In this document: positions 1 through 64,000 of the stretch, in pieces
How positions within the stretch are numbered: the stretch's first letter is position 1
Layout of the letters: each line of letters begins with the position of its first letter
Source: Planctomycetota bacterium
Lineage (GTDB): Bacteria; Planctomycetota; UBA11346
Direction of reading: 5' to 3'
Assembly (NCBI GenBank): GCA_038213805.1
Contig: JBBQSO010000001.1
Coordinates: forward strand, 64,001-128,000
DNA length: 64,000 nucleotides
The notes under the pieces: model-generated
The model's database searches: none
The model's input: the letters and a program-made list of their open reading frames with translations, nothing else
Told to the model about the DNA's origin: nothing
Position numbers and translations under genes: made by a program

Positions 1-3000
1 GGTGGCCTCGTCGCCGCCCTGCGTGCGCTGGGCGACCAGACCGCCGACCTGCAGGCCGTGGCCAGCGACGCGGTCGGTGCCGAGGCGCGACAGCGCCTCA
101 CCAGCCCACGCCTTAAAGGTGCGGCGCAGGCGCACCTGACCTGGTTCCCCGTCACCACCGTCGACCTGCGCCTGGCCTGGGACATCGTCCTGACCAGCAG
201 GCAGGACGGCAAAATGTACGAGGTGGTCGTCGGTGCGGGCGACGGTGCGGTGCACGAACGCCAGTGCCTGACGGTGGACGAGCAGCAGGCCGCGCGCACG
301 TACGGGCCGGCCTTCGCCGTTGCGGCAGCGTTCAACGCGGCTGGCGGCACGCACGGCAGCCCGGCCGGCGCCGGTACCGCGCCGGCCGACCTCCCCGCGG
401 ACACCATCAGCCTGCTGGTCTTCGACCAGGGCAGCCCGACTCCCATGCGCCCGGGCTGGCCAACACCGGACACCGCCCAGCCGCCGCCGGTGGCGCGCGC
501 CCAGCTCACCCTGGCGAGCATCGATCCCACCGCGTCGCCGCACGGCTGGATGGACGCCACCAGCGGGGACACGCACGGCAACAACGCCGACGCCCACACC
601 GATCTCAACAACGACGACCAGCCGGACCTGCCCCGTCCGCACAGCAGCGGCACGCCGCCCACGTTCGCCTTTCCCTGCGACCTCACCCAGGAGCCCGCGG
701 CCTACCGTGACGCCGCGGTGGTGAATCTCTTCTACTGGTGCAATCTCTGCCACGACCGCTTCTACGGTCTCGGCTTCACCGAGGCCTTCGGGAACTTCCA
801 GGACGACAACTTCGGCAACGGCGGCGCCGGCGGCGATGCCGTGCAGGCGGATGCCCAGGATGGCGGCGGCGCCAACAACGCCAATTTCTCCACGCCACCG
901 GATGGTGCGCCCGGGCGCATGCAGATGTACACCTTCACCGGATCGTCGCCGAACCGCGATGGCGACTTGGATGCGTACATCATCATCCACGAGTACACCC
1001 ACGGCCTGAGCAACCGCCTGGTCGGCGGCGGGGTCGGCGGCATGTTCGCGCTGCAGTCCGGCGGCATGGGTGAGGGCTGGTCGGACTTCATGTCGCTGTG
1101 CCTGCTCACCGACCCCGGAGAGCTGGTGACCGGCACCTATCCGGTCGGTAGCTACGCATTTATCGGCCTGGTCGCGGACAACTACTATCGGGGCGTGCGC
1201 CGCTTCCCCTACGCCGTCGAGAACGGACCGGTCACCGGCGCCTCGCAGAACCCCCTCACTTTCATCGACCTGCGCAGCAATCCCGAGGTGCACGCGATGG
1301 GCGAGGTGTGGTGCGAGACCCTGTGGGAGGCGCGCGCCAACCTCATCCGCAAACTCGGCAGCGTCAGCGCCGGCAACGAGCTCATCATGCGCCTGGTCGT
1401 CGCCGGCATGAAGCTGACCCCGTCCCTGCCGACCTTCCTGCAGGCCCGCGATGCGCTGCTCCAGGCTGATGCGGTGATCACCGGCGGTGCGGACCAGCAG
1501 GAGCTGTGGCGGGCTTTCGCCAAGCGCGGCATGGGCTTCGGCGCTTCGACCGCGAACAGCAACAGCACCGCCGACGTCGTCGAGGCCTTCGACGTGCCTG
1601 GCGACCTGCGCTTGACCCCTGCCGACAGCATCGCCGGCAGCGGCCCCCCGGGCGGGCCGTTCAGCCACGCCACCACCACCTACACGGTGACCAATGCCAA
1701 TCCCACCCAGGCCATCGCCTGGACGGCGGCGGCCGACCAACCCTGGCTGACCATCGTGCCGGACGCAGGCACGCTCGCCGCCGGCGCCAGCGCGGCGGTG
1801 TCGGTCTCCTTCAACGACGCCGCCACCCAGCTCGCGCGCGGCACCTACGGCGCGACCATCGCCTTCACCAACACCACCGACGGCAGCGGCGGCGCGACGC
1901 GCACGGCGCAGCTGCAGGTGGCGCTCAACTATCGGGTCTCGACGGTGCCGATCACGTGGATCCCGCCCGACACCCATACCGTGCTGCCCTTGAGCGATGA
2001 CAGCGTCAGTGCCGCCCAGGCCCTGCCCTTCCCGGTCGAGTTCTACGGCATTGCCTATAACCAGCTGTTCGTCGGCTCGAACGGCCTGATCGGATTCGCT
2101 TCTTCGTTCGGAGTCAATTTCCTCTCCAATGGCGCGCTTCCGGATCCCAATGTCCCGAACGCAGCCATCTACGCCGCGTGGGACGACCTGAATCCGGGCG
2201 CCGGCGGCAGCGTGCGCATCGGGACCGTGGGCACGGCACCCGACCGCAAGGTGGTGGTGAGCTGGGTCGACGTGCCCCGCTTCGGCGATTTCAGCAGCCG
2301 CTACACCATGCAGATCGTGTTGAGCGAAGGCGGCACCGACATCCTCGTCAACTACCTCGATGTCAGTCCCGGCGCGCCGAGCGGCTCCGGCATCGGCGCC
2401 ACCGTCGGTGTTGAGAACGAGGTCGGCGACACCGCCCGCCAGTTCTCCGTCAACACCGCCTCGCTGAGCAACAACATGGCGCTGCGCTATTCCTTCACCA
2501 ATCACGCCCCGACCGTAGCCGTGCCCGCCGCGAGCAGCCTGGATCCGGTGCACGGCACCACGATCACCACCATGACGGCGCTGGGTGCGGACGACGGGGG
2601 AGAAGGCGGACTCGCCTACACCTGGACGGTCTCGGGCTCTGCGCCGGCCGGGGTGGCCTTCGAGGCCAACAATGGCACAAACGCGGCCAAAGCCTGCAGA
2701 GCGACCTTCTCAGCCGCGGGGACCTACCAGCTGCTGTGCACCATCGTCGATCCGGAAGGGCTCGCGGTCAGCACCGCGGTCGCCGTCCACATGACGGCCC
2801 CGACCCTCACCATCCACGCCACTGCCAGCCCCGCCATCGTCAGCGGTCGTGGTGGCGCGGCGATCCTGCAGGTGCTCGGCGCCATCGACGGCGGCAGCGA
2901 GCATGATCTGGTCTACACGTGGCGCGCAGTCGGCTCTCCACCGGGACTGGTGAGCTTCAGCGCCAACGCCAGCAACGCCGCCAAGGTCACTTTCGCCAAT

Positions 3001-4362
3001 TTCGCTGCGGTTGGCCCCTACGAACTCCAGGTCACCATCGCCGATGGCGCAGGCCTGACCGTTAGTGAGGGTCTCGTGGTCACGGTGCTGCCCGTCGCAC
3101 CGGTGGTCGCCACGGCGGCCAGCGCCAGCCTCGATCCGGTGCACGGCACCGCCACCACGGTACTGAGCGTGCTGGGCGCCGATGAAGGCGGCGAGGCCGG
3201 CCTCGCATATACCTGGACGAGCCTGGGCGAGCCGCCGGCCATCGTGACCTTCGACCCGGTCAATGGCAGCAACGCCGGCAAGAGCTGCGCCGCCACGTTC
3301 AGTGCTCCTGGCACCTACCGGTTCCGCTGCACCATCACCGATGGCGATGGGTTGTCCGTCACCAGCGACGTCACGGTGCGGATGCTCGCCCCGACCATCG
3401 CCGTGCATGCGCGCGCCAACCCCATCCTGATCGACGGCCGCACCGGCTCGGCCACCCTGTCCGTTCTCGGAGCGATCAAGGTCGGCGGTGAGGGTGAGCT
3501 GCTGTACGCGTGGCGCGTGCTGGGCACCCCACCTGGCCCGGTCACGCTCGGGGCCAGTGGCAGCAACGCGTCCAAGGTGGTGGGCGCGCTGTTCACCGCG
3601 CTCGGGCATTACGATCTCGAGGTGACGGTCACCGACGGCACCGGTCTGGCGATCACCGACACCGTCGGCGTCGACGTGGGAAACAGCGCGCCGAGGGTGG
3701 CCACCCCGGCCAGCGCGACGCCGGACCCGGTGACCGGCACCACCACCACACTGGCGATCCTGGGCAGCGACGATGCCGACGAATCGACGCTGACCTACAC
3801 CTGGACCGCCGCTCCCGGCAGCCCGGCCGCAGTGCAGTTCAGCCCGAACGCTGGCAACGACGCGAAGCACGCGACCGCCACCTTTACCAAGGCGGGGAAT
3901 TATACGCTGATGTGCACCGTCACCGATGGTGACGGCCTGTCCGTGACCAGCACCGTGGTGCTGGTCGTCATTCCGACTGCGACGACGATCGTGGTCGCGC
4001 CGGAGTCGATCGTGGTTCCGCCGGGCGGCTCGGTGGTGTTCGCCATCACCGCCCAGGACCAGTTCAGCCAGCCCATGACGGCACCGACCTGCACCTGGAC
4101 GGTGGATAGCACCGCCAGCGGCGACATCGATGCCGTCAGTGGGCGCTTCGCCGCCACCGTGGTTCAAGGTGGGCCCTACGCAGTCACCGCGACCAGCGGC
4201 GCCTTGACCGCGTCGGCGACGCTCAGCGTGGTCACTCCGACGACGACCTCGAGTGGCGGCTCCAGCGGCCGCTCCTGCGGGGTCGGCTCGGGTCTGGCGG
4301 CGCTCGTCAGCATGCTGATCGCGCTGGTCCTGATGGGATGGCGGCGGCGCACAGACGGGTGA
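1..4362 (+). CDS. M36 (fungalysin-family) metallopeptidase with BACON-like domain, five PKD/Ig-like repeats and C-terminal membrane anchor (5'-partial)
   Basis: Frame 1 is open from base 1. Motifs: HEYTHGLSNRL zinc site, GMGEGWSDF, EVHAMGEVW, NNANFSTPPDG..GRMQMY. PepSY-like segment precedes them. Ends in a Ser/Gly linker, CGVGSG, a hydrophobic helix and RRR. Confidence 0.92.
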   Translation, partial: GGLVAALRALGDQTADLQAVASDAVGAEARQRLTSPRLKGAAQAHLTWFPVTTVDLRLAWDIVLTSRQDGKMYEVVVGAGDGAVHERQCLTVDEQQAARTYGPAFAVAAAFNAAGGTHGSPAGAGTAPADLPADTISLLVFDQGSPTPMRPGWPTPDTAQPPPVARAQLTLASIDPTASPHGWMDATSGDTHGNNADAHTDLNNDDQPDLPRPHSSGTPPTFAFPCDLTQEPAAYRDAAVVNLFYWCNLCHDRFYGLGFTEAFGNFQDDNFGNGGAGGDAVQADAQDGGGANNANFSTPPDGAPGRMQMYTFTGSSPNRDGDLDAYIIIHEYTHGLSNRLVGGGVGGMFALQSGGMGEGWSDFMSLCLLTDPGELVTGTYPVGSYAFIGLVADNYYRGVRRFPYAVENGPVTGASQNPLTFIDLRSNPEVHAMGEVWCETLWEARANLIRKLGSVSAGNELIMRLVVAGMKLTPSLPTFLQARDALLQADAVITGGADQQELWRAFAKRGMGFGASTANSNSTADVVEAFDVPGDLRLTPADSIAGSGPPGGPFSHATTTYTVTNANPTQAIAWTAAADQPWLTIVPDAGTLAAGASAAVSVSFNDAATQLARGTYGATIAFTNTTDGSGGATRTAQLQVALNYRVSTVPITWIPPDTHTVLPLSDDSVSAAQALPFPVEFYGIAYNQLFVGSNGLIGFASSFGVNFLSNGALPDPNVPNAAIYAAWDDLNPGAGGSVRIGTVGTAPDRKVVVSWVDVPRFGDFSSRYTMQIVLSEGGTDILVNYLDVSPGAPSGSGIGATVGVENEVGDTARQFSVNTASLSNNMALRYSFTNHAPTVAVPAASSLDPVHGTTITTMTALGADDGGEGGLAYTWTVSGSAPAGVAFEANNGTNAAKACRATFSAAGTYQLLCTIVDPEGLAVSTAVAVHMTAPTLTIHATASPAIVSGRGGAAILQVLGAIDGGSEHDLVYTWRAVGSPPGLVSFSANASNAAKVTFANFAAVGPYELQVTIADGAGLTVSEGLVVTVLPVAPVVATAASASLDPVHGTATTVLSVLGADEGGEAGLAYTWTSLGEPPAIVTFDPVNGSNAGKSCAATFSAPGTYRFRCTITDGDGLSVTSDVTVRMLAPTIAVHARANPILIDGRTGSATLSVLGAIKVGGEGELLYAWRVLGTPPGPVTLGASGSNASKVVGALFTALGHYDLEVTVTDGTGLAITDTVGVDVGNSAPRVATPASATPDPVTGTTTTLAILGSDDADESTLTYTWTAAPGSPAAVQFSPNAGNDAKHATATFTKAGNYTLMCTVTDGDGLSVTSTVVLVVIPTATTIVVAPESIVVPPGGSVVFAITAQDQFSQPMTAPTCTWTVDSTASGDIDAVSGRFAATVVQGGPYAVTATSGALTASATLSVVTPTTTSSGGSSGRSCGVGSGLAALVSMLIALVLMGWRRRTDG
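2503..3970 (+). repeat. Five tandem ~97-aa PKD/Ig-like repeats inside the M36 gene, arranged A-B-A'-B'-C
   Basis: Recurrent AP(T/V)VA..A....P..G....L..LGAD.GGE..L.YTW...NG.NA.K...A.F...G.Y pattern. Units 1 and 3 share SLDPVHGT; units 2 and 4 share APT..(I/V)HA.A.P....GR. Confidence 0.85.
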
Positions 4363-4584
4363 GGTTGAGCGCTCAGCATGGCGGGTGCGCTGGTCGGTAG
4401 CCGCCACGGGTGAGCGCCGGTCTGCTCATGGATGAAGTCGACCATCCCGAAATCACGCCCCGGCCTCTGCCCGGCCCGGGGACCGCCGGCACCGCCGCCC
4501 CTGTGCCAGAAGCAGAAGCGGTTGAACATCTGGACGAATACCATGCTGCACGTCAGGACTCCCACTGCCTCGTAGCACTTGGAC

Positions 4585-5188
4585 CTACTGCAGCTCCATC
4601 TGCACGACATCCTGCCGCCGGCTCTTCGGGGTGACGGTGACCGCCACCACCCGGCCACCGCGCACCGTGCCGGCCACGACCGTGTCGTGCGCGGCGTGCA
4701 GGCGGACATCGACGTCCCAGGTTTTCGGTCATGCGGGGAAGAGCAGGATGCGGTCGCCACGCGCCTGCATCAGCATTGACTGCAGGATGAGCTGCCCGGC
4801 GCCACCATTGTCGAGATCAGGTTCCCAGTCGTGGGCCGGCCGCCAGAACCAGCGGAAGCGTGCGCTGCCGTAGGCGGTGAAGTTGGCGATCGCCTCGGTC
4901 TGCGCGCGTCGGGCCCAACCCAGACAGGTCGCCTGGATGCCCTGCTGGCAAACAGGTGCTATCGACGAAACGCTTGGCGTCGTAGGTCGCGCGTGCCAGT
5001 TCCAGTTCGGGCAGGCCGACGCCGAACAGACGGAACGGGCGCACGGCGTACAATTTGGAATTCTCGCTATGGTTCGGTTTACCGAAGGTCGCGGCTGGCC
5101 ACCGGATGGCGGTACCGCCCGCGGCCGCCTGCCCGCTCGTCAGCGGCACCTTGCCCAGGGCCCGTTGGTGAAGTGGCGGCCGATCCAC
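4585..5188 (-). pseudogene. C-terminal remnant of a DUF5703/GH95-like glycoside hydrolase
   Basis: Reads EN..LYAVRPFRLFGVGLPELELARATY, then frameshifts near 4950 into GIQATCLG..RFRWFWRPAHDWEPDLDNGGAG..LQSMLMQ..DRILLFPA*PKTWDVDVRLHA. In-frame TGA at 4729-4731 where Trp is expected. No N-terminal part. Confidence 0.8.
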
Positions 5189-5325
5189 GGATTGGTCAGC
5201 TCCGGTCCGGGATTCCGAGCATGAAAAGGATCAGGGCAGCGCGGTGGGGCATGGGCTTCGCTTCGCCTCGGGGAGGGCGGGATGGCGGGATGCAGGAGAC
5301 CCCCTCAGGGGTCGGTACGCACGCG

Positions 5326-6054
5326 TCAGTGCGATACGGTCTGCAGCCAGGGTTTCAGGGCGGTGAAGAATCGCTCGGCCAGGCGGTCGTCGCCCGTCAC
5401 ATTGGGATGCACCCAGTCGATCGTGCAGGTGTCCGGTTGCTTGGGATCGGAGATCCAGCCGTCGCCGGTGGGGACCGCGATGACTGGCGCGGTGGCGGTG
5501 TTCAAGGTGGTGGCGAGTGCCGCATAGGCCCCTGCCAGTTCGGGAAAGGGCTTCCAAGGCTGGAAGGGCTGGCCGATCACCACCCGCACGTGCGCATTGC
5601 GGGCGCGCAGCAGTCCGACGAGGTCGCTGATGGCGGTCACGGTCTCAGCGATCGGCTTGCCCTCGCTGTTGCCGTTGGTTCCGAGCAGGATGATGGCGAT
5701 GTCAGCGGTCCACGTCGGCCCGTTCTTGCGCACCTCGTCTCTCACCCCCATGGCCGTCCACCCCCATCGGCCTTCATGCCGATTGGGGAATTCCACGCCC
5801 TGATAGGGCGCATACGGCGGCGCGCCTTCGAATCCATCGGTCATGGCGCCAACCATCTCGACCGCCTGACCGGCAGCGACGAAGCGTTTCCACAAGGGAT
5901 AGCGCCAGGAGTAGGTGCGCTGGCGGTCCGCGGTGCCGTTGTTCCCCTGGGTGATCGAATCGCCGATGCATACCAGACGTACCGGTTCGGCGGCCGGCAC
6001 GCCGGCGGCAAAGAACACGATCATGATGGCGGATAGGAGGGCTGGGATTTTCAT
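5326..6054 (-). CDS. Secreted SGNH/GDSL hydrolase (esterase)
   Basis: Signal peptide; GDSIT block I, HEGRWG, LLGTN block III, DWVHPN block V. Confidence 0.9.
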   Translation of the reverse strand: MKIPALLSAIMIVFFAAGVPAAEPVRLVCIGDSITQGNNGTADRQRTYSWRYPLWKRFVAAGQAVEMVGAMTDGFEGAPPYAPYQGVEFPNRHEGRWGWTAMGVRDEVRKNGPTWTADIAIILLGTNGNSEGKPIAETVTAISDLVGLLRARNAHVRVVIGQPFQPWKPFPELAGAYAALATTLNTATAPVIAVPTGDGWISDPKQPDTCTIDWVHPNVTGDDRLAERFFTALKPWLQTVSH

Positions 6055-6155
6055 GGGTGCTTTCCTGAGGGCTCTTCGCTGGGTGCCGGTCGGCGGCGGC
6101 GCGACTCAATAATCGCTCGCGCCCAGGCTGCACAACAGGCGGCAGGCGGCAAGGA

Positions 6156-6860
6156 TCAGGCGTGCGCGCATCGGCAGGGGTTACCCAGGATCTTGGCGGC
6201 GCTGCGTTCCCAGGGATCGTTGGGCCTCAGCACGCAGAAATTGTGGCCACGGGCGAGCGCTTCGATGGCCCACGCAGGCGTGTCCGGATGGCCGAGCAGT
6301 GGCCGCAGGCGCCATTCGCTGCCATTGAGCATGATTGTGCGGCCCTCGATCCAGCATTCGCGGAAGTCGAAGCGCTGGGCATAGCGCAGGCGTTGGGTGG
6401 GACCGGGCTTGACCGCGGCGGTGGGATCCACATCGCCTTCCGGCCAGGTGACCGTGCCGCAGCGCGCACCGTCGAGATAGACGGTGTCGTCGGTGCTGAC
6501 CCGGGTCAGGTCGAGCAGGACCGCGCGCCCCGTCCATCCGACAGGCACGGTGATCTCCCGTTCGTACCACGCGCTGCGCACGGCATTGCGCTCGCACGTC
6601 GCCCAATGCCCGTCTGCGCCGCGCCCGAGCAGACTACGCTCGTCGCGCCACGAGCCCGGCACCGCGATCCAGCCCCAGCCGTGCGCAGGCGCTTCCTTGA
6701 CCGTGGGCGCGAAACGCCAGGCGCCCTCGAGCGCCATCTCGCCGCGCAGCAGTGACGTCGCCGTGGTCTCGCTCCAGCGCGGCGCGCCGGTGGGGAACGC
6801 ATCCTGCGCGAAGAGGGCGACGGCAAAGGTGATGAGGACCAGGCACATGAGAACGCGCAT
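6156..6860 (-). pseudogene. Truncated, internally deleted GH2-like glycoside hydrolase (sugar-binding N-domain only)
   Basis: Signal peptide, LEGAWRFAP, VPGSW, AWYEREITVP.GW.GR.V.L. Then jumps directly to RFDFRECWIEGR.IMLNG (start of the catalytic barrel) and stops about 50 aa later. Confidence 0.72.
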
Positions 6861-6889
6861 GCAGGCTCCGAGTGGACGACCGACGGGCC

Positions 6890-6916
6890 ATTGCGCGATG
6901 ATTCCGGCGAGGTGAC
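6890..6916 (-). promoter_or_regulatory. Candidate ECF promoter GTCACCT-N13-GCGCAAT for the GH2-like gene
   Basis: The same two boxes occur upstream of the divergent sigma gene at 7143-7168. Confidence 0.5.
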
Positions 6917-7142
6917 CGGCATGAGCGAAGCCCTCGTCCACCGACTCACACGCGAACATGTCCATCAGATCGCCGACCGGCGCATGCCACGGCGCTGCTC
7001 CTGGCGCATGGCCTTTGCAAGCAGGCCGCGGTGCACCCGCAGGCCTGCCTCGCGCCTGCGGGAAACTCCTGCGCAGTGAGCGCGGCCCAGCGGCAGTGCG
7101 ACGCGTGCGTGTGAGACGGGCGACCCGCTTCGCCAGTTCGCC

Positions 7143-7168
7143 GTCACCTTGTCGGCTTTCGGCGCAAT
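7143..7168 (+). promoter_or_regulatory. Candidate autoregulatory ECF promoter GTCACCT-N12-GCGCAAT
   Basis: Ends 17 nt before the ATG at 7186; matches the divergent copy at 6890-6916. Confidence 0.5.
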
Positions 7169-7185
7169 CAGATGCACCAGCCCGC

Positions 7186-7713
7186 ATGCCGCCTACCGAC
7201 ACTTCTCGCATGGCCTTCGAGATCTTGGTGCGGCAGCACCACCGCCGGCTGCTCGGCTACGCCCTGGCGCTGTGCCGCTCCTCGGCCGAGGCCGAAGACC
7301 TGGTCCAGGAGGCGTTCCTGGTGGCCTACCGCGAACTCTCCCGCTTCGACCCCAGCCGCGACTTCGGCGCGTGGGTGCGCGGCATCGTGCGCATGAAATG
7401 GCTGGAAAGCCATCGCCGCCGTGAACGCCCGGTAGACGACGTCACCCTGGCGGCGCTCGACGAGGGGCATCGCCGGCTTGAGGTCAGCGAGGCGGAAGCT
7501 GGCATCGACGCTCTGGCGACCCTGCGCGGCTGCGTCGCCCGCCTCGATGACGCGCTGCGCCAAACCGTCGAGCTGTTCTACCTGCAGGAGCTGCCCTGCC
7601 AGGCGGTGGCGGAACGCACCGGGGTCTCGGTCGAAGCGGTGCGCAAGCGCCTGCAGCGCGCGCGTGAGGCGCTCGGCGACTGCCTCGGCAGGAACGCGGA
7701 GCGGCCATCATGA
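7186..7713 (+). CDS. ECF sigma-70 factor
   Basis: Region 2 AEAEDLVQEAFL..FGAWVRGI; region 4 VELFY..VAERTGVSVEAVRKRLQRAR. Start set at ATG 7186 rather than 6958. Confidence 0.93.
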   Translation: MPPTDTSRMAFEILVRQHHRRLLGYALALCRSSAEAEDLVQEAFLVAYRELSRFDPSRDFGAWVRGIVRMKWLESHRRRERPVDDVTLAALDEGHRRLEVSEAEAGIDALATLRGCVARLDDALRQTVELFYLQELPCQAVAERTGVSVEAVRKRLQRAREALGDCLGRNAERPS

Positions 7714-8840
7714 CGGACGACGATGCCGGCGTGGTCGGCGGGGCCGACGCGCGGATCGATGGCCTGCTGCGCGAACTGGGCCGCGGCGGCGCACCCGGCG
7801 CCGACGAGACCTTCGTCGGCCGCGTGCTGCGCGCCACGGCTCCACGGCGGCGCAGCACGCGGCGGCGCGCCTGGATGCCGCTGGCGGTCGCGGCGGGATT
7901 GCTGCTCTGCCTGGCAGGCGCCTGGGGCTGGCACGCGCGCCCCATCTGCCACCTGGTCGACGCCGAGGGCGCGCTGGTGCGCGCGGCGGGCTGGCGGCCC
8001 TTCGGGGGCCTCGGGCCGGGCGACGCGATCGAGGTCGCGGCCGGCGGACGGGGCGCCCTGGAATGGGCGGACGGGTCGCGGGTCGTCCTCGGTTCGGCCA
8101 GCCGGGTCGAGCTGCCGGGGCGCAGCGACCCGTTCACGCTGCGCCTGGGCAACGGCCGTGTCGACGCCACCATCTCTCCGCAGCCCACGGGTCGGCCATT
8201 CACGCTGGTCACCGCCGAGGCGACGCTGACGGTCGAAGGCACCGCCTTCACCGTCACCACGGGCGCCGCCGGCACCGCTGTCGCGCTGCGGCACGGGGCC
8301 CTGCGCGTGACCTCGCCGGCAGGCGAGGTGCGTCTGCAGCCCGGCGAGGCGACCGCCGTCATCGCCGGGCGACCACCGAGCCTGAGCACCGCGAGCGATG
8401 CCCCGGTGCGCTTCCGCGAAGCCCATGTGGACGCAGGCTGGACCTGGCGCGCGGACGCGGTCACCGCCCAGGCGCGCTGGTACGAGGTCGATGGGACATG
8501 GACGCGCGTCATGGCCTTCACCGCTGCAAAGGCCCCCGGCACCGCCCTGCTGCCGGTACCGGTCCTGCCCACGCGCTGGCGGGCGATCCTGCAGGTGCGC
8601 GTACGACCCCATGGCGGCGCAGGTCAGGTCGCGCTCGCGGTCGGTGACGCCCGGCTGCCGCTCGCGTTCGAGCCCGGCGCCTGGCGGCGCATCCATGTCG
8701 TCGGCGACAGCGCAGCCGTCGCCCTGGCCGGATCGTCGACGCAGCTGGCGCTCACGCGCCCGGTCGAGGTTCTCGGCGTGGCGATCACCGATGCGGATGT
8801 CGACATCGGCGAGGTCGTCGTGCTGGAGGAGGGGCCGTGA
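7710..8840 (+). CDS. FecR-domain anti-sigma factor
   Basis: ATGA overlap with the sigma gene; single TM helix; FecR motifs WADGSRV, LGNGRV, TAEATLTVEGTAF. Confidence 0.88.
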   Translation: MTDDDAGVVGGADARIDGLLRELGRGGAPGADETFVGRVLRATAPRRRSTRRRAWMPLAVAAGLLLCLAGAWGWHARPICHLVDAEGALVRAAGWRPFGGLGPGDAIEVAAGGRGALEWADGSRVVLGSASRVELPGRSDPFTLRLGNGRVDATISPQPTGRPFTLVTAEATLTVEGTAFTVTTGAAGTAVALRHGALRVTSPAGEVRLQPGEATAVIAGRPPSLSTASDAPVRFREAHVDAGWTWRADAVTAQARWYEVDGTWTRVMAFTAAKAPGTALLPVPVLPTRWRAILQVRVRPHGGAGQVALAVGDARLPLAFEPGAWRRIHVVGDSAAVALAGSSTQLALTRPVEVLGVAITDADVDIGEVVVLEEGP

Positions 8841-9814
8841 TCCGCGTCGTCCGCCTGGTCGCGCTGGCGCTCGGCACATGCGCGCTCGCACCCGCCCTGG
8901 AGATCGGCTCTTGGGACTTCGAACGCGCCGAGGATGCGCACGCCTGGCGTGGACTGGGCGGCCCCAATGTCGCGATCGTCGCCGAGGACGGCGGCAACGT
9001 CCTGGCCATCGCAAACCGCGACAACCGCCACACCGTGATGGTGAGCTGCCAGATCGCACTCGATCCCGCGTGGCGGCGCCTGACGGTGGCGACGCGCATG
9101 CGCGCATCCGGACTGGTGCTGGGCTCGGAAAGCTGGCAGGATGCGCGGCTGGCGGTCGAGTTCCATGGTGCGGATGGGCGCCTGATCGGCTATGGCGCGC
9201 CGGCGCACCTACGCGGCGATGCGCCGTGGACACCGCTGCGCAGCGAGATGGAGATCCCCGCCGACGCGACGACCGTGGAGCTGGTGGCAGCGAACTTCGC
9301 CCGCGCCGGCGCATGCGCCTTCGACGACATCCGCGTGAACGCCGACGCGCAGCGCGAACTCGCTGCCTCCGCCACCTACCGCGCCGATTTCGCCACGCTC
9401 GACCGCGACGGCCTGCCGCTCGGCTGGTGCCTCAGCAGCGCGCACCTGCGCGTCGTTGCCGGCGCGCTGGCGCTCGATGCCGCTGCAGGCGCGGTGGAGG
9501 CGCGCGCGCTGATCGCCGTGGACCCCGCTTGGCGGCGCATGCGCATCGCCTGCCGCCTGAGCGCGCACGGGCTGGTGGTCGGCGCGGACCCATCCAGCAC
9601 CGCCCGCCTGGACATCGACCCCCTCGATGCCGAGGGCCACCCATCCCCGCAACCGCACCCGGTGCCGTCCCTGGCGCGCGATGCCGAGTGGCACCAGCAG
9701 GCTGTGGATGTCGACCTGCCCGCAGGTACGCGTTGGCTGCTGCTGCGGCCGAACAACAGCGGACTCGCCGGAGTCTTCCTCCTCGACGATATCACCTGTT
9801 CACCACGCGAGTGA
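8837..9814 (+). CDS. Secreted protein with two tandem carbohydrate-binding-like (CBM4/9-like) jelly-roll domains
   Basis: Signal peptide; internal duplication DPAWRRL/M....A.GLV.G......ARL; domain ends FDDIRV and LDDITC; GTGA overlap with the FecR gene. Confidence 0.65.
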   Translation: MIRVVRLVALALGTCALAPALEIGSWDFERAEDAHAWRGLGGPNVAIVAEDGGNVLAIANRDNRHTVMVSCQIALDPAWRRLTVATRMRASGLVLGSESWQDARLAVEFHGADGRLIGYGAPAHLRGDAPWTPLRSEMEIPADATTVELVAANFARAGACAFDDIRVNADAQRELAASATYRADFATLDRDGLPLGWCLSSAHLRVVAGALALDAAAGAVEARALIAVDPAWRRMRIACRLSAHGLVVGADPSSTARLDIDPLDAEGHPSPQPHPVPSLARDAEWHQQAVDVDLPAGTRWLLLRPNNSGLAGVFLLDDITCSPRE

Positions 9815-9932
9815 TGGTCAGGTGACGGCTCGTCGGCGGATCCGCGAGCCAGCGATCTGGCGATTGGTACGCTGACCGGCACCCGGCCGGCCGTACCCAG
9901 ACCAGCTGCGCCCTGGCTCAGACTGGCACCCA

Positions 9933-10256
9933 CTATTTCTTGCCAGTCTTCCCGTTTCGCCTGATCACCAGCGCGCTGGCGTCGCCGTTCTTGACCGTGT
10001 ACGTGAGCTTGTCACCGACCTTGAGGTCGCTGAGGGACGATGGCTGCTTGTCGATGCTGATGAAGGTGCCTGCGGGCACCTTGGCCGTCACCGCGCCGCC
10101 CGTGGCGTCCGTGATGGTGATGGTCAGCTTTGCAGTGTCGATGGCGGTGATCTCGCCCGTGGCCGCCTTGGCCTTGGGCTCGGCCGCCCATGACTGACCG
10201 AACAGTGCGATGCAGGCGAGCAGGAGGAGCGGGAAGACCTGACGGATGGCGGGCAT
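9933..10256 (-). CDS. Small secreted OB-fold-like protein (DUF5666/CusF-like)
   Basis: Signal peptide; GEITAID...ITI and LSDLKVGDK pattern. Confidence 0.7.
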   Translation of the reverse strand: MPAIRQVFPLLLLACIALFGQSWAAEPKAKAATGEITAIDTAKLTITITDATGGAVTAKVPAGTFISIDKQPSSLSDLKVGDKLTYTVKNGDASALVIRRNGKTGKK

Positions 10257-10502
10257 CGGTGATTCCGGGAACGGGTGCGTGGGAGTGAGGGAAGCTGCCC
10301 ATCTGTGATCGCGGCAGACTCCTACTCATGCCCGACGCGCAAGGCTCTGCGGCCAGCGTGTCACACCACGATCTGCAACGCGTCCCCATTCCAACCCGCA
10401 CCACCATGGGTTGGGACCGCCACCGTCCAGACCGGAAACACACTTAAGCACCTGGAGGACCCGCATATCCCACGGTCATCTCGTCCCGTTTCCGCTGTCG
10501 CG

Positions 10503-11762
10503 TCAAGCCCGCCACGCCAGCGCCAGATCCATGACATTGGTATTGGTCGGCCCGGTCACCACCAGATCGCCAGCAGCCTGCAAGGCGGGATAGGCGTCGT
10601 GTCGCCGCAAAGCCCGTTCGGGATCGACCCCGCGCGCGGCAATGCGCGCCCAGCTGCTGGAATCGACCAAACCGCCCGCGGCATCGGTCGGGCCGTCATT
10701 CCCGTCAGTGCCGGCGGCAAGCAGCGTCACGGGCGCGCCGGTGCGGGCGAGCCAGCGCGCGGCGGCCAGCGCGAACTCCTGGTTGCGGCCGCCGCGACCC
10801 GGGTCGTCGCCCAGGGTCACCGTGGTCTCGCCGCCGGCGGCGATGAGCGTGCCGGGTGGCGCCGCGGCCGCCTGCGCACAAAAGCGCTCCGCTGCCTGCC
10901 AGGCCTCACCGGCGAGCGGCGCCGCGACGACGTCGGCGCCGATCGCGTCCAGAGCCAGACGATTGGAAGCGATGACGGCGTTGTGCACGCGCGTGAAGAG
11001 CGCGTCATCAGCCTTTGGGGTCCAGGACAGGTCCGCGGCCAGCGCGGTCAGCACGGCAGCCGGAATCCGCGTGGGGTCGAGGTGGCGGAGCAGCACCGCA
11101 CGCGCCTCGGCATCGGTCGATGGATCGGGGGCGGTCGGGCCGCTGCCGATCACCGCCAGGTCGTCACCCGGCACGTCGGACAGTGCCAGCGTCAGCACCC
11201 GCGCCGGCGCGCAGGCCAGGGCCAAGCGTCCGCCCTTGAGGCGCGAGAGGTGCTTGCGCACGGTGTTCAGCGCCTGGATGTCGGCGCCGCTGGCGAGCAG
11301 CTGACGCGTCACCTCCTGCTTATCAGCGAGCGTCAGCGGCGCGCGCGGCGCGGGCAGCAGCGCCGAGGCACCGCCCGACAGGCAGCAGATCACCAGATCC
11401 TCGGGTCCCAGACCGCGCACTGCCGCTTCGATGGCCGTCGCGCCAGCGACGCCGTCGGCGTCCGGCACGGGATGCCCGGCCTCGCGCAGCACGATGCGGG
11501 TCAGCGGCGCGCCGTGCCCGTGCTTGACCACGATCACTCCGCGCGTGATGCGCGCGCCAACCAACGCCTCGACCGCCTGCGCCATCGGCGCCGACGCCTT
11601 GCCCGCGCCGATCACCACCACCTGCCCACGGACCTCGTGCCGCCACGCGCCGCAGCGCAACTCGCGACCATCCCAGGCAAGGTGCGCGCGCACCGCCGCC
11701 GCCGGTTCGACCGCAGCCAGCGCGGCGCGGAAACGCTGCACAAGGTGGTCGCGTGGGTCCAT
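10503..11762 (-). CDS. Glycerate kinase type 2 (MOFRL/TtuD family)
   Basis: GAGKAS, GHPVPD, LSGGASAL, RKHLS.LKGG, GGETTV, GGRNQE, GTDGNDG, TGPTNTNVMD. Confidence 0.95.
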   Translation of the reverse strand: MDPRDHLVQRFRAALAAVEPAAAVRAHLAWDGRELRCGAWRHEVRGQVVVIGAGKASAPMAQAVEALVGARITRGVIVVKHGHGAPLTRIVLREAGHPVPDADGVAGATAIEAAVRGLGPEDLVICCLSGGASALLPAPRAPLTLADKQEVTRQLLASGADIQALNTVRKHLSRLKGGRLALACAPARVLTLALSDVPGDDLAVIGSGPTAPDPSTDAEARAVLLRHLDPTRIPAAVLTALAADLSWTPKADDALFTRVHNAVIASNRLALDAIGADVVAAPLAGEAWQAAERFCAQAAAAPPGTLIAAGGETTVTLGDDPGRGGRNQEFALAAARWLARTGAPVTLLAAGTDGNDGPTDAAGGLVDSSSWARIAARGVDPERALRRHDAYPALQAAGDLVVTGPTNTNVMDLALAWRA

Positions 11763-11834
11763 TCCAGAGCTCCAGGGCGGGGATCCTGCCGCTCGCCGGC
11801 CTTCAAGCCAGCGATCAGCATCCTACCGCTGATG

Positions 11835-11944
11835 GAACCGCCAAGACGCCAAGGCCGAAGAGCGGGCGACGCCGCGACACGTGCGGAGTTGGCGCCGCCC
11901 GCATCCCGTGCCCCGACCTTGGCGTCTGGGCGTCTGGGCGGTTC
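11835..11944. repeat. Intergenic REP/MITE-like long palindrome
   Basis: Left arm GAACCGCCAAGACGCCAAGG pairs with right arm CCTTGGCGTCT(GGGCGTCT)GGGCGGTTC. Inner stem CGGGCGACGCC/GGCGCCGCCCG. Confidence 0.65.
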
Positions 11945-11993
11945 TCTTCCGCTGTCCGAAGTCCACCGCCTCCTCAGACATAGCCCGCTGGGA

Positions 11994-12989
11994 TCACACC
12001 ACCGCTGGCTGCCGCTTCGCGCTCTCAACCATCGCATGGATCGGACGCAGCAGGTCGATCTCCCATTCCGGGCGGCGCGGGCAGCTGGCGTGGACGTGCG
12101 CGTCGGCCATGCGGCCGGCCAGCATCAGGTAGATCGCGGCGCTGTGCTTGTAGGCGGGCACGGGGTCGCGGAAGCCGACCATGCCCAGCCACTGCAGCGC
12201 GTCGTTGAGCTGGTAGAAGCGCGCGTCGCCGTCCCGCCACCAGCGATCGCGCAGGGCGAAGGCCTCGGGGTCGTAGGTCGACAGGCCGAGCAGGTAGTCC
12301 GACCCGTACTGCACCAGGTCGATGGCGAGGTCGTTGCCAGTCAGCACCAGCCAGTCCGGACGCGCGCGGTCGCGCAGCGCCAGGCGTTGCAGTTCGAGCC
12401 GGCGGTCGAGCGACGAATGCTTGGCGCCCTTCAGCTGTGGGATGTCGAGCAGGCGCGCGTAGGTGTCAAGGTCGTAGATCGCCCCGAAGGGCGCGAACAT
12501 CCGCCCGAGCTCGAAGGCGAAGGCACGTGGCGCCGGCGCGGTGATCGCCTGGTACGCGGCAGCGAGCTCCGCGCCACCGAGCGCGGTCAGCCACGGGCTT
12601 TGGAAGACGATCGGCGTGGCGCCGTGGTCGAGGATGTCGCGCACCGCCGCCTGATAGTTGGCGAGCGCGTCGCCCGGACCGCCGAAGGCCGCCGCGCCGG
12701 CGATCAGCGGCGCCGTCGCGCCGAGCTGGCGGCGCGCGAAGGCCAGCACCTCGCGGCGCTGCGCCGGTGTCAGCTGCGGCCCGAAGCCGGTGTCCATGTT
12801 GAGCGCCGGCTCAAGCCCGCTGGCGGCGGTCAGCGCCACATGGCGACCGAAGTCGTCCCAGTTGATGCGGCCATCGGCGTCGAAAGGCAGCAGCACCGCG
12901 GTCGAGCCATAGATGGTGCGGCGTGGGCAGATGCGCGCGGTGAATTCGTCTGTGGTCTGCGGCAGGGCGGCTGGGGCGGAGCGGTCCAT
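11994..12989 (-). CDS. Dihydrodipicolinate synthase-family (class I aldolase/dehydratase) protein
   Basis: AVLLPFDADGRINW, LNMDTG, Schiff-base Lys in LKGAKHSS, LTGND. Start ATG 12989. Confidence 0.85.
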   Translation of the reverse strand: MDRSAPAALPQTTDEFTARICPRRTIYGSTAVLLPFDADGRINWDDFGRHVALTAASGLEPALNMDTGFGPQLTPAQRREVLAFARRQLGATAPLIAGAAAFGGPGDALANYQAAVRDILDHGATPIVFQSPWLTALGGAELAAAYQAITAPAPRAFAFELGRMFAPFGAIYDLDTYARLLDIPQLKGAKHSSLDRRLELQRLALRDRARPDWLVLTGNDLAIDLVQYGSDYLLGLSTYDPEAFALRDRWWRDGDARFYQLNDALQWLGMVGFRDPVPAYKHSAAIYLMLAGRMADAHVHASCPRRPEWEIDLLRPIHAMVESAKRQPAVV

Positions 12990-13009
12990 GGGTGCCTCGG
13001 GCAGGATGG

Positions 13010-13843
13010 TCAGACGTGGTCGCGGTAGGCGGCGATGATGCGCTCCAGCCAGGCCTGCTGATCGCCAGCCCAGTGGCGCGCAGAGAAGATCTCGACCTCG
13101 ATATCCCCGGAAAAGCCGGCGGCCTCGATGCGTGCGCGGATTGCGGGGATGTCGATGCAACCTTCGCCCATCAGGCCGCGGTCGTTCAGAACATCGTCCT
13201 GCTGCACCTTCCAGTCGCAGACGTGGAAGGCATGGAGCAGGCCGAGCCGACCGGCGCGCTCCAGCTCGTCGTCAAGGGCATCGTCCCACCACACGTGGTA
13301 GACGTCGACCGCGATACCGACGTCGGTGCGCCCGGTGGGGTTCAGCTGCTCGCAGAGGCGCCGCGCCTGCGCCAGGGTGGTGACGGCCGAGCGGTCCGCG
13401 GCGTACTGCGGATGCAGCGGCTCGATGGCCAGGCGCACGCCGGCGGCGCGCGCATGCGGCAGCACCGCGGCGATGCCGTCGGCGATGTGGCGGCGCGCCT
13501 CGGCGAGCGGCAGACCGGGAACCGCGCCGCACACCAGCACCACATGCGGCGCGCCGATCGCGGCGGCCTGGTCGATGGCGGCGCGGTTGTCGTCGATAGC
13601 GTGCTGCCGCCCGGCGGCGTCCACCGCGGGGAAGAACCCGCCGCGGCAGAGGCTGGTCACGCGCAGGCCCGACGCCTTCAGCGCGGCCATGCCGGGCGCG
13701 TCGAGATGCTGACGCCACACGCTGATCGCCGGCACGCCGGCGCGCTCATAGGCGGCGACCGCCTGGGCCAGCGACCACGGTTTCGTGGTCATGGTGTGCA
13801 CGCACAGCCGGCGCGGATCCGGCGCGGGCAGCGGGCGCGTCAC
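13010..13843 (-). CDS. Sugar phosphate isomerase/epimerase (xylose isomerase-like TIM barrel)
   Basis: [38 protein letters not shown] start overlaps the upstream stop. Confidence 0.9.
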
Positions 13844-15003
13844 AGCGGCTCCAGGTCGACCCAGCGGCGCTCGCGCCACGAGCGCAGGCCGGCTTCAGCG
13901 AGCTGCACGCCCCTGGCGCCTTCGCGCAGCGTCCAGCGGAAGGGCTCGCCGAGCGCGACGTGGCGCAGGAACAGCTCCCACTGGATCTTGAAGGCGTTGT
14001 CGTAGGTGGTGGCGTCGGGCACCTCGGTCCAACGGTCGAAATGGTTGAGTGGGCTGTCGATGTCCGGGTTCCACACCGGGCGCGGCGTGGCGGCGGCGTG
14101 CTGCGCCCAGCACTTGCGCAGCCCGGCCACCGCCGTGCCATGGGTGCCGTCGACCTGTACGGTGAGCAGGTCGTCGCGCCGCACGCGCACGTCCCACGAA
14201 CTGTTGAACTGGCAGATCACGCCGTTGTCGAGCTGGAAGGTCGCGTACGCGCTGTCGTCAGCGGTGCACGCATAGGGCTTGCCGTCCTCGCCGATGCGCT
14301 CGGGCAGGTGGGTGGCGCCCAGGCAGCTGACCCCGGTGACATTGCCGAACAGGTTGTCGATCATGTAACGCCAGTGGCAGAGCATGTCGATGATGATGCC
14401 GCCGCCGTCCTCCTTGCGGTAGTTCCAGCTCGGCCGCTGCGCCGGCTGGTCGCCGACGTGGCCGGTGAATACCCAGTAGCCGAACTCGCCGCGCACCGAG
14501 AGGATGCGCCCGAAGAAGCCCTGCTCCTTGAGCATCTGCAGCTTGCGCATGCCGGGCAGCCACAGCTTGTCCTGGACCACACCGTTCTTCACCCCGGCGC
14601 GCTCGCAGACCGTGGCCAGGCGCAGCGCCTCGGCGGTGGTGACCGCGGTCGGCTTCTCGCAGTAGATGGCCTTGCCCGCCGCTGCAGCGCGCTCGACGAA
14701 ACCGGCGCGCTGCAGGGTGCCACTCGAATCGAAGAAGACCGCGTAGCGCGGATCGGCCAGGACCCTGTCCAGGTCGGTGCTGTAGGTCAGCGTGTGGCCC
14801 GCGCCCGCGTAGCGCTCGCACAGTGCCTGCAGGCGCGGTGCGCTGCGCCCGGTGAGGATCGGATCCGGCATCAGGGTGAGGTCGTCGCTGACGCGGATGC
14901 CCCCCTGCTGCATGATCGCCAGGATCGAGCGCACCAGGTGCTGGTTGGTACCCATGCGCCCGGTGACGCCGTTGAGGATGATGCCGATGGGACGGATGGT
15001 CAT
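13840..15003 (-). CDS. Gfo/Idh/MocA-family oxidoreductase
   Basis: [36 protein letters not shown]. Confidence 0.93.
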
Positions 15004-15036
15004 GCGCGGTCCGCGGGGGTGGCTGGGCACAGATTA

Positions 15037-15048
15037 ATCATATATGAT
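15037..15048. promoter_or_regulatory. AT-rich palindrome ATCATATATGAT, candidate repressor operator in the promoter of the catabolic operon
   Basis: Perfect 12-bp palindrome in a ~30-bp AT island, lying between a minus-strand TTGAAA and TAATCT. Confidence 0.5.
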
Positions 15049-15283
15049 ATATTTCAAGGGAGAGCCGTACGGGGTGCGACGGAGCGTTTCCGGGCTTGCG
15101 CCAGCAGCTCGCCGGGTCCCGACGCAAATCCGCATCTCATGTGCGCAAATCAGCAGCAACAGAGCGCAAACAGCAAAACGACGTCCCCGCCAACCCGTAC
15201 CATCTCGCGCCATGCCCTCCCCCGCTCCGTCGAAGCCGCGCCCCCTTGCTGGACCACCCGCAACGCCATGTGGTAGCCTGGGC

Positions 15284-18200
15284 ATGATGCGTGTCCCTCT
15301 CCTCCGCTGGCGCGTCGTCGCCAGCCGCCTCGCGCTGCTCCTGCCGCTGCTCGCCCTGGCCCTGCCGGCGCGCGCCGCGGACAGCGCCGCCGACCTGGAA
15401 TTCTTCGAAGCCAAGGTGCGCCCGATCCTTGCCGGCAGCTGCTACAAGTGCCACTCCCAGAAGTCCGAGAAGCTCAAGGGCGGCCTCTACGTCGACACCC
15501 GCGCGGGCCTGATCACCGGGGGCGATACCGCCCCGGCCATCGTCCCCGGCAACCCCGCGAAGAGTCTGCTGATCGAGGCGGTCGCCTACACCAACCCCGA
15601 CCTGCAGATGCCGCCGAAGACCCGGCTGTCGGCGCAGCAGATCGCCGATCTCACCGCCTGGGTCCAGCGCGGCGCGCCGTGGCCGGTCGAGGCCGCCCCG
15701 ACGACCACCGATGCCAGCCTCAAGAAGCCCTTCGACCTCGCGGGCCGCAGAAAGGGGTGGTGGGCGTGGCAGCCGATCGCGGCCCCCACCCCGCCAGCCG
15801 TGGGCGACGCGGCGTGGTGCCACGGCGACATCGACCGCTTCATCCTCGCCAAGCTGCAGGAGGAGCACCTGCAGCCCGCGCCGGCCGCCGACCGCCGCAC
15901 CCTGATCCGCCGCCTGTCCTTCGATCTCATCGGCCTGCCGCCCACGCCGACCGAGGTCGAGGCCTTCGTCGCCGATGCCAGCCCACATGCGGTCGAGGGC
16001 GTGGTCGACCGCCTGCTCGCCTCGCCGCGCTTCGGCGAACGCTGGGGCCGGCACTGGCTCGATCTGGTGCGCTACGCCGAGTCGCGCGGGCACGAGTTCG
16101 ACTACGCCATCCCGAACGCCTGGCAGTACCGCGACTACGTGATCCGCGCCTTCAACGCCGATCTGCCCTACGACCGCTTCGTGACCGAGCAGATCGCCGG
16201 CGACCTGCTGCCGCAACCGCGCACCAACCCCGGCGCGGGCTTCAACGAGTCGGTGCTCGGCACCGGCTTCTGGCTGCTCGGCGAGGGCGTGCACTCGCCG
16301 GTCGACATCCGCCAGGACCAGGCCGACCGCGTCGACAACATGATCGATGTGCTGGGCAAGACCTTCATGGGCCTGACCATTGCCTGCGCGCGCTGCCACG
16401 ATCACAAATTCGACGCCATCGCCGCCAAGGACTACTACGCACTCGCCGGTATGATCGAGAGCAGCACCTACCGCCAGGTGCGCTTCGAGACCGACCTGCC
16501 GCACCGCGCCATCGCCGCTCAGCTGCAGCGCCTGCGCGGTGAGCATGGCCCGGCGATCGCCAAGGCCTTCGCCGACGGCTGCAGGCCGGTGCTCGACCGG
16601 CTCGACACCTATCTGCTCACCGCGCGCGATGCGCTGCGCAGCGCCACCCCGGCCGCCCCAGGCGCCGACGAGGTCTTCGCTGATTTCGAGTCCGGCACCT
16701 ACACGGGTTGGACGGCCACCGGCACCGCCTTCGGCGCCGGCCCGCGCACACTCGAAACCATCTCGCCGATCCAGGGCCGCATCAACGGCGTCGGCCGCTA
16801 TTTCGTCAACACCTACTGCCACGAGACAAACGGCGACGACGCCACCGGCACGCTGACCTCGCGGACCTTCACCATCAGCAAGCCCTGGCTGAACCTGCTG
16901 GTCGGCGGCGGCGATTATGCCGGCCAGACCTGCGTCGACCTGATAATCGACGGCGCGCGCGTGCTCACCGCCACCGGCCGGCGCAACAACCAGATGTTCC
17001 CGGTCGCCTGGGATCTGCGCCCCTTCCTGGGCCGCACGGCTGCCATCCGCATCGTCGATGAGCGCACCGGTGCGTGGGGCAACATCGGCGTCGACCACCT
17101 CGTGTTCAGCGCCGCGCCCGCCGATGCCGTCGCCGTTGCTGCGCACGTCTCGCCGACGGATGATCCGGCGCAGAGCGCGCGCATCGCCGCACTCGCCCGC
17201 GAGCGTGGACTGGACGCGCCCACGCTGCTCGCCTGGGTCTCGCACCTGGCCGCGGTCGCCGACCAGCCTGGCGAACCGTTCAGCGCCTGGGCCCGCTGTG
17301 CCCTCGATCCCGCCCTGAAACCCGACGAACTCTTCGCTGCTCCGCCGCCGCCGGCCGCCGCGGCACCGGCGCTGATCGACTATGCCGATCTGGGCGCGGA
17401 GGACTGGCTGCCGGACGGCGTCGCCTTCGGCAGCGGCCCGCTGCGCGCTGGCGAGGTCCGCCTGGGCGGCGATCCGCTGCAGCCGCTGGCCACCGTGGCG
17501 GCATACTCCATGGCCGCGGCGGATCCGGTCTGGCAGGGTCTGAAGCGAGCCCCGGACGCCGCCAACGACCCCGTCGGCCTCGATTACGACCGCGCGGGGC
17601 GCACCCTGACGACGCGCTCGTTCGTTATCGACGCCGACCGCGTGCACGTGCTGCTGCGCGGCATCGCGCACGTCTATGCCCCGGTCGGCCAGCACGCCCT
17701 GGTCTATGGCCCGTTGCACGGGGCGCTGGTTCAGCGCGTGGACACCCACGGGGCGTTCGCTTGGACCACCCTGGACCTGGCCGCCTACCGTGGCCTGCGC
17801 ACGCACCTCGAGTTCACCGCTGAGAGCGGCGACTTCGCGGTCGTGCGCGTGGTGGTGGCCGACCACGCGCCCGCGCCGCCGGCCGCCGGGGGCCGGGCAC
17901 TGGCGGCCGCGCTGGCCGGCGCGCACGGCGATCCCGCGGCGCTCACCGCGGCCTACCGCCAGGTCTTCGCCGCGCTCGCCACGCGCCTGGGAACGGGCAG
18001 CCTCGCCGGCAGCCCCGATGCCGAAGATCTCGCGCCGCTCGCCGACTGGCTGGTGCGGCACGCGCCGCTGTTCGGCCAGGGCCGCACACCGCTCGCCGCC
18101 GCGCAACCCTTCCAGGCCGCACAGCAGAAGCTGCTGGCGGGCGTGCGTATGGAATCGCACCTCGCGCTGGCGCTGATGGATGGCAATGGCACGGACGGCT

Positions 18201-19168
18201 ACGTGATGAAGCGCGGCTCATGGCACAACCGCGGCGAGACCGCACCGCGCCAGCTGCTTGAGGCCATCGCTGGCGCCGACCAGCCGCGCATCGCCAAGGG
18301 CAGCGGCCGCCTGGAGCTGGCCAGCCGCATGACCGATCCGCGCGACCCCTTCACCGCCCGGGTGATGGTCAACCGCATCTGGCACCACCTGTTCGGCCGC
18401 GGCATTGTGCCGTCGGTCGACAATTTCGGCGTGCTCGGCGGCAAGCCCAGCAATCCGGCACTGCTCGACCACCTCGCCACCAGCTTCGTGAAGAACGGCT
18501 GGTCGGTGAAGCAGGCGATCCGCGCCATGGTGCTGTCCGCAACCTACCAACAGAGCAGCGCCGCCGAGCCCGAGGCCGACCGCCGCGATCCCGACGATCA
18601 GTGGCTGCACCGCATGCCGATCCGCCGCCTCGAAGCCGAAGCGGTGCGCGACAGCATCCTCGCCGTCTCCGGGCGGCTCGATAACGCGGCGTTGGGGGGA
18701 CCGAGCGTTCCGGTCTTCCTCACCGACTTCATGGAGGGTCGCGGACGGCCCGAGGGCGGCCCGCTGGACGGCAACGGCCGACGCAGCGTCTACCTCGCGA
18801 TCCGCCGCAATTTCCTCTCGCCGATGCTGATGGCCTTCGACGCGCCGACGCCGTTCAGCAGCATGGGACGGCGCTCGGTCTCAAACGTGCCGGCGCAGGC
18901 GCTGACACTGATGAACGACCCGCTGGTCATCGCAGAGGCACGGCGCTGGGCCGAACGCGTGCTCGCCGAACCGGGGAAGAGTCCTGAAGAGCGCATCGCG
19001 CGCATGTGGGCCACCGCCTTCGGCCGCCCCCCGCTGACAGACGAGACCAAAGCGGTGCTCGCCTTCCTGTCCGATCACGCCGCCGCGCTCGGCGGCGACG
19101 AGGCCGCGCTATGGGCCGATCTCGCCCACGCGCTGGTCAACTGCAAAGAATTCATCTTCATCAACTGA
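15284..19168 (+). CDS. Planctomycete cytochrome c / DUF1549 / DUF1553 (PSD1) protein
   Basis: Signal peptide, FFEAKVRPIL..CYKCH, LIRRLSFDLIGLPPT, FGERWGRHWLDLVRYAES, CARCHDHKFD, RVMVNRIW, RRLEAEAVRD, QALTLMN, EFIFIN. Confidence 0.95.
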   Translation: MMRVPLLRWRVVASRLALLLPLLALALPARAADSAADLEFFEAKVRPILAGSCYKCHSQKSEKLKGGLYVDTRAGLITGGDTAPAIVPGNPAKSLLIEAVAYTNPDLQMPPKTRLSAQQIADLTAWVQRGAPWPVEAAPTTTDASLKKPFDLAGRRKGWWAWQPIAAPTPPAVGDAAWCHGDIDRFILAKLQEEHLQPAPAADRRTLIRRLSFDLIGLPPTPTEVEAFVADASPHAVEGVVDRLLASPRFGERWGRHWLDLVRYAESRGHEFDYAIPNAWQYRDYVIRAFNADLPYDRFVTEQIAGDLLPQPRTNPGAGFNESVLGTGFWLLGEGVHSPVDIRQDQADRVDNMIDVLGKTFMGLTIACARCHDHKFDAIAAKDYYALAGMIESSTYRQVRFETDLPHRAIAAQLQRLRGEHGPAIAKAFADGCRPVLDRLDTYLLTARDALRSATPAAPGADEVFADFESGTYTGWTATGTAFGAGPRTLETISPIQGRINGVGRYFVNTYCHETNGDDATGTLTSRTFTISKPWLNLLVGGGDYAGQTCVDLIIDGARVLTATGRRNNQMFPVAWDLRPFLGRTAAIRIVDERTGAWGNIGVDHLVFSAAPADAVAVAAHVSPTDDPAQSARIAALARERGLDAPTLLAWVSHLAAVADQPGEPFSAWARCALDPALKPDELFAAPPPPAAAAPALIDYADLGAEDWLPDGVAFGSGPLRAGEVRLGGDPLQPLATVAAYSMAAADPVWQGLKRAPDAANDPVGLDYDRAGRTLTTRSFVIDADRVHVLLRGIAHVYAPVGQHALVYGPLHGALVQRVDTHGAFAWTTLDLAAYRGLRTHLEFTAESGDFAVVRVVVADHAPAPPAAGGRALAAALAGAHGDPAALTAAYRQVFAALATRLGTGSLAGSPDAEDLAPLADWLVRHAPLFGQGRTPLAAAQPFQAAQQKLLAGVRMESHLALALMDGNGTDGYVMKRGSWHNRGETAPRQLLEAIAGADQPRIAKGSGRLELASRMTDPRDPFTARVMVNRIWHHLFGRGIVPSVDNFGVLGGKPSNPALLDHLATSFVKNGWSVKQAIRAMVLSATYQQSSAAEPEADRRDPDDQWLHRMPIRRLEAEAVRDSILAVSGRLDNAALGGPSVPVFLTDFMEGRGRPEGGPLDGNGRRSVYLAIRRNFLSPMLMAFDAPTPFSSMGRRSVSNVPAQALTLMNDPLVIAEARRWAERVLAEPGKSPEERIARMWATAFGRPPLTDETKAVLAFLSDHAAALGGDEAALWADLAHALVNCKEFIFIN

Positions 19169-19184
19169 ACGCGACGGGACCACC

Positions 19185-20621
19185 ATGCGCGACATCGCCT
19201 CCCATCTGCCCGGTATCCCGCTGTCACGGCGCGCCCTGCTCGGCCGCGGCGCGCTCGGCATCGGCGCGCTCGCCGCGAGCGCGCTGTTCGGCCCGCACCT
19301 GGACGCCGGCGAGCCGGTCGCGCACGCTGGGAACAACCCGCCGAAGGCGACGCACTTCCCGGCCAAGGCCACCAGCGTGATCTTCCTGTTCATGGACGGC
19401 GGCGTTTCGCAGGTCGACAGCTTCGACCCCAAACCGCTGCTGACCCAGGAAAATGGCAAACCATTCAAGATGAAGATGGAGCCGACCCAGTTCAACAACA
19501 ACGGCAACACCCTGGGCAGCCCGTGGGAGTTCAAAAACTACGGCCAGAGCGGCCTGCCGATCAGCGCGCTGTTCCCGCACATCGGCGGCTGCGCCGACGA
19601 TCTGACCATCATCCGCTCGCTGGTTTCAGAGTTTCCCGAGCATACCTCCGCCAACTACTTCGTGCACACCGGATCGGGCCTGCAGGGCCGCCCGTCGATG
19701 GGCGCGTGGGCGTCCTACGGACTGGGCAGCCGCTGCGCTGACCTGCCGGGTTTCATCGTGCTCAACGGCGGCCTGATCCCGCCGGGCGGGCTGGACTGCT
19801 TCGGCAATGGCTTCCTGCCCGCGACCTTCCAAAGCTCGATCTTCCGCGCCACCGCCCAACCGGTGGCCAACGTCCGGCCGAGCGAGCGCACACCGCAGCT
19901 GCAGCGCGACAAGCTGGCGTTGACGCGCGGCCTGGACCAGGGCCTGCTCGCCCGCGTCGGTGCCCAGGACGCGCTGGAATCGGCGATCGCCAACGCCGAA
20001 ATGGCGTTCGCCATGCAGACCTCGGTGCCGCAGCTCATGGACCTGTCCGGCGAGAGCGCCGCGACGCGGGCGCTGTACGGACTTGATTCGCAGTTCGAAC
20101 ACACGCGCAGCTACGCCGCGCAGTGCCTGGTCGCGCGCCGCCTGGTCGAGCGTGGCGTGCGCTTCATCGAGCTGACCTGCCCGCCCTGCTCCGGCGACCG
20201 CTGGGACCAGCACAGCGCACTCAAGAAGGGCCACGAGGAGAACGCGCGCGCCGTCGACCAGCCGATCGCCGGCCTGCTCACCGACCTCAAGGCGCGCGGG
20301 CTGCTCGACAGCACCCTGGTGGTGTTCAGCGGCGAGTTCGGCCGCACGCCCTTCGCGCAGGGTTCCGACGGGCGCGACCACAACCCCTTCGCATTCTCGG
20401 CATGGCTGGCCGGCGGTGGCGTCAAGGGCGGCCACATCCACGGCGCCACCGACGAGTACGGCTACAAGGTGGTCCAGGACAAGGTCGACGTCCATGACCT
20501 GCACGCCACCATGCTGCACCTCATGGGCATGGACCACAAACGCGTCACCTACCGCTACGGCGGCCGCGACATGCGCCTGACCGACGTGCACGGCGAAGTG
20601 GTGAAGGGCATCCTGGCCTGA
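19185..20621 (+). CDS. DUF1501 domain protein (Tat-exported)
   Basis: SRRALL Tat motif, VIFLFMDGGVSQVDSFDPKP, ARRLVERGVRF, GEFGRTP, GRDHNP, RLTDVHG. Confidence 0.95.
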   Translation: MRDIASHLPGIPLSRRALLGRGALGIGALAASALFGPHLDAGEPVAHAGNNPPKATHFPAKATSVIFLFMDGGVSQVDSFDPKPLLTQENGKPFKMKMEPTQFNNNGNTLGSPWEFKNYGQSGLPISALFPHIGGCADDLTIIRSLVSEFPEHTSANYFVHTGSGLQGRPSMGAWASYGLGSRCADLPGFIVLNGGLIPPGGLDCFGNGFLPATFQSSIFRATAQPVANVRPSERTPQLQRDKLALTRGLDQGLLARVGAQDALESAIANAEMAFAMQTSVPQLMDLSGESAATRALYGLDSQFEHTRSYAAQCLVARRLVERGVRFIELTCPPCSGDRWDQHSALKKGHEENARAVDQPIAGLLTDLKARGLLDSTLVVFSGEFGRTPFAQGSDGRDHNPFAFSAWLAGGGVKGGHIHGATDEYGYKVVQDKVDVHDLHATMLHLMGMDHKRVTYRYGGRDMRLTDVHGEVVKGILA

Positions 20622-20647
20622 GCAAGCGGCCGCCGTGGTGCGGCGCT

Positions 20648-23638
20648 TCAGAAGTCGTCGGCGCCGGGCTTGATGACCGGCGGCGGCGGCTGGTAATTGA
20701 GGAAGGCGTTGGGACCGAACGCCGCGTTGGCCGCGGCGACTTTGGCAGCGAGCACGGTGCGCTGCTCCGCGGTCAAGGCGGTGCGATCGAGCAGTCTGCG
20801 CGCCGCGATGCGCGCCCAGGCTCCCGGAGCGGCGACGCAGACGTCCAGCGCGGCGATGGTCGCCCCGCTCAGTGGTCGGATCTGGGCATGCCGCTGCAGC
20901 GCCATGGCGGCGTACTGCGCCACCATGCGGTCAGGACAGGAAAGCAGCCTGACCAGCAAAGCCTCGCTACCGTCGCTGCGCGAACCGCCGAGCGCGCCGG
21001 TGAGCGGCGCAAGGTCGCTGGTCCAGTTCGGGGCCGGCATGTGCTCGCACTCGGCGATGATCGCCGCTGCGGCGGCGAGACCCGCGGGCTGCAAGCGCTC
21101 GACCAACGCCGCAGCGGCGTTGATGCGCCCCGCCGCGCCATGGACGGGCTGGGATATCGGACCGGCATCGGCCTGCGGGGCGGCCTGCAGCTCGGCGAGG
21201 AGAGCGGCATCCGCGTCCGGGCCGCGCAGCCGGCAGAGCGCCAGCAGTGCGGCGTTGCCGACCGTGTAGGGCTCCAGCTCGAGCGCGGAGCGGTCGCCGC
21301 GCAGTGCGACGATGGCCGCGACCAGTGCCGCTGGCGCGTCACCATCCAGCGCGGTGCCCGCAGTGGCCAGCGCCGCGTCGCGCACGACGGCATCGGCGGT
21401 GGCCAGTGCAGCCTGTACGGCGGCGAGCGCGCGCGGTCCGCCGTGGGGCGGCAGGGCGCGCAGCACCCACGCGCGGGCGCGTGATTGGGTCTCGTTGGTC
21501 GCGCGGGCGATGATAAGCTCGTCGAACGCGGCGATCATCGCTTCGGAGTGTTTGCGCTCGCGCACCGCCTTGGCCAGGATCAGCGCCTGGTGCGCCGCTT
21601 CCGTGCGCACCTCGGGCCGGGGGTCGACGAGGGTTGCCAGGAACGCCGCCATGACCGCGTCACCCGGCCCATCCTTGCGCGTGAGCGCAACTGCGAGCGC
21701 CCCGCCCAGGCCGCGCACCGCGCCACGCCGAGCCTTTGCCTGCGTGTCGGCCAAGCCGGCGCGCAGCCACGGCAGCAGCGCTGCGGGATCCGCATCGGGC
21801 TGGGCTCCGGGAAGCGCGGCTGAGGCCTGCGCGCGCATCTCCGCGGATGGGCTGCCCGCGGCCAGAGTCAGCAACTGCTCCGTCACCGCCGGCATCCCGC
21901 CCAGCTCGCGGCGCCAAGCGAGCAGGGCGGGCACCCGCGCCTCGTCGCCCTGGTTGGCGACGAGCAGCGCTGCAATCAGCGGGCTCCACCCGATGGTATT
22001 GTCGCGAGCGATCTGCGGGGCTGCCGCCACCAGCAGCGCCGCGGTGGGAAGCACGCCGGCACCGATCACCAGGTCGTGACCACGCAGCACCGCGCCGCCG
22101 CCATCCGTCTCGACCCAGGCGAGGGTGGTCGGCACCTGCGGCGCCAGCGCCGCCCGTTCGAGAACGTCGAGCAACGCACCAGCAGTGACGGCATCCAGCC
22201 CGTCCAGGAACGGCAGCGGCAGCTCGCCACCGCTGATGGCGTGCAGACTGAGCGCAGCGCGCGCGAGCGGCACCAGCGCACCGAGGCGGTGGAGGATCGC
22301 CTGGTTGGCCTGCAGCGCGAGCCCGAGCGCGCCGGCGGGCAGGCCATGCTGCGTGCGCAGGCGTCCGGCCAGCCCGGGATTGCCGAGGCGCGTGAGCAGG
22401 TGTTCTTCAGTGGAGATCAGCCAGGCGCGTGCGCTGCGGCGGATCCAGATCGGCGCGCCGATCCACTTCGGCGTGACCTTGACCGGGGCCTGGCGCGCCG
22501 CGTCGATGCTGCCGCCGTCGTCTGGCCACGCGGCGCGCAGCCGCGCATCCAACCCCGGGCCGGCAGGGATGGCGAGGACCATGTCCGGCAACGGCAGTGC
22601 GGGCACGATGGCGACCCAGGCCGGGCCATCCACCTCCGCCAGGATGGCGGTGTCCGGACCCCATGCGGTGACTGCCAGCGGATCGGCGCTGGCCGCGCGG
22701 ACGGCCAGCGCCGCCAACGCGGGACCGTCGAGACCGACGGCGGACAGCGTGAGCGCGTCCGCGGGGACCTCGGCTTCCAGCACTGCGGTATCCAGCGCGC
22801 GCAGGGGCAGGTGGGCCCCGGGCAGGCGTATGGTCTCGCTGCTGCGGCCGCTGGCCAGACTCACCGTCGCCGCGACCTCGGTCGCACCGCTCGCCCGCAG
22901 CATCGCCTCCGCTCCGGGGATGCCCAAGGAGGCGACCAGCGCCGCCAGGTCGGCGGTAAGCTGCAGGTCGGCATCTCCAGCACCGCCCTGCGCAGGCTCG
23001 GCCCCAAGGCCGCCACCCAGCAACGTCGCGCCCTGCGCGACGATCCGCACCCCATCCACAGGGTCTTCCCCCCAAAAGGTGCGCGAGCGTGCGATGACGA
23101 CCCCATCTCCATCGGGCTGCGCGGGGACCCGCGCCATCACCGGCACCATCTGGTACGTATCGACCTGACCCAGGCGGAGCCGGGAGATGGCGGCGACATC
23201 TGTGGCGATGATGCCCTCGGCGCGCCGTCGGTCGCGCTCGGCCGCAGCCGGCACACCGAGCAGCATCGGCGCCGCGGGCGCGTCCAGATCGATGCGGAAG
23301 GCGACTTCGGTCTGCAGGCTCGCGGTGATCGCGGTGAGGTGCGGAAGCAGGCCCCGGAGATCAATCCCGGTGAGGTCCGCACCCTGGTCGATGAACCCAC
23401 CGAGGCGTGCCCGCGCGGCGTCGTCGAGGGCGCGCGTCGCGAGCGCGCCGTACCAGCTCGTCGCGAGCCGCGCGCGCAGGCGCGGGACATCGGGGATGCT
23501 CAGTGTAAACAGCGGGCCATTCGGATACGGGTGCACCGCGGGCACGGGTTCGGTTGGAAGCTCGACCGCGGCCACAGCGCAGCAAGCAACGAGGGCGATG
23601 CACATCATCAACGCCAGTGGCACGCGGCGCGCGACCAT
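20648..23638 (-). CDS. Large exported hypothetical protein with C-terminal HEAT-like repeats
   Basis: Long ORF with genome-typical composition; hydrophobic N-terminus; repeats such as LADTQAKARRGAVRGL, LVDPRPEVRTEAA, DAVVRDAAL. Start uncertain (23638 or 23728). Confidence 0.65.
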   Translation of the reverse strand: MVARRVPLALMMCIALVACCAVAAVELPTEPVPAVHPYPNGPLFTLSIPDVPRLRARLATSWYGALATRALDDAARARLGGFIDQGADLTGIDLRGLLPHLTAITASLQTEVAFRIDLDAPAAPMLLGVPAAAERDRRRAEGIIATDVAAISRLRLGQVDTYQMVPVMARVPAQPDGDGVVIARSRTFWGEDPVDGVRIVAQGATLLGGGLGAEPAQGGAGDADLQLTADLAALVASLGIPGAEAMLRASGATEVAATVSLASGRSSETIRLPGAHLPLRALDTAVLEAEVPADALTLSAVGLDGPALAALAVRAASADPLAVTAWGPDTAILAEVDGPAWVAIVPALPLPDMVLAIPAGPGLDARLRAAWPDDGGSIDAARQAPVKVTPKWIGAPIWIRRSARAWLISTEEHLLTRLGNPGLAGRLRTQHGLPAGALGLALQANQAILHRLGALVPLARAALSLHAISGGELPLPFLDGLDAVTAGALLDVLERAALAPQVPTTLAWVETDGGGAVLRGHDLVIGAGVLPTAALLVAAAPQIARDNTIGWSPLIAALLVANQGDEARVPALLAWRRELGGMPAVTEQLLTLAAGSPSAEMRAQASAALPGAQPDADPAALLPWLRAGLADTQAKARRGAVRGLGGALAVALTRKDGPGDAVMAAFLATLVDPRPEVRTEAAHQALILAKAVRERKHSEAMIAAFDELIIARATNETQSRARAWVLRALPPHGGPRALAAVQAALATADAVVRDAALATAGTALDGDAPAALVAAIVALRGDRSALELEPYTVGNAALLALCRLRGPDADAALLAELQAAPQADAGPISQPVHGAAGRINAAAALVERLQPAGLAAAAAIIAECEHMPAPNWTSDLAPLTGALGGSRSDGSEALLVRLLSCPDRMVAQYAAMALQRHAQIRPLSGATIAALDVCVAAPGAWARIAARRLLDRTALTAEQRTVLAAKVAAANAAFGPNAFLNYQPPPPVIKPGADDF

Positions 23639-23839
23639 CGCACAGCATCGCCAGCCGTGGCACCCAGACTGGTCGACGAACGCGGCCGCCGAGGCGGCGG
23701 AAACACAGAGCATGGGGGGATGATGCATGGCAGCGGCCGATCAGCATTCTCCCCCTCGTGCCAGGGGCAAGCGGATTGCCCGACCGTTGTGCGCCCCAAC
23801 GCGACTGCGGGCGAGCTTTTCAACTCCGGGCCTAACGCC

Positions 23840-26248
23840 TCACTTCTCCACCCACGGCGACAACCGCATCCCCGGAATCGGCCGTTCCATGCCGCCATCG
23901 GGAAGCTTCCAACCGACCGAGCAGTGGCTGTCGCCCGCGCCCTGCTGGTGGCGGATCTCGAGATAATAGCGGTTCCCCGCCTGCAACGTGAGGGGCGCGG
24001 AGCGCTGCTTCCCGCCGTCCCAGTTCCCGTACTTGCTGCGCGACGACCAGCACAACACCCTGCACTTCTCCGGCGTCTCATCGCTGCTCAGCGCGAGTTC
24101 GCCTTCGTTATCCGCGGTGATCCAGAACACGTACGTGCCGGTCTGTGGTGGCACCAGATAGCCACGCAGGCGTGAATAATAGGCTTTCCCGTCGTTGCGC
24201 GGCTCGTCCAAGATGGTGAGCGGGCCGCTCTGGTCAGGCGCATTCTTCAGCTTGGGGTTGGTGGCCGCCGTCTTCAGATAGTCAGTGGAGACGTCCAGCC
24301 ACTTTTCGCGCAGGATCGTACCCGCACCTGCGGGCGTGGCGACGATGCTGACCGCGACCCGCGGCGATGCTGTGTGACCGCCATCAACAGCGGTGGCGAC
24401 CGCGCTGAACGCGGCGACGTGCGCGTGCAGCCGATGGGGAGCAAGAGTGAGGCGCCAGGGCGGCCGGCTGACGCTGCCAAGCACCTGGTCCCCGTCCATG
24501 AACGCCACCGTGCTGATCTCGGCAGAGGATGCCACGACCTCGGCAAGCAGATCCAATGGCCGGCTGTCATCCTGGATGGCATCCGCTTGCGGCAGGGTCA
24601 GCAACGCCACCGGCGGAATCGGCGCCGCCGGCGCGCCGATGGTGGCCAAGGTCAACCCCGAAACCACCGCGTGGCCCGGTCCGCTGATGGTCAGCACCAG
24701 GGGCGCGCCGGTCAGGGTGGTGCGATAGGGTCCCAACCTGCGCCACGCCGTGCCCGGCAGCGGCGGCGCATTCTCGGTACGTTCGCCGACGACCAGCGAG
24801 ACCGCGCCAGCAGCGCCGTCACCGGCCACCCACAGCGTGATCTCGTAGGTCCCGGCGGGCAGGGCCTGGCTCAGCCGCACCGGCCCGCCACCGGCGATGA
24901 TGCCGCGCTCGAGCATGCTCTTGCCGTCAAAATCGAGGCCGGCGCCGCTCAGTGGCGGAATGGTGGCGGCGACCGCCTCTGCCCCCAGGACCAGCCCGCC
25001 GGCGAGCGCCTGGCGCTGGCCGATCCAAGGATTGCGCTCGATGACCACGCCCTCGCCACCAAGGTTGATGCCCCGTACGAAGACCGCCTGCCCATCGCTG
25101 CGCGGCATCCAGCGCGCCGCGGTCGGCACCGGCGCTGCCAACACCTTCGGTGGAGATAGAGCGGGATCCTGGTCGAGCGTACCCGGGACTTCAGCGCTGG
25201 GCGCCTGGACCACCACCGGCGCGGCCACGGCGCGCGGATGGTCACCACGTCCCCAGGTCAGCAGCAACGCGATGCTGCCGACCAGGATCAGGCCACCGGC
25301 GACCAAACCCGCCGCCAGCCCAGAGCTGCCTGTGGCGGGCGCGGACGTGCGCGGGCGGGAGAGCCCGTCCGAAGGTCGTACGCGCCGCGCGCCATGCTCT
25401 GGTGTGGCGATGCGCCGCAACTGCTCGGACGGGGAACGTGACGCCTCCACCCGGCGCAGCTCCGGCACCGGTGCAGGCTCGGCGCCCGCGCCAGGATCGA
25501 GAGTCGCCCAGGCGGAGTGGGCGACCACGCGCGCGGCGTCTTCGCCCAGTGGTCCAAGCAGCGCGCGCAGCACCAGATCAAGGCACGCCTGTCGCATGAA
25601 GGTGGCAGCGCGCCCGCGGTCGGCCAGGACCTGGCCGGCGAAGCGCCCACGCAGGTCGCCATCCAGGACGCCGGCGAGGTACTCCTCGATGATCGCGCTG
25701 AAGGGTCCATGCGCACTGGCGCCGACGCTGGCATCAGGCTGCCAGTCGAGGCTGCTACGCGCCATGACCAGGGAATCGGCGACGTCCTCGAGTGGGACGT
25801 TCTGGGCGGCGGCGAGCGCGGCGATCGGCAGCTGCTCGGCGTAGTGGCGATGCAGCAGGCGCTGCGCCATCAACGGCATGCGCCCCAGACGATCACGCAC
25901 CTGGTGCCCCGCAGCGAGGGTCGGCACAGCGACTGCTTGCAGCTCGGCCGCAGCCACGCGTGCCTGCGTCTGGGGCAATGCATCCGTGGTCGGCAGCGCC
26001 AAGCGCTGGGCCAGCTCGTTTCGCGCCAGGTCGAGCACCCATGGCAGTGGCGCTTCCGGACATGCAGCGAGTCGGCGCCGCACGACGCACCACACCGCCA
26101 GCGCAGCGTCATCGACCATCACCGCATCAAGCGCGTAGGTGGCCAGCCACAGGCGCAGCTCGCCATGCAGCGCCTGGACCAGTTCGGTGAAGGCCGCGGC
26201 CTGTCCGCTCCGTACACGTGACGTGAGTGCGGCCAGCTCAGCGCTCAC
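23840..26248 (-). CDS. Membrane-anchored fusion: degenerate ECF sigma, anti-sigma-like domain, TM helix, malectin-like, Ig-like and PA14 domains
   Basis: AAFTELVQ (sigma2-like); RLLHRHYAEQLPIAALA..V..SL..AR (sigma4-like); IIEEYLAGVLD; TM LVAGGLILVGSIALLL; FVRGINLGG; PA14 RLRGYLVPPQTGTYVFWITADNEGEL..QGAGDSH. Confidence 0.75.
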   Translation of the reverse strand: MSAELAALTSRVRSGQAAAFTELVQALHGELRLWLATYALDAVMVDDAALAVWCVVRRRLAACPEAPLPWVLDLARNELAQRLALPTTDALPQTQARVAAAELQAVAVPTLAAGHQVRDRLGRMPLMAQRLLHRHYAEQLPIAALAAAQNVPLEDVADSLVMARSSLDWQPDASVGASAHGPFSAIIEEYLAGVLDGDLRGRFAGQVLADRGRAATFMRQACLDLVLRALLGPLGEDAARVVAHSAWATLDPGAGAEPAPVPELRRVEASRSPSEQLRRIATPEHGARRVRPSDGLSRPRTSAPATGSSGLAAGLVAGGLILVGSIALLLTWGRGDHPRAVAAPVVVQAPSAEVPGTLDQDPALSPPKVLAAPVPTAARWMPRSDGQAVFVRGINLGGEGVVIERNPWIGQRQALAGGLVLGAEAVAATIPPLSGAGLDFDGKSMLERGIIAGGGPVRLSQALPAGTYEITLWVAGDGAAGAVSLVVGERTENAPPLPGTAWRRLGPYRTTLTGAPLVLTISGPGHAVVSGLTLATIGAPAAPIPPVALLTLPQADAIQDDSRPLDLLAEVVASSAEISTVAFMDGDQVLGSVSRPPWRLTLAPHRLHAHVAAFSAVATAVDGGHTASPRVAVSIVATPAGAGTILREKWLDVSTDYLKTAATNPKLKNAPDQSGPLTILDEPRNDGKAYYSRLRGYLVPPQTGTYVFWITADNEGELALSSDETPEKCRVLCWSSRSKYGNWDGGKQRSAPLTLQAGNRYYLEIRHQQGAGDSHCSVGWKLPDGGMERPIPGMRLSPWVEK

Positions 26249-27521
26249 GGGAGGTCCCTCTGTCCGGCCGCCCCGCGCGACGGCGGGCAGCGGCAGTCCG
26301 GCCACTCGGACGACGTTGCCGGCTCAGCCGGTCACTTCCACGGCAATGCCCGGCGAGGCGGCTCCGGCCGATCGCGCTCCGCCACCCGTGCGGCCGTCGG
26401 GATGGGCCGCGACGGGGCGGTCCAGAGCGGAATCGACTACGGGCTGGCACCATGGAACTGGGGGAGTTTACCTGCAGTACTGGGCCCCTGCCAGACCGCT
26501 TTCCCAGGACTCCGCACAGGCCAGTGCGACGCTGTCGGTAGCATCGCCTGCGATCCCAAGCTCGACCTGCTCCTCGACCGCGTCGTCGATGTCCAGCGTG
26601 AAAGGGGTGTGGGCCGCGTGGACCCAGCTCGCGCGCCTCAAGCAGGGGTTCTGCCCGCGACCGTGCACGACCCTCGCCTGCACCATCGACCTGGGTCCAG
26701 GCGGCACCTTCAGCACCACGATGCGTTCGCCCGACGTCACGAACGCGCATGCCCGCCGCCAAAAGAGCAGCCGGATCCTGGTCACTGCCAGGACAGCGTT
26801 TCCCAAGGCGGAAAATGCGCTCGCAACGCCTGCCCCTCTCACCTCATCGCCTGGAGGTTGCGTACCGTCCCCAACAACCATGTGAGCGCATGAAGGACGA
26901 GCGTCGCGCACGAGTACGAATTATGAGAAGCCTGGAATTCCTGCCCGCGCAGGGCGATGGACGGTCATTCCGCTGACCGTTCCATGCCCGCGCGCGATGA
27001 CCAGGACCTCCGCACCTTCCAGCCAGCGTCGTCGCTCAAGGCGCGTGGCCTCCATCTCGGCTGCCTGCCAACCTTATACACGGGATTGGGGCAGCATGGC
27101 GGCCGCGACCACCGTCTGTACGTCTGTCTCGCGCCACACGAGGGTCTCGTCGTGTTGTGCGCGACGACCTCGCCCGGACCTCGCTGAGTGGATCGAGGTG
27201 CAAGCGGTGAGACGAATGGAACAAGAGCATCCGTCCGCACTCTCACGCACCAGAGGTCGTGAAGACACCAGTCATGTTTGCACAAATGTTAAAAGCATAG
27301 ATGACTCATGAATTCGATTTATCAGCACGCGAATACTGGCCACATCGTCAACCTCGGCAACTCGCACTGATTCCTGGAATTTCACTGCATTTGGACGAGA
27401 GAAATAATTTAGGTTGCTGGGTTCAGCGTCCCATGTCCTAAGCTTCCCGATGACCTGCGTCATGCGCCCTTAAGCCGCTCCAGCGCCGCCTTCTGCCGCG
27501 TCCAGTCCACCAAGGATTCCG

Positions 27522-27725
27522 ATGAATATGACTTTTGCCCTCGTCCTGACGATCGTCGGCATCGTGTTGCTGCTGATCGGACTTGATGCAGCGGATGCCA
27601 TCCAGAACGCCTTCTCGCGCCTGTTCTCCGGCCACCTCACCGATCACACGGTGTGGCTGACGGTGGGCGGCATCATCTGCGTGATCATCGGTCTAGGCGG
27701 CTGCTACCGCAGCCGCCGGATCTGA
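27522..27725 (+). CDS. DUF3185-family small membrane protein
   Basis: Two TM helices flanking FSRLFSG..TD.TVW..GG. Confidence 0.85.
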   Translation: MNMTFALVLTIVGIVLLLIGLDAADAIQNAFSRLFSGHLTDHTVWLTVGGIICVIIGLGGCYRSRRI

Positions 27726-27775
27726 TTTCCCGCCTTCGGTCCCCATCCATCAACACCTGACCAGGAGTCGATACC

Positions 27776-27916
27776 ATGGCCAAAGTCGAACATACGTCCA
27801 AGACCGTCGCCGCGAAGGCGTCGAAGATCCTCAAGGATCCGAAATCCACCAAAGCGATGAAGTCGATCGCCGCCTCGGCGCTGACCCAGGCGCCGGATCG
27901 CAATAAGCGTAAGTAG
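27776..27916 (+). CDS. 46-aa basic small protein (not in the ORF track)
   Basis: AGGAG at 27763; ATG 27776 to TAG 27914-27916; MAKVEHTSKTVAAKASKILKDPKSTKAMKSIAASALTQAPDRNKRK; mostly G/C third positions. Confidence 0.8.
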   Translation: MAKVEHTSKTVAAKASKILKDPKSTKAMKSIAASALTQAPDRNKRK

Positions 27917-27930
27917 TCCCGCTGTCGATC

Positions 27931-27985
27931 GTGGCCGGATGCGTCCGGCCACGAATCCCTGGGCTCGCCCCCCCTCTGGGCGAGC
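27931..27985. terminator. Two adjacent GC-rich hairpins between small genes
   Basis: GTGGCCGGA-TGCG-TCCGGCCAC and GCTCGCCC-N7-GGGCGAGC; no U-tract. Confidence 0.35.
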
Positions 27986-28015
27986 AGTCCACACCCACTT
28001 CTCCGGATGCACCTC

Positions 28016-28189
28016 ATGCTCAGATGGGCCCTCATCTTCCTCGTCATCGCCCTCATCGCCGCCGTCTTCGGATACGGTGGCGTGTCGCGGGACTTGGCGG
28101 AAATCGCCAAAATCCTCTTCTTCATCTTCATCGTGATCTTCGCGATCACCGGATTGATGCATCTGATGGGCTCCGGCCGGCGCCGCTGA
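28016..28189 (+). CDS. ytjA: DUF1328 / UPF0391 small membrane protein
   Basis: MLRWALIFLVIALIAAVFGYGG......IAKILFFIF is the characteristic family sequence. Confidence 0.9.
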   Translation: MLRWALIFLVIALIAAVFGYGGVSRDLAEIAKILFFIFIVIFAITGLMHLMGSGRRR

Positions 28190-28357
28190 GTGCTGGTCAT
28201 CGCGGTCTGAAGGGACGTCCCCGGACGGCTGCAATCGAGAAACGAATCAATCGGATCTTGGCTTAGAAGGCCTGCGCGGAACCGGCGCAGGGCCCTCCGT
28301 AGCCTCCTCACGTCCGTATTCCATCGCCCGCCATAATCTCACCCTCGGAAGAACCCC

Positions 28358-30466
28358 ATGCCTACCGGATCCACACATACCGCAGTTGCTCTGCGATCCA
28401 GCCTTTCACTCCTCGTCATGCTGATCGCGCTGGCCGCGCCTGCTGGTGCCGCAACCTCGACCTGGACCGCCGCCGGTGCGACCAGTAATTTCGATGATGC
28501 CGCCAACTGGGATGCGGTCCCGACGCCGAACTGCATCATGGTCTTCCCGGCCGGAGCCGCGTTCGCCTCCAAGGGCGCACCCGTCAACAACCTGATTGGC
28601 CAGACCATCGATCAGCTGAACGTGTCCGAAGCCTATGTCATCACCGGCAACGCGATCGTGTGCAAGAACATCAACGATAACAGCGCTGGAACCGTGACGA
28701 TCGCGCTGCCGATCAGCACCGCGGGCTCGGCGGTGCTGACGGTCACCGTGACCATCGCCGGCGCTACCCTGAACCTGTCCGGTAAACTCACCGGCGCTGG
28801 CCCGGTGTCCTACAGCGGCCCCGGCAATAAGCGCCTGAACGGCACCATCAACAATACACTCTCGGGCCTGTCGATCGTCGCGCAGGGCTTCCTGGTGCTG
28901 GACAGCACGGCAACCGAGGCGATCTCCGGACCGCTGCAGGTCGACAGCGGCGCGACCGCGCGGCTGGTCCGCGCGCCGGCGATCAAGAATTCCGTTACGG
29001 TAACCGTCAACGGCACCTTGGATATGTCGGCAACCACCGGCAGCGACGGCACGGACACCGAACTCATCGGTGGCCTGGCCGGCACCGCCACTGCGGCCAA
29101 TATCAGCCTGGGCGCAAACACCCTGGGCTGCACCGCGCAGGTCGCGCCGACCAACTATGCTGGCGGCTTCTCCGGCACCGGTGGCTTCCGCCAGTCCACC
29201 AGCGGCACCGAGGTGCTCAGCGGCACTGCATTCCCTTATACCGGCACGACGCGGCTGGCTGGCGGCGAGATCCACATCTGGGGTTCGCTGATCGGTTCGC
29301 CGGTCGTCGCCACCAGCGGCACCCTGGTGCTCGCCAACGACGCCACCGTGGGTGCCGTCACCCTCAGCGGTGCCACCAGTGTGCTGTCATTCAACGAGAC
29401 CATCTCGGCCATGACCATGCACGCCACCACGCCAAGTCTCACCATCGGCAGCGGCAGCACCTTCCTGGTCGTCACCAAGTCGCCGACGGATTTCGCAAAT
29501 GTGTCGACCGCGGCAGTGAACCTGAACGGCGCGGTTCTGAGCGTAGACACTGCACTCTTCTCGCCAGCCCCGACGTCAGTCATGACCATCATCACCAATA
29601 CGGGATCCGGATCGGTCGTGGGCACCTTCGCTGGTCTCGCAGAAGGCGCGACCGTGGTCTCGTCAACCAACAGCGGCACGACCTTCACCATCAGTTATGT
29701 CGGCGGCACTGGTAGTCACAACGTCACCCTCACCGGGGTGGCGATTTCCAGCGACACCACGGCGCCGGCAATATCGGCGATCGCGACGAGCGGTATCACC
29801 GGCAATTCCGCCACCGTCACCTGGACGACCAATGAGGCGTCGACCAGCCAGGTCGAATTCGGTCTGACCACGGACTACGGTAGCGTGACCACGGTCAATG
29901 CTGCGCTGGTGCTCTCCCACAGCGTGGGCCTCACCGGGCTGGTCGGATCGACCACGTACCACTTCCGTGTGCGCAGCCGCGATGCTGCTGGCAATCTCGC
30001 CACCAGTGCGGATGGCACGTTCGCCACAGCCGCTGATACCACGGCGCCGGTGGCCTCGGCCATCACTGCCGGCAGCATCACCGGCACCACGGCCGTGATC
30101 ACCTGGACTACCGATGAAGCCAGCGACAGCCAGGTCGAGTTTGGCCTGACCACCGCCTATGGAACCGTGACCACGCTCGACACCAGCATGGTCACCGCCC
30201 ACAGCGTCACCGTCAGCGGACTGGCGCTTTCGACCCTGTACCACTTCCGGGTGCTCAGCAGTGATGCCTCCGGCAACGTGGTCACCAGCGCGGATGGAAC
30301 CTTCACCACCACGGACGGCACGGTGCCGGTCGCGTCGTCGGACAGCCACCACCACTGCGGTGGCGGCAGCGTGTTCGGCTTCCTGATGGTGACCCTGATG
30401 CTGTCGCTGCGGCTGCATCGCCGGGGCCGCATCCCGGTCGAAGCGCGCGGCCAGCTGGACGCGTAA
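28358..30466 (+). CDS. Surface protein: autotransporter-associated beta-strand (beta-helix) region, two FN3-like repeats, Cys-Gly C-terminal anchor
   Basis: Signal peptide, NFDDAANW, YTGTTRLAGG, GTFAGLAEGA..FTISYVGGTG, two DTTAP..ITWTT.E.S.SQVEFGLTT.YG..YHFRV repeats; ends CGGGSVFG, TM helix, HRRGR. Confidence 0.85.
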   Translation: MPTGSTHTAVALRSSLSLLVMLIALAAPAGAATSTWTAAGATSNFDDAANWDAVPTPNCIMVFPAGAAFASKGAPVNNLIGQTIDQLNVSEAYVITGNAIVCKNINDNSAGTVTIALPISTAGSAVLTVTVTIAGATLNLSGKLTGAGPVSYSGPGNKRLNGTINNTLSGLSIVAQGFLVLDSTATEAISGPLQVDSGATARLVRAPAIKNSVTVTVNGTLDMSATTGSDGTDTELIGGLAGTATAANISLGANTLGCTAQVAPTNYAGGFSGTGGFRQSTSGTEVLSGTAFPYTGTTRLAGGEIHIWGSLIGSPVVATSGTLVLANDATVGAVTLSGATSVLSFNETISAMTMHATTPSLTIGSGSTFLVVTKSPTDFANVSTAAVNLNGAVLSVDTALFSPAPTSVMTIITNTGSGSVVGTFAGLAEGATVVSSTNSGTTFTISYVGGTGSHNVTLTGVAISSDTTAPAISAIATSGITGNSATVTWTTNEASTSQVEFGLTTDYGSVTTVNAALVLSHSVGLTGLVGSTTYHFRVRSRDAAGNLATSADGTFATAADTTAPVASAITAGSITGTTAVITWTTDEASDSQVEFGLTTAYGTVTTLDTSMVTAHSVTVSGLALSTLYHFRVLSSDASGNVVTSADGTFTTTDGTVPVASSDSHHHCGGGSVFGFLMVTLMLSLRLHRRGRIPVEARGQLDA
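29752..30312 (+). repeat. Tandem duplication of a ~94-aa FN3-like domain
   Basis: Near-identical protein and DNA segments, e.g. CAGGTCGA(A/G)TT(C/T)GG(T/C)CTGACCAC in both units. Confidence 0.85.
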
Positions 30467-30503
30467 AATAGTGGCTCACTCCGGGATCATCCCGAACTGA
30501 AGC

Positions 30504-30550
30504 AAAGTCACAGCCCTCGTCACCTCTGGTGACGAGGGCTGTGACTTTTA
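30504..30550 (+). terminator. Intrinsic terminator with a perfect 21-bp stem
   Basis: AAAGTCACAGCCCTCGTCACC-TCT-GGTGACGAGGGCTGTGACTTT, followed by TA; starts 38 nt after the stop at 30466. Confidence 0.75.
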
Positions 30551-30754
30551 TAGCACAGCCGGTATCGCCTACGTCACGCGGCGGATCGCGGCGCGATCGA
30601 TCACCAGCGCCAGAAGGCGATGGGTTTGCCACGGGCGGTAGCACCGCAATCGATAAGCTGGTCGCGCACGCCCGGACGATGTGAGCGGGCGCGTGGTTGC
30701 CCAGACAGTTCCTCAGCGCGCAGCGCCGCGCCCTTCGACACCAAAACGTCGGCG

Positions 30755-30900
30755 CTAGCCAAATGGACGCAGGTCGGTGACGACATGGAAGGTGCACGTG
30801 ATGTGGCTCTGATCGTCAAAGCCGGTCTCTTGTGCGATGCTGCCGATTTTGGCGACGCCCTGCTCGAGCAGGGTGTCGCGCCATGCGCAAGCGTACGCGC
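30755..30900 (-). pseudogene. AraC-family HTH C-terminal remnant
   Basis: LLEQGVAKIGSIAQETGFDDQSHITCTFHVVTDLRP resembles the AraC second HTH (IA..GF.DQSHF...F...G..P); no N-terminal part. Confidence 0.65.
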
Positions 30901-30905
30901 AGTAG

Positions 30906-31557
30906 GGCGATCGCGAGATCCACACGCGCATCACGCAATACGAGATGGCCTTCCGCATGCAGGCCGCAGTTGTGGAGCTGGTCGACCTCGCGCTGACGGG
31001 CGATGCGACCTTTGCGCTCTCCGACGAGGATGCGCGCAGACCCGGAACCTTGGCGCGCAATTCTCTGCTACCGCCGCCACGCAGAACGCAGCGTGCGCTG
31101 GATCCAGCCCTACCACCGCGGCTGGAACCACCACGGCGGCCTCGCCCAGCGGCTGCAGGTGGGCGCGCGTGATACCGACCAGGCCGCCGCCGGGCTGATC
31201 GCCAACCTGCGCCAGCGCCGCAGGCTTGACGATACCCTGCTGCTCTGGTCCGGCGCGTTCGGCCGCACCTGCTACGCCCAGGGCGGGGCCAACCGCGAGA
31301 AGTATGGCCGCGATCACCACGGTCGCGCCTTTTCCGCATGGCTCGCCGGAGGCGGCACCAAGCCCGGCATCAGCTGGGGCGCGAGCGACGACTTCGGCTT
31401 CAACATCGCCAGCGACCCGGTCCACGTCCACGATCTGCAGGCGGCCATCCTGCACTGCCTGGGCATCGACCACGAACGTCTCAGGTACCGCAGCCAGGGG
31501 CGGCAGTTTCGCTTGACGGATGTGGAGGGCAAGGTGGTGACGGGGATGCTGGCGTGA
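30906..31557 (+). pseudogene. C-terminal remnant of a second DUF1501 gene
   Basis: GDREIHTRITQYEMAFRMQ, frameshift near 31070, then AERSVRWIQPYHRGWNHH..FGRT..GRDHHG..VHVHDLQAAILHCLGIDHERL..RLTDVEG. N-terminal half is missing. Confidence 0.88.
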
Positions 31558-31585
31558 CGTCGATTTGAGTCGGGGGCGTGCGGCG

Positions 31586-31996
31586 CTAAGCGCCGCCGGT
31601 CTGATTCTCCCCCCGCCGCCCCTGCGCGAACTCGACCGAGTGGCCGTCGGGATCGAAGGCGGTCATCGAGCGCTCCCACGGCTCGTCGTGCGGCGGTCGA
31701 TGGAAGACGACGCCCTTGCCTTGCAGGTCGACGTAGAGCGCATCGAGCTGATCAGTGCTGAATTCGACGTGGATGGCTTGGCGCTGCGCGGCATCCGCAG
31801 GCTTGGCGCCGTCCTTAACGGCCTCGGCGAGGGCGAGCAGGCCGATGCTGCCTGCTCCAGAACGCATCAGCGCAAACGCGGGCGCGGCATTGACTGCGAC
31901 CGCGAGGCCGAGGACACCGTGGTAGAAGGCGAGGGAACGCTCCACGCTCGCAACGGTGAGGGTCAGGCCCTCGAAACGGAAGGGGATGGTGGTCAT
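31586..31996 (-). CDS. VOC/glyoxalase family protein
   Basis: LTVASVERSLAFYHGVLG, HVEF, PPHDEPW, DPDGHSVEF. Confidence 0.9.
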   Translation of the reverse strand: MTTIPFRFEGLTLTVASVERSLAFYHGVLGLAVAVNAAPAFALMRSGAGSIGLLALAEAVKDGAKPADAAQRQAIHVEFSTDQLDALYVDLQGKGVVFHRPPHDEPWERSMTAFDPDGHSVEFAQGRRGENQTGGA

Positions 31997-32149
31997 GGGG
32001 ACTGTGGGTCCGGCGTGGTGGGTTGGGTGCGCGAGCGTAGACCGATTTGGGCCTGCGTGCAGCCACCATCGTGGGCGTCTCTTCTTCATCCGCCTCGGCT
32101 TCAACTTTCATGGGGACGCCCGTCTGCGCACACGTCACAGGAACATTGG

Positions 32150-32161
32150 TAGAACGTTCTA
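32150..32161. promoter_or_regulatory. Candidate LacI-family operator TAGAACGTTCTA
   Basis: Perfect palindrome with central CG, 50 nt upstream of the GH30-LacI pair. Confidence 0.6.
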
Positions 32162-32210
32162 TCATGCCCGAGAACTCGTGTTATCCCCTGCCAACCCCAG
32201 GACCGCTTCC

Positions 32211-33659
32211 ATGCCCCGCCGGCTCGCCGCCCTCCCCCTGCTGCTGCTCTCCACCCTGCTCGGCGCCGCGCAACCCGACACCCCTCTGGCGATCACCGTC
32301 CCCGCCGGCGCGCGGCAGGTTTTCCAGGGCCTGGGCGTCAGCACCTTCAACAACGGCGCCTACACCGTGCTGGCGCCGGAGCGGCGTGCGCTGCTCGCGC
32401 GGCTGATCTACCGCGACCTGCGCCTGACCACGCTGCGCATCTGGTGGGCGGTCGAAACCTTCGCACCTGAACGCGGCCAGGCGCTGCTCGCCGAGAGCTT
32501 CGCCGACCGCTATGTGAAGAGCGGCCTGATCGCCGAGGCGCGCGCCCACGGCATGAAGACCATCCTGCTTGGACCGGAAAAACCGGCGCGTTGGATGCTG
32601 ACCAAGCCCGAGGATGGCAACTCGCTGATCAAGGACGAGGAGGTCGGCACCTACGTCGCCCAGATCGCCATCCTCATCCAGCGCCTGCGTGACGAGCACC
32701 ACACCGTCATCGACGCCACCGGCATCGGCAATGAGCCGCCGTGGTTCACGCCGGCGCAGATGGCGACGGCAGTGCGCCTGCTGCGCGGCGAGCTCGACCA
32801 GCGCGGGCTGCAGGCGGTGAAGATCGTGGCGCACGAAGGCAGCAACAACGACGCCACCGGGCTCGGCTACCTCGACGCGCTAATCGCCGACCCGCTCGCA
32901 CTCGCAGGGCTCACCGGCTTTGCCACCCACTCCTACAACATGGCGGCGCGCGCCGAAGAGGCCGAGCGCGTCCAGCGCACCGGCAAGGAGTTCTGGATCA
33001 CCGAGTCCGGCGGCGGCATCGGCCTGCCCGAGACCGAGCAGCCGGTGGACGCCCCGCAAGCCGCCAGCGCCGCGTCGCGCTTCCTGAACGACATGAACCA
33101 CCGCGCCACCCATTGGATCTGGTTTCTCGGCGCCATGGACCTGACCAACGGCTGGCCAGAGGAGCACGACAACGTCCAGCGCCTGATCGAGTTCCGCGAC
33201 AAGCCCGGCGCCGACTGGTACCTGCCGCTGCTGAAGTACTACTATCTCAAGCGCCTCGCCCAGACCTTCGACGTCGGCTGCTCGTTCCGCGCCGCGCACA
33301 GCTCGCTTGAGGGCGACATGACCTGGACCTATGGGCGCAAGCCGCAGGTCACGGCCGCCGCCGCGCTCAACCTCGACGGCACCTGGGGTATCGGTGCGGT
33401 GAACTACACCAGCAACCTCTTTACCCGTGCCGGACAGGACGAGTTCAATCGCACCAACACCGGGCAGGCGGCCACGGACTTCCGCGTCACCATCACCATC
33501 GCCGAGCTGGCGGCGGTGGGCGACCAGACCTTCACCCTGCAGCGCACCAGCGCGACGCACCGCGATGTCGACGAGGGCGAGATGGTGATGCACGATGGCG
33601 TGCTCGCCTTCGACCTCGCGCCCCTTGAACTGGTGACCCTGCGCCAGGTCCGGCGCTGA
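32211..33659 (+). CDS. Secreted clan GH-A glycoside hydrolase (GH30-like)
   Basis: Signal peptide, QVFQGLG, LRI, acid/base GNEP, HSY, nucleophile WITES, C-terminal beta-sandwich. Confidence 0.8.
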   Translation: MPRRLAALPLLLLSTLLGAAQPDTPLAITVPAGARQVFQGLGVSTFNNGAYTVLAPERRALLARLIYRDLRLTTLRIWWAVETFAPERGQALLAESFADRYVKSGLIAEARAHGMKTILLGPEKPARWMLTKPEDGNSLIKDEEVGTYVAQIAILIQRLRDEHHTVIDATGIGNEPPWFTPAQMATAVRLLRGELDQRGLQAVKIVAHEGSNNDATGLGYLDALIADPLALAGLTGFATHSYNMAARAEEAERVQRTGKEFWITESGGGIGLPETEQPVDAPQAASAASRFLNDMNHRATHWIWFLGAMDLTNGWPEEHDNVQRLIEFRDKPGADWYLPLLKYYYLKRLAQTFDVGCSFRAAHSSLEGDMTWTYGRKPQVTAAAALNLDGTWGIGAVNYTSNLFTRAGQDEFNRTNTGQAATDFRVTITIAELAAVGDQTFTLQRTSATHRDVDEGEMVMHDGVLAFDLAPLELVTLRQVRR

Positions 33660-33675
33660 ACGCAGGCGCTGCGCC

Positions 33676-34698
33676 ATGCCCGCGACCCTCAAGGACATCG
33701 CGCGGCTCTCCGGCTGTTCGTTCCAGGCGGTCAGCGCCATCCTGCGCGACCAGCCGGGCACGCGCTTCAGTCCGGCGACGCGCGCGCGCGTGCTGCTGGT
33801 CGCGGAGCAGCTCGGCTACCGGCCCAACGCCTCGGCGCGGGCGATGCGCTCGGGCCGCACCGGCTGCATCGCGGTGCTGCGCGGCACCCATCCCAACCAC
33901 AGCTCGCTGAGTCCGCACCTTTTGGGCGGCATCATGCGCGAGCTCGACGGGCAGGACCTGCACGCCGCCATCCTGTCCCTGGATGATGCGCAGCTGACCA
34001 GTCCCGAGCACCTGCCCAAACTTCTGCGCGAGGTGGTCGCCGACGGTGTGCTGATCAAATACGACCATCGCATCCCACCGCGCCTCGGCGCGCTCCTCGC
34101 GCAAGCCGGGATCCCCGCGGTGTGGGTCAACAGCAGACAGCCCGCGGACTGCGTTCATCCGGACGACCTTGAAGCGGGTCGACTGGCCACGGAGCGCCTG
34201 ATCCGGCTTGGCCACCGTCGCATCGCCTACGCGGACTTCTCGTACGACCTCGCCGACGCGACGGAACACTACTCGGCCCACGATCGCCATGCCGGTTACC
34301 GCACCGCGATGCGCGCGGCCCGCCTCGCGCCGCGCCTGCTCGGCGGCCGCCGCGGCCACCCTGCGCCCGCCGCGCGGCTCGATTTCTGCCTCGACACCCT
34401 GCGCGGTCCCGAACGCCCGACCGCAGTGATCGGCAACAGCGCATGGAGCACCTGCCCGTTCTGGCACGCCGCCCTGCGCCTGGGCCTGCGCGTGCCCGCC
34501 GACCTGTCGCTGCTCACCTTCGAGAACTGGCGGCACGACGCACTCGGCCAGGAGCTGACCCAATACCTCGTGCCCGAGGCGGAGATGGGTCAGGCGGCGG
34601 TGAGCAGGCTGCTGGCGCTGCTCGCGGCGCCGGGAGTCGCGCAGGCACCTCTGGTACTGCCGTTCACGTGGGTCCCAGGGAATCCGTGGCGGGGGTGA
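33676..34698 (+). CDS. LacI-family transcriptional regulator
   Basis: TLKDIARLSGCS..AVS, LGYRPNASARAM, LGHRRIA, GLRVPADLSL. Confidence 0.95.
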   Translation: MPATLKDIARLSGCSFQAVSAILRDQPGTRFSPATRARVLLVAEQLGYRPNASARAMRSGRTGCIAVLRGTHPNHSSLSPHLLGGIMRELDGQDLHAAILSLDDAQLTSPEHLPKLLREVVADGVLIKYDHRIPPRLGALLAQAGIPAVWVNSRQPADCVHPDDLEAGRLATERLIRLGHRRIAYADFSYDLADATEHYSAHDRHAGYRTAMRAARLAPRLLGGRRGHPAPAARLDFCLDTLRGPERPTAVIGNSAWSTCPFWHAALRLGLRVPADLSLLTFENWRHDALGQELTQYLVPEAEMGQAAVSRLLALLAAPGVAQAPLVLPFTWVPGNPWRG

Positions 34699-34856
34699 AT
34701 GGGTAGCGGCTTGGCTGCGTTGGGGTGCGCCGCATCCACCCGGCATCGTCGTCAGTCAGGCTCGAACTCATCGACGGATTGCCCAGCTCCCCCTCCCGGG
34801 TAAACCCTCGCACCGCCCCCACCAAGCGCCGCGATCCCTTCGGCACAAGGATACCC

Positions 34857-35417
34857 ATGTCCCTCATCTCGTGCCCCGAATGCTCCGGCAAGGTCTCGAC
34901 GCAAGCCGCGACCTGCCCGCACTGCGGCGCGCCCGTCGTAGCCACCGCCCACCAGCCCGCCCCGGTGCCCGCGATCGCCGCGCTGAGTCCGAACGCCGAC
35001 CCGAACGCGGTGATCTGGCAAGGCAGTCCGCACTTCACCGGCACCATGGTGTGGGCGTGGATCTGCATCCTGACCGTCGCCCTGATCCCGGTCGGCCTGG
35101 TCCTCATGCTGATCGCCCACTTCCGCACACGCGCGACGCGCTACACCCTGACCAACCTCCGCCTGTCGCTGCGCCGTGGCCTGATGTCCACCTCCATCGA
35201 CGACATCAGCCTGTTCCGCATCAAGGACATCGAGCTGCGCCAGTCGTTCTGGCAACGTCTTGGCGGCATCGGCACCATCCTGGTGACCAGTTCCGACACG
35301 GTCGCACCACTCGCCGAGCTGCACGCCATCAAGGATCCCGAGGCGGTGCGGCGCCTGCTGCGTGCGCAGGTCGATGCCGCACGGCAAAGTGAAGGGGTGC
35401 GGACGATCCTCAACTGA
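34857..35417 (+). CDS. Zinc-ribbon plus bacterial PH-domain membrane protein
   Basis: CPEC..CPHCG; TM hairpin; RYTLTNLRL, IKDIELRQSFWQRLGGIGTI. Confidence 0.85.
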   Translation: MSLISCPECSGKVSTQAATCPHCGAPVVATAHQPAPVPAIAALSPNADPNAVIWQGSPHFTGTMVWAWICILTVALIPVGLVLMLIAHFRTRATRYTLTNLRLSLRRGLMSTSIDDISLFRIKDIELRQSFWQRLGGIGTILVTSSDTVAPLAELHAIKDPEAVRRLLRAQVDAARQSEGVRTILN

Positions 35418-35458
35418 GTCCACCAAAGTCCGCGCCGAGCGCGCGAGACCGGCTCGAC

Positions 35459-36235
35459 TCAGTCACGTCGCCACGCGATCATCGCCGAAGAAATGCCGAG
35501 ATCTTCAACGCCATATCGTGAGTATCTCGGCATCAGCTTCGCGGTATCAATCGCACGCGGAAAATGGACGACCTCCACGTCCCGCAAGGAAAACCCGTTG
35601 CGCGCAGCCATGGCGAGCAGGTCCGGATGCCGCAGCCGGTTCTGATGCATCGCCCGGGTGTTCAGAATCCGCCATAGGCCCTCACTGACGTAGTAGAAGT
35701 TGTCTTCCCTGACATTCTCGATGTACGACCAGTGATCGGTATAATCGATGTTCGCCGTACAAATGCCCCCTGACGGCATGCGTTCGCGCATGACCGTGAA
35801 AATCTCCTCCAATGCCTGAGTGGGTATATGTTCGAACGACGCCGTCGAGACGACCCCATCAAATCGCGCAACGGCGTTGATGCTGTCAGCGATCACGTAG
35901 TCGACGCCGATCTTCCGCAAGTCGTCCGTGTGAGCGATGCGCAGGTCCGATCCGAGATGTTGCAAGGTGAAGTTGATGAGCTCGAGATGGGCGATCCGCT
36001 CGACGTCATGGGCGATCACCCGCTTCCCGAAGCGCACGGCCGCGCACAACGAGGTGTGCAGGTCGCGCCCGCAGCCGATCTCAAGCACCGTACCGGCACC
36101 CTGATGCCGCTCCAGTTGCCACGTAGCCGCGCGCATCCGCGCCTCGATATTCGCAGTGAAATAGGCAAGCGAGCGCAGCTTCCTGCGCCGCGGGATGCGC
36201 TGGAGCAGAGACCTGCAGATGAGCCGGGCCAACAT
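35459..36235 (-). CDS. Class I SAM-dependent methyltransferase
   Basis: VLEIGCG, FDGVVSTASFEHI, IDYTDHW, NRLR; GC lower than neighbours. Confidence 0.82.
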   Translation of the reverse strand: MLARLICRSLLQRIPRRRKLRSLAYFTANIEARMRAATWQLERHQGAGTVLEIGCGRDLHTSLCAAVRFGKRVIAHDVERIAHLELINFTLQHLGSDLRIAHTDDLRKIGVDYVIADSINAVARFDGVVSTASFEHIPTQALEEIFTVMRERMPSGGICTANIDYTDHWSYIENVREDNFYYVSEGLWRILNTRAMHQNRLRHPDLLAMAARNGFSLRDVEVVHFPRAIDTAKLMPRYSRYGVEDLGISSAMIAWRRD

Positions 36236-36411
36236 GCGCGGAGGATCCGAGCAAGGGCCCGAAAGGCAATCGGGAGCACCACTGACGGCACACCGCGCCA
36301 GCAACCGCGGCGCGGCATGGAGCACATGCGAACGAGATGAACGAGCGGCCGCGCAAGCGGTTAGGATCAATCAGGCGGCCGGTCCCCCTACGTACCTCTC
36401 CCCTCAACCAC

Positions 36412-37947
36412 TCAATGAACCGCCTCCCCCACCAACTCCGCCACCTGGGTTGGCCCAAACGCGACATTGTGCTTACCGGACACCGTCAGGCGGTCTCCCG
36501 CGAAGCGCAGGGTCAGCGTTGAATAGTACGGCGTCTGACAGGCGACCAGCTTGATGGTGAATACGTCATCTGCCGTCCACGCGCCGCTTGCCGCCACCAG
36601 CGGGTGCTCCGGCACGCTGAGGAAGCGTTCGATGCCGTTGGCGAAGCCGGGGCCGGCAGCACCCCAGGTGCCGCTGGCGAAGGGCGTGCGCAGCTCGCCG
36701 GCGGCGGTGCGCACCAGCAGTGCGGGCGGCGTGGCGGCGGTGTCGAGCGCCATCGCGGTGATGCCGCGGTCGTTCGCGGCGAAGGCATACCACTTCCCGC
36801 CGACGGTCGCGGCGAGGGGCGACGTGGGCTTGCCGACGGGCACGGGCATGACCAGACCGGCGAGCTTCGCGGTTAGCAGGTGCTGTGCACTCTCGTCAGC
36901 CGGCAATGGGGTGGCCTGCATGGCCGGCAGCAACTTGTCCCACACCAGGTTCAGCACCGCCTGCATGTCGTGGACGCCGCTGGTGATCGCGATCACCGCG
37001 TCGCTGTCGGGCAGCACCACGCAATACTGGCCGAAGGCCCCGTCGCCGCGGTAGCCGTGATGGCGGCAGCGCCAGAACTGGTAGCAGTAACCCTGCTCCC
37101 AATCGCTGCGCGGATCGCTGCCATTGGCGATTTGCAGGGTGGTGGCCTCGTCAATCCAAGCAGCAGGCAGCAACTGCTTGCCCTGCCACTGGCCCCTCTG
37201 CAGGTAGAGTTGACCGAAGCGCGCGATCTCTTCGGTGCGCGCCATCAGCCCGTAGCCGCCGGCGGAGATGCCCTGCGGGCTGGCCACCCAGGTCGGGTCG
37301 ACGAAGCCGAGCGGCTGGAACAGGCGCGGCTTGAGGTACTCGAGCACGCTCTGCCCGGTCGCCTTCTGCACCATGGCGGAGAGCATGTACGTCCCCGGGG
37401 TGTCGTACAGGAAGCGCGTGCCGGGCTTGAAGGCGACCGGCTGGGCCAGGAAGCGGTGCGTCCAGGTTTCGGGTGGCGCGCCAGGCGTGTCGACCCAGAT
37501 CCTGCCTTCACTCTCGTGACCGGTGCCCATGCGCAGCAGGTCGCGCACGCGCATGCGCTTGAGGTTGGCCGACGGCTCGCCAGGTGCGTCCTCGGGGAAT
37601 GCCTTCAGCACCTCGTCGTCGAGGCTCAGCTTGCCCTCGGCGATCGCCATGCCGACGGCGGTCGAGGTGAAGCTCTTGCTGAGCGAGTAGAACATGTGCG
37701 GGGTCTGCGCGTCGTACGGCTTCCACCACGCCTCTGCGACCACCTGGCCGTGGCGCAGCAGCATGACGCTGTGCATGCCGTCGATGTCCTGGTCGGCCGC
37801 GGTGAGGAAGGCAAGGATGGCCGCGGACGCGATGCCCTGCTGTTCAGGGGTGCTGCGCGGCAGCGCGGCGGAGGATTCCGCGCCGCGCGTCAGTGCGGCG
37901 AGGCCGGCCAGGACCAGGACGGACACGGAGAGGCGGATGGTTCGCAT
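36412..37947 (-). CDS. Serine hydrolase, beta-lactamase class C-like (exported)
   Basis: Signal peptide, YSLSKSF (SxxK), FLYD, ARFGQLYL, YRGDGAFGQ. Start ATG 37947; the longer ORF extension overlaps the transporter gene. Confidence 0.9.
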   Translation of the reverse strand: MRTIRLSVSVLVLAGLAALTRGAESSAALPRSTPEQQGIASAAILAFLTAADQDIDGMHSVMLLRHGQVVAEAWWKPYDAQTPHMFYSLSKSFTSTAVGMAIAEGKLSLDDEVLKAFPEDAPGEPSANLKRMRVRDLLRMGTGHESEGRIWVDTPGAPPETWTHRFLAQPVAFKPGTRFLYDTPGTYMLSAMVQKATGQSVLEYLKPRLFQPLGFVDPTWVASPQGISAGGYGLMARTEEIARFGQLYLQRGQWQGKQLLPAAWIDEATTLQIANGSDPRSDWEQGYCYQFWRCRHHGYRGDGAFGQYCVVLPDSDAVIAITSGVHDMQAVLNLVWDKLLPAMQATPLPADESAQHLLTAKLAGLVMPVPVGKPTSPLAATVGGKWYAFAANDRGITAMALDTAATPPALLVRTAAGELRTPFASGTWGAAGPGFANGIERFLSVPEHPLVAASGAWTADDVFTIKLVACQTPYYSTLTLRFAGDRLTVSGKHNVAFGPTQVAELVGEAVH

Positions 37948-37988
37948 GGTGGTTCCCCCAGTGTGTGTGCAGAATTTTTCCGCGGAGC

Positions 37989-39731
37989 TCAGTGCGTCGG
38001 CGCCGGCGTCGCCGCGGCCGCGGGCGGCGCACTCGTCGGTGCCGTTGCCGCGGGTACCGTCGGGGCGGTCGTCGTGGCGGGCGGCGGTGCCAGCGCCGCG
38101 CCGACGTCGGCGAAGCTCATGTAGATCGACAGCACCACCAGCACCAGCAGCGCCGCCGCTGGTTTCGTACCGCGCCATGAGGTCATCTCGACATCGCCCG
38201 AGTACGCCTGGACCCAGGGCTCTGCCCGAGGGGCGATCTGCATGATGACGACCATCACGACGCACATCAGCACGAACACCGCGCCCAGGAAGTGGAAGCC
38301 ATTCACGACGTCGGTCAGCGGCACCAGCACGGTCGCGCCGTCCACCACGTGCGGCACCAGCGGCACGAAGTAGCCGGTGGCGATGACCAGGAAGCCGCCG
38401 ATCAGCCCGGTCTTGGCCGCGGCCGCCGGCAGGCGGCGCAGCAGCAGGCCCATCAGCACCACCGAGAAGATCGGGATGAAGTACATGCCGTTCATCTTCT
38501 GCAGGTAGCCGAAGATGCTGGTCTGCCCGGCGAGCATGGGCGCGACCGTCATCGCGACCAGCGCCACCACCAGGGCGAAGACCTTGCCGGCCTTCACAAC
38601 GCGATCCTCGGATGCGTTCTTGTCCCACAGGCCCTTGTAGATGCCCATGCTGAACAGCGTGGCGGTGCTGTTGAGCGCCGAGCCGAACGAGCTCAGCACC
38701 GCGCCCATCATCGCGGCCAGGAAGAACCCGGTGAGCGGGGCCGGCAGCACCTCGCGCACCAGCTTGCCGTAGGCGTGATCGGGCTTCAGGCCGCTGTCGG
38801 CATAGAGGTGGAAGGCGATGATGCCGGGCACCACCAGGTAGAGCGGGCCGAGCAGCTTCAGTGCGCCGGTCAGCAGCACGCCCTTCTGGCCCTCGGCGAG
38901 GTTGCGCGCGGCGAAGGTGCGCTGGATGATCGACTGGTTGGTGCACCAGTAGAAGGTGGTGAGCAGGATGACGCCGGTGAACAGCGTCGGGAATGGCACC
39001 GACTGGGTGGCCGTGCCGAGCGAGTTGAATTTTTCGGGGTGGGCGTGGGTCACGGTGTGCAGACCGGCGAGGATGCCTTCGCCCTTGCCGACCGCCGCCA
39101 GGGCGAAGCCGACGATCATCAGGCCGCCCGAGAGCAGCAGCACGCCATTGTAGGTGTCAGCCACCGCGATGCCGCGCATGCCGCCGAAGACGGCGTAGAT
39201 GGTGCCGACCAGGCCGACCACCCACACCGTCAGCCACAGCGCCGAGCCCGCGTCCTGGATGCCGGTCAGCCCCTGCACGTCGACGATCTCGTTCAGGCCG
39301 GTGGCGCCGGTATAGAGCACGATCGGCAGCAGGATGGCGGTGTAGGCGATCAGGAAGATGAGGTTGCAGATGACCTGCGTGCCGCGGTCGAAGCGCAGCT
39401 CGAGGAATTGCGGCACGGTCGAGATACCGCTGCGCAGGAAGCGCGGCAGGAAGAACAGCGCCATCGCCACCAGCGACAGCACCGAGACCACCTCCCAGGC
39501 CATGACGCTCAGGCCGTCACTGTAGGCGGCGCCGTTGAGTCCGACCAACTGCTCGGTCGAGAGGTTGGTGAGCAGCAGCGAGCCGGCGATGAACACCGCG
39601 CCCAGCGAGCGCCCCGCCAGGAAGTGGCTGGTGGTGGTCGACACCACCGTGCGCCGCACCGTCAGCCAGGTGCCGAGGGCGACCAGGCCGGTGAAGAAGG
39701 CGAACGAGGCGAAGGTGATGAGGGTGTGCAT
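37989..39731 (-). CDS. Solute:sodium symporter (SSS, YidK-like sugar transporter)
   Basis: FLAGRSL, LTNLSTEQLVGLNG, FLELRFD, FYWCTNQSIIQR, many TM helices. Confidence 0.93.
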   Translation of the reverse strand: MHTLITFASFAFFTGLVALGTWLTVRRTVVSTTTSHFLAGRSLGAVFIAGSLLLTNLSTEQLVGLNGAAYSDGLSVMAWEVVSVLSLVAMALFFLPRFLRSGISTVPQFLELRFDRGTQVICNLIFLIAYTAILLPIVLYTGATGLNEIVDVQGLTGIQDAGSALWLTVWVVGLVGTIYAVFGGMRGIAVADTYNGVLLLSGGLMIVGFALAAVGKGEGILAGLHTVTHAHPEKFNSLGTATQSVPFPTLFTGVILLTTFYWCTNQSIIQRTFAARNLAEGQKGVLLTGALKLLGPLYLVVPGIIAFHLYADSGLKPDHAYGKLVREVLPAPLTGFFLAAMMGAVLSSFGSALNSTATLFSMGIYKGLWDKNASEDRVVKAGKVFALVVALVAMTVAPMLAGQTSIFGYLQKMNGMYFIPIFSVVLMGLLLRRLPAAAAKTGLIGGFLVIATGYFVPLVPHVVDGATVLVPLTDVVNGFHFLGAVFVLMCVVMVVIMQIAPRAEPWVQAYSGDVEMTSWRGTKPAAALLVLVVLSIYMSFADVGAALAPPPATTTAPTVPAATAPTSAPPAAAATPAPTH

Positions 39732-39844
39732 GGTGCAGAAGTCTCCGGGCCGGATGACCGGCGGGCGGGGAGTGTCCCATGGTTCCCCGCCCCGCCAAGG
39801 GGGTGCGGGTGCGGCCTGCGGAAGGTGCTCCACCCAGACCGCGA

Positions 39845-39858
39845 CGATTGCGCAATCG
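39845..39858. promoter_or_regulatory. 14-bp palindrome CGATTGCGCAATCG, candidate operator
   Basis: Perfect palindrome in the divergent region between the SSS transporter and the ECF sigma gene. Confidence 0.35.
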
Positions 39859-39977
39859 CATGCAGGGCCGCCATTTGCAGGCAGATGCAAGCCCCAGCAT
39901 GCGGCCTTGGGCGCAGCGTGGCACGGGGGACGCCTGCAGGCAGGGTTGCACAAGCGCGAGTACGGCCAGGCATCCTG

Positions 39978-40002
39978 GTAACGATCGCGGGGGTACGGTA
40001 GA
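39978..40002 (+). promoter_or_regulatory. Candidate ECF promoter GTAAC-N15-GTAGA (autoregulatory)
   Basis: 9 nt separate it from ATG 40012; recurs at 44034 and 47387. Confidence 0.65.
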
Positions 40003-40011
40003 CTGTCCTGC

Positions 40012-40548
40012 ATGGGTACGGATCTCTCGGCCGCCGATCACGAGCGCTTCACCCGGCATTGGACCCTGGCCAGTCCGATGGTGGCGGACTACATCAGCGC
40101 CCTGGTGCCGAATTTCCATGAGGCCGAGGACCTGCTGCAGAACGTCGCCATCGTCGTCCTGCGCAAATTCGACCAGTACGACCAGGCGCTGCCCTTCGCC
40201 TTCTGGGCGATGGGCATCGCCCGCTATGAGGTATTGAGCAAGCGGCGCGAATTCTCGCGGCGGCGGGTGCTCTTCACTCCAGATCTCGCCGATCAGGCGG
40301 CCGAGCTCCAGCAGGAGATGAGCGCCGAGCACGAAGCCCGTCAGCGCGCCCTGCGGGACTGCCTGCGCGCGGTCGGTGAGCGCGCGACCACGGTGCTGCG
40401 CATGCGCTATGAAGAGGCACTCGAGCCGCGCGACATCGCCGAGCGCCTCGGCATGTCGTCAGGCGCCATCCGCGTGATGCTCAGTCGGGTGCGCTGCGTC
40501 CTCCAGGAGTGCATCCAGGCGAAGATCGCCGTGGCGGACCACCGCTGA
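40012..40548 (+). CDS. ECF sigma-70 factor (Planctomycete/Verrucomicrobia type)
   Basis: EAEDLLQNV, FAFWAMGIARYEV, LRMRY..IAERLGMSSGAIRVMLSRVR..LQECI. Confidence 0.93.
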   Translation: MGTDLSAADHERFTRHWTLASPMVADYISALVPNFHEAEDLLQNVAIVVLRKFDQYDQALPFAFWAMGIARYEVLSKRREFSRRRVLFTPDLADQAAELQQEMSAEHEARQRALRDCLRAVGERATTVLRMRYEEALEPRDIAERLGMSSGAIRVMLSRVRCVLQECIQAKIAVADHR

Positions 40549-42398
40549 TGACCGTGCCGCTCCCCCTCATCGATGCCTTCCTGGATGACCACCTGGACGA
40601 TGACCAGACCGTCGCGCTGCAGACCTGGTTGGCAGCCGATCGCGAGCACCTGCGGGCCTTCCTGCGCATCACGTCCGTGCACCGGGCGCTGCGCCGCGAG
40701 TTCACCAGCGCCCAGGCGCACGTACGCTTCTCAGCGCAGGCACCGAGCGCCACCACCCGTCGGTTGCGCATCGCGGCGCGGCGAGGCGGATCGCGGCGCC
40801 CGGTCGGGATGAACCCGTGGTGGCTGCGGGGCGCGGGCATCGCCGCCGGCCTGCTGCTGGCGATCGGCCTGGTCATGGGCGGTCACCGCGCCGGGGATGA
40901 CGCGGTCCAGATCGCCGCCGGTTCCGCCGTTATCGAGCGGCCGACGGGCCCGGTGCCGGCGCATGCGGGCGATGTGGTGCAGCGTGCCGATGCGATCGTT
41001 GCTGCGCAGGGCCCCGTCACCCTGCGCTTCGCCGATGGCACCACGGTGCGACTCGATGCGGATGCCCGGATCGTGCTGACGTCCGCAGGAAGCGCGGACC
41101 AAGGCAAGCGCCTGGAACTGGGCATGGGTCGGCTTTCCGCGAGCGTCGCCAAGCAGCCCAGCGGTCGTCCGCTGACCATCACCACCGCGACCGCGACCGC
41201 GGTGGTGGTCGGCACCGCATTCAGCCTGAGCAGCTCCGCGACTGCGACCCGCCTGGACGTCGAACACGGTCGCGTGCGGCTTGAGCGCCAAGTCGATGCC
41301 GCAACGGTCGAGGTCGGCGCCGGCGAATACGCGGTGGCGGACCCGGGCAGCGCATTGGTAGTGCGCAAGCAGGGCACCCTGCCGGGCGATGCCCCCCTGC
41401 ATGTCGGTGGCGCCCGGCACAACCAGCTCATTGGGCCGGATGGGAAGCGCTTCGTGTTGAAGGGCGCACAGGTCGGCCTCACCCTCTTCTATGCCCAGCT
41501 CGGCTCGCCGTGGGAATACCGGCTGCTCGCGGACCGGGCCGTGTTCGAGCGCGCCTTCAGCGGGCGCCTCGCACAGCTCGCGGCGATGAAGGCCAACGGC
41601 ATCAACACCGTGCGCATCTTCGTCGGCGGGGCGGTGGCCCACGACCCCAACAACGGGTATGCGACTCCAGAGCAGGGCTACGGCGGGTTCGCCGGCTATG
41701 TCCAGCGCCTGGTCACCTATGCCGACGATGCCCGCAACCAGGGGTTCCACGTCATCTTCTGCTACAATGGCGATGATGGGTGGTCGCAGGATACGAACTG
41801 GCCTGCGTATCGCAGACTGTTCAGCGCACTGGTGCCGGCGCTCGCGACCAACGGCAACGTGCTGTTCGAACTCGTCCATGAACCGGACATCGAAGATCGC
41901 GAATGGAGCCGGTGCAGCGTCCGCGCCATCGACCTTTTCCGTTCACTCGGATATCGGGGCCCACTCGTGGTCGACCTCGATCATCGCTGCAACTGGTGGT
42001 ATGAGCCCATCGTCGACGAAGTTTCCCGGCATGATCAGCAACTGGTCTTCAGCCTGCACTTCGCGAAATGGGTGGGCTGGGCGCACACCGAGGAAATGCT
42101 GCGCAACGGCGCCCATCGACCGGTGATCCTCGGACAGGTGACACCCAATGTGGGCAATGACCTTGGCGAGCCGGACGCCATCGCGGCCGTGGTCGCCATG
42201 CGTGCGCTGGTCACCCAGGAAATCGCGATCGGCGCCGTGGCGGCGGAATGGAATGCACGCGATGGCCAGCCTCCGACGCCCGGCACGGGCATGACAGACG
42301 ACGATGGCGCCCTCGTGCCGAACTCATGGGGCGTTGGATATCGTGATGGATTCAGTGGTCGCCTGCCTGATTGGCTCCCTGTCGCAACGCCTCCGTGA
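40548..42398 (+). CDS. Anti-sigma factor: FecR domain fused to a GH5-like TIM barrel
   Basis: TGATG overlap with the sigma gene; LIDAFLDD N-domain; TM helix; FecR FADGTTV..AVVVGTAF; GH5-like FVLKG, GINTVRI, VLFELVHEP, FSLHF, PVILGQ. Confidence 0.85.
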   Translation: MTVPLPLIDAFLDDHLDDDQTVALQTWLAADREHLRAFLRITSVHRALRREFTSAQAHVRFSAQAPSATTRRLRIAARRGGSRRPVGMNPWWLRGAGIAAGLLLAIGLVMGGHRAGDDAVQIAAGSAVIERPTGPVPAHAGDVVQRADAIVAAQGPVTLRFADGTTVRLDADARIVLTSAGSADQGKRLELGMGRLSASVAKQPSGRPLTITTATATAVVVGTAFSLSSSATATRLDVEHGRVRLERQVDAATVEVGAGEYAVADPGSALVVRKQGTLPGDAPLHVGGARHNQLIGPDGKRFVLKGAQVGLTLFYAQLGSPWEYRLLADRAVFERAFSGRLAQLAAMKANGINTVRIFVGGAVAHDPNNGYATPEQGYGGFAGYVQRLVTYADDARNQGFHVIFCYNGDDGWSQDTNWPAYRRLFSALVPALATNGNVLFELVHEPDIEDREWSRCSVRAIDLFRSLGYRGPLVVDLDHRCNWWYEPIVDEVSRHDQQLVFSLHFAKWVGWAHTEEMLRNGAHRPVILGQVTPNVGNDLGEPDAIAAVVAMRALVTQEIAIGAVAAEWNARDGQPPTPGTGMTDDDGALVPNSWGVGYRDGFSGRLPDWLPVATPP

Positions 42399-42409
42399 AG
42401 GATTCCCAC

Positions 42410-43909
42410 ATGCACCTGCGCACGACCACCACTGTCCTGGTTCTAGCGGCGCTGTCCTGCAGCGCGCTCCATGGGGCCGTCCATGAGGTCGGTCCGACGA
42501 CTCCGCTGGTGTTGTCGCTGGCCGACGTCGCCGGGGGCACCGATGTACGCAACAATGCCAAACACAATCCGGGCGGCGGCTACCTTAGTGTCTACGACGG
42601 CATCAAGGAATTCGGCTACCCGTCCACCCACGGCAACCAGCTTGGCAACACCGCGCTGGTCAATGACCATGTCTACTGGGATAGCAGCCCGGGCGGCCTC
42701 GACTTCACCCACACGCCACCTCCCGACGCGGGCTGCGGCAGTGCCTTGTGGTGGCCCATCCCCGGGGAATGGACAGCCTACCAGTTCGCGGTGACCAGCC
42801 CGGGAACCTATTCCGTGCTCTGCCGCTTCTCGTCATCGTGGGGACCGGCCAAGCCGGCCACGGCGGTGCTCACCATCGATGGCGTCGCCAGCGCGCCCGT
42901 GCCGCTGACTCCGGACGATCCGAAGCTGTGGTCCGATACGCACTACCAGGTGGGCGGGTGGTGGGGACACACCATGGTCAGCGGCACCTTTCCGGTCGCC
43001 TGGTCGCTGGGCACCGGCGCCCACGTGCTGCAGGTGCGCATCGACAGCTTCCCGGACAAGCCCACGGACCACGGCAATCTCTGGATCCATTATTTCAAGA
43101 TCACGTCGAGCAAGACCGCCGGCAGGGCGCCGGCCGTGGTGCTCAAACCTGTCGTGCCCCGCCAGCTGGCCGCGGCGAACGCGGCATTCAAGACGGCAGA
43201 GGAGTGCGAGCAGAAGGGGCGCCTGGGCCAAGCCATCGCCGCCTACGAGAAGGCGGCAGGCGGAGCGGTAGCAGGCAGCGATCTGAACGAGCGCGCCACG
43301 ACCAGGGCCAAGGCGCTGCGTGAGGCCGGCGAGCAGAAGCTCGCCGCTGCACGCGCCCTCGCACCCGAGGCGGCAGCGCCCGTCCTGGCGCGGATCGCGA
43401 GCGACTATGCCGGTAGCGACGTGGGCGACTCCGCACGTCCCTCGTCACCGGCGCAGACCCAGGCACCGCCCCAGAAGGCCCCCGCGGACACCGGCACGAC
43501 CGGGTGGACTGCACCCGACAAGCAGCAGGCGCTCTCCGCGCTCCGCACCATGATCCTGGACACCGCGGGGCGGATGCCGATCACAGCGACCATCGCGCTG
43601 TTCGGGAAGCCGCAGGCGGTGGTCGTCACCAAATGCGACAAGCAGGGTCTGGATCTCAGACTCACCGGCTCCAGCTCGGAAATCACCCTGCAATGGCAAC
43701 AGCTCGGCAACGAGGACCTGGGGCGGCTGGGGCAGGCCTGCATCCTCGGTCGCTCGGACCAGGCCCTTGCCGTTGGGGAGTGGTGCATCGCCTGCGGGCT
43801 CGAAACCCTGGCGAAAGCCACGCTGAATCGCGCGGCCGAACTCGATTCGCGGTTGGCGCCGGCAGTGGCCGAACGGCTACAGGCGCTCCACGCCAAGTCC
43901 GCGCCCTGA
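42410..43909 (+). CDS. Secreted protein: CBM6/35-like N-domain, TPR-like helices and uncharacterised C-terminal domain
   Basis: Signal peptide; GEWTAYQFAVTSPGTYSV, GAHVLQV, NLWIHYFKI; N-domain is paralogous to that of the next gene. Confidence 0.72.
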   Translation: MHLRTTTTVLVLAALSCSALHGAVHEVGPTTPLVLSLADVAGGTDVRNNAKHNPGGGYLSVYDGIKEFGYPSTHGNQLGNTALVNDHVYWDSSPGGLDFTHTPPPDAGCGSALWWPIPGEWTAYQFAVTSPGTYSVLCRFSSSWGPAKPATAVLTIDGVASAPVPLTPDDPKLWSDTHYQVGGWWGHTMVSGTFPVAWSLGTGAHVLQVRIDSFPDKPTDHGNLWIHYFKITSSKTAGRAPAVVLKPVVPRQLAAANAAFKTAEECEQKGRLGQAIAAYEKAAGGAVAGSDLNERATTRAKALREAGEQKLAAARALAPEAAAPVLARIASDYAGSDVGDSARPSSPAQTQAPPQKAPADTGTTGWTAPDKQQALSALRTMILDTAGRMPITATIALFGKPQAVVVTKCDKQGLDLRLTGSSSEITLQWQQLGNEDLGRLGQACILGRSDQALAVGEWCIACGLETLAKATLNRAAELDSRLAPAVAERLQALHAKSAP

Positions 43910-44033
43910 TGGCCTGACGGCGGGTCGCCATCCGCGCAGATCCCAACCACCTGGAGGAAGCGATCTGCCGCGTCCTGCAGGGATCGCCGTTTTGCGACCC
44001 GGTGGGACGGCGACAGAGTGCGGTGGAAACTCC

Positions 44034-44058
44034 GTAACGCGCAGCGTCGGCCGGTAGA
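44034..44058 (+). promoter_or_regulatory. Candidate ECF promoter GTAAC-N15-GTAGA
   Basis: GTAACG-N12-CGGTAGA, identical in boxes and spacing to 39978-40002. Confidence 0.65.
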
Positions 44059-44135
44059 TCTCGGGAGAATGAACGTCGTGGGCGTACGCACCGTCCGCCG
44101 CCGCGCTCTCTCATCGTGACCATCGGAGGAATCCC

Positions 44136-46259
44136 ATGAGCATCGCCCATCCCATCGCAGCTGGTCCGCTTCGGACGATGGCGTCGCGCGTTCGCCGCCG
44201 CTCCGCCTTGATCGCCATGCTCATCGCGCTGTTGATGGCCGGGGCGCAACCTGCCCAGACCGCGACCTTCGACGTGAGCCCAACCAGCCCGGCGATCATC
44301 CCGTTCTCCAGCGTCATCGGCGGATCGGATGCGGCGAACAACGCGAAGAACAACGCGAATGGCGGCTATTTCAGCGAATTTGACAATGTCAGTCAGTTCA
44401 ACTACCCGGCCGGTCATGGCAACCAGCTCCAGAACACGGCGATGATCAATGACAGCACCAACTATTTCGACAACGTGACCTGGCAAGGCGGACAGCCGGC
44501 CGGCTTGTCACTGTCGGGCGTTCCCGCCCCGGACGCGGGCTGCGGCGATGCGGCCTGGTGGCCGGCTCCCGGCGATTGGGTCTCGTACCAATTGAATGTC
44601 ACCACCGCCGGCACGTACACCGTCCTCACCCGTTTCTCGACGGCGTGGGGTCCGACCGGCACCGTGACCTACCATATGACAATCGATGGGGTCAGCAGCG
44701 GGCCAGTCACCATGCACCCGGACGACAACGCGTATTGGACGCCTGGAGCAGGCGGATTCCAGCGTCCGATCGATGGCTGGTGGGGACACAATTATGTCCC
44801 GGGCACCATGCCAACCGGCTGGAGTCTGGCCGTAGGACCGCACGTGCTCAAGGTCTTCATCGACAACTGGCCCGGCACAGCGCCTGGGCCCAGCTCCTCG
44901 GGCCCGGGCGACATCTGGCTGCATTACTTCAAGGTCCTGGCTGGCGGCACGCCGGTGTCCGGGCCGGTGCCCGCACCGACCTTCTCATTCTCGCCACTTC
45001 TGACCGCCACCGCCAATGGCTTGATGGCGACTGGTCCCGTGACGGTCACGATTGAGGACACCGATGCCACCGCGGTCATCCATTACACCACCGATGGCAG
45101 CACGCCGATGGCATCCTCGCCCACGTATACTGCGCCCTTCATCATCAGTGCCCTGGGCGCCGCGACCATCAAGGCACTGGCGATCGACGGTACCGACAGC
45201 GCGGTGGCGACCACGACGTTCACCATCGCTGCGCCCCCGACGGTGGCGACCGCGGCCAACGCCGCGCCGAACCCGGTGACGGGCACCACCACGGTGCTGA
45301 GCGCGCTGGGCGCAACCACCGGCGCGGGCGGCGAGCCGACGCTGACCTACACCTGGTCGACGACCGGGTCGACACCGGCGGCGGTGCGCTTCAGCGCGAA
45401 CGGCAGCAACGCCGCGAAATCGGTCACCGCCACCTTCGCCGGCGCCGGCACCTACAATTTCCAGGTCGCGATCGCCAACCCCTTCGGCTTATCGGTGACG
45501 AGCAGCGTCAGCGTGGTGGTGGACCGGACCGTGACGGGCGTGGCGGTGGTGCCGGGCACGGCGTGGATCTCGGCCGGCTCGAGCTTCACCTTCACCGCCT
45601 CGGCAGTCGACCAGTTCGGGGCCGTCATCTCCGGGACTCCGACCGTCACCTGGTCGGCGACGGGCGGCAGCATCACGGCGGGCGGAGCCTACACCGCCGG
45701 AAATGCCGCGGGCACCTTCTCGGTCACGGCGGCTTCGTCGACGGGCAGCGGGTCGGCGACGGTGGTGGTGACTGCCGGCTTTGCGGTCAGCATGACCTTC
45801 CAGCCCGCGCAGACGCCGCCCTTCGGCAACTACCTCGTCGACAACGGTGCGGTCTTCGGCGATCGCGGCAACGGCCTGAGTTACGGCTGGGACCAGGACC
45901 TCAGCACCTGGGCGCGCGAACGCCAAGGCAAGGGTGGCACGGCACCCGATGCCGGCCACGACCGCCTGATCTACGTGCAGCGCGCGGGCAATGCGGTCTT
46001 CCGCATCACCGTCCCGAACGGCACCTACAACGTCCACATCATCAGTGGTGACGCCGCCTACTCCGCCAGCGTCTTCAAGGTGTCCGCCCAGGGCGTGCTG
46101 GTGGTGGATGGGACGCCGACGCCGGGCAACCGCTGGATCGAAGGCACCCAGACCGTGACCGTCACCAACGGCACGATCGCGGTGACCAGCGCCAGTGGGG
46201 CGCAGAACAACAAGATCTGCCAGCTCGACATCGCCGTCGTCCCCGCAGCCGTCAACTAG
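44136..46259 (+). CDS. Secreted multidomain protein: CBM-like N-domain, chitobiase/FN3-associated domain, PKD-like, Ig-like and C-terminal galactose-binding-like domains
   Basis: GGAGG RBS; signal peptide; IHYTTDGSTP; PKD-like repeat shared with the M36 gene; FQPA...YLVDNG.VFGDRGNGLSYGW..VPNGTYNV. Confidence 0.8.
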   Translation: MSIAHPIAAGPLRTMASRVRRRSALIAMLIALLMAGAQPAQTATFDVSPTSPAIIPFSSVIGGSDAANNAKNNANGGYFSEFDNVSQFNYPAGHGNQLQNTAMINDSTNYFDNVTWQGGQPAGLSLSGVPAPDAGCGDAAWWPAPGDWVSYQLNVTTAGTYTVLTRFSTAWGPTGTVTYHMTIDGVSSGPVTMHPDDNAYWTPGAGGFQRPIDGWWGHNYVPGTMPTGWSLAVGPHVLKVFIDNWPGTAPGPSSSGPGDIWLHYFKVLAGGTPVSGPVPAPTFSFSPLLTATANGLMATGPVTVTIEDTDATAVIHYTTDGSTPMASSPTYTAPFIISALGAATIKALAIDGTDSAVATTTFTIAAPPTVATAANAAPNPVTGTTTVLSALGATTGAGGEPTLTYTWSTTGSTPAAVRFSANGSNAAKSVTATFAGAGTYNFQVAIANPFGLSVTSSVSVVVDRTVTGVAVVPGTAWISAGSSFTFTASAVDQFGAVISGTPTVTWSATGGSITAGGAYTAGNAAGTFSVTAASSTGSGSATVVVTAGFAVSMTFQPAQTPPFGNYLVDNGAVFGDRGNGLSYGWDQDLSTWARERQGKGGTAPDAGHDRLIYVQRAGNAVFRITVPNGTYNVHIISGDAAYSASVFKVSAQGVLVVDGTPTPGNRWIEGTQTVTVTNGTIAVTSASGAQNNKICQLDIAVVPAAVN

Positions 46260-46274
46260 AACCCGCGAGGCACC

Positions 46275-46598
46275 ATGCGCCTGATCCCCTTCCTCATGAT
46301 CTCCTTCGCCCTGGTAGGCTGCGGTAGCGGAGGGAATTTCGCCTTCGCTCCTGGCACCGTCATCAGCCGCACCAGGGTGACCCACTTCTGGCCCAATGGG
46401 CAGATGAAGGACACCGGCTTCATCGCCACCGACAGCCAGGGCAACACCCACCAGGTCGACCAGTGGCAGTTGTGGTTCGAGAACGGCCAGCCGCAGTGGC
46501 AAGGCACCTATACCAGCACCGGCGCGGTGGATGGCAGCCAGCCCTGGTTCGAGTGGAACAGCAACGGTTCGGTGCGTGACACCTGGATCGACCGCTGA
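46275..46598 (+). CDS. Small lipoprotein with MORN/YwqK-like beta-hairpin repeats
   Basis: Lipobox LVGC; FWPNGQMK, WFENGQPQWQGTY, WNSNGS. Confidence 0.78.
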   Translation: MRLIPFLMISFALVGCGSGGNFAFAPGTVISRTRVTHFWPNGQMKDTGFIATDSQGNTHQVDQWQLWFENGQPQWQGTYTSTGAVDGSQPWFEWNSNGSVRDTWIDR

Positions 46599-46667
46599 TC
46601 GCGTCCGGGCCTCTGCTCGTCGACACCACACATGTTCCCGTCCGATTGCGGGCGGGGAAAGAGTTCC

Positions 46668-47342
46668 ATGCGCCTGCGCATCCTGGCATCAGCCCACCTC
46701 ATCCTCGGTAGCGCTCTCGCCTGCCACGCCGCCGATGATTTCTACCGCCGCGCCAGCGTGCCGGACCTCTCCCACGAGTCATCATCGTGCGTCGACGATC
46801 TGCGAATCGGGTATTGGTTCATGCCGCTGGCCACCAACATCGACACCAGGCTGAACGGGGCGACGAGCTACCAGAAGCACGGTCACCTGCAATCAGGCAG
46901 CCGGACCTCGCTGCAGTGGGCGCTGCCGTTCACCGACCTGCGGAATGACGGGGATGGGCTGCTCGCCCTCGAACTCTCCAACATCCGATATCATCAGGAT
47001 CAGAGCACCACCGATCCGCTGATCGATCTGAACGCCTATGCGTTGACCCTGCATGTTGATCTGGCCTGGCCGATCGCCGGCGGTGGCCACATGGAGCTCG
47101 GGCCATTCCTGGGCTATGGCGTGTCTTCGGTAAGCGCACAGCACTGGAATGGCTTGTTCTGCGAGTTCGGCGGGCGCCTGGGCGCCTACTGGACCTTCGC
47201 CCGGCACCTGCAGGTCGGCCTCGATCTGCGCTACCTGGGCACGTATGCGCGCCAGGATTTCGCGGTCGGCGCCGCCAGTGAAGAGGTCGTGATCAAAACC
47301 AAGGGCGGATCCGCCGGCGTGCAGTTCGGCTACCGGTTCTGA
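46668..47342 (+). CDS. Outer-membrane beta-barrel protein (about 8 strands)
   Basis: Signal peptide, alternating amphipathic strands (ELGPFLGYG, GGRLGAYW, VGLDLRY), C-terminal GVQFGYRF signature. Confidence 0.8.
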   Translation: MRLRILASAHLILGSALACHAADDFYRRASVPDLSHESSSCVDDLRIGYWFMPLATNIDTRLNGATSYQKHGHLQSGSRTSLQWALPFTDLRNDGDGLLALELSNIRYHQDQSTTDPLIDLNAYALTLHVDLAWPIAGGGHMELGPFLGYGVSSVSAQHWNGLFCEFGGRLGAYWTFARHLQVGLDLRYLGTYARQDFAVGAASEEVVIKTKGGSAGVQFGYRF

Positions 47343-47386
47343 GCGCGGCGCAGCCGGGCGCTGCTCCACCCTCCGAAAGTTTTCCG

Positions 47387-47411
47387 GTAACACCTCGCCA
47401 AACCAGGAAGA
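47387..47411 (+). promoter_or_regulatory. Candidate ECF promoter GTAAC-N15-GAAGA
   Basis: Same spacing and same 9-nt gap to an ATG (47421) as the copy upstream of the sigma gene. Confidence 0.55.
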
Positions 47412-47420
47412 CCCACAGGC

Positions 47421-49631
47421 ATGGAGCCAGCACTCGGTTCGGCACATGTCAGGAACAACGCGCAGACAGGCGATAGAGCATGCGTGCCGATGCCGGTGCG
47501 CTGTGGAGCAATGCCGTGTGCGGGCAAAACGCCCGGAACCCCTGGGATCACCCGCTGCGGCTTCACGCTTTTTGAAGTCGCCATCTCGCTCGGCCTCGCC
47601 GCCTTCGGGGTGGTCAGCGTCATGATGCTCTTCCCGCAGGGCATCAAGGCCCAGCAGATGGCCCGCTCCCGCTTCTTCGCCGCCACCAAGGCGCTGGAGA
47701 TGGTCGACAGTTACAACTCCTTCAACAACGCCACCGCGAACATCGACAACGAGGCGCCCGATCCCTGGGACGTCCCGACCGGTCGCTGCAGCTCTGCCAA
47801 CGACCTCGAGCGCCGCCTCGCCTCGCCGCGTTTCGGCATCGCGCCCCTGCCAACGGAGATCGCCAAGCGCCTCGATTCCGATGGCGACGAGATCCGGCAG
47901 ATCCTCGGCGACGGCGGTTTGCTGTATTATTCCCAACCGCAGGCGGCCGCCGGCTTCATGGAAACCGGGACGCCCGCGGCGCCACCGGTCGAGGCCCAGC
48001 GCCTGGTCTTCGCCGTGGTCGGCTATGCCCAGGACAACGCCATCCACGTGTTCCCCTGGAAGGCATGGCCGTACTACACGCCCTATCCGTCGCCGCCGAT
48101 GCACGGCTACCACCAGTACGAGGCCGATCCGGCGGTCCTGCAGTCGGTGCCGGCGGATGCCCTGCATTACTCCGCGGGCAGCTTCACGGTGGATCCTTTC
48201 CAGAATTCCCGGGACTGGGACACCGATCGTATGCTTATCGAGGACGCCAACGACCCGGACATGCGCAAGGTCTTCACCTGCACCAACCAGGCGGCCTCCG
48301 CAGGCGCCCCCGCCGGTTCCGTCGAGTTCGGCTACAAGCAGCACTTCAGGGAGCGGAGCCTGGACTCGGCGCTGCGCTACTGCGCCGCCGCCCTGTGGTA
48401 TTGCGAGCGCAAGTTTCCCGGCGCGGCGGCCTCATACTTCCTCACCAGCGCACCCTTGACGACCTTCCCGACCTCGGTCCCGCAGGACCGCAAGGGGGAC
48501 CTGGTGAACTGCCTGCGTTTCCTTTCGCACGCCACCACCTGCCTGACCGCCTTCGCCAGCAAGGGCACGCTGGATGCGGGCGTGATGGTTCCGCAACTGA
48601 CCGTGGATTCCCTGACCTCGCCGGCGGCCCTGGTGACGACGAGCGTCATCATCAACCAGCACGAGAGCTGCCTCGACCTGGCCATGCTGTTCGCCGCGAG
48701 CTACCCCTACGACTGGGCCGCTCCGCGACCGGAAAACCGCATGATCATGATGGATCATCCACTGCTGGAATACGATCTCTTCCCCACCAGCTCCGCGCCC
48801 ATGCTGAGCGGCAGGATCTGGCCCGGAAATCCGCTGATCCCGGCGAACCAGTGGCGTCCCATCGCCGCCCAGCCGATCGTGCACATCGGGCGCAGCTACC
48901 AGTTCCCCAGCGAAGACATCCCCAGCGCCAATCCGGTGTGGTCCTGGTGGGGCTCCACCACGCCTCCGACGCCACCCTATGCGGCCGGCCAGCCCAGCAC
49001 GTTCTGGGGTGACCCCAGCCATTTCACCCTGACCAACACCTTCGAGCCCAGCGAGCGCTGCCGGCAGCTGGTCTTCTGGGCGGTCGATTGGATGCAATAC
49101 GAGGACTGCGAGACCGCCCCGAGCGCACCCATCGACGCGAGCCGCTACACCCGCTCAGCGCCGAAGGCGAGGGCCGCAGCGGGCGGCCCGGTGGACACGG
49201 TCGATAAGCTGTTCGATGCGCCGGCGTTCATGGAGTGGGCCCAGCAGAGCACCAACCGCAATCCGGAGAAGACCATGATCTTCTCGGTCCCGACCGCCGG
49301 GAAGCCGGATGGGTACACCGGCGCGGATGTGGGACTGCCCAAGACCTTCTCCGATGGCTTCGCCTGGACCCTGCGCTTCGGAAACGACGGCGTCCCGACG
49401 CCGCCGACGTGGAATCCCTGGGCCTTCGGGCACAAGCGCGACCAGGGCATGACGCCCCTTGCGCCGAGCGACCCGGATCCGCGCAAGCTCTTCCTGGGGC
49501 GCTTCGGCGCCGATCGCAACTTCAATGGGCGGCTTGATCGTGGCACGCTCCCCGTCTCCGTCCGCCTCCGCGCCCAGACCGTGGCGCGCTTCAACTACTA
49601 CGATCTGCGCGTCCCCGCCATGATCCGCTGA
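47421..49631 (+). CDS. Large prepilin-type protein (PilV/GspI-like N-terminus)
   Basis: RCG|FTLFEVAISLGLAAFGVVSVMMLFPQG class III signal with Glu5; ~660-aa head domain. Start may be 47421 or a downstream ATG such as 47511. Confidence 0.82.
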   Translation: MEPALGSAHVRNNAQTGDRACVPMPVRCGAMPCAGKTPGTPGITRCGFTLFEVAISLGLAAFGVVSVMMLFPQGIKAQQMARSRFFAATKALEMVDSYNSFNNATANIDNEAPDPWDVPTGRCSSANDLERRLASPRFGIAPLPTEIAKRLDSDGDEIRQILGDGGLLYYSQPQAAAGFMETGTPAAPPVEAQRLVFAVVGYAQDNAIHVFPWKAWPYYTPYPSPPMHGYHQYEADPAVLQSVPADALHYSAGSFTVDPFQNSRDWDTDRMLIEDANDPDMRKVFTCTNQAASAGAPAGSVEFGYKQHFRERSLDSALRYCAAALWYCERKFPGAAASYFLTSAPLTTFPTSVPQDRKGDLVNCLRFLSHATTCLTAFASKGTLDAGVMVPQLTVDSLTSPAALVTTSVIINQHESCLDLAMLFAASYPYDWAAPRPENRMIMMDHPLLEYDLFPTSSAPMLSGRIWPGNPLIPANQWRPIAAQPIVHIGRSYQFPSEDIPSANPVWSWWGSTTPPTPPYAAGQPSTFWGDPSHFTLTNTFEPSERCRQLVFWAVDWMQYEDCETAPSAPIDASRYTRSAPKARAAAGGPVDTVDKLFDAPAFMEWAQQSTNRNPEKTMIFSVPTAGKPDGYTGADVGLPKTFSDGFAWTLRFGNDGVPTPPTWNPWAFGHKRDQGMTPLAPSDPDPRKLFLGRFGADRNFNGRLDRGTLPVSVRLRAQTVARFNYYDLRVPAMIR

Positions 49632-49639
49632 GCCGACCC

Positions 49640-50902
49640 ATGCGCATCCTGCGAACCAGTGGCTTCACCCTCATCGAGATGCTGATCGCGATCGCGCTGG
49701 GCGTGGTCATCATCACCACCTGCGCCGCCGGCTTCCGCGTGGCCAGCCAATCGATCAGCGTCGCCAACCGCCTGGCGCTCGAAAACACTTTGATGCGCTC
49801 CGGGTACTTCGCCGCCGTCGAGGAGGCAGACTACTGGGAGTCGTTCGATGATCCGAACGCCACGCCCGCGCCTGCGACGTCGCTGCGGGGCAGCGCCTCG
49901 CTGACCTACCATGGCGTCGCCACCGCGCGCGGCATGGCCTTCACGCCCCTCACCCAGATGGGCTTCACCTGCGCAGCGCCCACGAACAGCGAGGCCGACC
50001 GCGGTTGGGACAGCGCCTACCAGTGGCCAGCCAGCGATCCGCGCGGCTGGTACCATGGCCAGATCCCGGAATTCATGCACAATATCGACGGAAAATTCGG
50101 CTTCTACGAGGTGTTCACCCACCTCAGCAGTGCGCCGAACCTCTCCAGCACCGCCTTGGTCCAGAGCGCCAACCTGGTGGCATATGGGGTGGCGAGCCCA
50201 CTGCACACCTGGCTGCCCAACCAGCTTGAGGGGATGAAGAACGCGCTCGGATATTACGGCCTCTACGACTACTTCCCGGCCAACACCTTCTTCGGCTACT
50301 ACGGCCACGGCGATTGGGGGGACCAGTCCCTGTCCCATGAATGGTCGAACCCGGACAGCCCCAATACCGCCTCGCCAAACGGCTCGCTGTTCAAACTGAG
50401 CGGCTTCTCGCAGGGGTACGACTACTCGACGGTCAACGGCCGGAACAACAACACCAACAGCGTCTCCTTCCCCATCGTCCCGGCCTCGGGCTTCACCGAG
50501 TTCAGGACCGACACGCTGGCGGTCCAGGACCTGGTCAGCCGCAACCACAGCTCGTGGGTGACCAACACCTACCAGGCCGCAGGCACCAGTGCCGGCGTCA
50601 GCGGCTTCCTCGGCAATGCGCTCGTGCGCACGCCGCTCATGACGTCCCGGCCCGCCTACTGGCCCGAGCTGCGCGTCCAGGTCGCGCGCTACGCGAATCA
50701 GTCCCGCTTCGCCACCCTGTGCCGGATCAGCTGGCGCAGTCCGCTGACCGGTGCCACGGCCGAGGCCGCCTTCACCGTGCTGAGCACGACCTTGCGCGGG
50801 GCCCGGCAGCAACGCCGCCAGGGCGGCGGTTGGGCGACCTGGACGAATTCCATCAGCGATCCCATCCTGCGGACCACCGATGCCACGCTCGACAGCCCCT
50901 GA
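49640..50902 (+). CDS. Prepilin-type protein (PilW/GspJ-like N-terminus)
   Basis: TSG|FTLIEMLIAIALGVVII. Confidence 0.88.
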   Translation: MRILRTSGFTLIEMLIAIALGVVIITTCAAGFRVASQSISVANRLALENTLMRSGYFAAVEEADYWESFDDPNATPAPATSLRGSASLTYHGVATARGMAFTPLTQMGFTCAAPTNSEADRGWDSAYQWPASDPRGWYHGQIPEFMHNIDGKFGFYEVFTHLSSAPNLSSTALVQSANLVAYGVASPLHTWLPNQLEGMKNALGYYGLYDYFPANTFFGYYGHGDWGDQSLSHEWSNPDSPNTASPNGSLFKLSGFSQGYDYSTVNGRNNNTNSVSFPIVPASGFTEFRTDTLAVQDLVSRNHSSWVTNTYQAAGTSAGVSGFLGNALVRTPLMTSRPAYWPELRVQVARYANQSRFATLCRISWRSPLTGATAEAAFTVLSTTLRGARQQRRQGGGWATWTNSISDPILRTTDATLDSP

Positions 50903-50909
50903 GGTGCCC

Positions 50910-51893
50910 ATGCCGAGCGCCTCCCGATCTGCTCGCGGCCCGCGCTGCGGAACGGTGCTCATCCTGGTCGCGGGGATCTGCGCGCTGCTGGCATCGCTGT
51001 CGCTCGCGTTCATGATCACCATGCGTTCCGCCGCGGAGGAGAGCCGGGCGCTGGTCGCTGATGCGCAGGCGCGGATCATGCTCTATGCCGCCTGCAACTA
51101 CATCCAGGAGGCGTCACGACTGGGATATGACAACGGCCTTGACCATGGCGAGGCGCACGGCTGGATCGATGTCCGTGACGGCAGTGAAGGCCCGAAGATC
51201 AACCTTGGCGATCCGCCGCGGTTTCCCCGCAATGTGCCGCAGCGCTTCCCCATGTACGTCTGGCAGCAGACCCGCTACGCGATCAGGCCGACCACCGCCT
51301 ACAATCCCATCAGCACGGACGAAGCCGATGACAGCCGTTTCGGACGTCCGTACCTCGCCAATCCGGATCCGCAGCCGGTCGCCACGGAATTCGCCAGTGC
51401 GGACACCTCGGGACGGGTCAAGGACCACCTCCATGGCGATGCGCTGATCGCGCCCGACCGGCAGCCGGTCGGCACGCCGCGGTGGAACAGCGTCAACCTC
51501 TCGTGGTTCCGCATCGTGCGCATCGACAAGGCCCGTTTCCTGGTGACCTGCGGCGCCGGTTCGACCCAGGGCTTCCGATCCTACGCGGAGGCAGGCATCC
51601 AACTTGGAGCGGATTCCGCGAACCAGTTGTTCGGAGACGCGGAGATGTTCGCGCAGTTCCAGGACCAGGAGGTCCGCGCCTGGTACCTGGTCGAATGGAG
51701 CCCGGCGGTGATCGGCGGCATGAACAACACCACCGATGGCGGCATTATCGGCGCCGAGCATTTCATCATGCTGCCGGAGAACGCCAGCCACCAGTACTAC
51801 CCCGGTGGAGTGGCGAGCCAGTCCAATTCACGCAACATGGTCGGAACCATCCGCTGGATCCAGCGGCTGACGACGGAGCCCGCGGCCTGGTGA
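50910..51893 (+). CDS. PilX/GspK-like pseudopilin
   Basis: RCG|TVLILVAGICALLASLSLAF (no Glu5), followed by QARIMLYAA helix; GAGG RBS. Confidence 0.75.
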   Translation: MPSASRSARGPRCGTVLILVAGICALLASLSLAFMITMRSAAEESRALVADAQARIMLYAACNYIQEASRLGYDNGLDHGEAHGWIDVRDGSEGPKINLGDPPRFPRNVPQRFPMYVWQQTRYAIRPTTAYNPISTDEADDSRFGRPYLANPDPQPVATEFASADTSGRVKDHLHGDALIAPDRQPVGTPRWNSVNLSWFRIVRIDKARFLVTCGAGSTQGFRSYAEAGIQLGADSANQLFGDAEMFAQFQDQEVRAWYLVEWSPAVIGGMNNTTDGGIIGAEHFIMLPENASHQYYPGGVASQSNSRNMVGTIRWIQRLTTEPAAW

Positions 51894-51928
51894 TCGCCGC
51901 CAGGCACCAGTGCATCCGCACCACGATG

Positions 51929-54223
51929 TCACCGCGGTGGCAGGCCGATGGTGATGGCGCTGAAATCGACGGGATTGAAATGGGTCAGCAGTCCGACCTT
52001 GCCCTCCACTGGTTCGCCGAGGTCGGCAGCAGTGATGATGGCCGCCCCATTGATCGCGACGGTCACCTTTCGGCCGATCCGGGTCACCGTGACGGTGCTG
52101 GTCTTCCACTTGCCGGTGCCGACGCAGGCAGCCTGCGCCACCTGCGTCCGCATGCCCTTGGCGACGCGCGCCAACGCGACGCTGCCCAGGCCATCGATCG
52201 TCAGGGCATCGTAGTCCTGCGCATCGGTGAATCCGAAAACCAGACCGGCGACGTTGTCGAAGCGCGGCATCATGGACACCGTGAATGCGAGGTCCTTCAA
52301 AGTCAGGGCGTCGTAGACGCAGAGGTCGAGGCCCTCTGCCGACGTATGGTTGTATTTTCCTTCTGCGCACGACCAGGTGCCACCGAGGGGCGTCCAGTCC
52401 TTGGCGACGCCAGCGCTGAAGTCCGCCACATAGGACTTGGCTGCGGTGGTTCGGCTGATGGCGATACCCATCAGCACCGGTGCGCCGCGCAGGGCCTTGG
52501 CGACGATGTCGAGCTGCTGGTTGCGCACCTCGACGGCGATCGGGCCGCACTTCGCCCACCCACCAAGCGGCAGGTCACCGAGCCCGGAGATCACCACCCC
52601 GCCGCACGTGAGATCGAACACGCGCGCATGGGCGCGCTGGTTCTCGGCGGTCCAGAAGGTGACCTCGTAACCCCCATCAGGGAGCTTGAAGCTCAGCGCC
52701 AAGAGGTCGCTGCGCGCTGTGGAGATGCCGGAAGAGAGCATCGCCCGGGTGTCCGCGTCGGGCGGAGGCGGGATCAGGGCCAGCGACACCGAGACCCTGC
52801 GTGCATTCGTGAGGGTCATGCCATCCGCTTCGGCCAGCTTCTGGGATTGCCAGCGCCCACCCTCGATGATCACCGCCTCGCCGCCGAGATCGATGCCCTT
52901 GAGGAAGGCCGGGGCAGTGGCGGCGACGGGCGGTGCAGCCGGCGCAGGCAACTGCTCGCCCAGTGTGACCGGCACAGTGACGTCCGGGGGCGTGAGTGTG
53001 GCTGCGATCACGGGCGCAGCGGGCGCAGCCCCATCGGCCGGAGGTACAGGTGGCGTCGCGACCGCTTCCGGAACGGCGAGGGCCGCGCTTCGCGATGCGT
53101 GCAGAGCGGTTTCCGACGCCTCGCGGGGCGCGGGAAGCGCCGGCGGCTGCGCCACGATGGGCGCCGCAGGCGACGGTTGCGCGGGCAAAGGTCGATCTGC
53201 ACGCGGCGCGCCCGGAGCCGCATGCGCACTCGTGGGCTGGGTCGAGTCGTGACGGCCTGGATTGCCCGGCGGTTTGAGCATCACCGCCACGATCACCGCG
53301 ATCACGGCACCAACCGCCACGGTTGCACCCAGCACCGGCGATGGCAGGCGGCGGCGGAGACGTTGGGATGGAATCCTCGCGCTGCGGCGGCTGTCCACGG
53401 CAGCGGAGCGATGACTGTCCGCGGACGTGGCGCGGAGTGCCGGCGCTGCGGCGGCTGCCAGGATCTCGTCAGCGAAGGCCGTCATCGTCGCCATCGACGG
53501 TTCCCCGAGGGCCTCGCCGAGCAGCAGGTCGATCCGCACCTGGCGCTCGAATCTGGCCGCAAAGGGCAGGTCGTCGCGTACGCGCTGGGCGAGCAGGCTC
53601 CGCGAATCCGGGTCGATCACGCCCGCGAGGAAGTCCTCGATGAGGGCGGTCATCACACTCTCCTGACGCTGCACGCTCGCCCCTGGCGACGGCGGTTGGG
53701 GCTGGTCGATGGCGGCGCGGGCCACCACCAGGCCCGCATCGACCTGCGCCCGGTCCCAACCGCGCTGCGTCGCCAGCGCCGCATTGCCCAGGCCGCCCTG
53801 GTACCTGCCGAGGATCAGGTCGCGTTGTTCCGGATCGAGTCGGGCGATCCCCACCTGGATCCGGCCGGCGCCGCCCGGCGCATCCACACCGCTCTGCAAC
53901 GCTTCCCGGCCGGTCTGCGCCAGCAGGTAACCGAGCGGGTCCTGGATGGCGATCGCGGTGGCCGCGCCCGCGTCGAGATGCCGCGCCAGGGCGGTCGCGG
54001 CCAGGACCTGCAATCCGGCACGTTGGCCGATCGCAGTTTCCGCCTGGGGTCGACTGATCCACTGCGCCCACAGGTCCCGTTCGAGCGCGTCGATCTGCGC
54101 CCGCGTCGCGGCGAAACCGGCCAGGAATGTCCGCAAGGATTGGCGATGATCCGCCAGCACCTGGACGACGTGGTCACGGTCGAGCGCGAGGGCGGCAGAA
54201 GGCTGACGGCGAACCGGCGACAT
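51929..54223 (-). CDS. Membrane-anchored fusion: degenerate ECF sigma, anti-sigma-like domain, TM helix, Pro/Ala stalk, malectin-like and DUF1080-like domains
   Basis: HRQSLRTFL (sigma2-like); LDPEQRDLILGRY (sigma4-like); LIEDFLAGVID; TM VAVGAVIAVIVAVML; FLKGIDLGG..YEVTFWTAEN...RVFDL; AGLVFG..GKVGL. Start uncertain. Confidence 0.75.
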   Translation of the reverse strand: MSPVRRQPSAALALDRDHVVQVLADHRQSLRTFLAGFAATRAQIDALERDLWAQWISRPQAETAIGQRAGLQVLAATALARHLDAGAATAIAIQDPLGYLLAQTGREALQSGVDAPGGAGRIQVGIARLDPEQRDLILGRYQGGLGNAALATQRGWDRAQVDAGLVVARAAIDQPQPPSPGASVQRQESVMTALIEDFLAGVIDPDSRSLLAQRVRDDLPFAARFERQVRIDLLLGEALGEPSMATMTAFADEILAAAAAPALRATSADSHRSAAVDSRRSARIPSQRLRRRLPSPVLGATVAVGAVIAVIVAVMLKPPGNPGRHDSTQPTSAHAAPGAPRADRPLPAQPSPAAPIVAQPPALPAPREASETALHASRSAALAVPEAVATPPVPPADGAAPAAPVIAATLTPPDVTVPVTLGEQLPAPAAPPVAATAPAFLKGIDLGGEAVIIEGGRWQSQKLAEADGMTLTNARRVSVSLALIPPPPDADTRAMLSSGISTARSDLLALSFKLPDGGYEVTFWTAENQRAHARVFDLTCGGVVISGLGDLPLGGWAKCGPIAVEVRNQQLDIVAKALRGAPVLMGIAISRTTAAKSYVADFSAGVAKDWTPLGGTWSCAEGKYNHTSAEGLDLCVYDALTLKDLAFTVSMMPRFDNVAGLVFGFTDAQDYDALTIDGLGSVALARVAKGMRTQVAQAACVGTGKWKTSTVTVTRIGRKVTVAINGAAIITAADLGEPVEGKVGLLTHFNPVDFSAITIGLPPR

Positions 54224-54453
54224 AGGACACCCTGGGGACAGCACCTGCACGACTCCGGCCCGGCGCGCAGCAATCCGGCGGCCGGACAGCTTGCGTTCAC
54301 GACCGGAGACTGGGTCAGCATACGCCTGGAACCACTGTGCCACAAGCCGGGCCCGCTACCTGCAGAACTCCCGGACGATGGCCACAAGGATGTACAAATG
54401 GTTGCCACCGCAATTCTTGCGGACTTTGTCCCAGAGCCTCGAAAGTTCCGCGA

Positions 54454-56100
54454 TCACGGAAAGAGCGCCGCGACCCGCGCTGCCTCCTCACCCCCTGCGA
54501 AGAGATGCGCCCGAGCGCGCTCGCGATCCCCGGCCTCGAGGAGGTGGAAGGCGATGACGCAGTGATCGGCGGGCGTCGCCGCATCCAGCCTGGCGGCCAG
54601 GGAGCGGCGCTCGTCGCGGCTGATACGGACCCAGGACCAGGTGACATCGCCCAGCTGGCTGTGCAGGGCCAGCGAGCCATCGGCATCGGCGCGGGTGATG
54701 GCGGCATCGCTGGCGAAGACTCCGCTCCGATACAGGGCCGGCCGACCGGCGGCGGTCCGCTCCCGGATGATCGCAAAAAGCCGCGCGTCCCAGGTGTCCA
54801 GGTCCGCGGCCGCGACGACGCGGCGTTCCGGGTGGTCGGCGCCGGCCGGTGGACTGTCGATGGCGACCACCGCAGCCGCTGCCGTGACCGCGGCATGCCC
54901 GTGCCAGCCCGCGTACTTCATCGGCGCCGGCACCACGTAGAGCTGGGCGTGCGCCAGGACGTCGAGGATCTCCCGGTCGGATCCGCCGAGTTCGGTCCCG
55001 CTCGCCGCCGACCAGACATCGAGCTCGCGCACGCCCGTATCGTGCAGGTACCAGCCGTAGCGCTGGATGGCTTCGAGGATGCGCAGCGCGGGCAGGGACA
55101 GGTGGACCGCGCTCAGATCGAACGCGGGGTCGAGCTGGATGACGCCGCCATACGGCACCGCTCCCGTGCCGCCATCGGACGCGCCGACCCACTCATCCCA
55201 GTTGATGGCGGGGAAGGCGATGGCCTTCCAATAGCGTTTCGCCGGCCCGTACAGCGCATGCCGGATCGGCTTGGCCGCCGTCGCCTCGCCGGGACGCAGC
55301 AGGCCGACGAGATCCGACAGCTCCGCCGCGTTGGTGCCCTCACCGATGCCCAGCGAACCCAGGGGATGGGGCCCATGCACGCGCCAGCCGGTAAGGACGT
55401 CGCCGGCGACGCCGACATGCCAGGTGCAGGTGCTGGTGAGGGTGGCCGCATCGATCAGGACCAAGTGGCGGTCACCGGGGTTGGCCGGGAAGAACATCGC
55501 CACATCGGGGCGCGCATGCAGCTGGATGCGACGATCCCCGGGCCGTGGGTCATCGCGATCCCAGGTCTGGACGACGGTGCGCAGGGGATCCTTGGCGCCA
55601 GAGATCGCGACGCCGATCCCCCAGCCATCGCCGCCGGCGCCGACGGTGGCGACGTGGAAGGTGGACACGTAGCCGCGAGGCAGGGCCACACGCGGGCTGT
55701 CGGCGGGAATCGCATGGTAGAGGGGACAGTCAATGGAGAAGGGCAGCGGAAAATCACCTGCCAGGGGCAGCGGTGTGCGTGGTGACCAGTGCTTGGGCAG
55801 GAAGCGGCGCTGCGCGTAGCGATCGATGGAGATGTCGATGCCCAGCGACCGGTACATCGCCACCACCTGCTTGCGGCAGGCGACGATCGCGGGTTCGGCG
55901 CGATTCGCCGGGGTGATGGTGCGCGCGTAGATCTCCTCGACGGTGGTGGCGACCGACGATGGCTGGATGGGATAGGGATCGAGCTCGGCGCTGAAAGGCG
56001 TCGCGGCAGACCGTTCCGCCGCGCAGGCCGTCACCAGGCCCGCGATCATCAGTGCACTGGCGAGGTGCAGCCGCGCGCAACCGCGCCGCCCGGACTTCAT
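54454..56100 (-). CDS. Exported hypothetical protein
   Basis: ATGA overlap with the upstream gene; signal/lipoprotein-like N-terminus; GDRHLVLID, GLLRPGE, IRHAL, YGWYLHDTG motifs. Confidence 0.72.
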   Translation of the reverse strand: MKSGRRGCARLHLASALMIAGLVTACAAERSAATPFSAELDPYPIQPSSVATTVEEIYARTITPANRAEPAIVACRKQVVAMYRSLGIDISIDRYAQRRFLPKHWSPRTPLPLAGDFPLPFSIDCPLYHAIPADSPRVALPRGYVSTFHVATVGAGGDGWGIGVAISGAKDPLRTVVQTWDRDDPRPGDRRIQLHARPDVAMFFPANPGDRHLVLIDAATLTSTCTWHVGVAGDVLTGWRVHGPHPLGSLGIGEGTNAAELSDLVGLLRPGEATAAKPIRHALYGPAKRYWKAIAFPAINWDEWVGASDGGTGAVPYGGVIQLDPAFDLSAVHLSLPALRILEAIQRYGWYLHDTGVRELDVWSAASGTELGGSDREILDVLAHAQLYVVPAPMKYAGWHGHAAVTAAAAVVAIDSPPAGADHPERRVVAAADLDTWDARLFAIIRERTAAGRPALYRSGVFASDAAITRADADGSLALHSQLGDVTWSWVRISRDERRSLAARLDAATPADHCVIAFHLLEAGDRERARAHLFAGGEEAARVAALFP

Positions 56101-58151
56101 CGCGGCCACCGGGCGACGAAGTAGCCGCGACCGTTGCTGCCGAACACCAGGCGGGTGGCGTCATGGGGATCGAGGGCGAGGACGGTGCCACGCAGCATGG
56201 GCAGGCCGTCACATTGCTGCGACCAGGTCGCGCCTGCATCGCTGGTGGTCCAGACGCCGGTGGCGCGGGTCTGGTCATGATAGGGATCATCACTGGTGGC
56301 GAAGGCGATGCGCTTGGGATCAGCCGGATCGATCACCACCTCGGCGATCCGTTCCCGCCCGCAGACCGATCGCCATTGACCAGCGCTGCAGGTCCAGAGG
56401 GCGCCATTCGCCACCACCACCACCTGGAGGGGTTCATGATTCGCCACCGCGAGCGCGGTGATGCCGGAGGGGCTGCCCGGAATCGGGGTGAAATGCTCGC
56501 CGTCGGCCGCCATCTGCAGACCGCGCTTGCCGCCCGCGAGGATCGCCTGACCCCCATGCGGGGAAAGTGCCAGCGCGACCACTTCGCCTTCGAGCACCAT
56601 GCCCCACTGAGCGCCCCCGTCACGGCTGAGGTAGACCTTGCCCGCACGGCTGGCCGCCCACACCACCTGGGGTGCCTCCGGCCGTGCGCACACCGTCAGC
56701 ATCACCTCACGCGGCAGGTCGTGGTTGGGACACGCTTCCCAATGCCGACCGCCGTCGCTGGTCCTGGCGATCACCCCGAGGTCACCGGGCTCGAGCGCGA
56801 GGAACATGCGCATGCCGTGGGCGCCGGCGAAGGCGATGTCATGGACGCGACCCCAGCCGGGGAAGTGATCACCACCTCCCCACGTCCAATGCGCGAAGCT
56901 GTCCCGCGACTGCCAGAGGTTGCCATTGTCCATCGCCACCAGGGCGGCATGACCGGATTCCTCCGGATCGAAGCGGAAGCGCACGCAGCACAGACCGGAG
57001 TACCCGCGACCAGCCCACGTGCCGTCGTCTGCCTGGACACTGGAGGCATCCTCCCAGCGCTTCCCGCCGTCAGTGCTGCGCACGATGGTCTCGGTATTGC
57101 CGGCGAACATGGTCTGGGGATCACGGGGATCGATCTCGACCACCGCCATCTGCGCACCGGCGCGGTAGGCGCGCCGGAACTTCGGATTGTCGAGCGTCAC
57201 CTTCCAGGTCGCCCCGCCATCGCTGCTCAGGAAGAGCGTGCCCCCCTGCCAGGACTGGACGCTCGCCAGCACCGTGCCCGGTGCCGCCGCGCACATCGAC
57301 ACCGCGGCGCAGTCATGCCCGGGAAGTTCCGCACGGGACCAGTGCGCGCCGCCATCCGCGGAGGAGAAGAGCCCACCCTTGCCATGGTATTCGCCATGAG
57401 GCGCCCCGACAGCAGCCCACAGCCGGCCATGTCCGGACGGGTCCGCAGCCAGTCCGCATACCGCGAGATCATCCAGTCCGGCGTTGCGGGCGCGCCAGTT
57501 CCGCCCGCCATCGGAGCTCTCCCAGACGCCCTGGTCGTGGAGCGCGACGAAGAGCCGCGTGCCCTGCGCAGCGGGTGAGCCGACCAGGACGGCGCCCATC
57601 ACGTCCGCAGCACCGGCGATGCGGCTGATCTCCACCCAGTGCTCGCCGTCATCACGGCTCTCCCAGACCGCCCAGGCAGACTTGCCGTCGGGAGAGTTCC
57701 AGCGGCGGCGGCTGCCGCCCACAGCCACCAGACGTCTCGGCTGCTGCGGGTCGAACAGGATCTTCTGGACCGGGGCGCTGTACGAGCCCCAGGAGCACGG
57801 TGGGAAGCCCGCGCGCCGGCTTTGCCAATGGTGGCCGCCATCGTGGCTGACGCACGGACCGCTCATGGTGCCGGCCCACACCGTGAGCGGCTCTGTCGGA
57901 TGGAAGGTGAAATCGGCGATCTCATAGCTGGGCAGGTCGAAGGTGGCGCGCCAGGCCTCGCCACGATCGACGCTGAGACCGATACCAAGCATGTCGCCGC
58001 CGACCAGGACGCGGTGGGAATCGTGTGGACTGACAGCGATCGCGGTGATCGCGCCGCCGCTGCCGGGTTCGCCGAGCGGCTCCCAGTGGAGAACCGCCTC
58101 CGCGGCCGCACCGCCTGCTTTGAGGATCGTCAGCAGAATCAGGGGACGCAT
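56097..58151 (-). CDS. BNR/Asp-box repeat double beta-propeller (GH74/VPS10-like)
   Basis: About ten S.DGG..W Asp boxes; signal peptide; VGGDMLG near the N-terminus; C-terminal GSNGRG. Confidence 0.85.
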   Translation of the reverse strand: MRPLILLTILKAGGAAAEAVLHWEPLGEPGSGGAITAIAVSPHDSHRVLVGGDMLGIGLSVDRGEAWRATFDLPSYEIADFTFHPTEPLTVWAGTMSGPCVSHDGGHHWQSRRAGFPPCSWGSYSAPVQKILFDPQQPRRLVAVGGSRRRWNSPDGKSAWAVWESRDDGEHWVEISRIAGAADVMGAVLVGSPAAQGTRLFVALHDQGVWESSDGGRNWRARNAGLDDLAVCGLAADPSGHGRLWAAVGAPHGEYHGKGGLFSSADGGAHWSRAELPGHDCAAVSMCAAAPGTVLASVQSWQGGTLFLSSDGGATWKVTLDNPKFRRAYRAGAQMAVVEIDPRDPQTMFAGNTETIVRSTDGGKRWEDASSVQADDGTWAGRGYSGLCCVRFRFDPEESGHAALVAMDNGNLWQSRDSFAHWTWGGGDHFPGWGRVHDIAFAGAHGMRMFLALEPGDLGVIARTSDGGRHWEACPNHDLPREVMLTVCARPEAPQVVWAASRAGKVYLSRDGGAQWGMVLEGEVVALALSPHGGQAILAGGKRGLQMAADGEHFTPIPGSPSGITALAVANHEPLQVVVVANGALWTCSAGQWRSVCGRERIAEVVIDPADPKRIAFATSDDPYHDQTRATGVWTTSDAGATWSQQCDGLPMLRGTVLALDPHDATRLVFGSNGRGYFVARWPR

Positions 58152-58418
58152 CAGGCATGCCACGCCACCCCTGCCTCCAGCGGTGTGGGCCGCACTCGTC
58201 TTCTTCGGGGGCATGATGGCTCTCCTCTGCGCAGCCGCCCCCTAGATCCGACGGCGCACCGGGATCGTTACGGCATTTGTAGCGCGCACCCGCGATCGTA
58301 ACCGGGCGCCGGGCGCGCAGCCGGGAATCGCACGCGGCCGGTGCGCAGGTGCCGTGCTTCTCGCCCCCTCGTGACGGCGCGTGGCGCCGCGGCGGCACCA
58401 CCCGCACGCGCGCGGCCG

Positions 58419-59594
58419 TCACCCGCCGGTGAACAGCCGCGGCAGGAACTCGACCAGATAGCGCCGCCACACCGGCCAGCTGTGGCCACCGTCGGTGATC
58501 TGGAACTCGTGCTGGATGCCGTGCGCCTTAAGGTCGGCCTCGAAGGTCTCATTGCGGGTGCGCAGGAAGTCGTCCTTGCCGATGGCGATCCACAGCAGCT
58601 TGAGGTCGCGGTTGGTGCCGGCGGCGTCATCGAGGGCCGCCTTGACCATGCCGGCCTCGGGCGGCGCGGCGCTGAAGGCGCCGACCCAGGCGAAGCGTTC
58701 GCGCTCGGCCAGGCCGACGCCGAGCGCCTGCCCGCCACCCATGCTCAGGCCGGTGATGGCGCGTGCGGCAGCGTCATTCTTGAGGCGGTAGTGCGCTTCG
58801 ACCAGCGGCAGCGCGTCGTCGAGCAGCTCGCGGCGGAACGCCTCCAGCCCGGATTTGTACTTCCCGGATTCGGGCACGGACTGCGACGCGGGCGGCTGGT
58901 GACCGAAGAGCATCACCACCACCATCGGCTTGGCCTTGCCGGCGGCGATCAGGTTGTCGAGAATCCAGTGCGCGTGGCCATGGGTGATCCAGGTCTGCTG
59001 GTTGTCGCCGGATCCGTGCTGCAGGACCAGCAGCGGGTAACTCTCCGCGGTCGCGCTCTCGTAGCCAGGCGGCGTGTAGACGGTCAGGGAACGCTGCACT
59101 CCGAAAGCCTTGGAGAGGTAGTCGTGCTGGTGCACGGTGCCGTGCGGAACGTCCTGGAAGTCCCACGGCTGCGCCGGGGTCGCGGGCAGGTCGAGGATGC
59201 TGGTGCGCGGTTCGCGCATCGGCTTGATCGCGCTGTTGGCGGGATCGATCATCCCCACCCCGTCGACGGCCATGCTGTATTCCCACACGCCGGGATCGAT
59301 GGGCGCGGGACTGGTGCCGATCCACACGCCCTGGTCGTCGCGCGCCAGGACGATCGGCTCCTTGGCCCACTGCCCGTTGACCTTGACCTCTTTGGCGTTC
59401 GCGGCCTTGATGCGGAAGGTGACGTGGCGGTCGGCGGCGACCTCCGGCGAGACCACGGGGCGTGGCTTGGCGGCGGGAGCGGCCGGGGTCGCCGGTGCCG
59501 GCGTCCCCAATGGGACCACCGCATCGCGCTGCCCGCAAGCGGGCAGCGCCGCCAGGGCGATCAGGAGCGGGATGAGGCAGCGGGCACGGATCAT
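58419..59594 (-). CDS. CE1-type esterase with N-terminal CBM48-like domain (putative lipoprotein)
   Basis: LPAC lipobox-like motif, VYTPPGY, LQHGSGD, GLSMGG nucleophile elbow, GGHSW. Confidence 0.9.
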   Translation of the reverse strand: MIRARCLIPLLIALAALPACGQRDAVVPLGTPAPATPAAPAAKPRPVVSPEVAADRHVTFRIKAANAKEVKVNGQWAKEPIVLARDDQGVWIGTSPAPIDPGVWEYSMAVDGVGMIDPANSAIKPMREPRTSILDLPATPAQPWDFQDVPHGTVHQHDYLSKAFGVQRSLTVYTPPGYESATAESYPLLVLQHGSGDNQQTWITHGHAHWILDNLIAAGKAKPMVVVMLFGHQPPASQSVPESGKYKSGLEAFRRELLDDALPLVEAHYRLKNDAAARAITGLSMGGGQALGVGLAERERFAWVGAFSAAPPEAGMVKAALDDAAGTNRDLKLLWIAIGKDDFLRTRNETFEADLKAHGIQHEFQITDGGHSWPVWRRYLVEFLPRLFTGG

Positions 59595-59789
59595 GCGCGA
59601 CTCCTGAAGGCACAGAGGTGGGACGCCCGCCACAGCAGGCACGGCCTTGGGAGATACCGGCGGCGACGCCCCGCGTTCATGCCGACATCATGCACCGCGT
59701 GGTTCAGCCAGGGGCCGCACGCGCGTCCGACGGACGCTTCTCACCCGGCTGCGCGCACGACGATGCGCGCGCACCCAGGATGGTCCACC

Positions 59790-61028
59790 ATGGAAGCCGC
59801 TACCGCACCGCCCCTGCAGCTTCCCGTCCCGGCGCCGGAACGCGGACGCCTGCTCTCGCTGGATGCGCTGCGTGGCTTCGACATGTTCTGGATCCTTGGC
59901 GGTGACGGGCTGGTGCAGGCTATCCACCGGCTGTGCGGCGACCCGGTCACCGGCATGCTGGCCACGCAGTTCGACCACTGCGGCTGGGCCGGCTTCCATG
60001 CCGAGGACCTGATCTTCCCGCTGTTCGTCTTCATCGCCGGCATCTCGCTGGTGTTCTCGCTGGGCAAGACCATCGCCCGCGAGGGCCGCGCGGTGGCGGT
60101 GCGGCGCATCATCCGCCGCGGCCTGCTGCTGGTGCTGTTCGGCATCTTCTCCTACGGCGGCCTCGCCGACGGCTGGGACCACGTGCGCCTGCTCGGCGTG
60201 CTGCAGCGCATCGGCTTGGCCTACATGCTCGCCGGCCTGCTGTTCTGCTTCCTCAAGCCACGCGGGCTGGTGATCGCCTGCGCGGCCATCCTGGTCGGGT
60301 ACTGGGCGGTGATGACCTTCGTGCCGATCCGCGACGTGCACCTCAACCACGATGCGTTCGCCGTGCTCGCACAGACCACCGGCATCACTGACGAGCGCGA
60401 ACTCTTCGTGCGCACCACCGCCACTGTCAGCGGGCGCTTCGAACCCGGCTACAACGTCTCCGACCACCTCGACTACCAGTACCTGCCCGGCCGCAAATGG
60501 GACGGCTACTACGATCCGGAGGGTCTGCTCAGCACGCTGCCCGCTGTCGCCACCTGCCTGCTCGGCGTGTTCGCCGGGCTGCTGCTGAGACTGCCCGGCC
60601 TCAACGACCGCCGTCGCCTCGCCTGGATGGTCTGCGGCGGGCTCGGCCTGCTCGCGCTCGGCTGGGCCTGGGACCTGCAATTTCCGGTGATCAAGAAAAT
60701 CTGGACCTCGTCCTTCGTGCTGGTCGCCGGCGGCTGGAGCGTGCTGCTGCTCGCCGCCTTCCACTGGCTGATCGATGTGAAGGGGTGGAATGGCTGGATA
60801 CCGCCCTTCGTGTGGATCGGCATGAACGCCATCACCGCCTACATGGCGGCGAACATCCTCGATTTCCACGGCCTCGCCGCACGCCTGGTTGGTGGCCCGA
60901 TCGCCCATGCCTTGGACGCGCACGTTGCCGCGGGCCTGGGTGGCGTGGTCGGCATGCTCGGCGAGATCGGGCTCGTCCTGTTGTTCGTCTGGTACCTGCA
61001 CCGCCGGCAGATCTTCCTGCGGCTGTAA
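59790..61028 (+). CDS. HGSNAT/NagX-like (DUF5009) membrane acyltransferase
   Basis: RLLSLDALRGFDM, DLIFPLF, GVLQRI, DPEGLLST, PVIKKIWTSS, GMNAI. Confidence 0.92.
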   Translation: MEAATAPPLQLPVPAPERGRLLSLDALRGFDMFWILGGDGLVQAIHRLCGDPVTGMLATQFDHCGWAGFHAEDLIFPLFVFIAGISLVFSLGKTIAREGRAVAVRRIIRRGLLLVLFGIFSYGGLADGWDHVRLLGVLQRIGLAYMLAGLLFCFLKPRGLVIACAAILVGYWAVMTFVPIRDVHLNHDAFAVLAQTTGITDERELFVRTTATVSGRFEPGYNVSDHLDYQYLPGRKWDGYYDPEGLLSTLPAVATCLLGVFAGLLLRLPGLNDRRRLAWMVCGGLGLLALGWAWDLQFPVIKKIWTSSFVLVAGGWSVLLLAAFHWLIDVKGWNGWIPPFVWIGMNAITAYMAANILDFHGLAARLVGGPIAHALDAHVAAGLGGVVGMLGEIGLVLLFVWYLHRRQIFLRL

Positions 61029-61040
61029 CTCACCGCTGCT

Positions 61041-63182
61041 TTAGCCCACCAGCATCGCCCGCCGCAGCGTCAGCGCCTTCTCCACGGCCTGCGCACAGGT
61101 GCTCAGCGCGAAGGGCTTGTCGAGCAGGGCCAGCGCGCCGTCGTCGAGGCAGGCGCGCACCGCAGTGTCGGCTGCGCAACCGGACATCAGCAGGCAGGGC
61201 AGGCCGGGCGCCAGCACGCGCAGCGCCGAGAAGCAGGCCGGGCCGGACATCCCGGGCATCACCATGTCGAGCAGCGCGAGGTCGAAGGCATCAGGCTGCG
61301 CGCGCAACCGGTCGAGCGCTGCAGCGCCCTCGGCGAAGGCGGTGACGGTGTAGCCAAGGAAGCCGAGCATCTCGCCGACCGTGCTGCGCACGTCGGGGTC
61401 GTCGTCGACCAGCAGGATGCGGCCCGCGCCGTGTGGCGCCGCCGCGGACTTGGGATCGGCGACCGGGACCTCGGCGCCCTCGCCGAGCGGCAGGTAGATG
61501 CGGAAGCGCGTGCCCTCGCCGGGCGCGCTCTCGCAGGCGATGTGGCCGAGGTGCTTGCGCACGCAGGCGTAGACGTTGGTCAAGCCCAGGCCGGTGCCCT
61601 TGCCCGGGTCCTTGGTGGTGAAGAACGGTTCCATGGAGCGGCGCAGGACGTCGGGGGTCATGCCGCTGCCGGTGTCGCCGACGGTCAGTTCCAGCCAGGA
61701 GCGCGTCCCATCGAGCGCCAGCGGCCGCACCGCTGCCGCCTCGACCGCGGCCAGGCGGCGGGTGGTGAAGGTCAGGCTGCCACCGCGCGGCATGGCATCG
61801 CGCGCATTGACCGCAAGGTTGATGAGCGCGTGCTGCAGTTCATCGCGGTCGCCGAACACCACCAGCGGCGCCTTTTCGAGCCTGGGCAGGATCATCACCG
61901 CCTGCCCGAGAGTCGGCACCAACATGCCGCACAAGCCATCGATCAGGCCGTTGATCTCGACCCAGGCCGGCTGGCGCGGCGCCTTGCGCGTGAACGACAT
62001 CAGTTTGTGCACCAGCGCCTCGGCGCGCGCGCAGGCGGCGAGGATGCCGTTGAGATGGCGATCGCCAGAGCCCATGCGCTCAGAGAGGATCTCGGCATTG
62101 CCGCTGAGCACGGTCAGGATGTTGTTGAAGTCGTGGGCGATGCCGCCGGTCAGGCGCCCCAGCGATTCAAGCTTGTGCGCCTGGGCGAGCTCGTCGCGCG
62201 CCGCGTCCAGGGCAGCCTCGGCGTCGTGGCGCTGCTTGGCAAGCAGCACCATCTGCGCGTAATCCGCGAATGACGCGGCCAAGCGCTGCTCCTCGTCACT
62301 CCAACGCCGCGTGCCGCCGAGGTGGGCATGGCAGAACAGCCCGACGACCTGGCCGTCGAGGTAGATCGGCGCGTCGAGCAGCGCGCCGATGCCGGCCGGG
62401 CGCAGGTAGAAGTCCGCGAGCTCCTGCGAGCGCTCGTCGGCCACCGCGTCCTCGATGGACAGGATGCGGTGGTGGTGCAGGGCCATGCAGTAGGCGGGCA
62501 CCAGCGCGGCGGGCACTTCCAGGCCGGACTGGTGGGAGTCGCCGGCGCAGTCGTACATATCGACGCAGACCAGGCGCTTGGGCGCATCGCGGATGACCCA
62601 CACACTGACCCGGCCGACACCGAGCGCCACGCCCGCCGCCTCGGTCAGGGGCCGCAGCGCGGCGCCGACGTCAGCGCCGCTGCTCAGCTTGGTGCGGGCG
62701 AGGTCGAGCAGCACGTCGTAATCCGGACGCAGCGGCACCGGCACGCTCACCTGCGGGAACTGCCGCGCCACCTGCCACAGCGCGTGGTCGAGAACGAACG
62801 CATTGAGCCGGCTCAGCGGCAGCGTCGAATTGCACACCAGCGCCGCCGGCCCGGCGGCCTCAAGCGCGGTCAGGCAGACGCTGCGCCGCTCGATGCGCCG
62901 GCGCTGCTCCGGCGGCAGGCCGGCCACCACGCCAAGCGCCCACTCGTCCAGCAAATAGATATCGCAGGTGCGCTGGCGCAGGACCAGCTGCACATCCTCA
63001 CCCGCGCGCAGGACCTCAAGCTCATAGGAATCGCGGTGCCGGCACTCGGCCAGCCAGCGCTGCGCGGCGCGCGTCGCGGCCTCCCCCGCCGCCACCAGGA
63101 CGCGCTGACTGCCCGGTTGAGCGGTCGGCTTGACGGTGGCGATGCGGCCGCTCGGGGTGCGGGTCTCAGTGCTGGCGGGCAT
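61041..63182 (-). CDS. Hybrid sensor histidine kinase (pseudo-receiver, GAF, HisKA, HATPase, REC)
   Basis: GAF with ALLDAPI; GGIAHDFNNIL; NLAVNARDAM; DTGSGM; FFTTK; GTGLGL; REC ILLVDDD..LLDMVMP. Confidence 0.93.
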   Translation of the reverse strand: MPASTETRTPSGRIATVKPTAQPGSQRVLVAAGEAATRAAQRWLAECRHRDSYELEVLRAGEDVQLVLRQRTCDIYLLDEWALGVVAGLPPEQRRRIERRSVCLTALEAAGPAALVCNSTLPLSRLNAFVLDHALWQVARQFPQVSVPVPLRPDYDVLLDLARTKLSSGADVGAALRPLTEAAGVALGVGRVSVWVIRDAPKRLVCVDMYDCAGDSHQSGLEVPAALVPAYCMALHHHRILSIEDAVADERSQELADFYLRPAGIGALLDAPIYLDGQVVGLFCHAHLGGTRRWSDEEQRLAASFADYAQMVLLAKQRHDAEAALDAARDELAQAHKLESLGRLTGGIAHDFNNILTVLSGNAEILSERMGSGDRHLNGILAACARAEALVHKLMSFTRKAPRQPAWVEINGLIDGLCGMLVPTLGQAVMILPRLEKAPLVVFGDRDELQHALINLAVNARDAMPRGGSLTFTTRRLAAVEAAAVRPLALDGTRSWLELTVGDTGSGMTPDVLRRSMEPFFTTKDPGKGTGLGLTNVYACVRKHLGHIACESAPGEGTRFRIYLPLGEGAEVPVADPKSAAAPHGAGRILLVDDDPDVRSTVGEMLGFLGYTVTAFAEGAAALDRLRAQPDAFDLALLDMVMPGMSGPACFSALRVLAPGLPCLLMSGCAADTAVRACLDDGALALLDKPFALSTCAQAVEKALTLRRAMLVG

Positions 63183-63380
63183 GACAGAGGCTCCATCGAC
63201 CCGGCGTTGCAGGCACCTGCGGTCGCGGGGCAGTATCGTCAGCCGACGACCCGTTTCCAATGCCCGGTTACCAGGACGGATGGCACGCCTGCATCGTCTG
63301 GCACGGTCTGCGGACCATGCCAGACGATGCAGGCCCCGCCCTCAGCGCCCGCTGGCACTGGCGACATGCCGCGCCGCGCA

Positions 63381-64000
63381 TCACATCCGGGCGGCGTTCT
63401 CGTCGATCTCCTTCCACACGGCGGCGCGCAGGAACAGCGACTTCAAGACCTCACTGCGGATCAGGGTGCGATCCGCGTGTTCCTTGATCTGCATGGCCAT
63501 GAGCAGGTTGCTGTCGTCGCTGTGGCCCTGGTCGACCTCGCCGTGGTGCTCGAAAAAGCCCATGTCGAGCTGGGCGAAGGTGCGGCGCAGGCCCTGGGCG
63601 AGGTAGGGGAAGTTGTTGGGTATGGTCAGCTCGCCGCCGATGCCCAGCCACGACAGGCCACTGGTGAAGGAGCGTTGCACCGCCTGGCGCAGGCCGTCGT
63701 TGAGCAGCTCCATCGAGGTCAGCATCGGCGTGCGCTCGATCTCCTCGTTCGAGATGCCCATCGAGCCCATCATGCGCAGGTAGAGCATGTAGTGGGTGTG
63801 CGAGAGCTGGCCACCGCCGAGCTCTTCGTTGAGGTTGTCGAACAGCACCACGCGGTCGCGGATGTCCGGCGCCATGCCGATCAGGTGCGACAGGCACGAC
63901 GTGAAGATGCGCACGTGCTTGGAGAACTGGATGAACGCGAAGCGTACGCCCTTCTCGCTGAAGACGCCCTTCGACAGGCGGATGAGGAAGGGATGGTCGA
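63381..64000 (-). CDS. Heme-oxygenase-like diiron (TenA/PqqC/CADD-like) redox enzyme (5'-partial)
   Basis: Frame open to the window edge: DHPFLIRLSKG..; NLNEELGGG...THY; GELTIP; FFEHHGEVDQGH. Confidence 0.8.
   Translation of the reverse strand, partial: DHPFLIRLSKGVFSEKGVRFAFIQFSKHVRIFTSCLSHLIGMAPDIRDRVVLFDNLNEELGGGQLSHTHYMLYLRMMGSMGISNEEIERTPMLTSMELLNDGLRQAVQRSFTSGLSWLGIGGELTIPNNFPYLAQGLRRTFAQLDMGFFEHHGEVDQGHSDDSNLLMAMQIKEHADRTLIRSEVLKSLFLRAAVWKEIDENAARM

Follow-up and report, generated by a model that had tools for sequence, protein, structure and literature searches.

A FecR-type anti-sigma factor of Planctomycetota fused to a GH5-derived barrel with an incomplete catalytic pair, a putative periplasmic glycan sensor

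We analysed a 64,000-nucleotide stretch of a Planctomycetota contig, hereafter the window, in which an ECF sigma factor gene is followed by the gene of a single-pass anti-sigma factor and by genes for two secreted proteins with CBM6/35-like domains, a small lipoprotein-like protein, and a small outer-membrane protein (Table 1). The sigma factor scored 139.8 bits against TIGR02989 (cut-off 124.55), and the TGA stop codon of its gene overlaps the ATG of the anti-sigma gene (TGATG, 40546–40550). The latter is an ORF of 616 aa without internal stop, and its start methionine is identical in all 11 orthologues of the alignment. The gene of the 499-aa secreted protein starts 12 nt past the anti-sigma stop and thus probably belongs to the same operon. 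A scan of genome contigs yielded three related loci (L001, L002, and L003). The order of sigma, anti-sigma, and CBM6/35-like genes is kept in all three, with sigma homologues of 60–98% identity directly before the anti-sigma gene, and two of them additionally keep the 707-aa protein and the outer-membrane protein (L001 and L002, with 92% and 51% identity of the latter, respectively).

Table 1 Features of the sigma/anti-sigma locus (window coordinates; residue numbers refer to the anti-sigma factor)
Feature	Position	Strand	Basis
ECF-type promoter-like motif GTAACG-N14-GTAGAC, proposed autoregulation site	39978–40003	+	Pattern, conserved in L001–L003
ECF sigma factor, 178 aa, Rhodopirellula/Verrucomicrobium family	40012–40548	+	TIGR02989, Sigma70_r2, r4_2
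Anti-sigma factor, 616 aa	40548–42398	+	N-terminal anti-sigma region, one transmembrane helix, FecR domain, GH5-derived barrel
Cytoplasmic N-terminal region, residues 1–90: FecR-type anti-sigma domain, then Arg-rich stretch	40548–40817	+	DUF4880, conservation
Single hydrophobic transmembrane segment, residues ~91–112, WWLRGAGIAAGLLLAIGLVMGG	40818–40883	+	Translation, by eye
FecR domain, residues 152–244, periplasmic	41001–41279	+	PF04773
G222-T223, candidate self-cleavage bond	41211–41216	+	Gly-Thr within FecR domain, invariant
GH5-derived (β/α)8 barrel, residues 285–616, periplasmic, proposed sensor	41400–42395	+	AlphaFold2, Foldseek, profile, dN/dS
H444-E445 replacing Asn-Glu of the GH5 'NEP' acid/base motif	41877–41882	+	Codons, alignment
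Q530 (CAG) at nucleophile Glu position, end of strand β7	42135–42137	+	Codons, alignment, model
Secreted 499-aa protein: signal peptide, CBM6/CBM35-like β-sandwich (~230 aa), Ala-rich C-terminal region	42410–43909	+	AlphaFold2, Foldseek
Second promoter-like motif GTAACG-N14-GTAGAT, 77 nt upstream of the 707-aa gene	44034–44059	+	Pattern, conserved position
Secreted 707-aa protein: CBM6/35-like, CHB_HEX_C/Fn3_assoc, PKD-like, C-terminal galactose-binding-like or malectin-like	44136–46259	+	Pfam, Atlas
Small lipoprotein-like ORF, 107 aa, LVGC lipobox	46275–46598	+	ORF list; same protein encoded in L002 intergenic stretch, by eye
Small outer-membrane β-barrel protein, 236 aa	46632–47342	+	Weak Autotransporter and OMP_b-brl matches below cut-off

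The AlphaFold2 model of the 499-aa protein, whose start methionine is shared by the database copy P0045, has a pLDDT of 80 and matched CBM6, CBM35, and GH115 C-terminal domains in Foldseek (E 5e-8 to 1e-4); this fold search agreed with a preceding Atlas search of the N-terminal domain, in which the leads were CBM6, CBM35, and GH115_C, all below 0.9. The CBM6/35-like domain of the 707-aa protein is paralogous, with 43–44% identity to the N-terminal domain of the 499-aa protein. Atlas leads for the 707-aa protein were AGA-YXIM_GBD (0.91) and malectin (0.87), and Pfam recognised no catalytic domain in it. No enzyme or transporter pointing to an obvious nutritional circuit was found, the downstream genes encoding binding modules only. 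The original prediction that signalling would do without the signalling domain of a TonB receptor was in keeping with the gene content, as neither the conserved cluster nor the 33 window ORFs covered by the scan (6 + 27) included a TonB-dependent receptor gene.

Exact matches to the promoter-like pattern GTAACG-N14-GNAGAY occur twice in the window, as against 0.02 expected; since the pattern was derived from the counted sites, the evidence lies in its conservation across loci and not in this count. The first motif is found upstream of the sigma gene at the equivalent position in L001, L002, and L003. With 8 nt between its end and the sigma ATG, the sigma transcript probably has no leader or a very short one. 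The position of the second motif before the 707-aa gene is likewise filled in L001 and L002, and in L003 a second motif precedes the single CBM6/35-like gene of that locus; one additional match lies inside the L003 anti-sigma gene. Tolerating one mismatch added a single site at 47387–47412, located 8 nt before the ATG of a 736-aa prepilin-like gene; with three sites found in total and 0.71 expected, it is at chance level and was therefore left out of the regulon. Scanning 39600–47600 for sigma-70 promoters and intrinsic terminators returned none of either and did not inform the operon boundaries.

The anti-sigma protein is confirmed as a FecR-type single-pass anti-sigma factor fused to a GH5-derived barrel. 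Its N-terminal region (residues 1–90) is strongly conserved across all 12 aligned proteins and contains a DUF4880 match at residues 13–42, which with 23.7 bits is slightly below the Pfam cut-off of 25. Positive charges flank the transmembrane segment on its N-terminal side. The FecR domain was recognised by Pfam (PF04773) with 54.3 bits against a cut-off of 24, and the NCBIfam FecR model NF007296 aligned to residues 146–258. The predicted succession of a FecR domain and a GH5-like barrel was thus recovered, by the Pfam score for the former and by the predicted fold for the latter. Besides FecR, DUF4880, and Cellulase, no Pfam family matched the protein, and no FecR C-terminal signal-receiving domain was detected. 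Within the FecR domain, G222-T223 is invariant in the 12 aligned proteins. Gly-Thr self-cleavage is described for FecR at G181-T182 and for FoxR at G191-T192 (PMC9249621). The NF007296 offset places G222 near model position 180, making its equivalence to G181 of FecR approximate, and we regard G222-T223 as a candidate cleavage site.

By sequence, the GH5 assignment of the window protein alone is sub-threshold, with a Pfam Cellulase/GH5 (PF00150) match at residues 345–505 of 22.0 bits against a cut-off of 23.5. The orthologue P0014 scored 37.5 bits and the nearest free-standing relatives 59–72 bits, and five of the 12 proteins of the homologue set carry a precomputed PF00150 annotation. Structure prediction and comparison, as advised in the original prediction, gave a confident barrel of eight β/α units (mean pLDDT 94.1, pTM 0.93), for which GH5 enzymes, cellulases, and β-mannanases occupied all top ranks of a Foldseek search of the PDB (TM 0.55–0.68); among the matches listed through rank 40, all but one were so described. 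GH5 structures were reached by sequence only with a family profile, with 125 PDB sequences matched at E ≤ 0.001. Phmmer searches of the PDB with a single query sequence gave one chance match for the barrel (E 1.3) and no matches for residues 1–301. The best profile match was Thermobifida fusca endoglucanase E-5 (2cks, E 1.1e-22), in which the NEP and nucleophile columns of the profile line up with those of 2cks (TEFG motif). The structural neighbours are only ~15% identical, comprise mannanases as well as glucanases, and name no ligand.

Two active-site substitutions had been proposed for the barrel, a histidine for the asparagine of NEP in FELVHEP and a glutamine for the nucleophile glutamate in PVILGQ, and both were located at exactly these codons. 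Residues F440–P446 are encoded by TTC GAA CTC GTC CAT GAA CCG, and the Q530 codon stands in the context CCG GTG ATC CTC GGA CAG. In the AlphaFold2 model, H444 and E445 directly follow strand β4, and strand β7 (model residues 242–247, corresponding to 526–531) has Q530 at its C-terminal end. The acid/base glutamate E445 is retained in the window protein; replaced are the preceding asparagine and the nucleophile. Q530 falls in the column that holds the nucleophile in 23 of 24 free-standing relatives and matches the TEFG motif of 2cks, and no other glutamate is available on the modelled strand β7 (VILGQV). A sequencing error is not behind the glutamine, as the CAG codon is identical in L001, an independent assembly of 91% identity, and P0002 likewise encodes Q. 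Alignment and model support the view that, owing to Q530, the barrel would be unable to run the canonical two-Glu retaining mechanism.

The FecR–GH5 fusion is rare. We found 14 sequences, of which the three with a stated source derive from Planctomycetota MAGs. None of the 14 fused proteins has both catalytic glutamates, as compared to 23 of 24 free-standing relatives in the same alignment, which together with Q530 supports the catalytic part of the pseudoenzyme claim. The E-to-Q exchange itself, for which conservation in homologues was to be checked, proved not to be conserved: the nucleophile position is occupied by Q in three, E in seven, A in two, and S in two fused proteins. The acid/base Glu is present in two of the 14 (the window protein and P0013, which has a perfect NEP) versus 24/24 free relatives, the Asn of NEP in three versus 24/24, and the Tyr of strand β6 in one versus 24/24. 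The sole free relative without the nucleophile Glu is P0031, which was omitted from the tree because its C-terminal part diverges from the family. P0016 (315 aa, 45% identical, with NEP and GEFG kept) begins inside the barrel and may or may not be FecR-fused; it was counted with the free relatives in the catalytic-residue tally and omitted from the tree, and the 147-aa fragment P0019 was omitted from every alignment. The 14 fused sequences form one clade (support 100/100) nested among free-standing GH5s with the catalytic pair, and within it at least three losses of the nucleophile Glu have taken place; the acid/base Glu requires at least two changes. What stays constant in these alignments is that the catalytic pair is incomplete, not any single substitution; loss of the pair is a family-wide trait of the fused orthologues.

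Forty-two positions do not vary within the fused clade, and their residues are rare among the free relatives. As a set, they are not concentrated on the catalytic face (15 of 42 in β–α loops versus 102 of 332 positions overall). Such a concentration was seen only for the aromatic and polar subset W412, H479, N482, W483, W484, and W508, which lie in the loops following strands 3, 5, and 6.

In classical FecR proteins, the C-terminal module takes the signal from a TonB-dependent transducer. On balance, we lean towards interpreting the locus as a TonB-independent FecR variant, in which a GH5-derived pseudoenzyme serves as periplasmic glycan sensor controlling the neighbouring CBM-like genes. The anti-sigma N-terminus would hold the sigma factor in the cytoplasm, with the FecR domain and the barrel in the periplasm, where the classical C-terminal module would have been replaced by a GH5-derived barrel that gave up canonical catalysis. 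The barrel would bind without cutting a glycan present in the periplasm, and its occupancy may alter the susceptibility of the FecR part to a proteolytic cascade that would proceed from Gly-Thr self-cleavage to a site-1 protease and on to an RseP-type site-2 protease. The freed sigma factor would transcribe from GTAACG-N14-GNAGAY promoters, with its own operon (sigma, anti-sigma, and the 499-aa CBM6/35-like protein) and the 707-aa gene as targets; the lipoprotein and the small outer-membrane protein would probably be transcribed behind the latter. A more far-reaching version, which we offer tentatively and think somewhat more apt to fail than to hold, is a Planctomycetota-specific mode of TonB-independent FecR signalling, for which a once-active GH5 enzyme was captured as input module and later lost its activity separately in several lineages, as though selection had acted against hydrolysis of the signal, and in which the sensor co-evolved with a private CBM6/35-like secreted family under a leaderless autoregulated GTAACG-N14-GNAGAY promoter.

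The barrel might instead perceive glycans through a protein partner. It would then dock the CBM6/35-like domain of the 499-aa or the 707-aa protein, or the lipoprotein/outer-membrane protein pair, and this partner would be the true glycan receptor, a role like that of the TonB-dependent transducer in classical FecR signalling. With 22 proteins, the CBM6/35-like family is comparable to the fused family in its small size, and its gene follows the anti-sigma gene in each of the three related loci. Several members are on contigs equally long to those of the anti-sigma orthologues (68542, 48546, 23611, 15128, and 9507), although equal length is only an indirect sign of co-occurrence. The best Foldseek matches of the CBM-like model are to the CBM6 of CtXyl5A entries (5la2, 5la0, 5g56, and 2y8k), and this CBM6 packs against a GH5 module. 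Partner sensing would also match the protein–protein contact by which classical FecR proteins signal (PMC9249621). However, membership of the regulon would explain the CBM6/35-like, lipoprotein, and outer-membrane protein genes just as well, and we consider it unlikely that they encode the receptor.

We think it very improbable that the barrel is still an enzyme, i.e., a tethered periplasmic glycosidase performing non-canonical hydrolysis or transglycosylation via E541 or D538, by substrate assistance, or with an exogenous nucleophile or base. Both of these acidic residues are invariant in the fused clade and located in the β7–α7 loop, E445 and its counterpart in P0013 are kept, and seven fused proteins retain the nucleophile Glu. 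Yet the member of the catalytic pair that is missing differs among orthologues that share the gene context, and four of them (P0009–P0012) lack both, so that a function shared by all cannot depend on either glutamate; moreover, the Tyr found together with the nucleophile in every free relative is missing from 13 of the 14 fused proteins, and the modelled strand β7 has no acidic residue at all. Given the seven proteins with the nucleophile Glu and the two with the acid/base Glu, some members could have non-canonical activity. A decaying, functionless GH5 remnant, or an artefact of assembly or sequencing errors, is scarcely credible. The sub-threshold Pfam GH5 score of the window protein would suit a relic, but the dN/dS of the barrel between the window and L001 is 0.132 (332 codons, dS 0.34), by which measure the barrel is under purifying selection and not decaying. 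Intact full-length ORFs in 14 sequences with identities down to 48% and the confident fold prediction also argue against a relic, and the repeated CAG in L001 against an artefact.

The glycan sensor that we favour has known counterparts. That GH modules act as anti-sigma sensors in Clostridium thermocellum, as the original prediction stated, is borne out by two reports: the GH5 module of Rsi24C has lost its acid/base residue, binds crystalline cellulose, and signals through the anti-sigma domain (PMC3526467), and RsgI6 carries a GH10 module for which binding to xylan and Avicel is described (PMC10328401). Rsi24C-GH5 and RsgI6-GH10 share with the window protein the organisation of a membrane anti-sigma factor with an extracytoplasmic C-terminal GH-family module and incomplete catalytic machinery; polysaccharide detection is known for the clostridial proteins. 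The anti-sigma scaffold is a FecR domain with a DUF4880-type N-terminus here and of the RsgI type in C. thermocellum, the sigma factors are ECF TIGR02989 and sigma-I/sigma-24, respectively, and the sensor would be located in the periplasm of a diderm planctomycete as opposed to a Gram-positive surface. RsgI undergoes Asn-Pro autoproteolysis in its own periplasmic domain (PMC10328401), in place of which the window protein has the invariant FecR-type Gly-Thr. Relatedness of the GH5 modules here and in Rsi24C is seen at the family level only, and the resemblance to the Rsi24C/RsgI sensors looks like convergence.

The FecI/FecR/FecA systems (E. coli FecR, P. aeruginosa FoxR) likewise combine an ECF sigma gene with a following gene for a single-pass FecR-domain anti-sigma factor with a conserved Gly-Thr. 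Unlike in those systems, the cluster and the scanned window ORFs lack a TonB-dependent transducer gene, the sigma factor is of the Rhodopirellula/Verrucomicrobium family, and CBM-like proteins are encoded instead of an iron-carrier transporter. Two relatives of the N-terminal FecR part in Planctomycetota, P0040 and P0042, have the same N-terminal scaffold (35–44% identity over the matched part) and a glycan-related C-terminus in place of the classical one, but their sensor module differs from that of the window protein, with a right-handed β-helix in P0040 and a CBM96 in P0042; known from sequence alone, they indicate modularity and not mechanism. Non-catalytic GH5 modules listed in the subfamily classification of GH5 include GH5_30, a Xanthomonas expansin-linked group, and lipoproteins near GH5_8, none of which is described as fused to a FecR-type anti-sigma factor in the portions of those sources available to us. 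In our literature search, to which most work in subscription journals was closed, no paper surfaced that describes a planctomycetotal anti-sigma factor of the FecR type whose sensor derives from GH5 or another CAZyme.

Planctomycetes play an important part in the breakdown of complex glycans. They possess very many ECF sigma factors, the inputs of which are mostly not known. The module described here joins a recognisable input, a GH5-derived putative binder, to a recognisable output, a promoter-like motif before CBM-rich genes, which makes the circuit directly testable. It may represent a clean natural case of an enzyme turned receptor, in which orthologues removed different catalytic residues while the fold and new loop residues were conserved. 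The GH5-like, β-helix, and CBM96 versions suggest that direct-sensing modules can be mounted on the FecR scaffold, which is known chiefly from its pairing with TonB-dependent transducers. If the more far-reaching version is true, no glycan-sensing pseudoenzyme on a FecR scaffold would have been described before this one; it would match the clostridial RsgI/Rsi24C sensors by convergence and would offer a direct handle on how planctomycetes perceive the polysaccharides that they take into the periplasm.

The anti-sigma gene starts at position 40548, because all 11 full-length homologues of its product, P0001, begin at that Met; a GTG at 40509 was ruled out as the start by the same common Met. 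Its ATG overlaps the TGA of the preceding ECF sigma factor gene by one base (TGATG, 40546–40550). The translation has a single hydrophobic segment at approximately residues 91–112 with an Arg-rich stretch before it, and from this topology the FecR domain and the C-terminal barrel (residues 285–616) are predicted to be periplasmic. In the homologue alignment G222–T223 of P0001 is invariant, and by the offset of the NF007296 match it lies approximately at the aligned position of FecR G181–T182.

Features of the sigma/anti-sigma locus (window coordinates, or residues of P0001)
Feature	Position	Strand	Evidence or remarks
Promoter-like motif, sigma gene	39978–40003	+	ends 8 nt before sigma ATG
ECF sigma factor, Rhodopirellula/Verrucomicrobium family	40012–40548	+	TIGR02989, 139.8 bits (cut-off 124.55)
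Anti-sigma gene	40548–42398	+	ORF translation, 616 aa (P0001)
DUF4880	residues 13–42		Pfam, 23.7 bits (cut-off 25)
FecR domain	residues 152–244		Pfam, 54.3 bits
Cellulase/GH5	residues 345–505		Pfam, 22.0 bits (cut-off 23.5)
499-aa secreted protein	42410–43909	+	start as in P0045
CBM6/35-like domain	42410–43195 and 44136–~44960	+	in the 499-aa and 707-aa proteins
Promoter-like motif, 707-aa gene	44034–44059	+	77 nt before the 707-aa gene
707-aa secreted protein	44136–46259	+	CHB_HEX_C, Fn3_assoc and PKD-like modules
107-aa lipoprotein-like ORF	46275–46598	+	LVGC lipobox, W/Q-rich repeats; conserved in L002
236-aa small beta-barrel OMP	46632–47342	+	51% identical in L002

A phmmer search of PDB sequences with the P0001 sequence found nothing. 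The Pfam Cellulase model scored 37.5 bits on the orthologue P0014 and exceeded its cut-off in 25 of 26 scanned relatives (P0014–P0039, all except P0025). The AlphaFold2 model of residues 285–616, computed from a 37-row alignment, comprised eight strand–helix units with a mean pLDDT of 94.1 and a pTM of 0.93. Among the Foldseek matches in the PDB listed through rank 40, all but one were GH5 enzymes, cellulases or beta-mannanases by description, led by the mannanases 1wky, 2whj and 3jug and followed by endoglucanases (TM values 0.55–0.68, ~15% identity). The family profile had matches to 125 different PDB sequences (E ≤ 0.001), with Thermobifida fusca endoglucanase E-5 (2cks) at the top (1.1e-22); its NEP column falls on the NEP of 2cks and its G/T-E column on TEFG, and 2ckr, which ranks second, is this chain carrying Q at the nucleophile position. 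The relatives' Pfam scores, the model, Foldseek and the family profile settle that the C-terminal part of P0001 is GH5-like despite its sub-threshold Pfam score.

The original prediction was of a FecR anti-sigma factor with a dead GH5 domain as periplasmic sensor, and fold, profile and motif positions bear out the altered GH5-like barrel. The motifs FELVHEP and PVILGQ lie exactly where it had placed them, with CAT GAA at 41877–41882 encoding H444–E445 and CAG at 42135–42137 encoding Q530. In the model, H444–E445 directly follow beta-4 (residues 438–441) and Q530 is at the C-terminal end of beta-7 (residues 526–531). Modelled beta-7 contains no acidic residue. CAG is not a sequencing error, because it recurs at this codon in the related locus L001, which comes from an independent assembly; the orthologue P0002, 79% identical to P0001, also has Q at this position. 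At the acid/base codons L001 reads AAT GAA versus CAT GAA in the window.

Residues at catalytic positions in the barrel alignment of 14 FecR-fused proteins and 24 free-standing relatives; P0019, a fragment of 147 aa, is not included
Position	Free relatives	Fused proteins
Asn of NEP	N in 24/24	N in 3/14
Acid/base Glu	E in 24/24	E in 2/14 (window protein, HEP; L001 protein P0013, NEP)
Nucleophile	E in 23/24	E 7, Q 3, A 2, S 2 (n = 14)
Beta-6 Tyr	Y in 24/24	Y in 1/14
Both Glu	23/24	0/14

The exchange of E to Q is not conserved in homologues, as E, A or S also occur at this position in fused proteins; what is conserved in them is an incomplete catalytic pair and not one given substitution. The sole free relative without the nucleophile Glu, P0031, diverges from the family in its C-terminal part. 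Comparative and structural evidence thus supports the pseudoenzyme reading well.

Twelve proteins, counting the query, came from a word-indexed search of 5.8 billion clusters; they are 616–629 aa long and all have FecR. With the barrel only, an exhaustive search across 1.84 billion representatives gave 28 proteins at E ≤ 0.001, of which three are FecR-fused (P0001, P0012, P0014), and a scan of genome contigs yielded three loci (L001–L003), all titled Planctomycetota MAGs, with the L001 copy 91% identical to P0001. The fused sequences total 14, and they formed one clade (100/100) in a maximum-likelihood tree of 36 barrels, which excludes the incomplete P0016 and P0031 and whose root was set by distant family members, not inferred. 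This clade is nested among free GH5s with both Glu (P0015, P0017, P0018, P0023, P0025). On the tree the nucleophile Glu was lost at least three times, and the acid/base Glu changed at least twice (one loss and one regain) or was lost four times. Comparison of the window with L001 gave a dN/dS of 0.132 for the barrel (dS 0.34) and of 0.157 over the full gene; purifying selection therefore acts on the barrel domain. At 42 positions all members of the fused clade have a residue that is shared by less than one quarter of free relatives. Among these, W412, H479, N482, W483, W484 and W508 are located in the loops that follow strands 3, 5 and 6, and D538 and E541 come behind strand 7. The 42 positions were not enriched on the catalytic face (15/42 in beta-alpha loops vs 102/332).

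One further protein, P0016 (315 aa, 45% identity with the barrel), retains the two catalytic Glu (NEP, GEFG), has the GEPDAIAAA motif of the fused clade and ends in a Pro-rich tail. Its sequence begins inside the barrel; should the complete protein turn out to be fused to FecR, the family would include a member with intact catalytic residues.

Downstream, the 499-aa and 707-aa secreted proteins have in common an N-terminal domain of ~230 aa (43–44% identical). No Pfam model matched this domain; in the PDB its structure model (pLDDT 80) matched CBM6, CBM35 and the C-terminal domain of GH115 (E 5e-8 to 1e-4), and a large protein collection contains just 22 members of the family (P0045–P0066). 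Several of them are on contigs equal in size to those of anti-sigma orthologues, which points to a private family of partners or regulon members. As a lead only, the C-terminal domain of the 707-aa protein is similar to galactose-binding (Atlas 0.91) or malectin domains (0.87). Neither a catalytic domain nor a TonB-dependent receptor was detected in the cluster or in the 33 window ORFs scanned. The sigma, anti-sigma and CBM6/35-like genes adjoin in all three related loci, followed in L001 and L002 by the 707-aa homologue and the OMP.

Comparison of upstream regions between the window and L002 and L003 (protein identity to the window no more than 48–70%) revealed the motif GTAACG-N14-G(T/C/A)AGA(C/T). 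Its AAC-containing upstream element resembles ECF -35 boxes. In the 64-kb window the exact pattern is present twice vs 0.02 expected; it was derived from the counted sites, so that the case is cross-locus conservation of sequence and position and not a shuffle statistic. L001 and L002 have the motif at the same two places; L003 has it before the sigma gene and before its single CBM6/35-like gene, which there does not adjoin the anti-sigma gene directly but follows an intergenic region. Because the -10-like element ends 8–9 nt before the sigma start codon in every locus (window 39978–40011, L002 1844–1877, L003 674–708), the spacing suggests that the sigma transcript is leaderless or nearly so.

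An exact motif copy inside the L003 anti-sigma coding sequence (2353–2378, +; codons R-N-G ... A-D-G), absent at the equivalent place in the other loci, may be a coding-sequence coincidence or an internal promoter. A one-mismatch copy in the window (GTAACA-N14-GAAGAC, 47387–47412, +) ends 8 nt before the ATG of a 736-aa gene (47421–49631) with a prepilin-like GFTLFEV motif, placed just as the motif is before the sigma gene; it was not counted towards the regulon, as the three sites found with one mismatch allowed vs 0.71 expected are within chance.

The window is planctomycete-like in its PSCyt1/PSCyt2/PSD1 and DUF1501 genes. A full DUF1501 gene (19038–20621) adjoins a PSCyt1/PSCyt2/PSD1 gene (15038–19168), and a 186-aa ORF (30997–31557, +) that matches only positions 231–389 of the 390 in the DUF1501 model may be a copy that is truncated or split. 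A second ECF sigma/FecR anti-sigma pair (6958–7713 and 7710–8840, both +) has overlapping stop and start; its 376-aa anti-sigma factor (FecR, 46 bits) has a short C-terminal part that matches no family and is followed by a 325-aa ORF (8837–9814, +) of seemingly two similar halves. The ORF at 1–4362 (+) extends past the window start, encodes at least 1453 aa and has fungalysin-type M36 metallopeptidase (375 bits), BACON-like and PKD domains.

The clostridial precedent named in the original prediction is real: PMC3526467 and PMC10328401 describe GH modules as anti-sigma sensors in Clostridium thermocellum. Rsi24C-GH5 has lost the catalytic acid/base and binds crystalline cellulose, which lets the signal reach the intracellular anti-sigma domain (PMC3526467), and the GH10 module of RsgI6 binds xylan and Avicel (PMC10328401). 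Rsi24C-GH5 is a functional analogue of P0001, and RsgI6 is similar; however, the clostridial sensors have another anti-sigma scaffold, another sigma family and Asn-Pro autoproteolysis, and act in a Gram-positive cell. None of the further non-catalytic GH5 groups in the passages of PMC3526467 is described there as a FecR fusion. The available part of an ECF group review (PMC7826278) covers FecR-like anti-sigma factors paired with TonB-dependent receptors, as well as groups in Bacteroidetes that are linked to carbohydrates, and does not describe a FecR–GH5 architecture; a literature search, with most subscription journals outside its coverage, found no description of it either.

According to PMC9249621, classical FecR receives its C-terminal signal from a TonB-dependent transducer and is processed by Gly-Thr self-cleavage, then by Prc and RseP. 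In P0001 the GH5-derived barrel takes the place of the classical C-terminal module. For binding, ligand identity, proteolysis and regulon we infer a variant of the circuit in which this barrel would bind glycan without cleaving it. Such binding would control proteolytic release of the sigma factor, which, once freed, would drive its own operon and the CBM-rich genes. A sensor role and independence from a TonB-dependent transducer are plausible and backed by context. On this reading P0001 would be a counterpart of the clostridial GH-module sensors that arose by convergence on a FecR scaffold, in a fusion so far confined to a small planctomycete lineage. Because relatives of its N-terminal FecR part bear other C-terminal modules, a right-handed beta-helix (P0040) or CBM96 (P0042), their domain architecture would fit FecR-X proteins as a modular family of direct glycan sensors.
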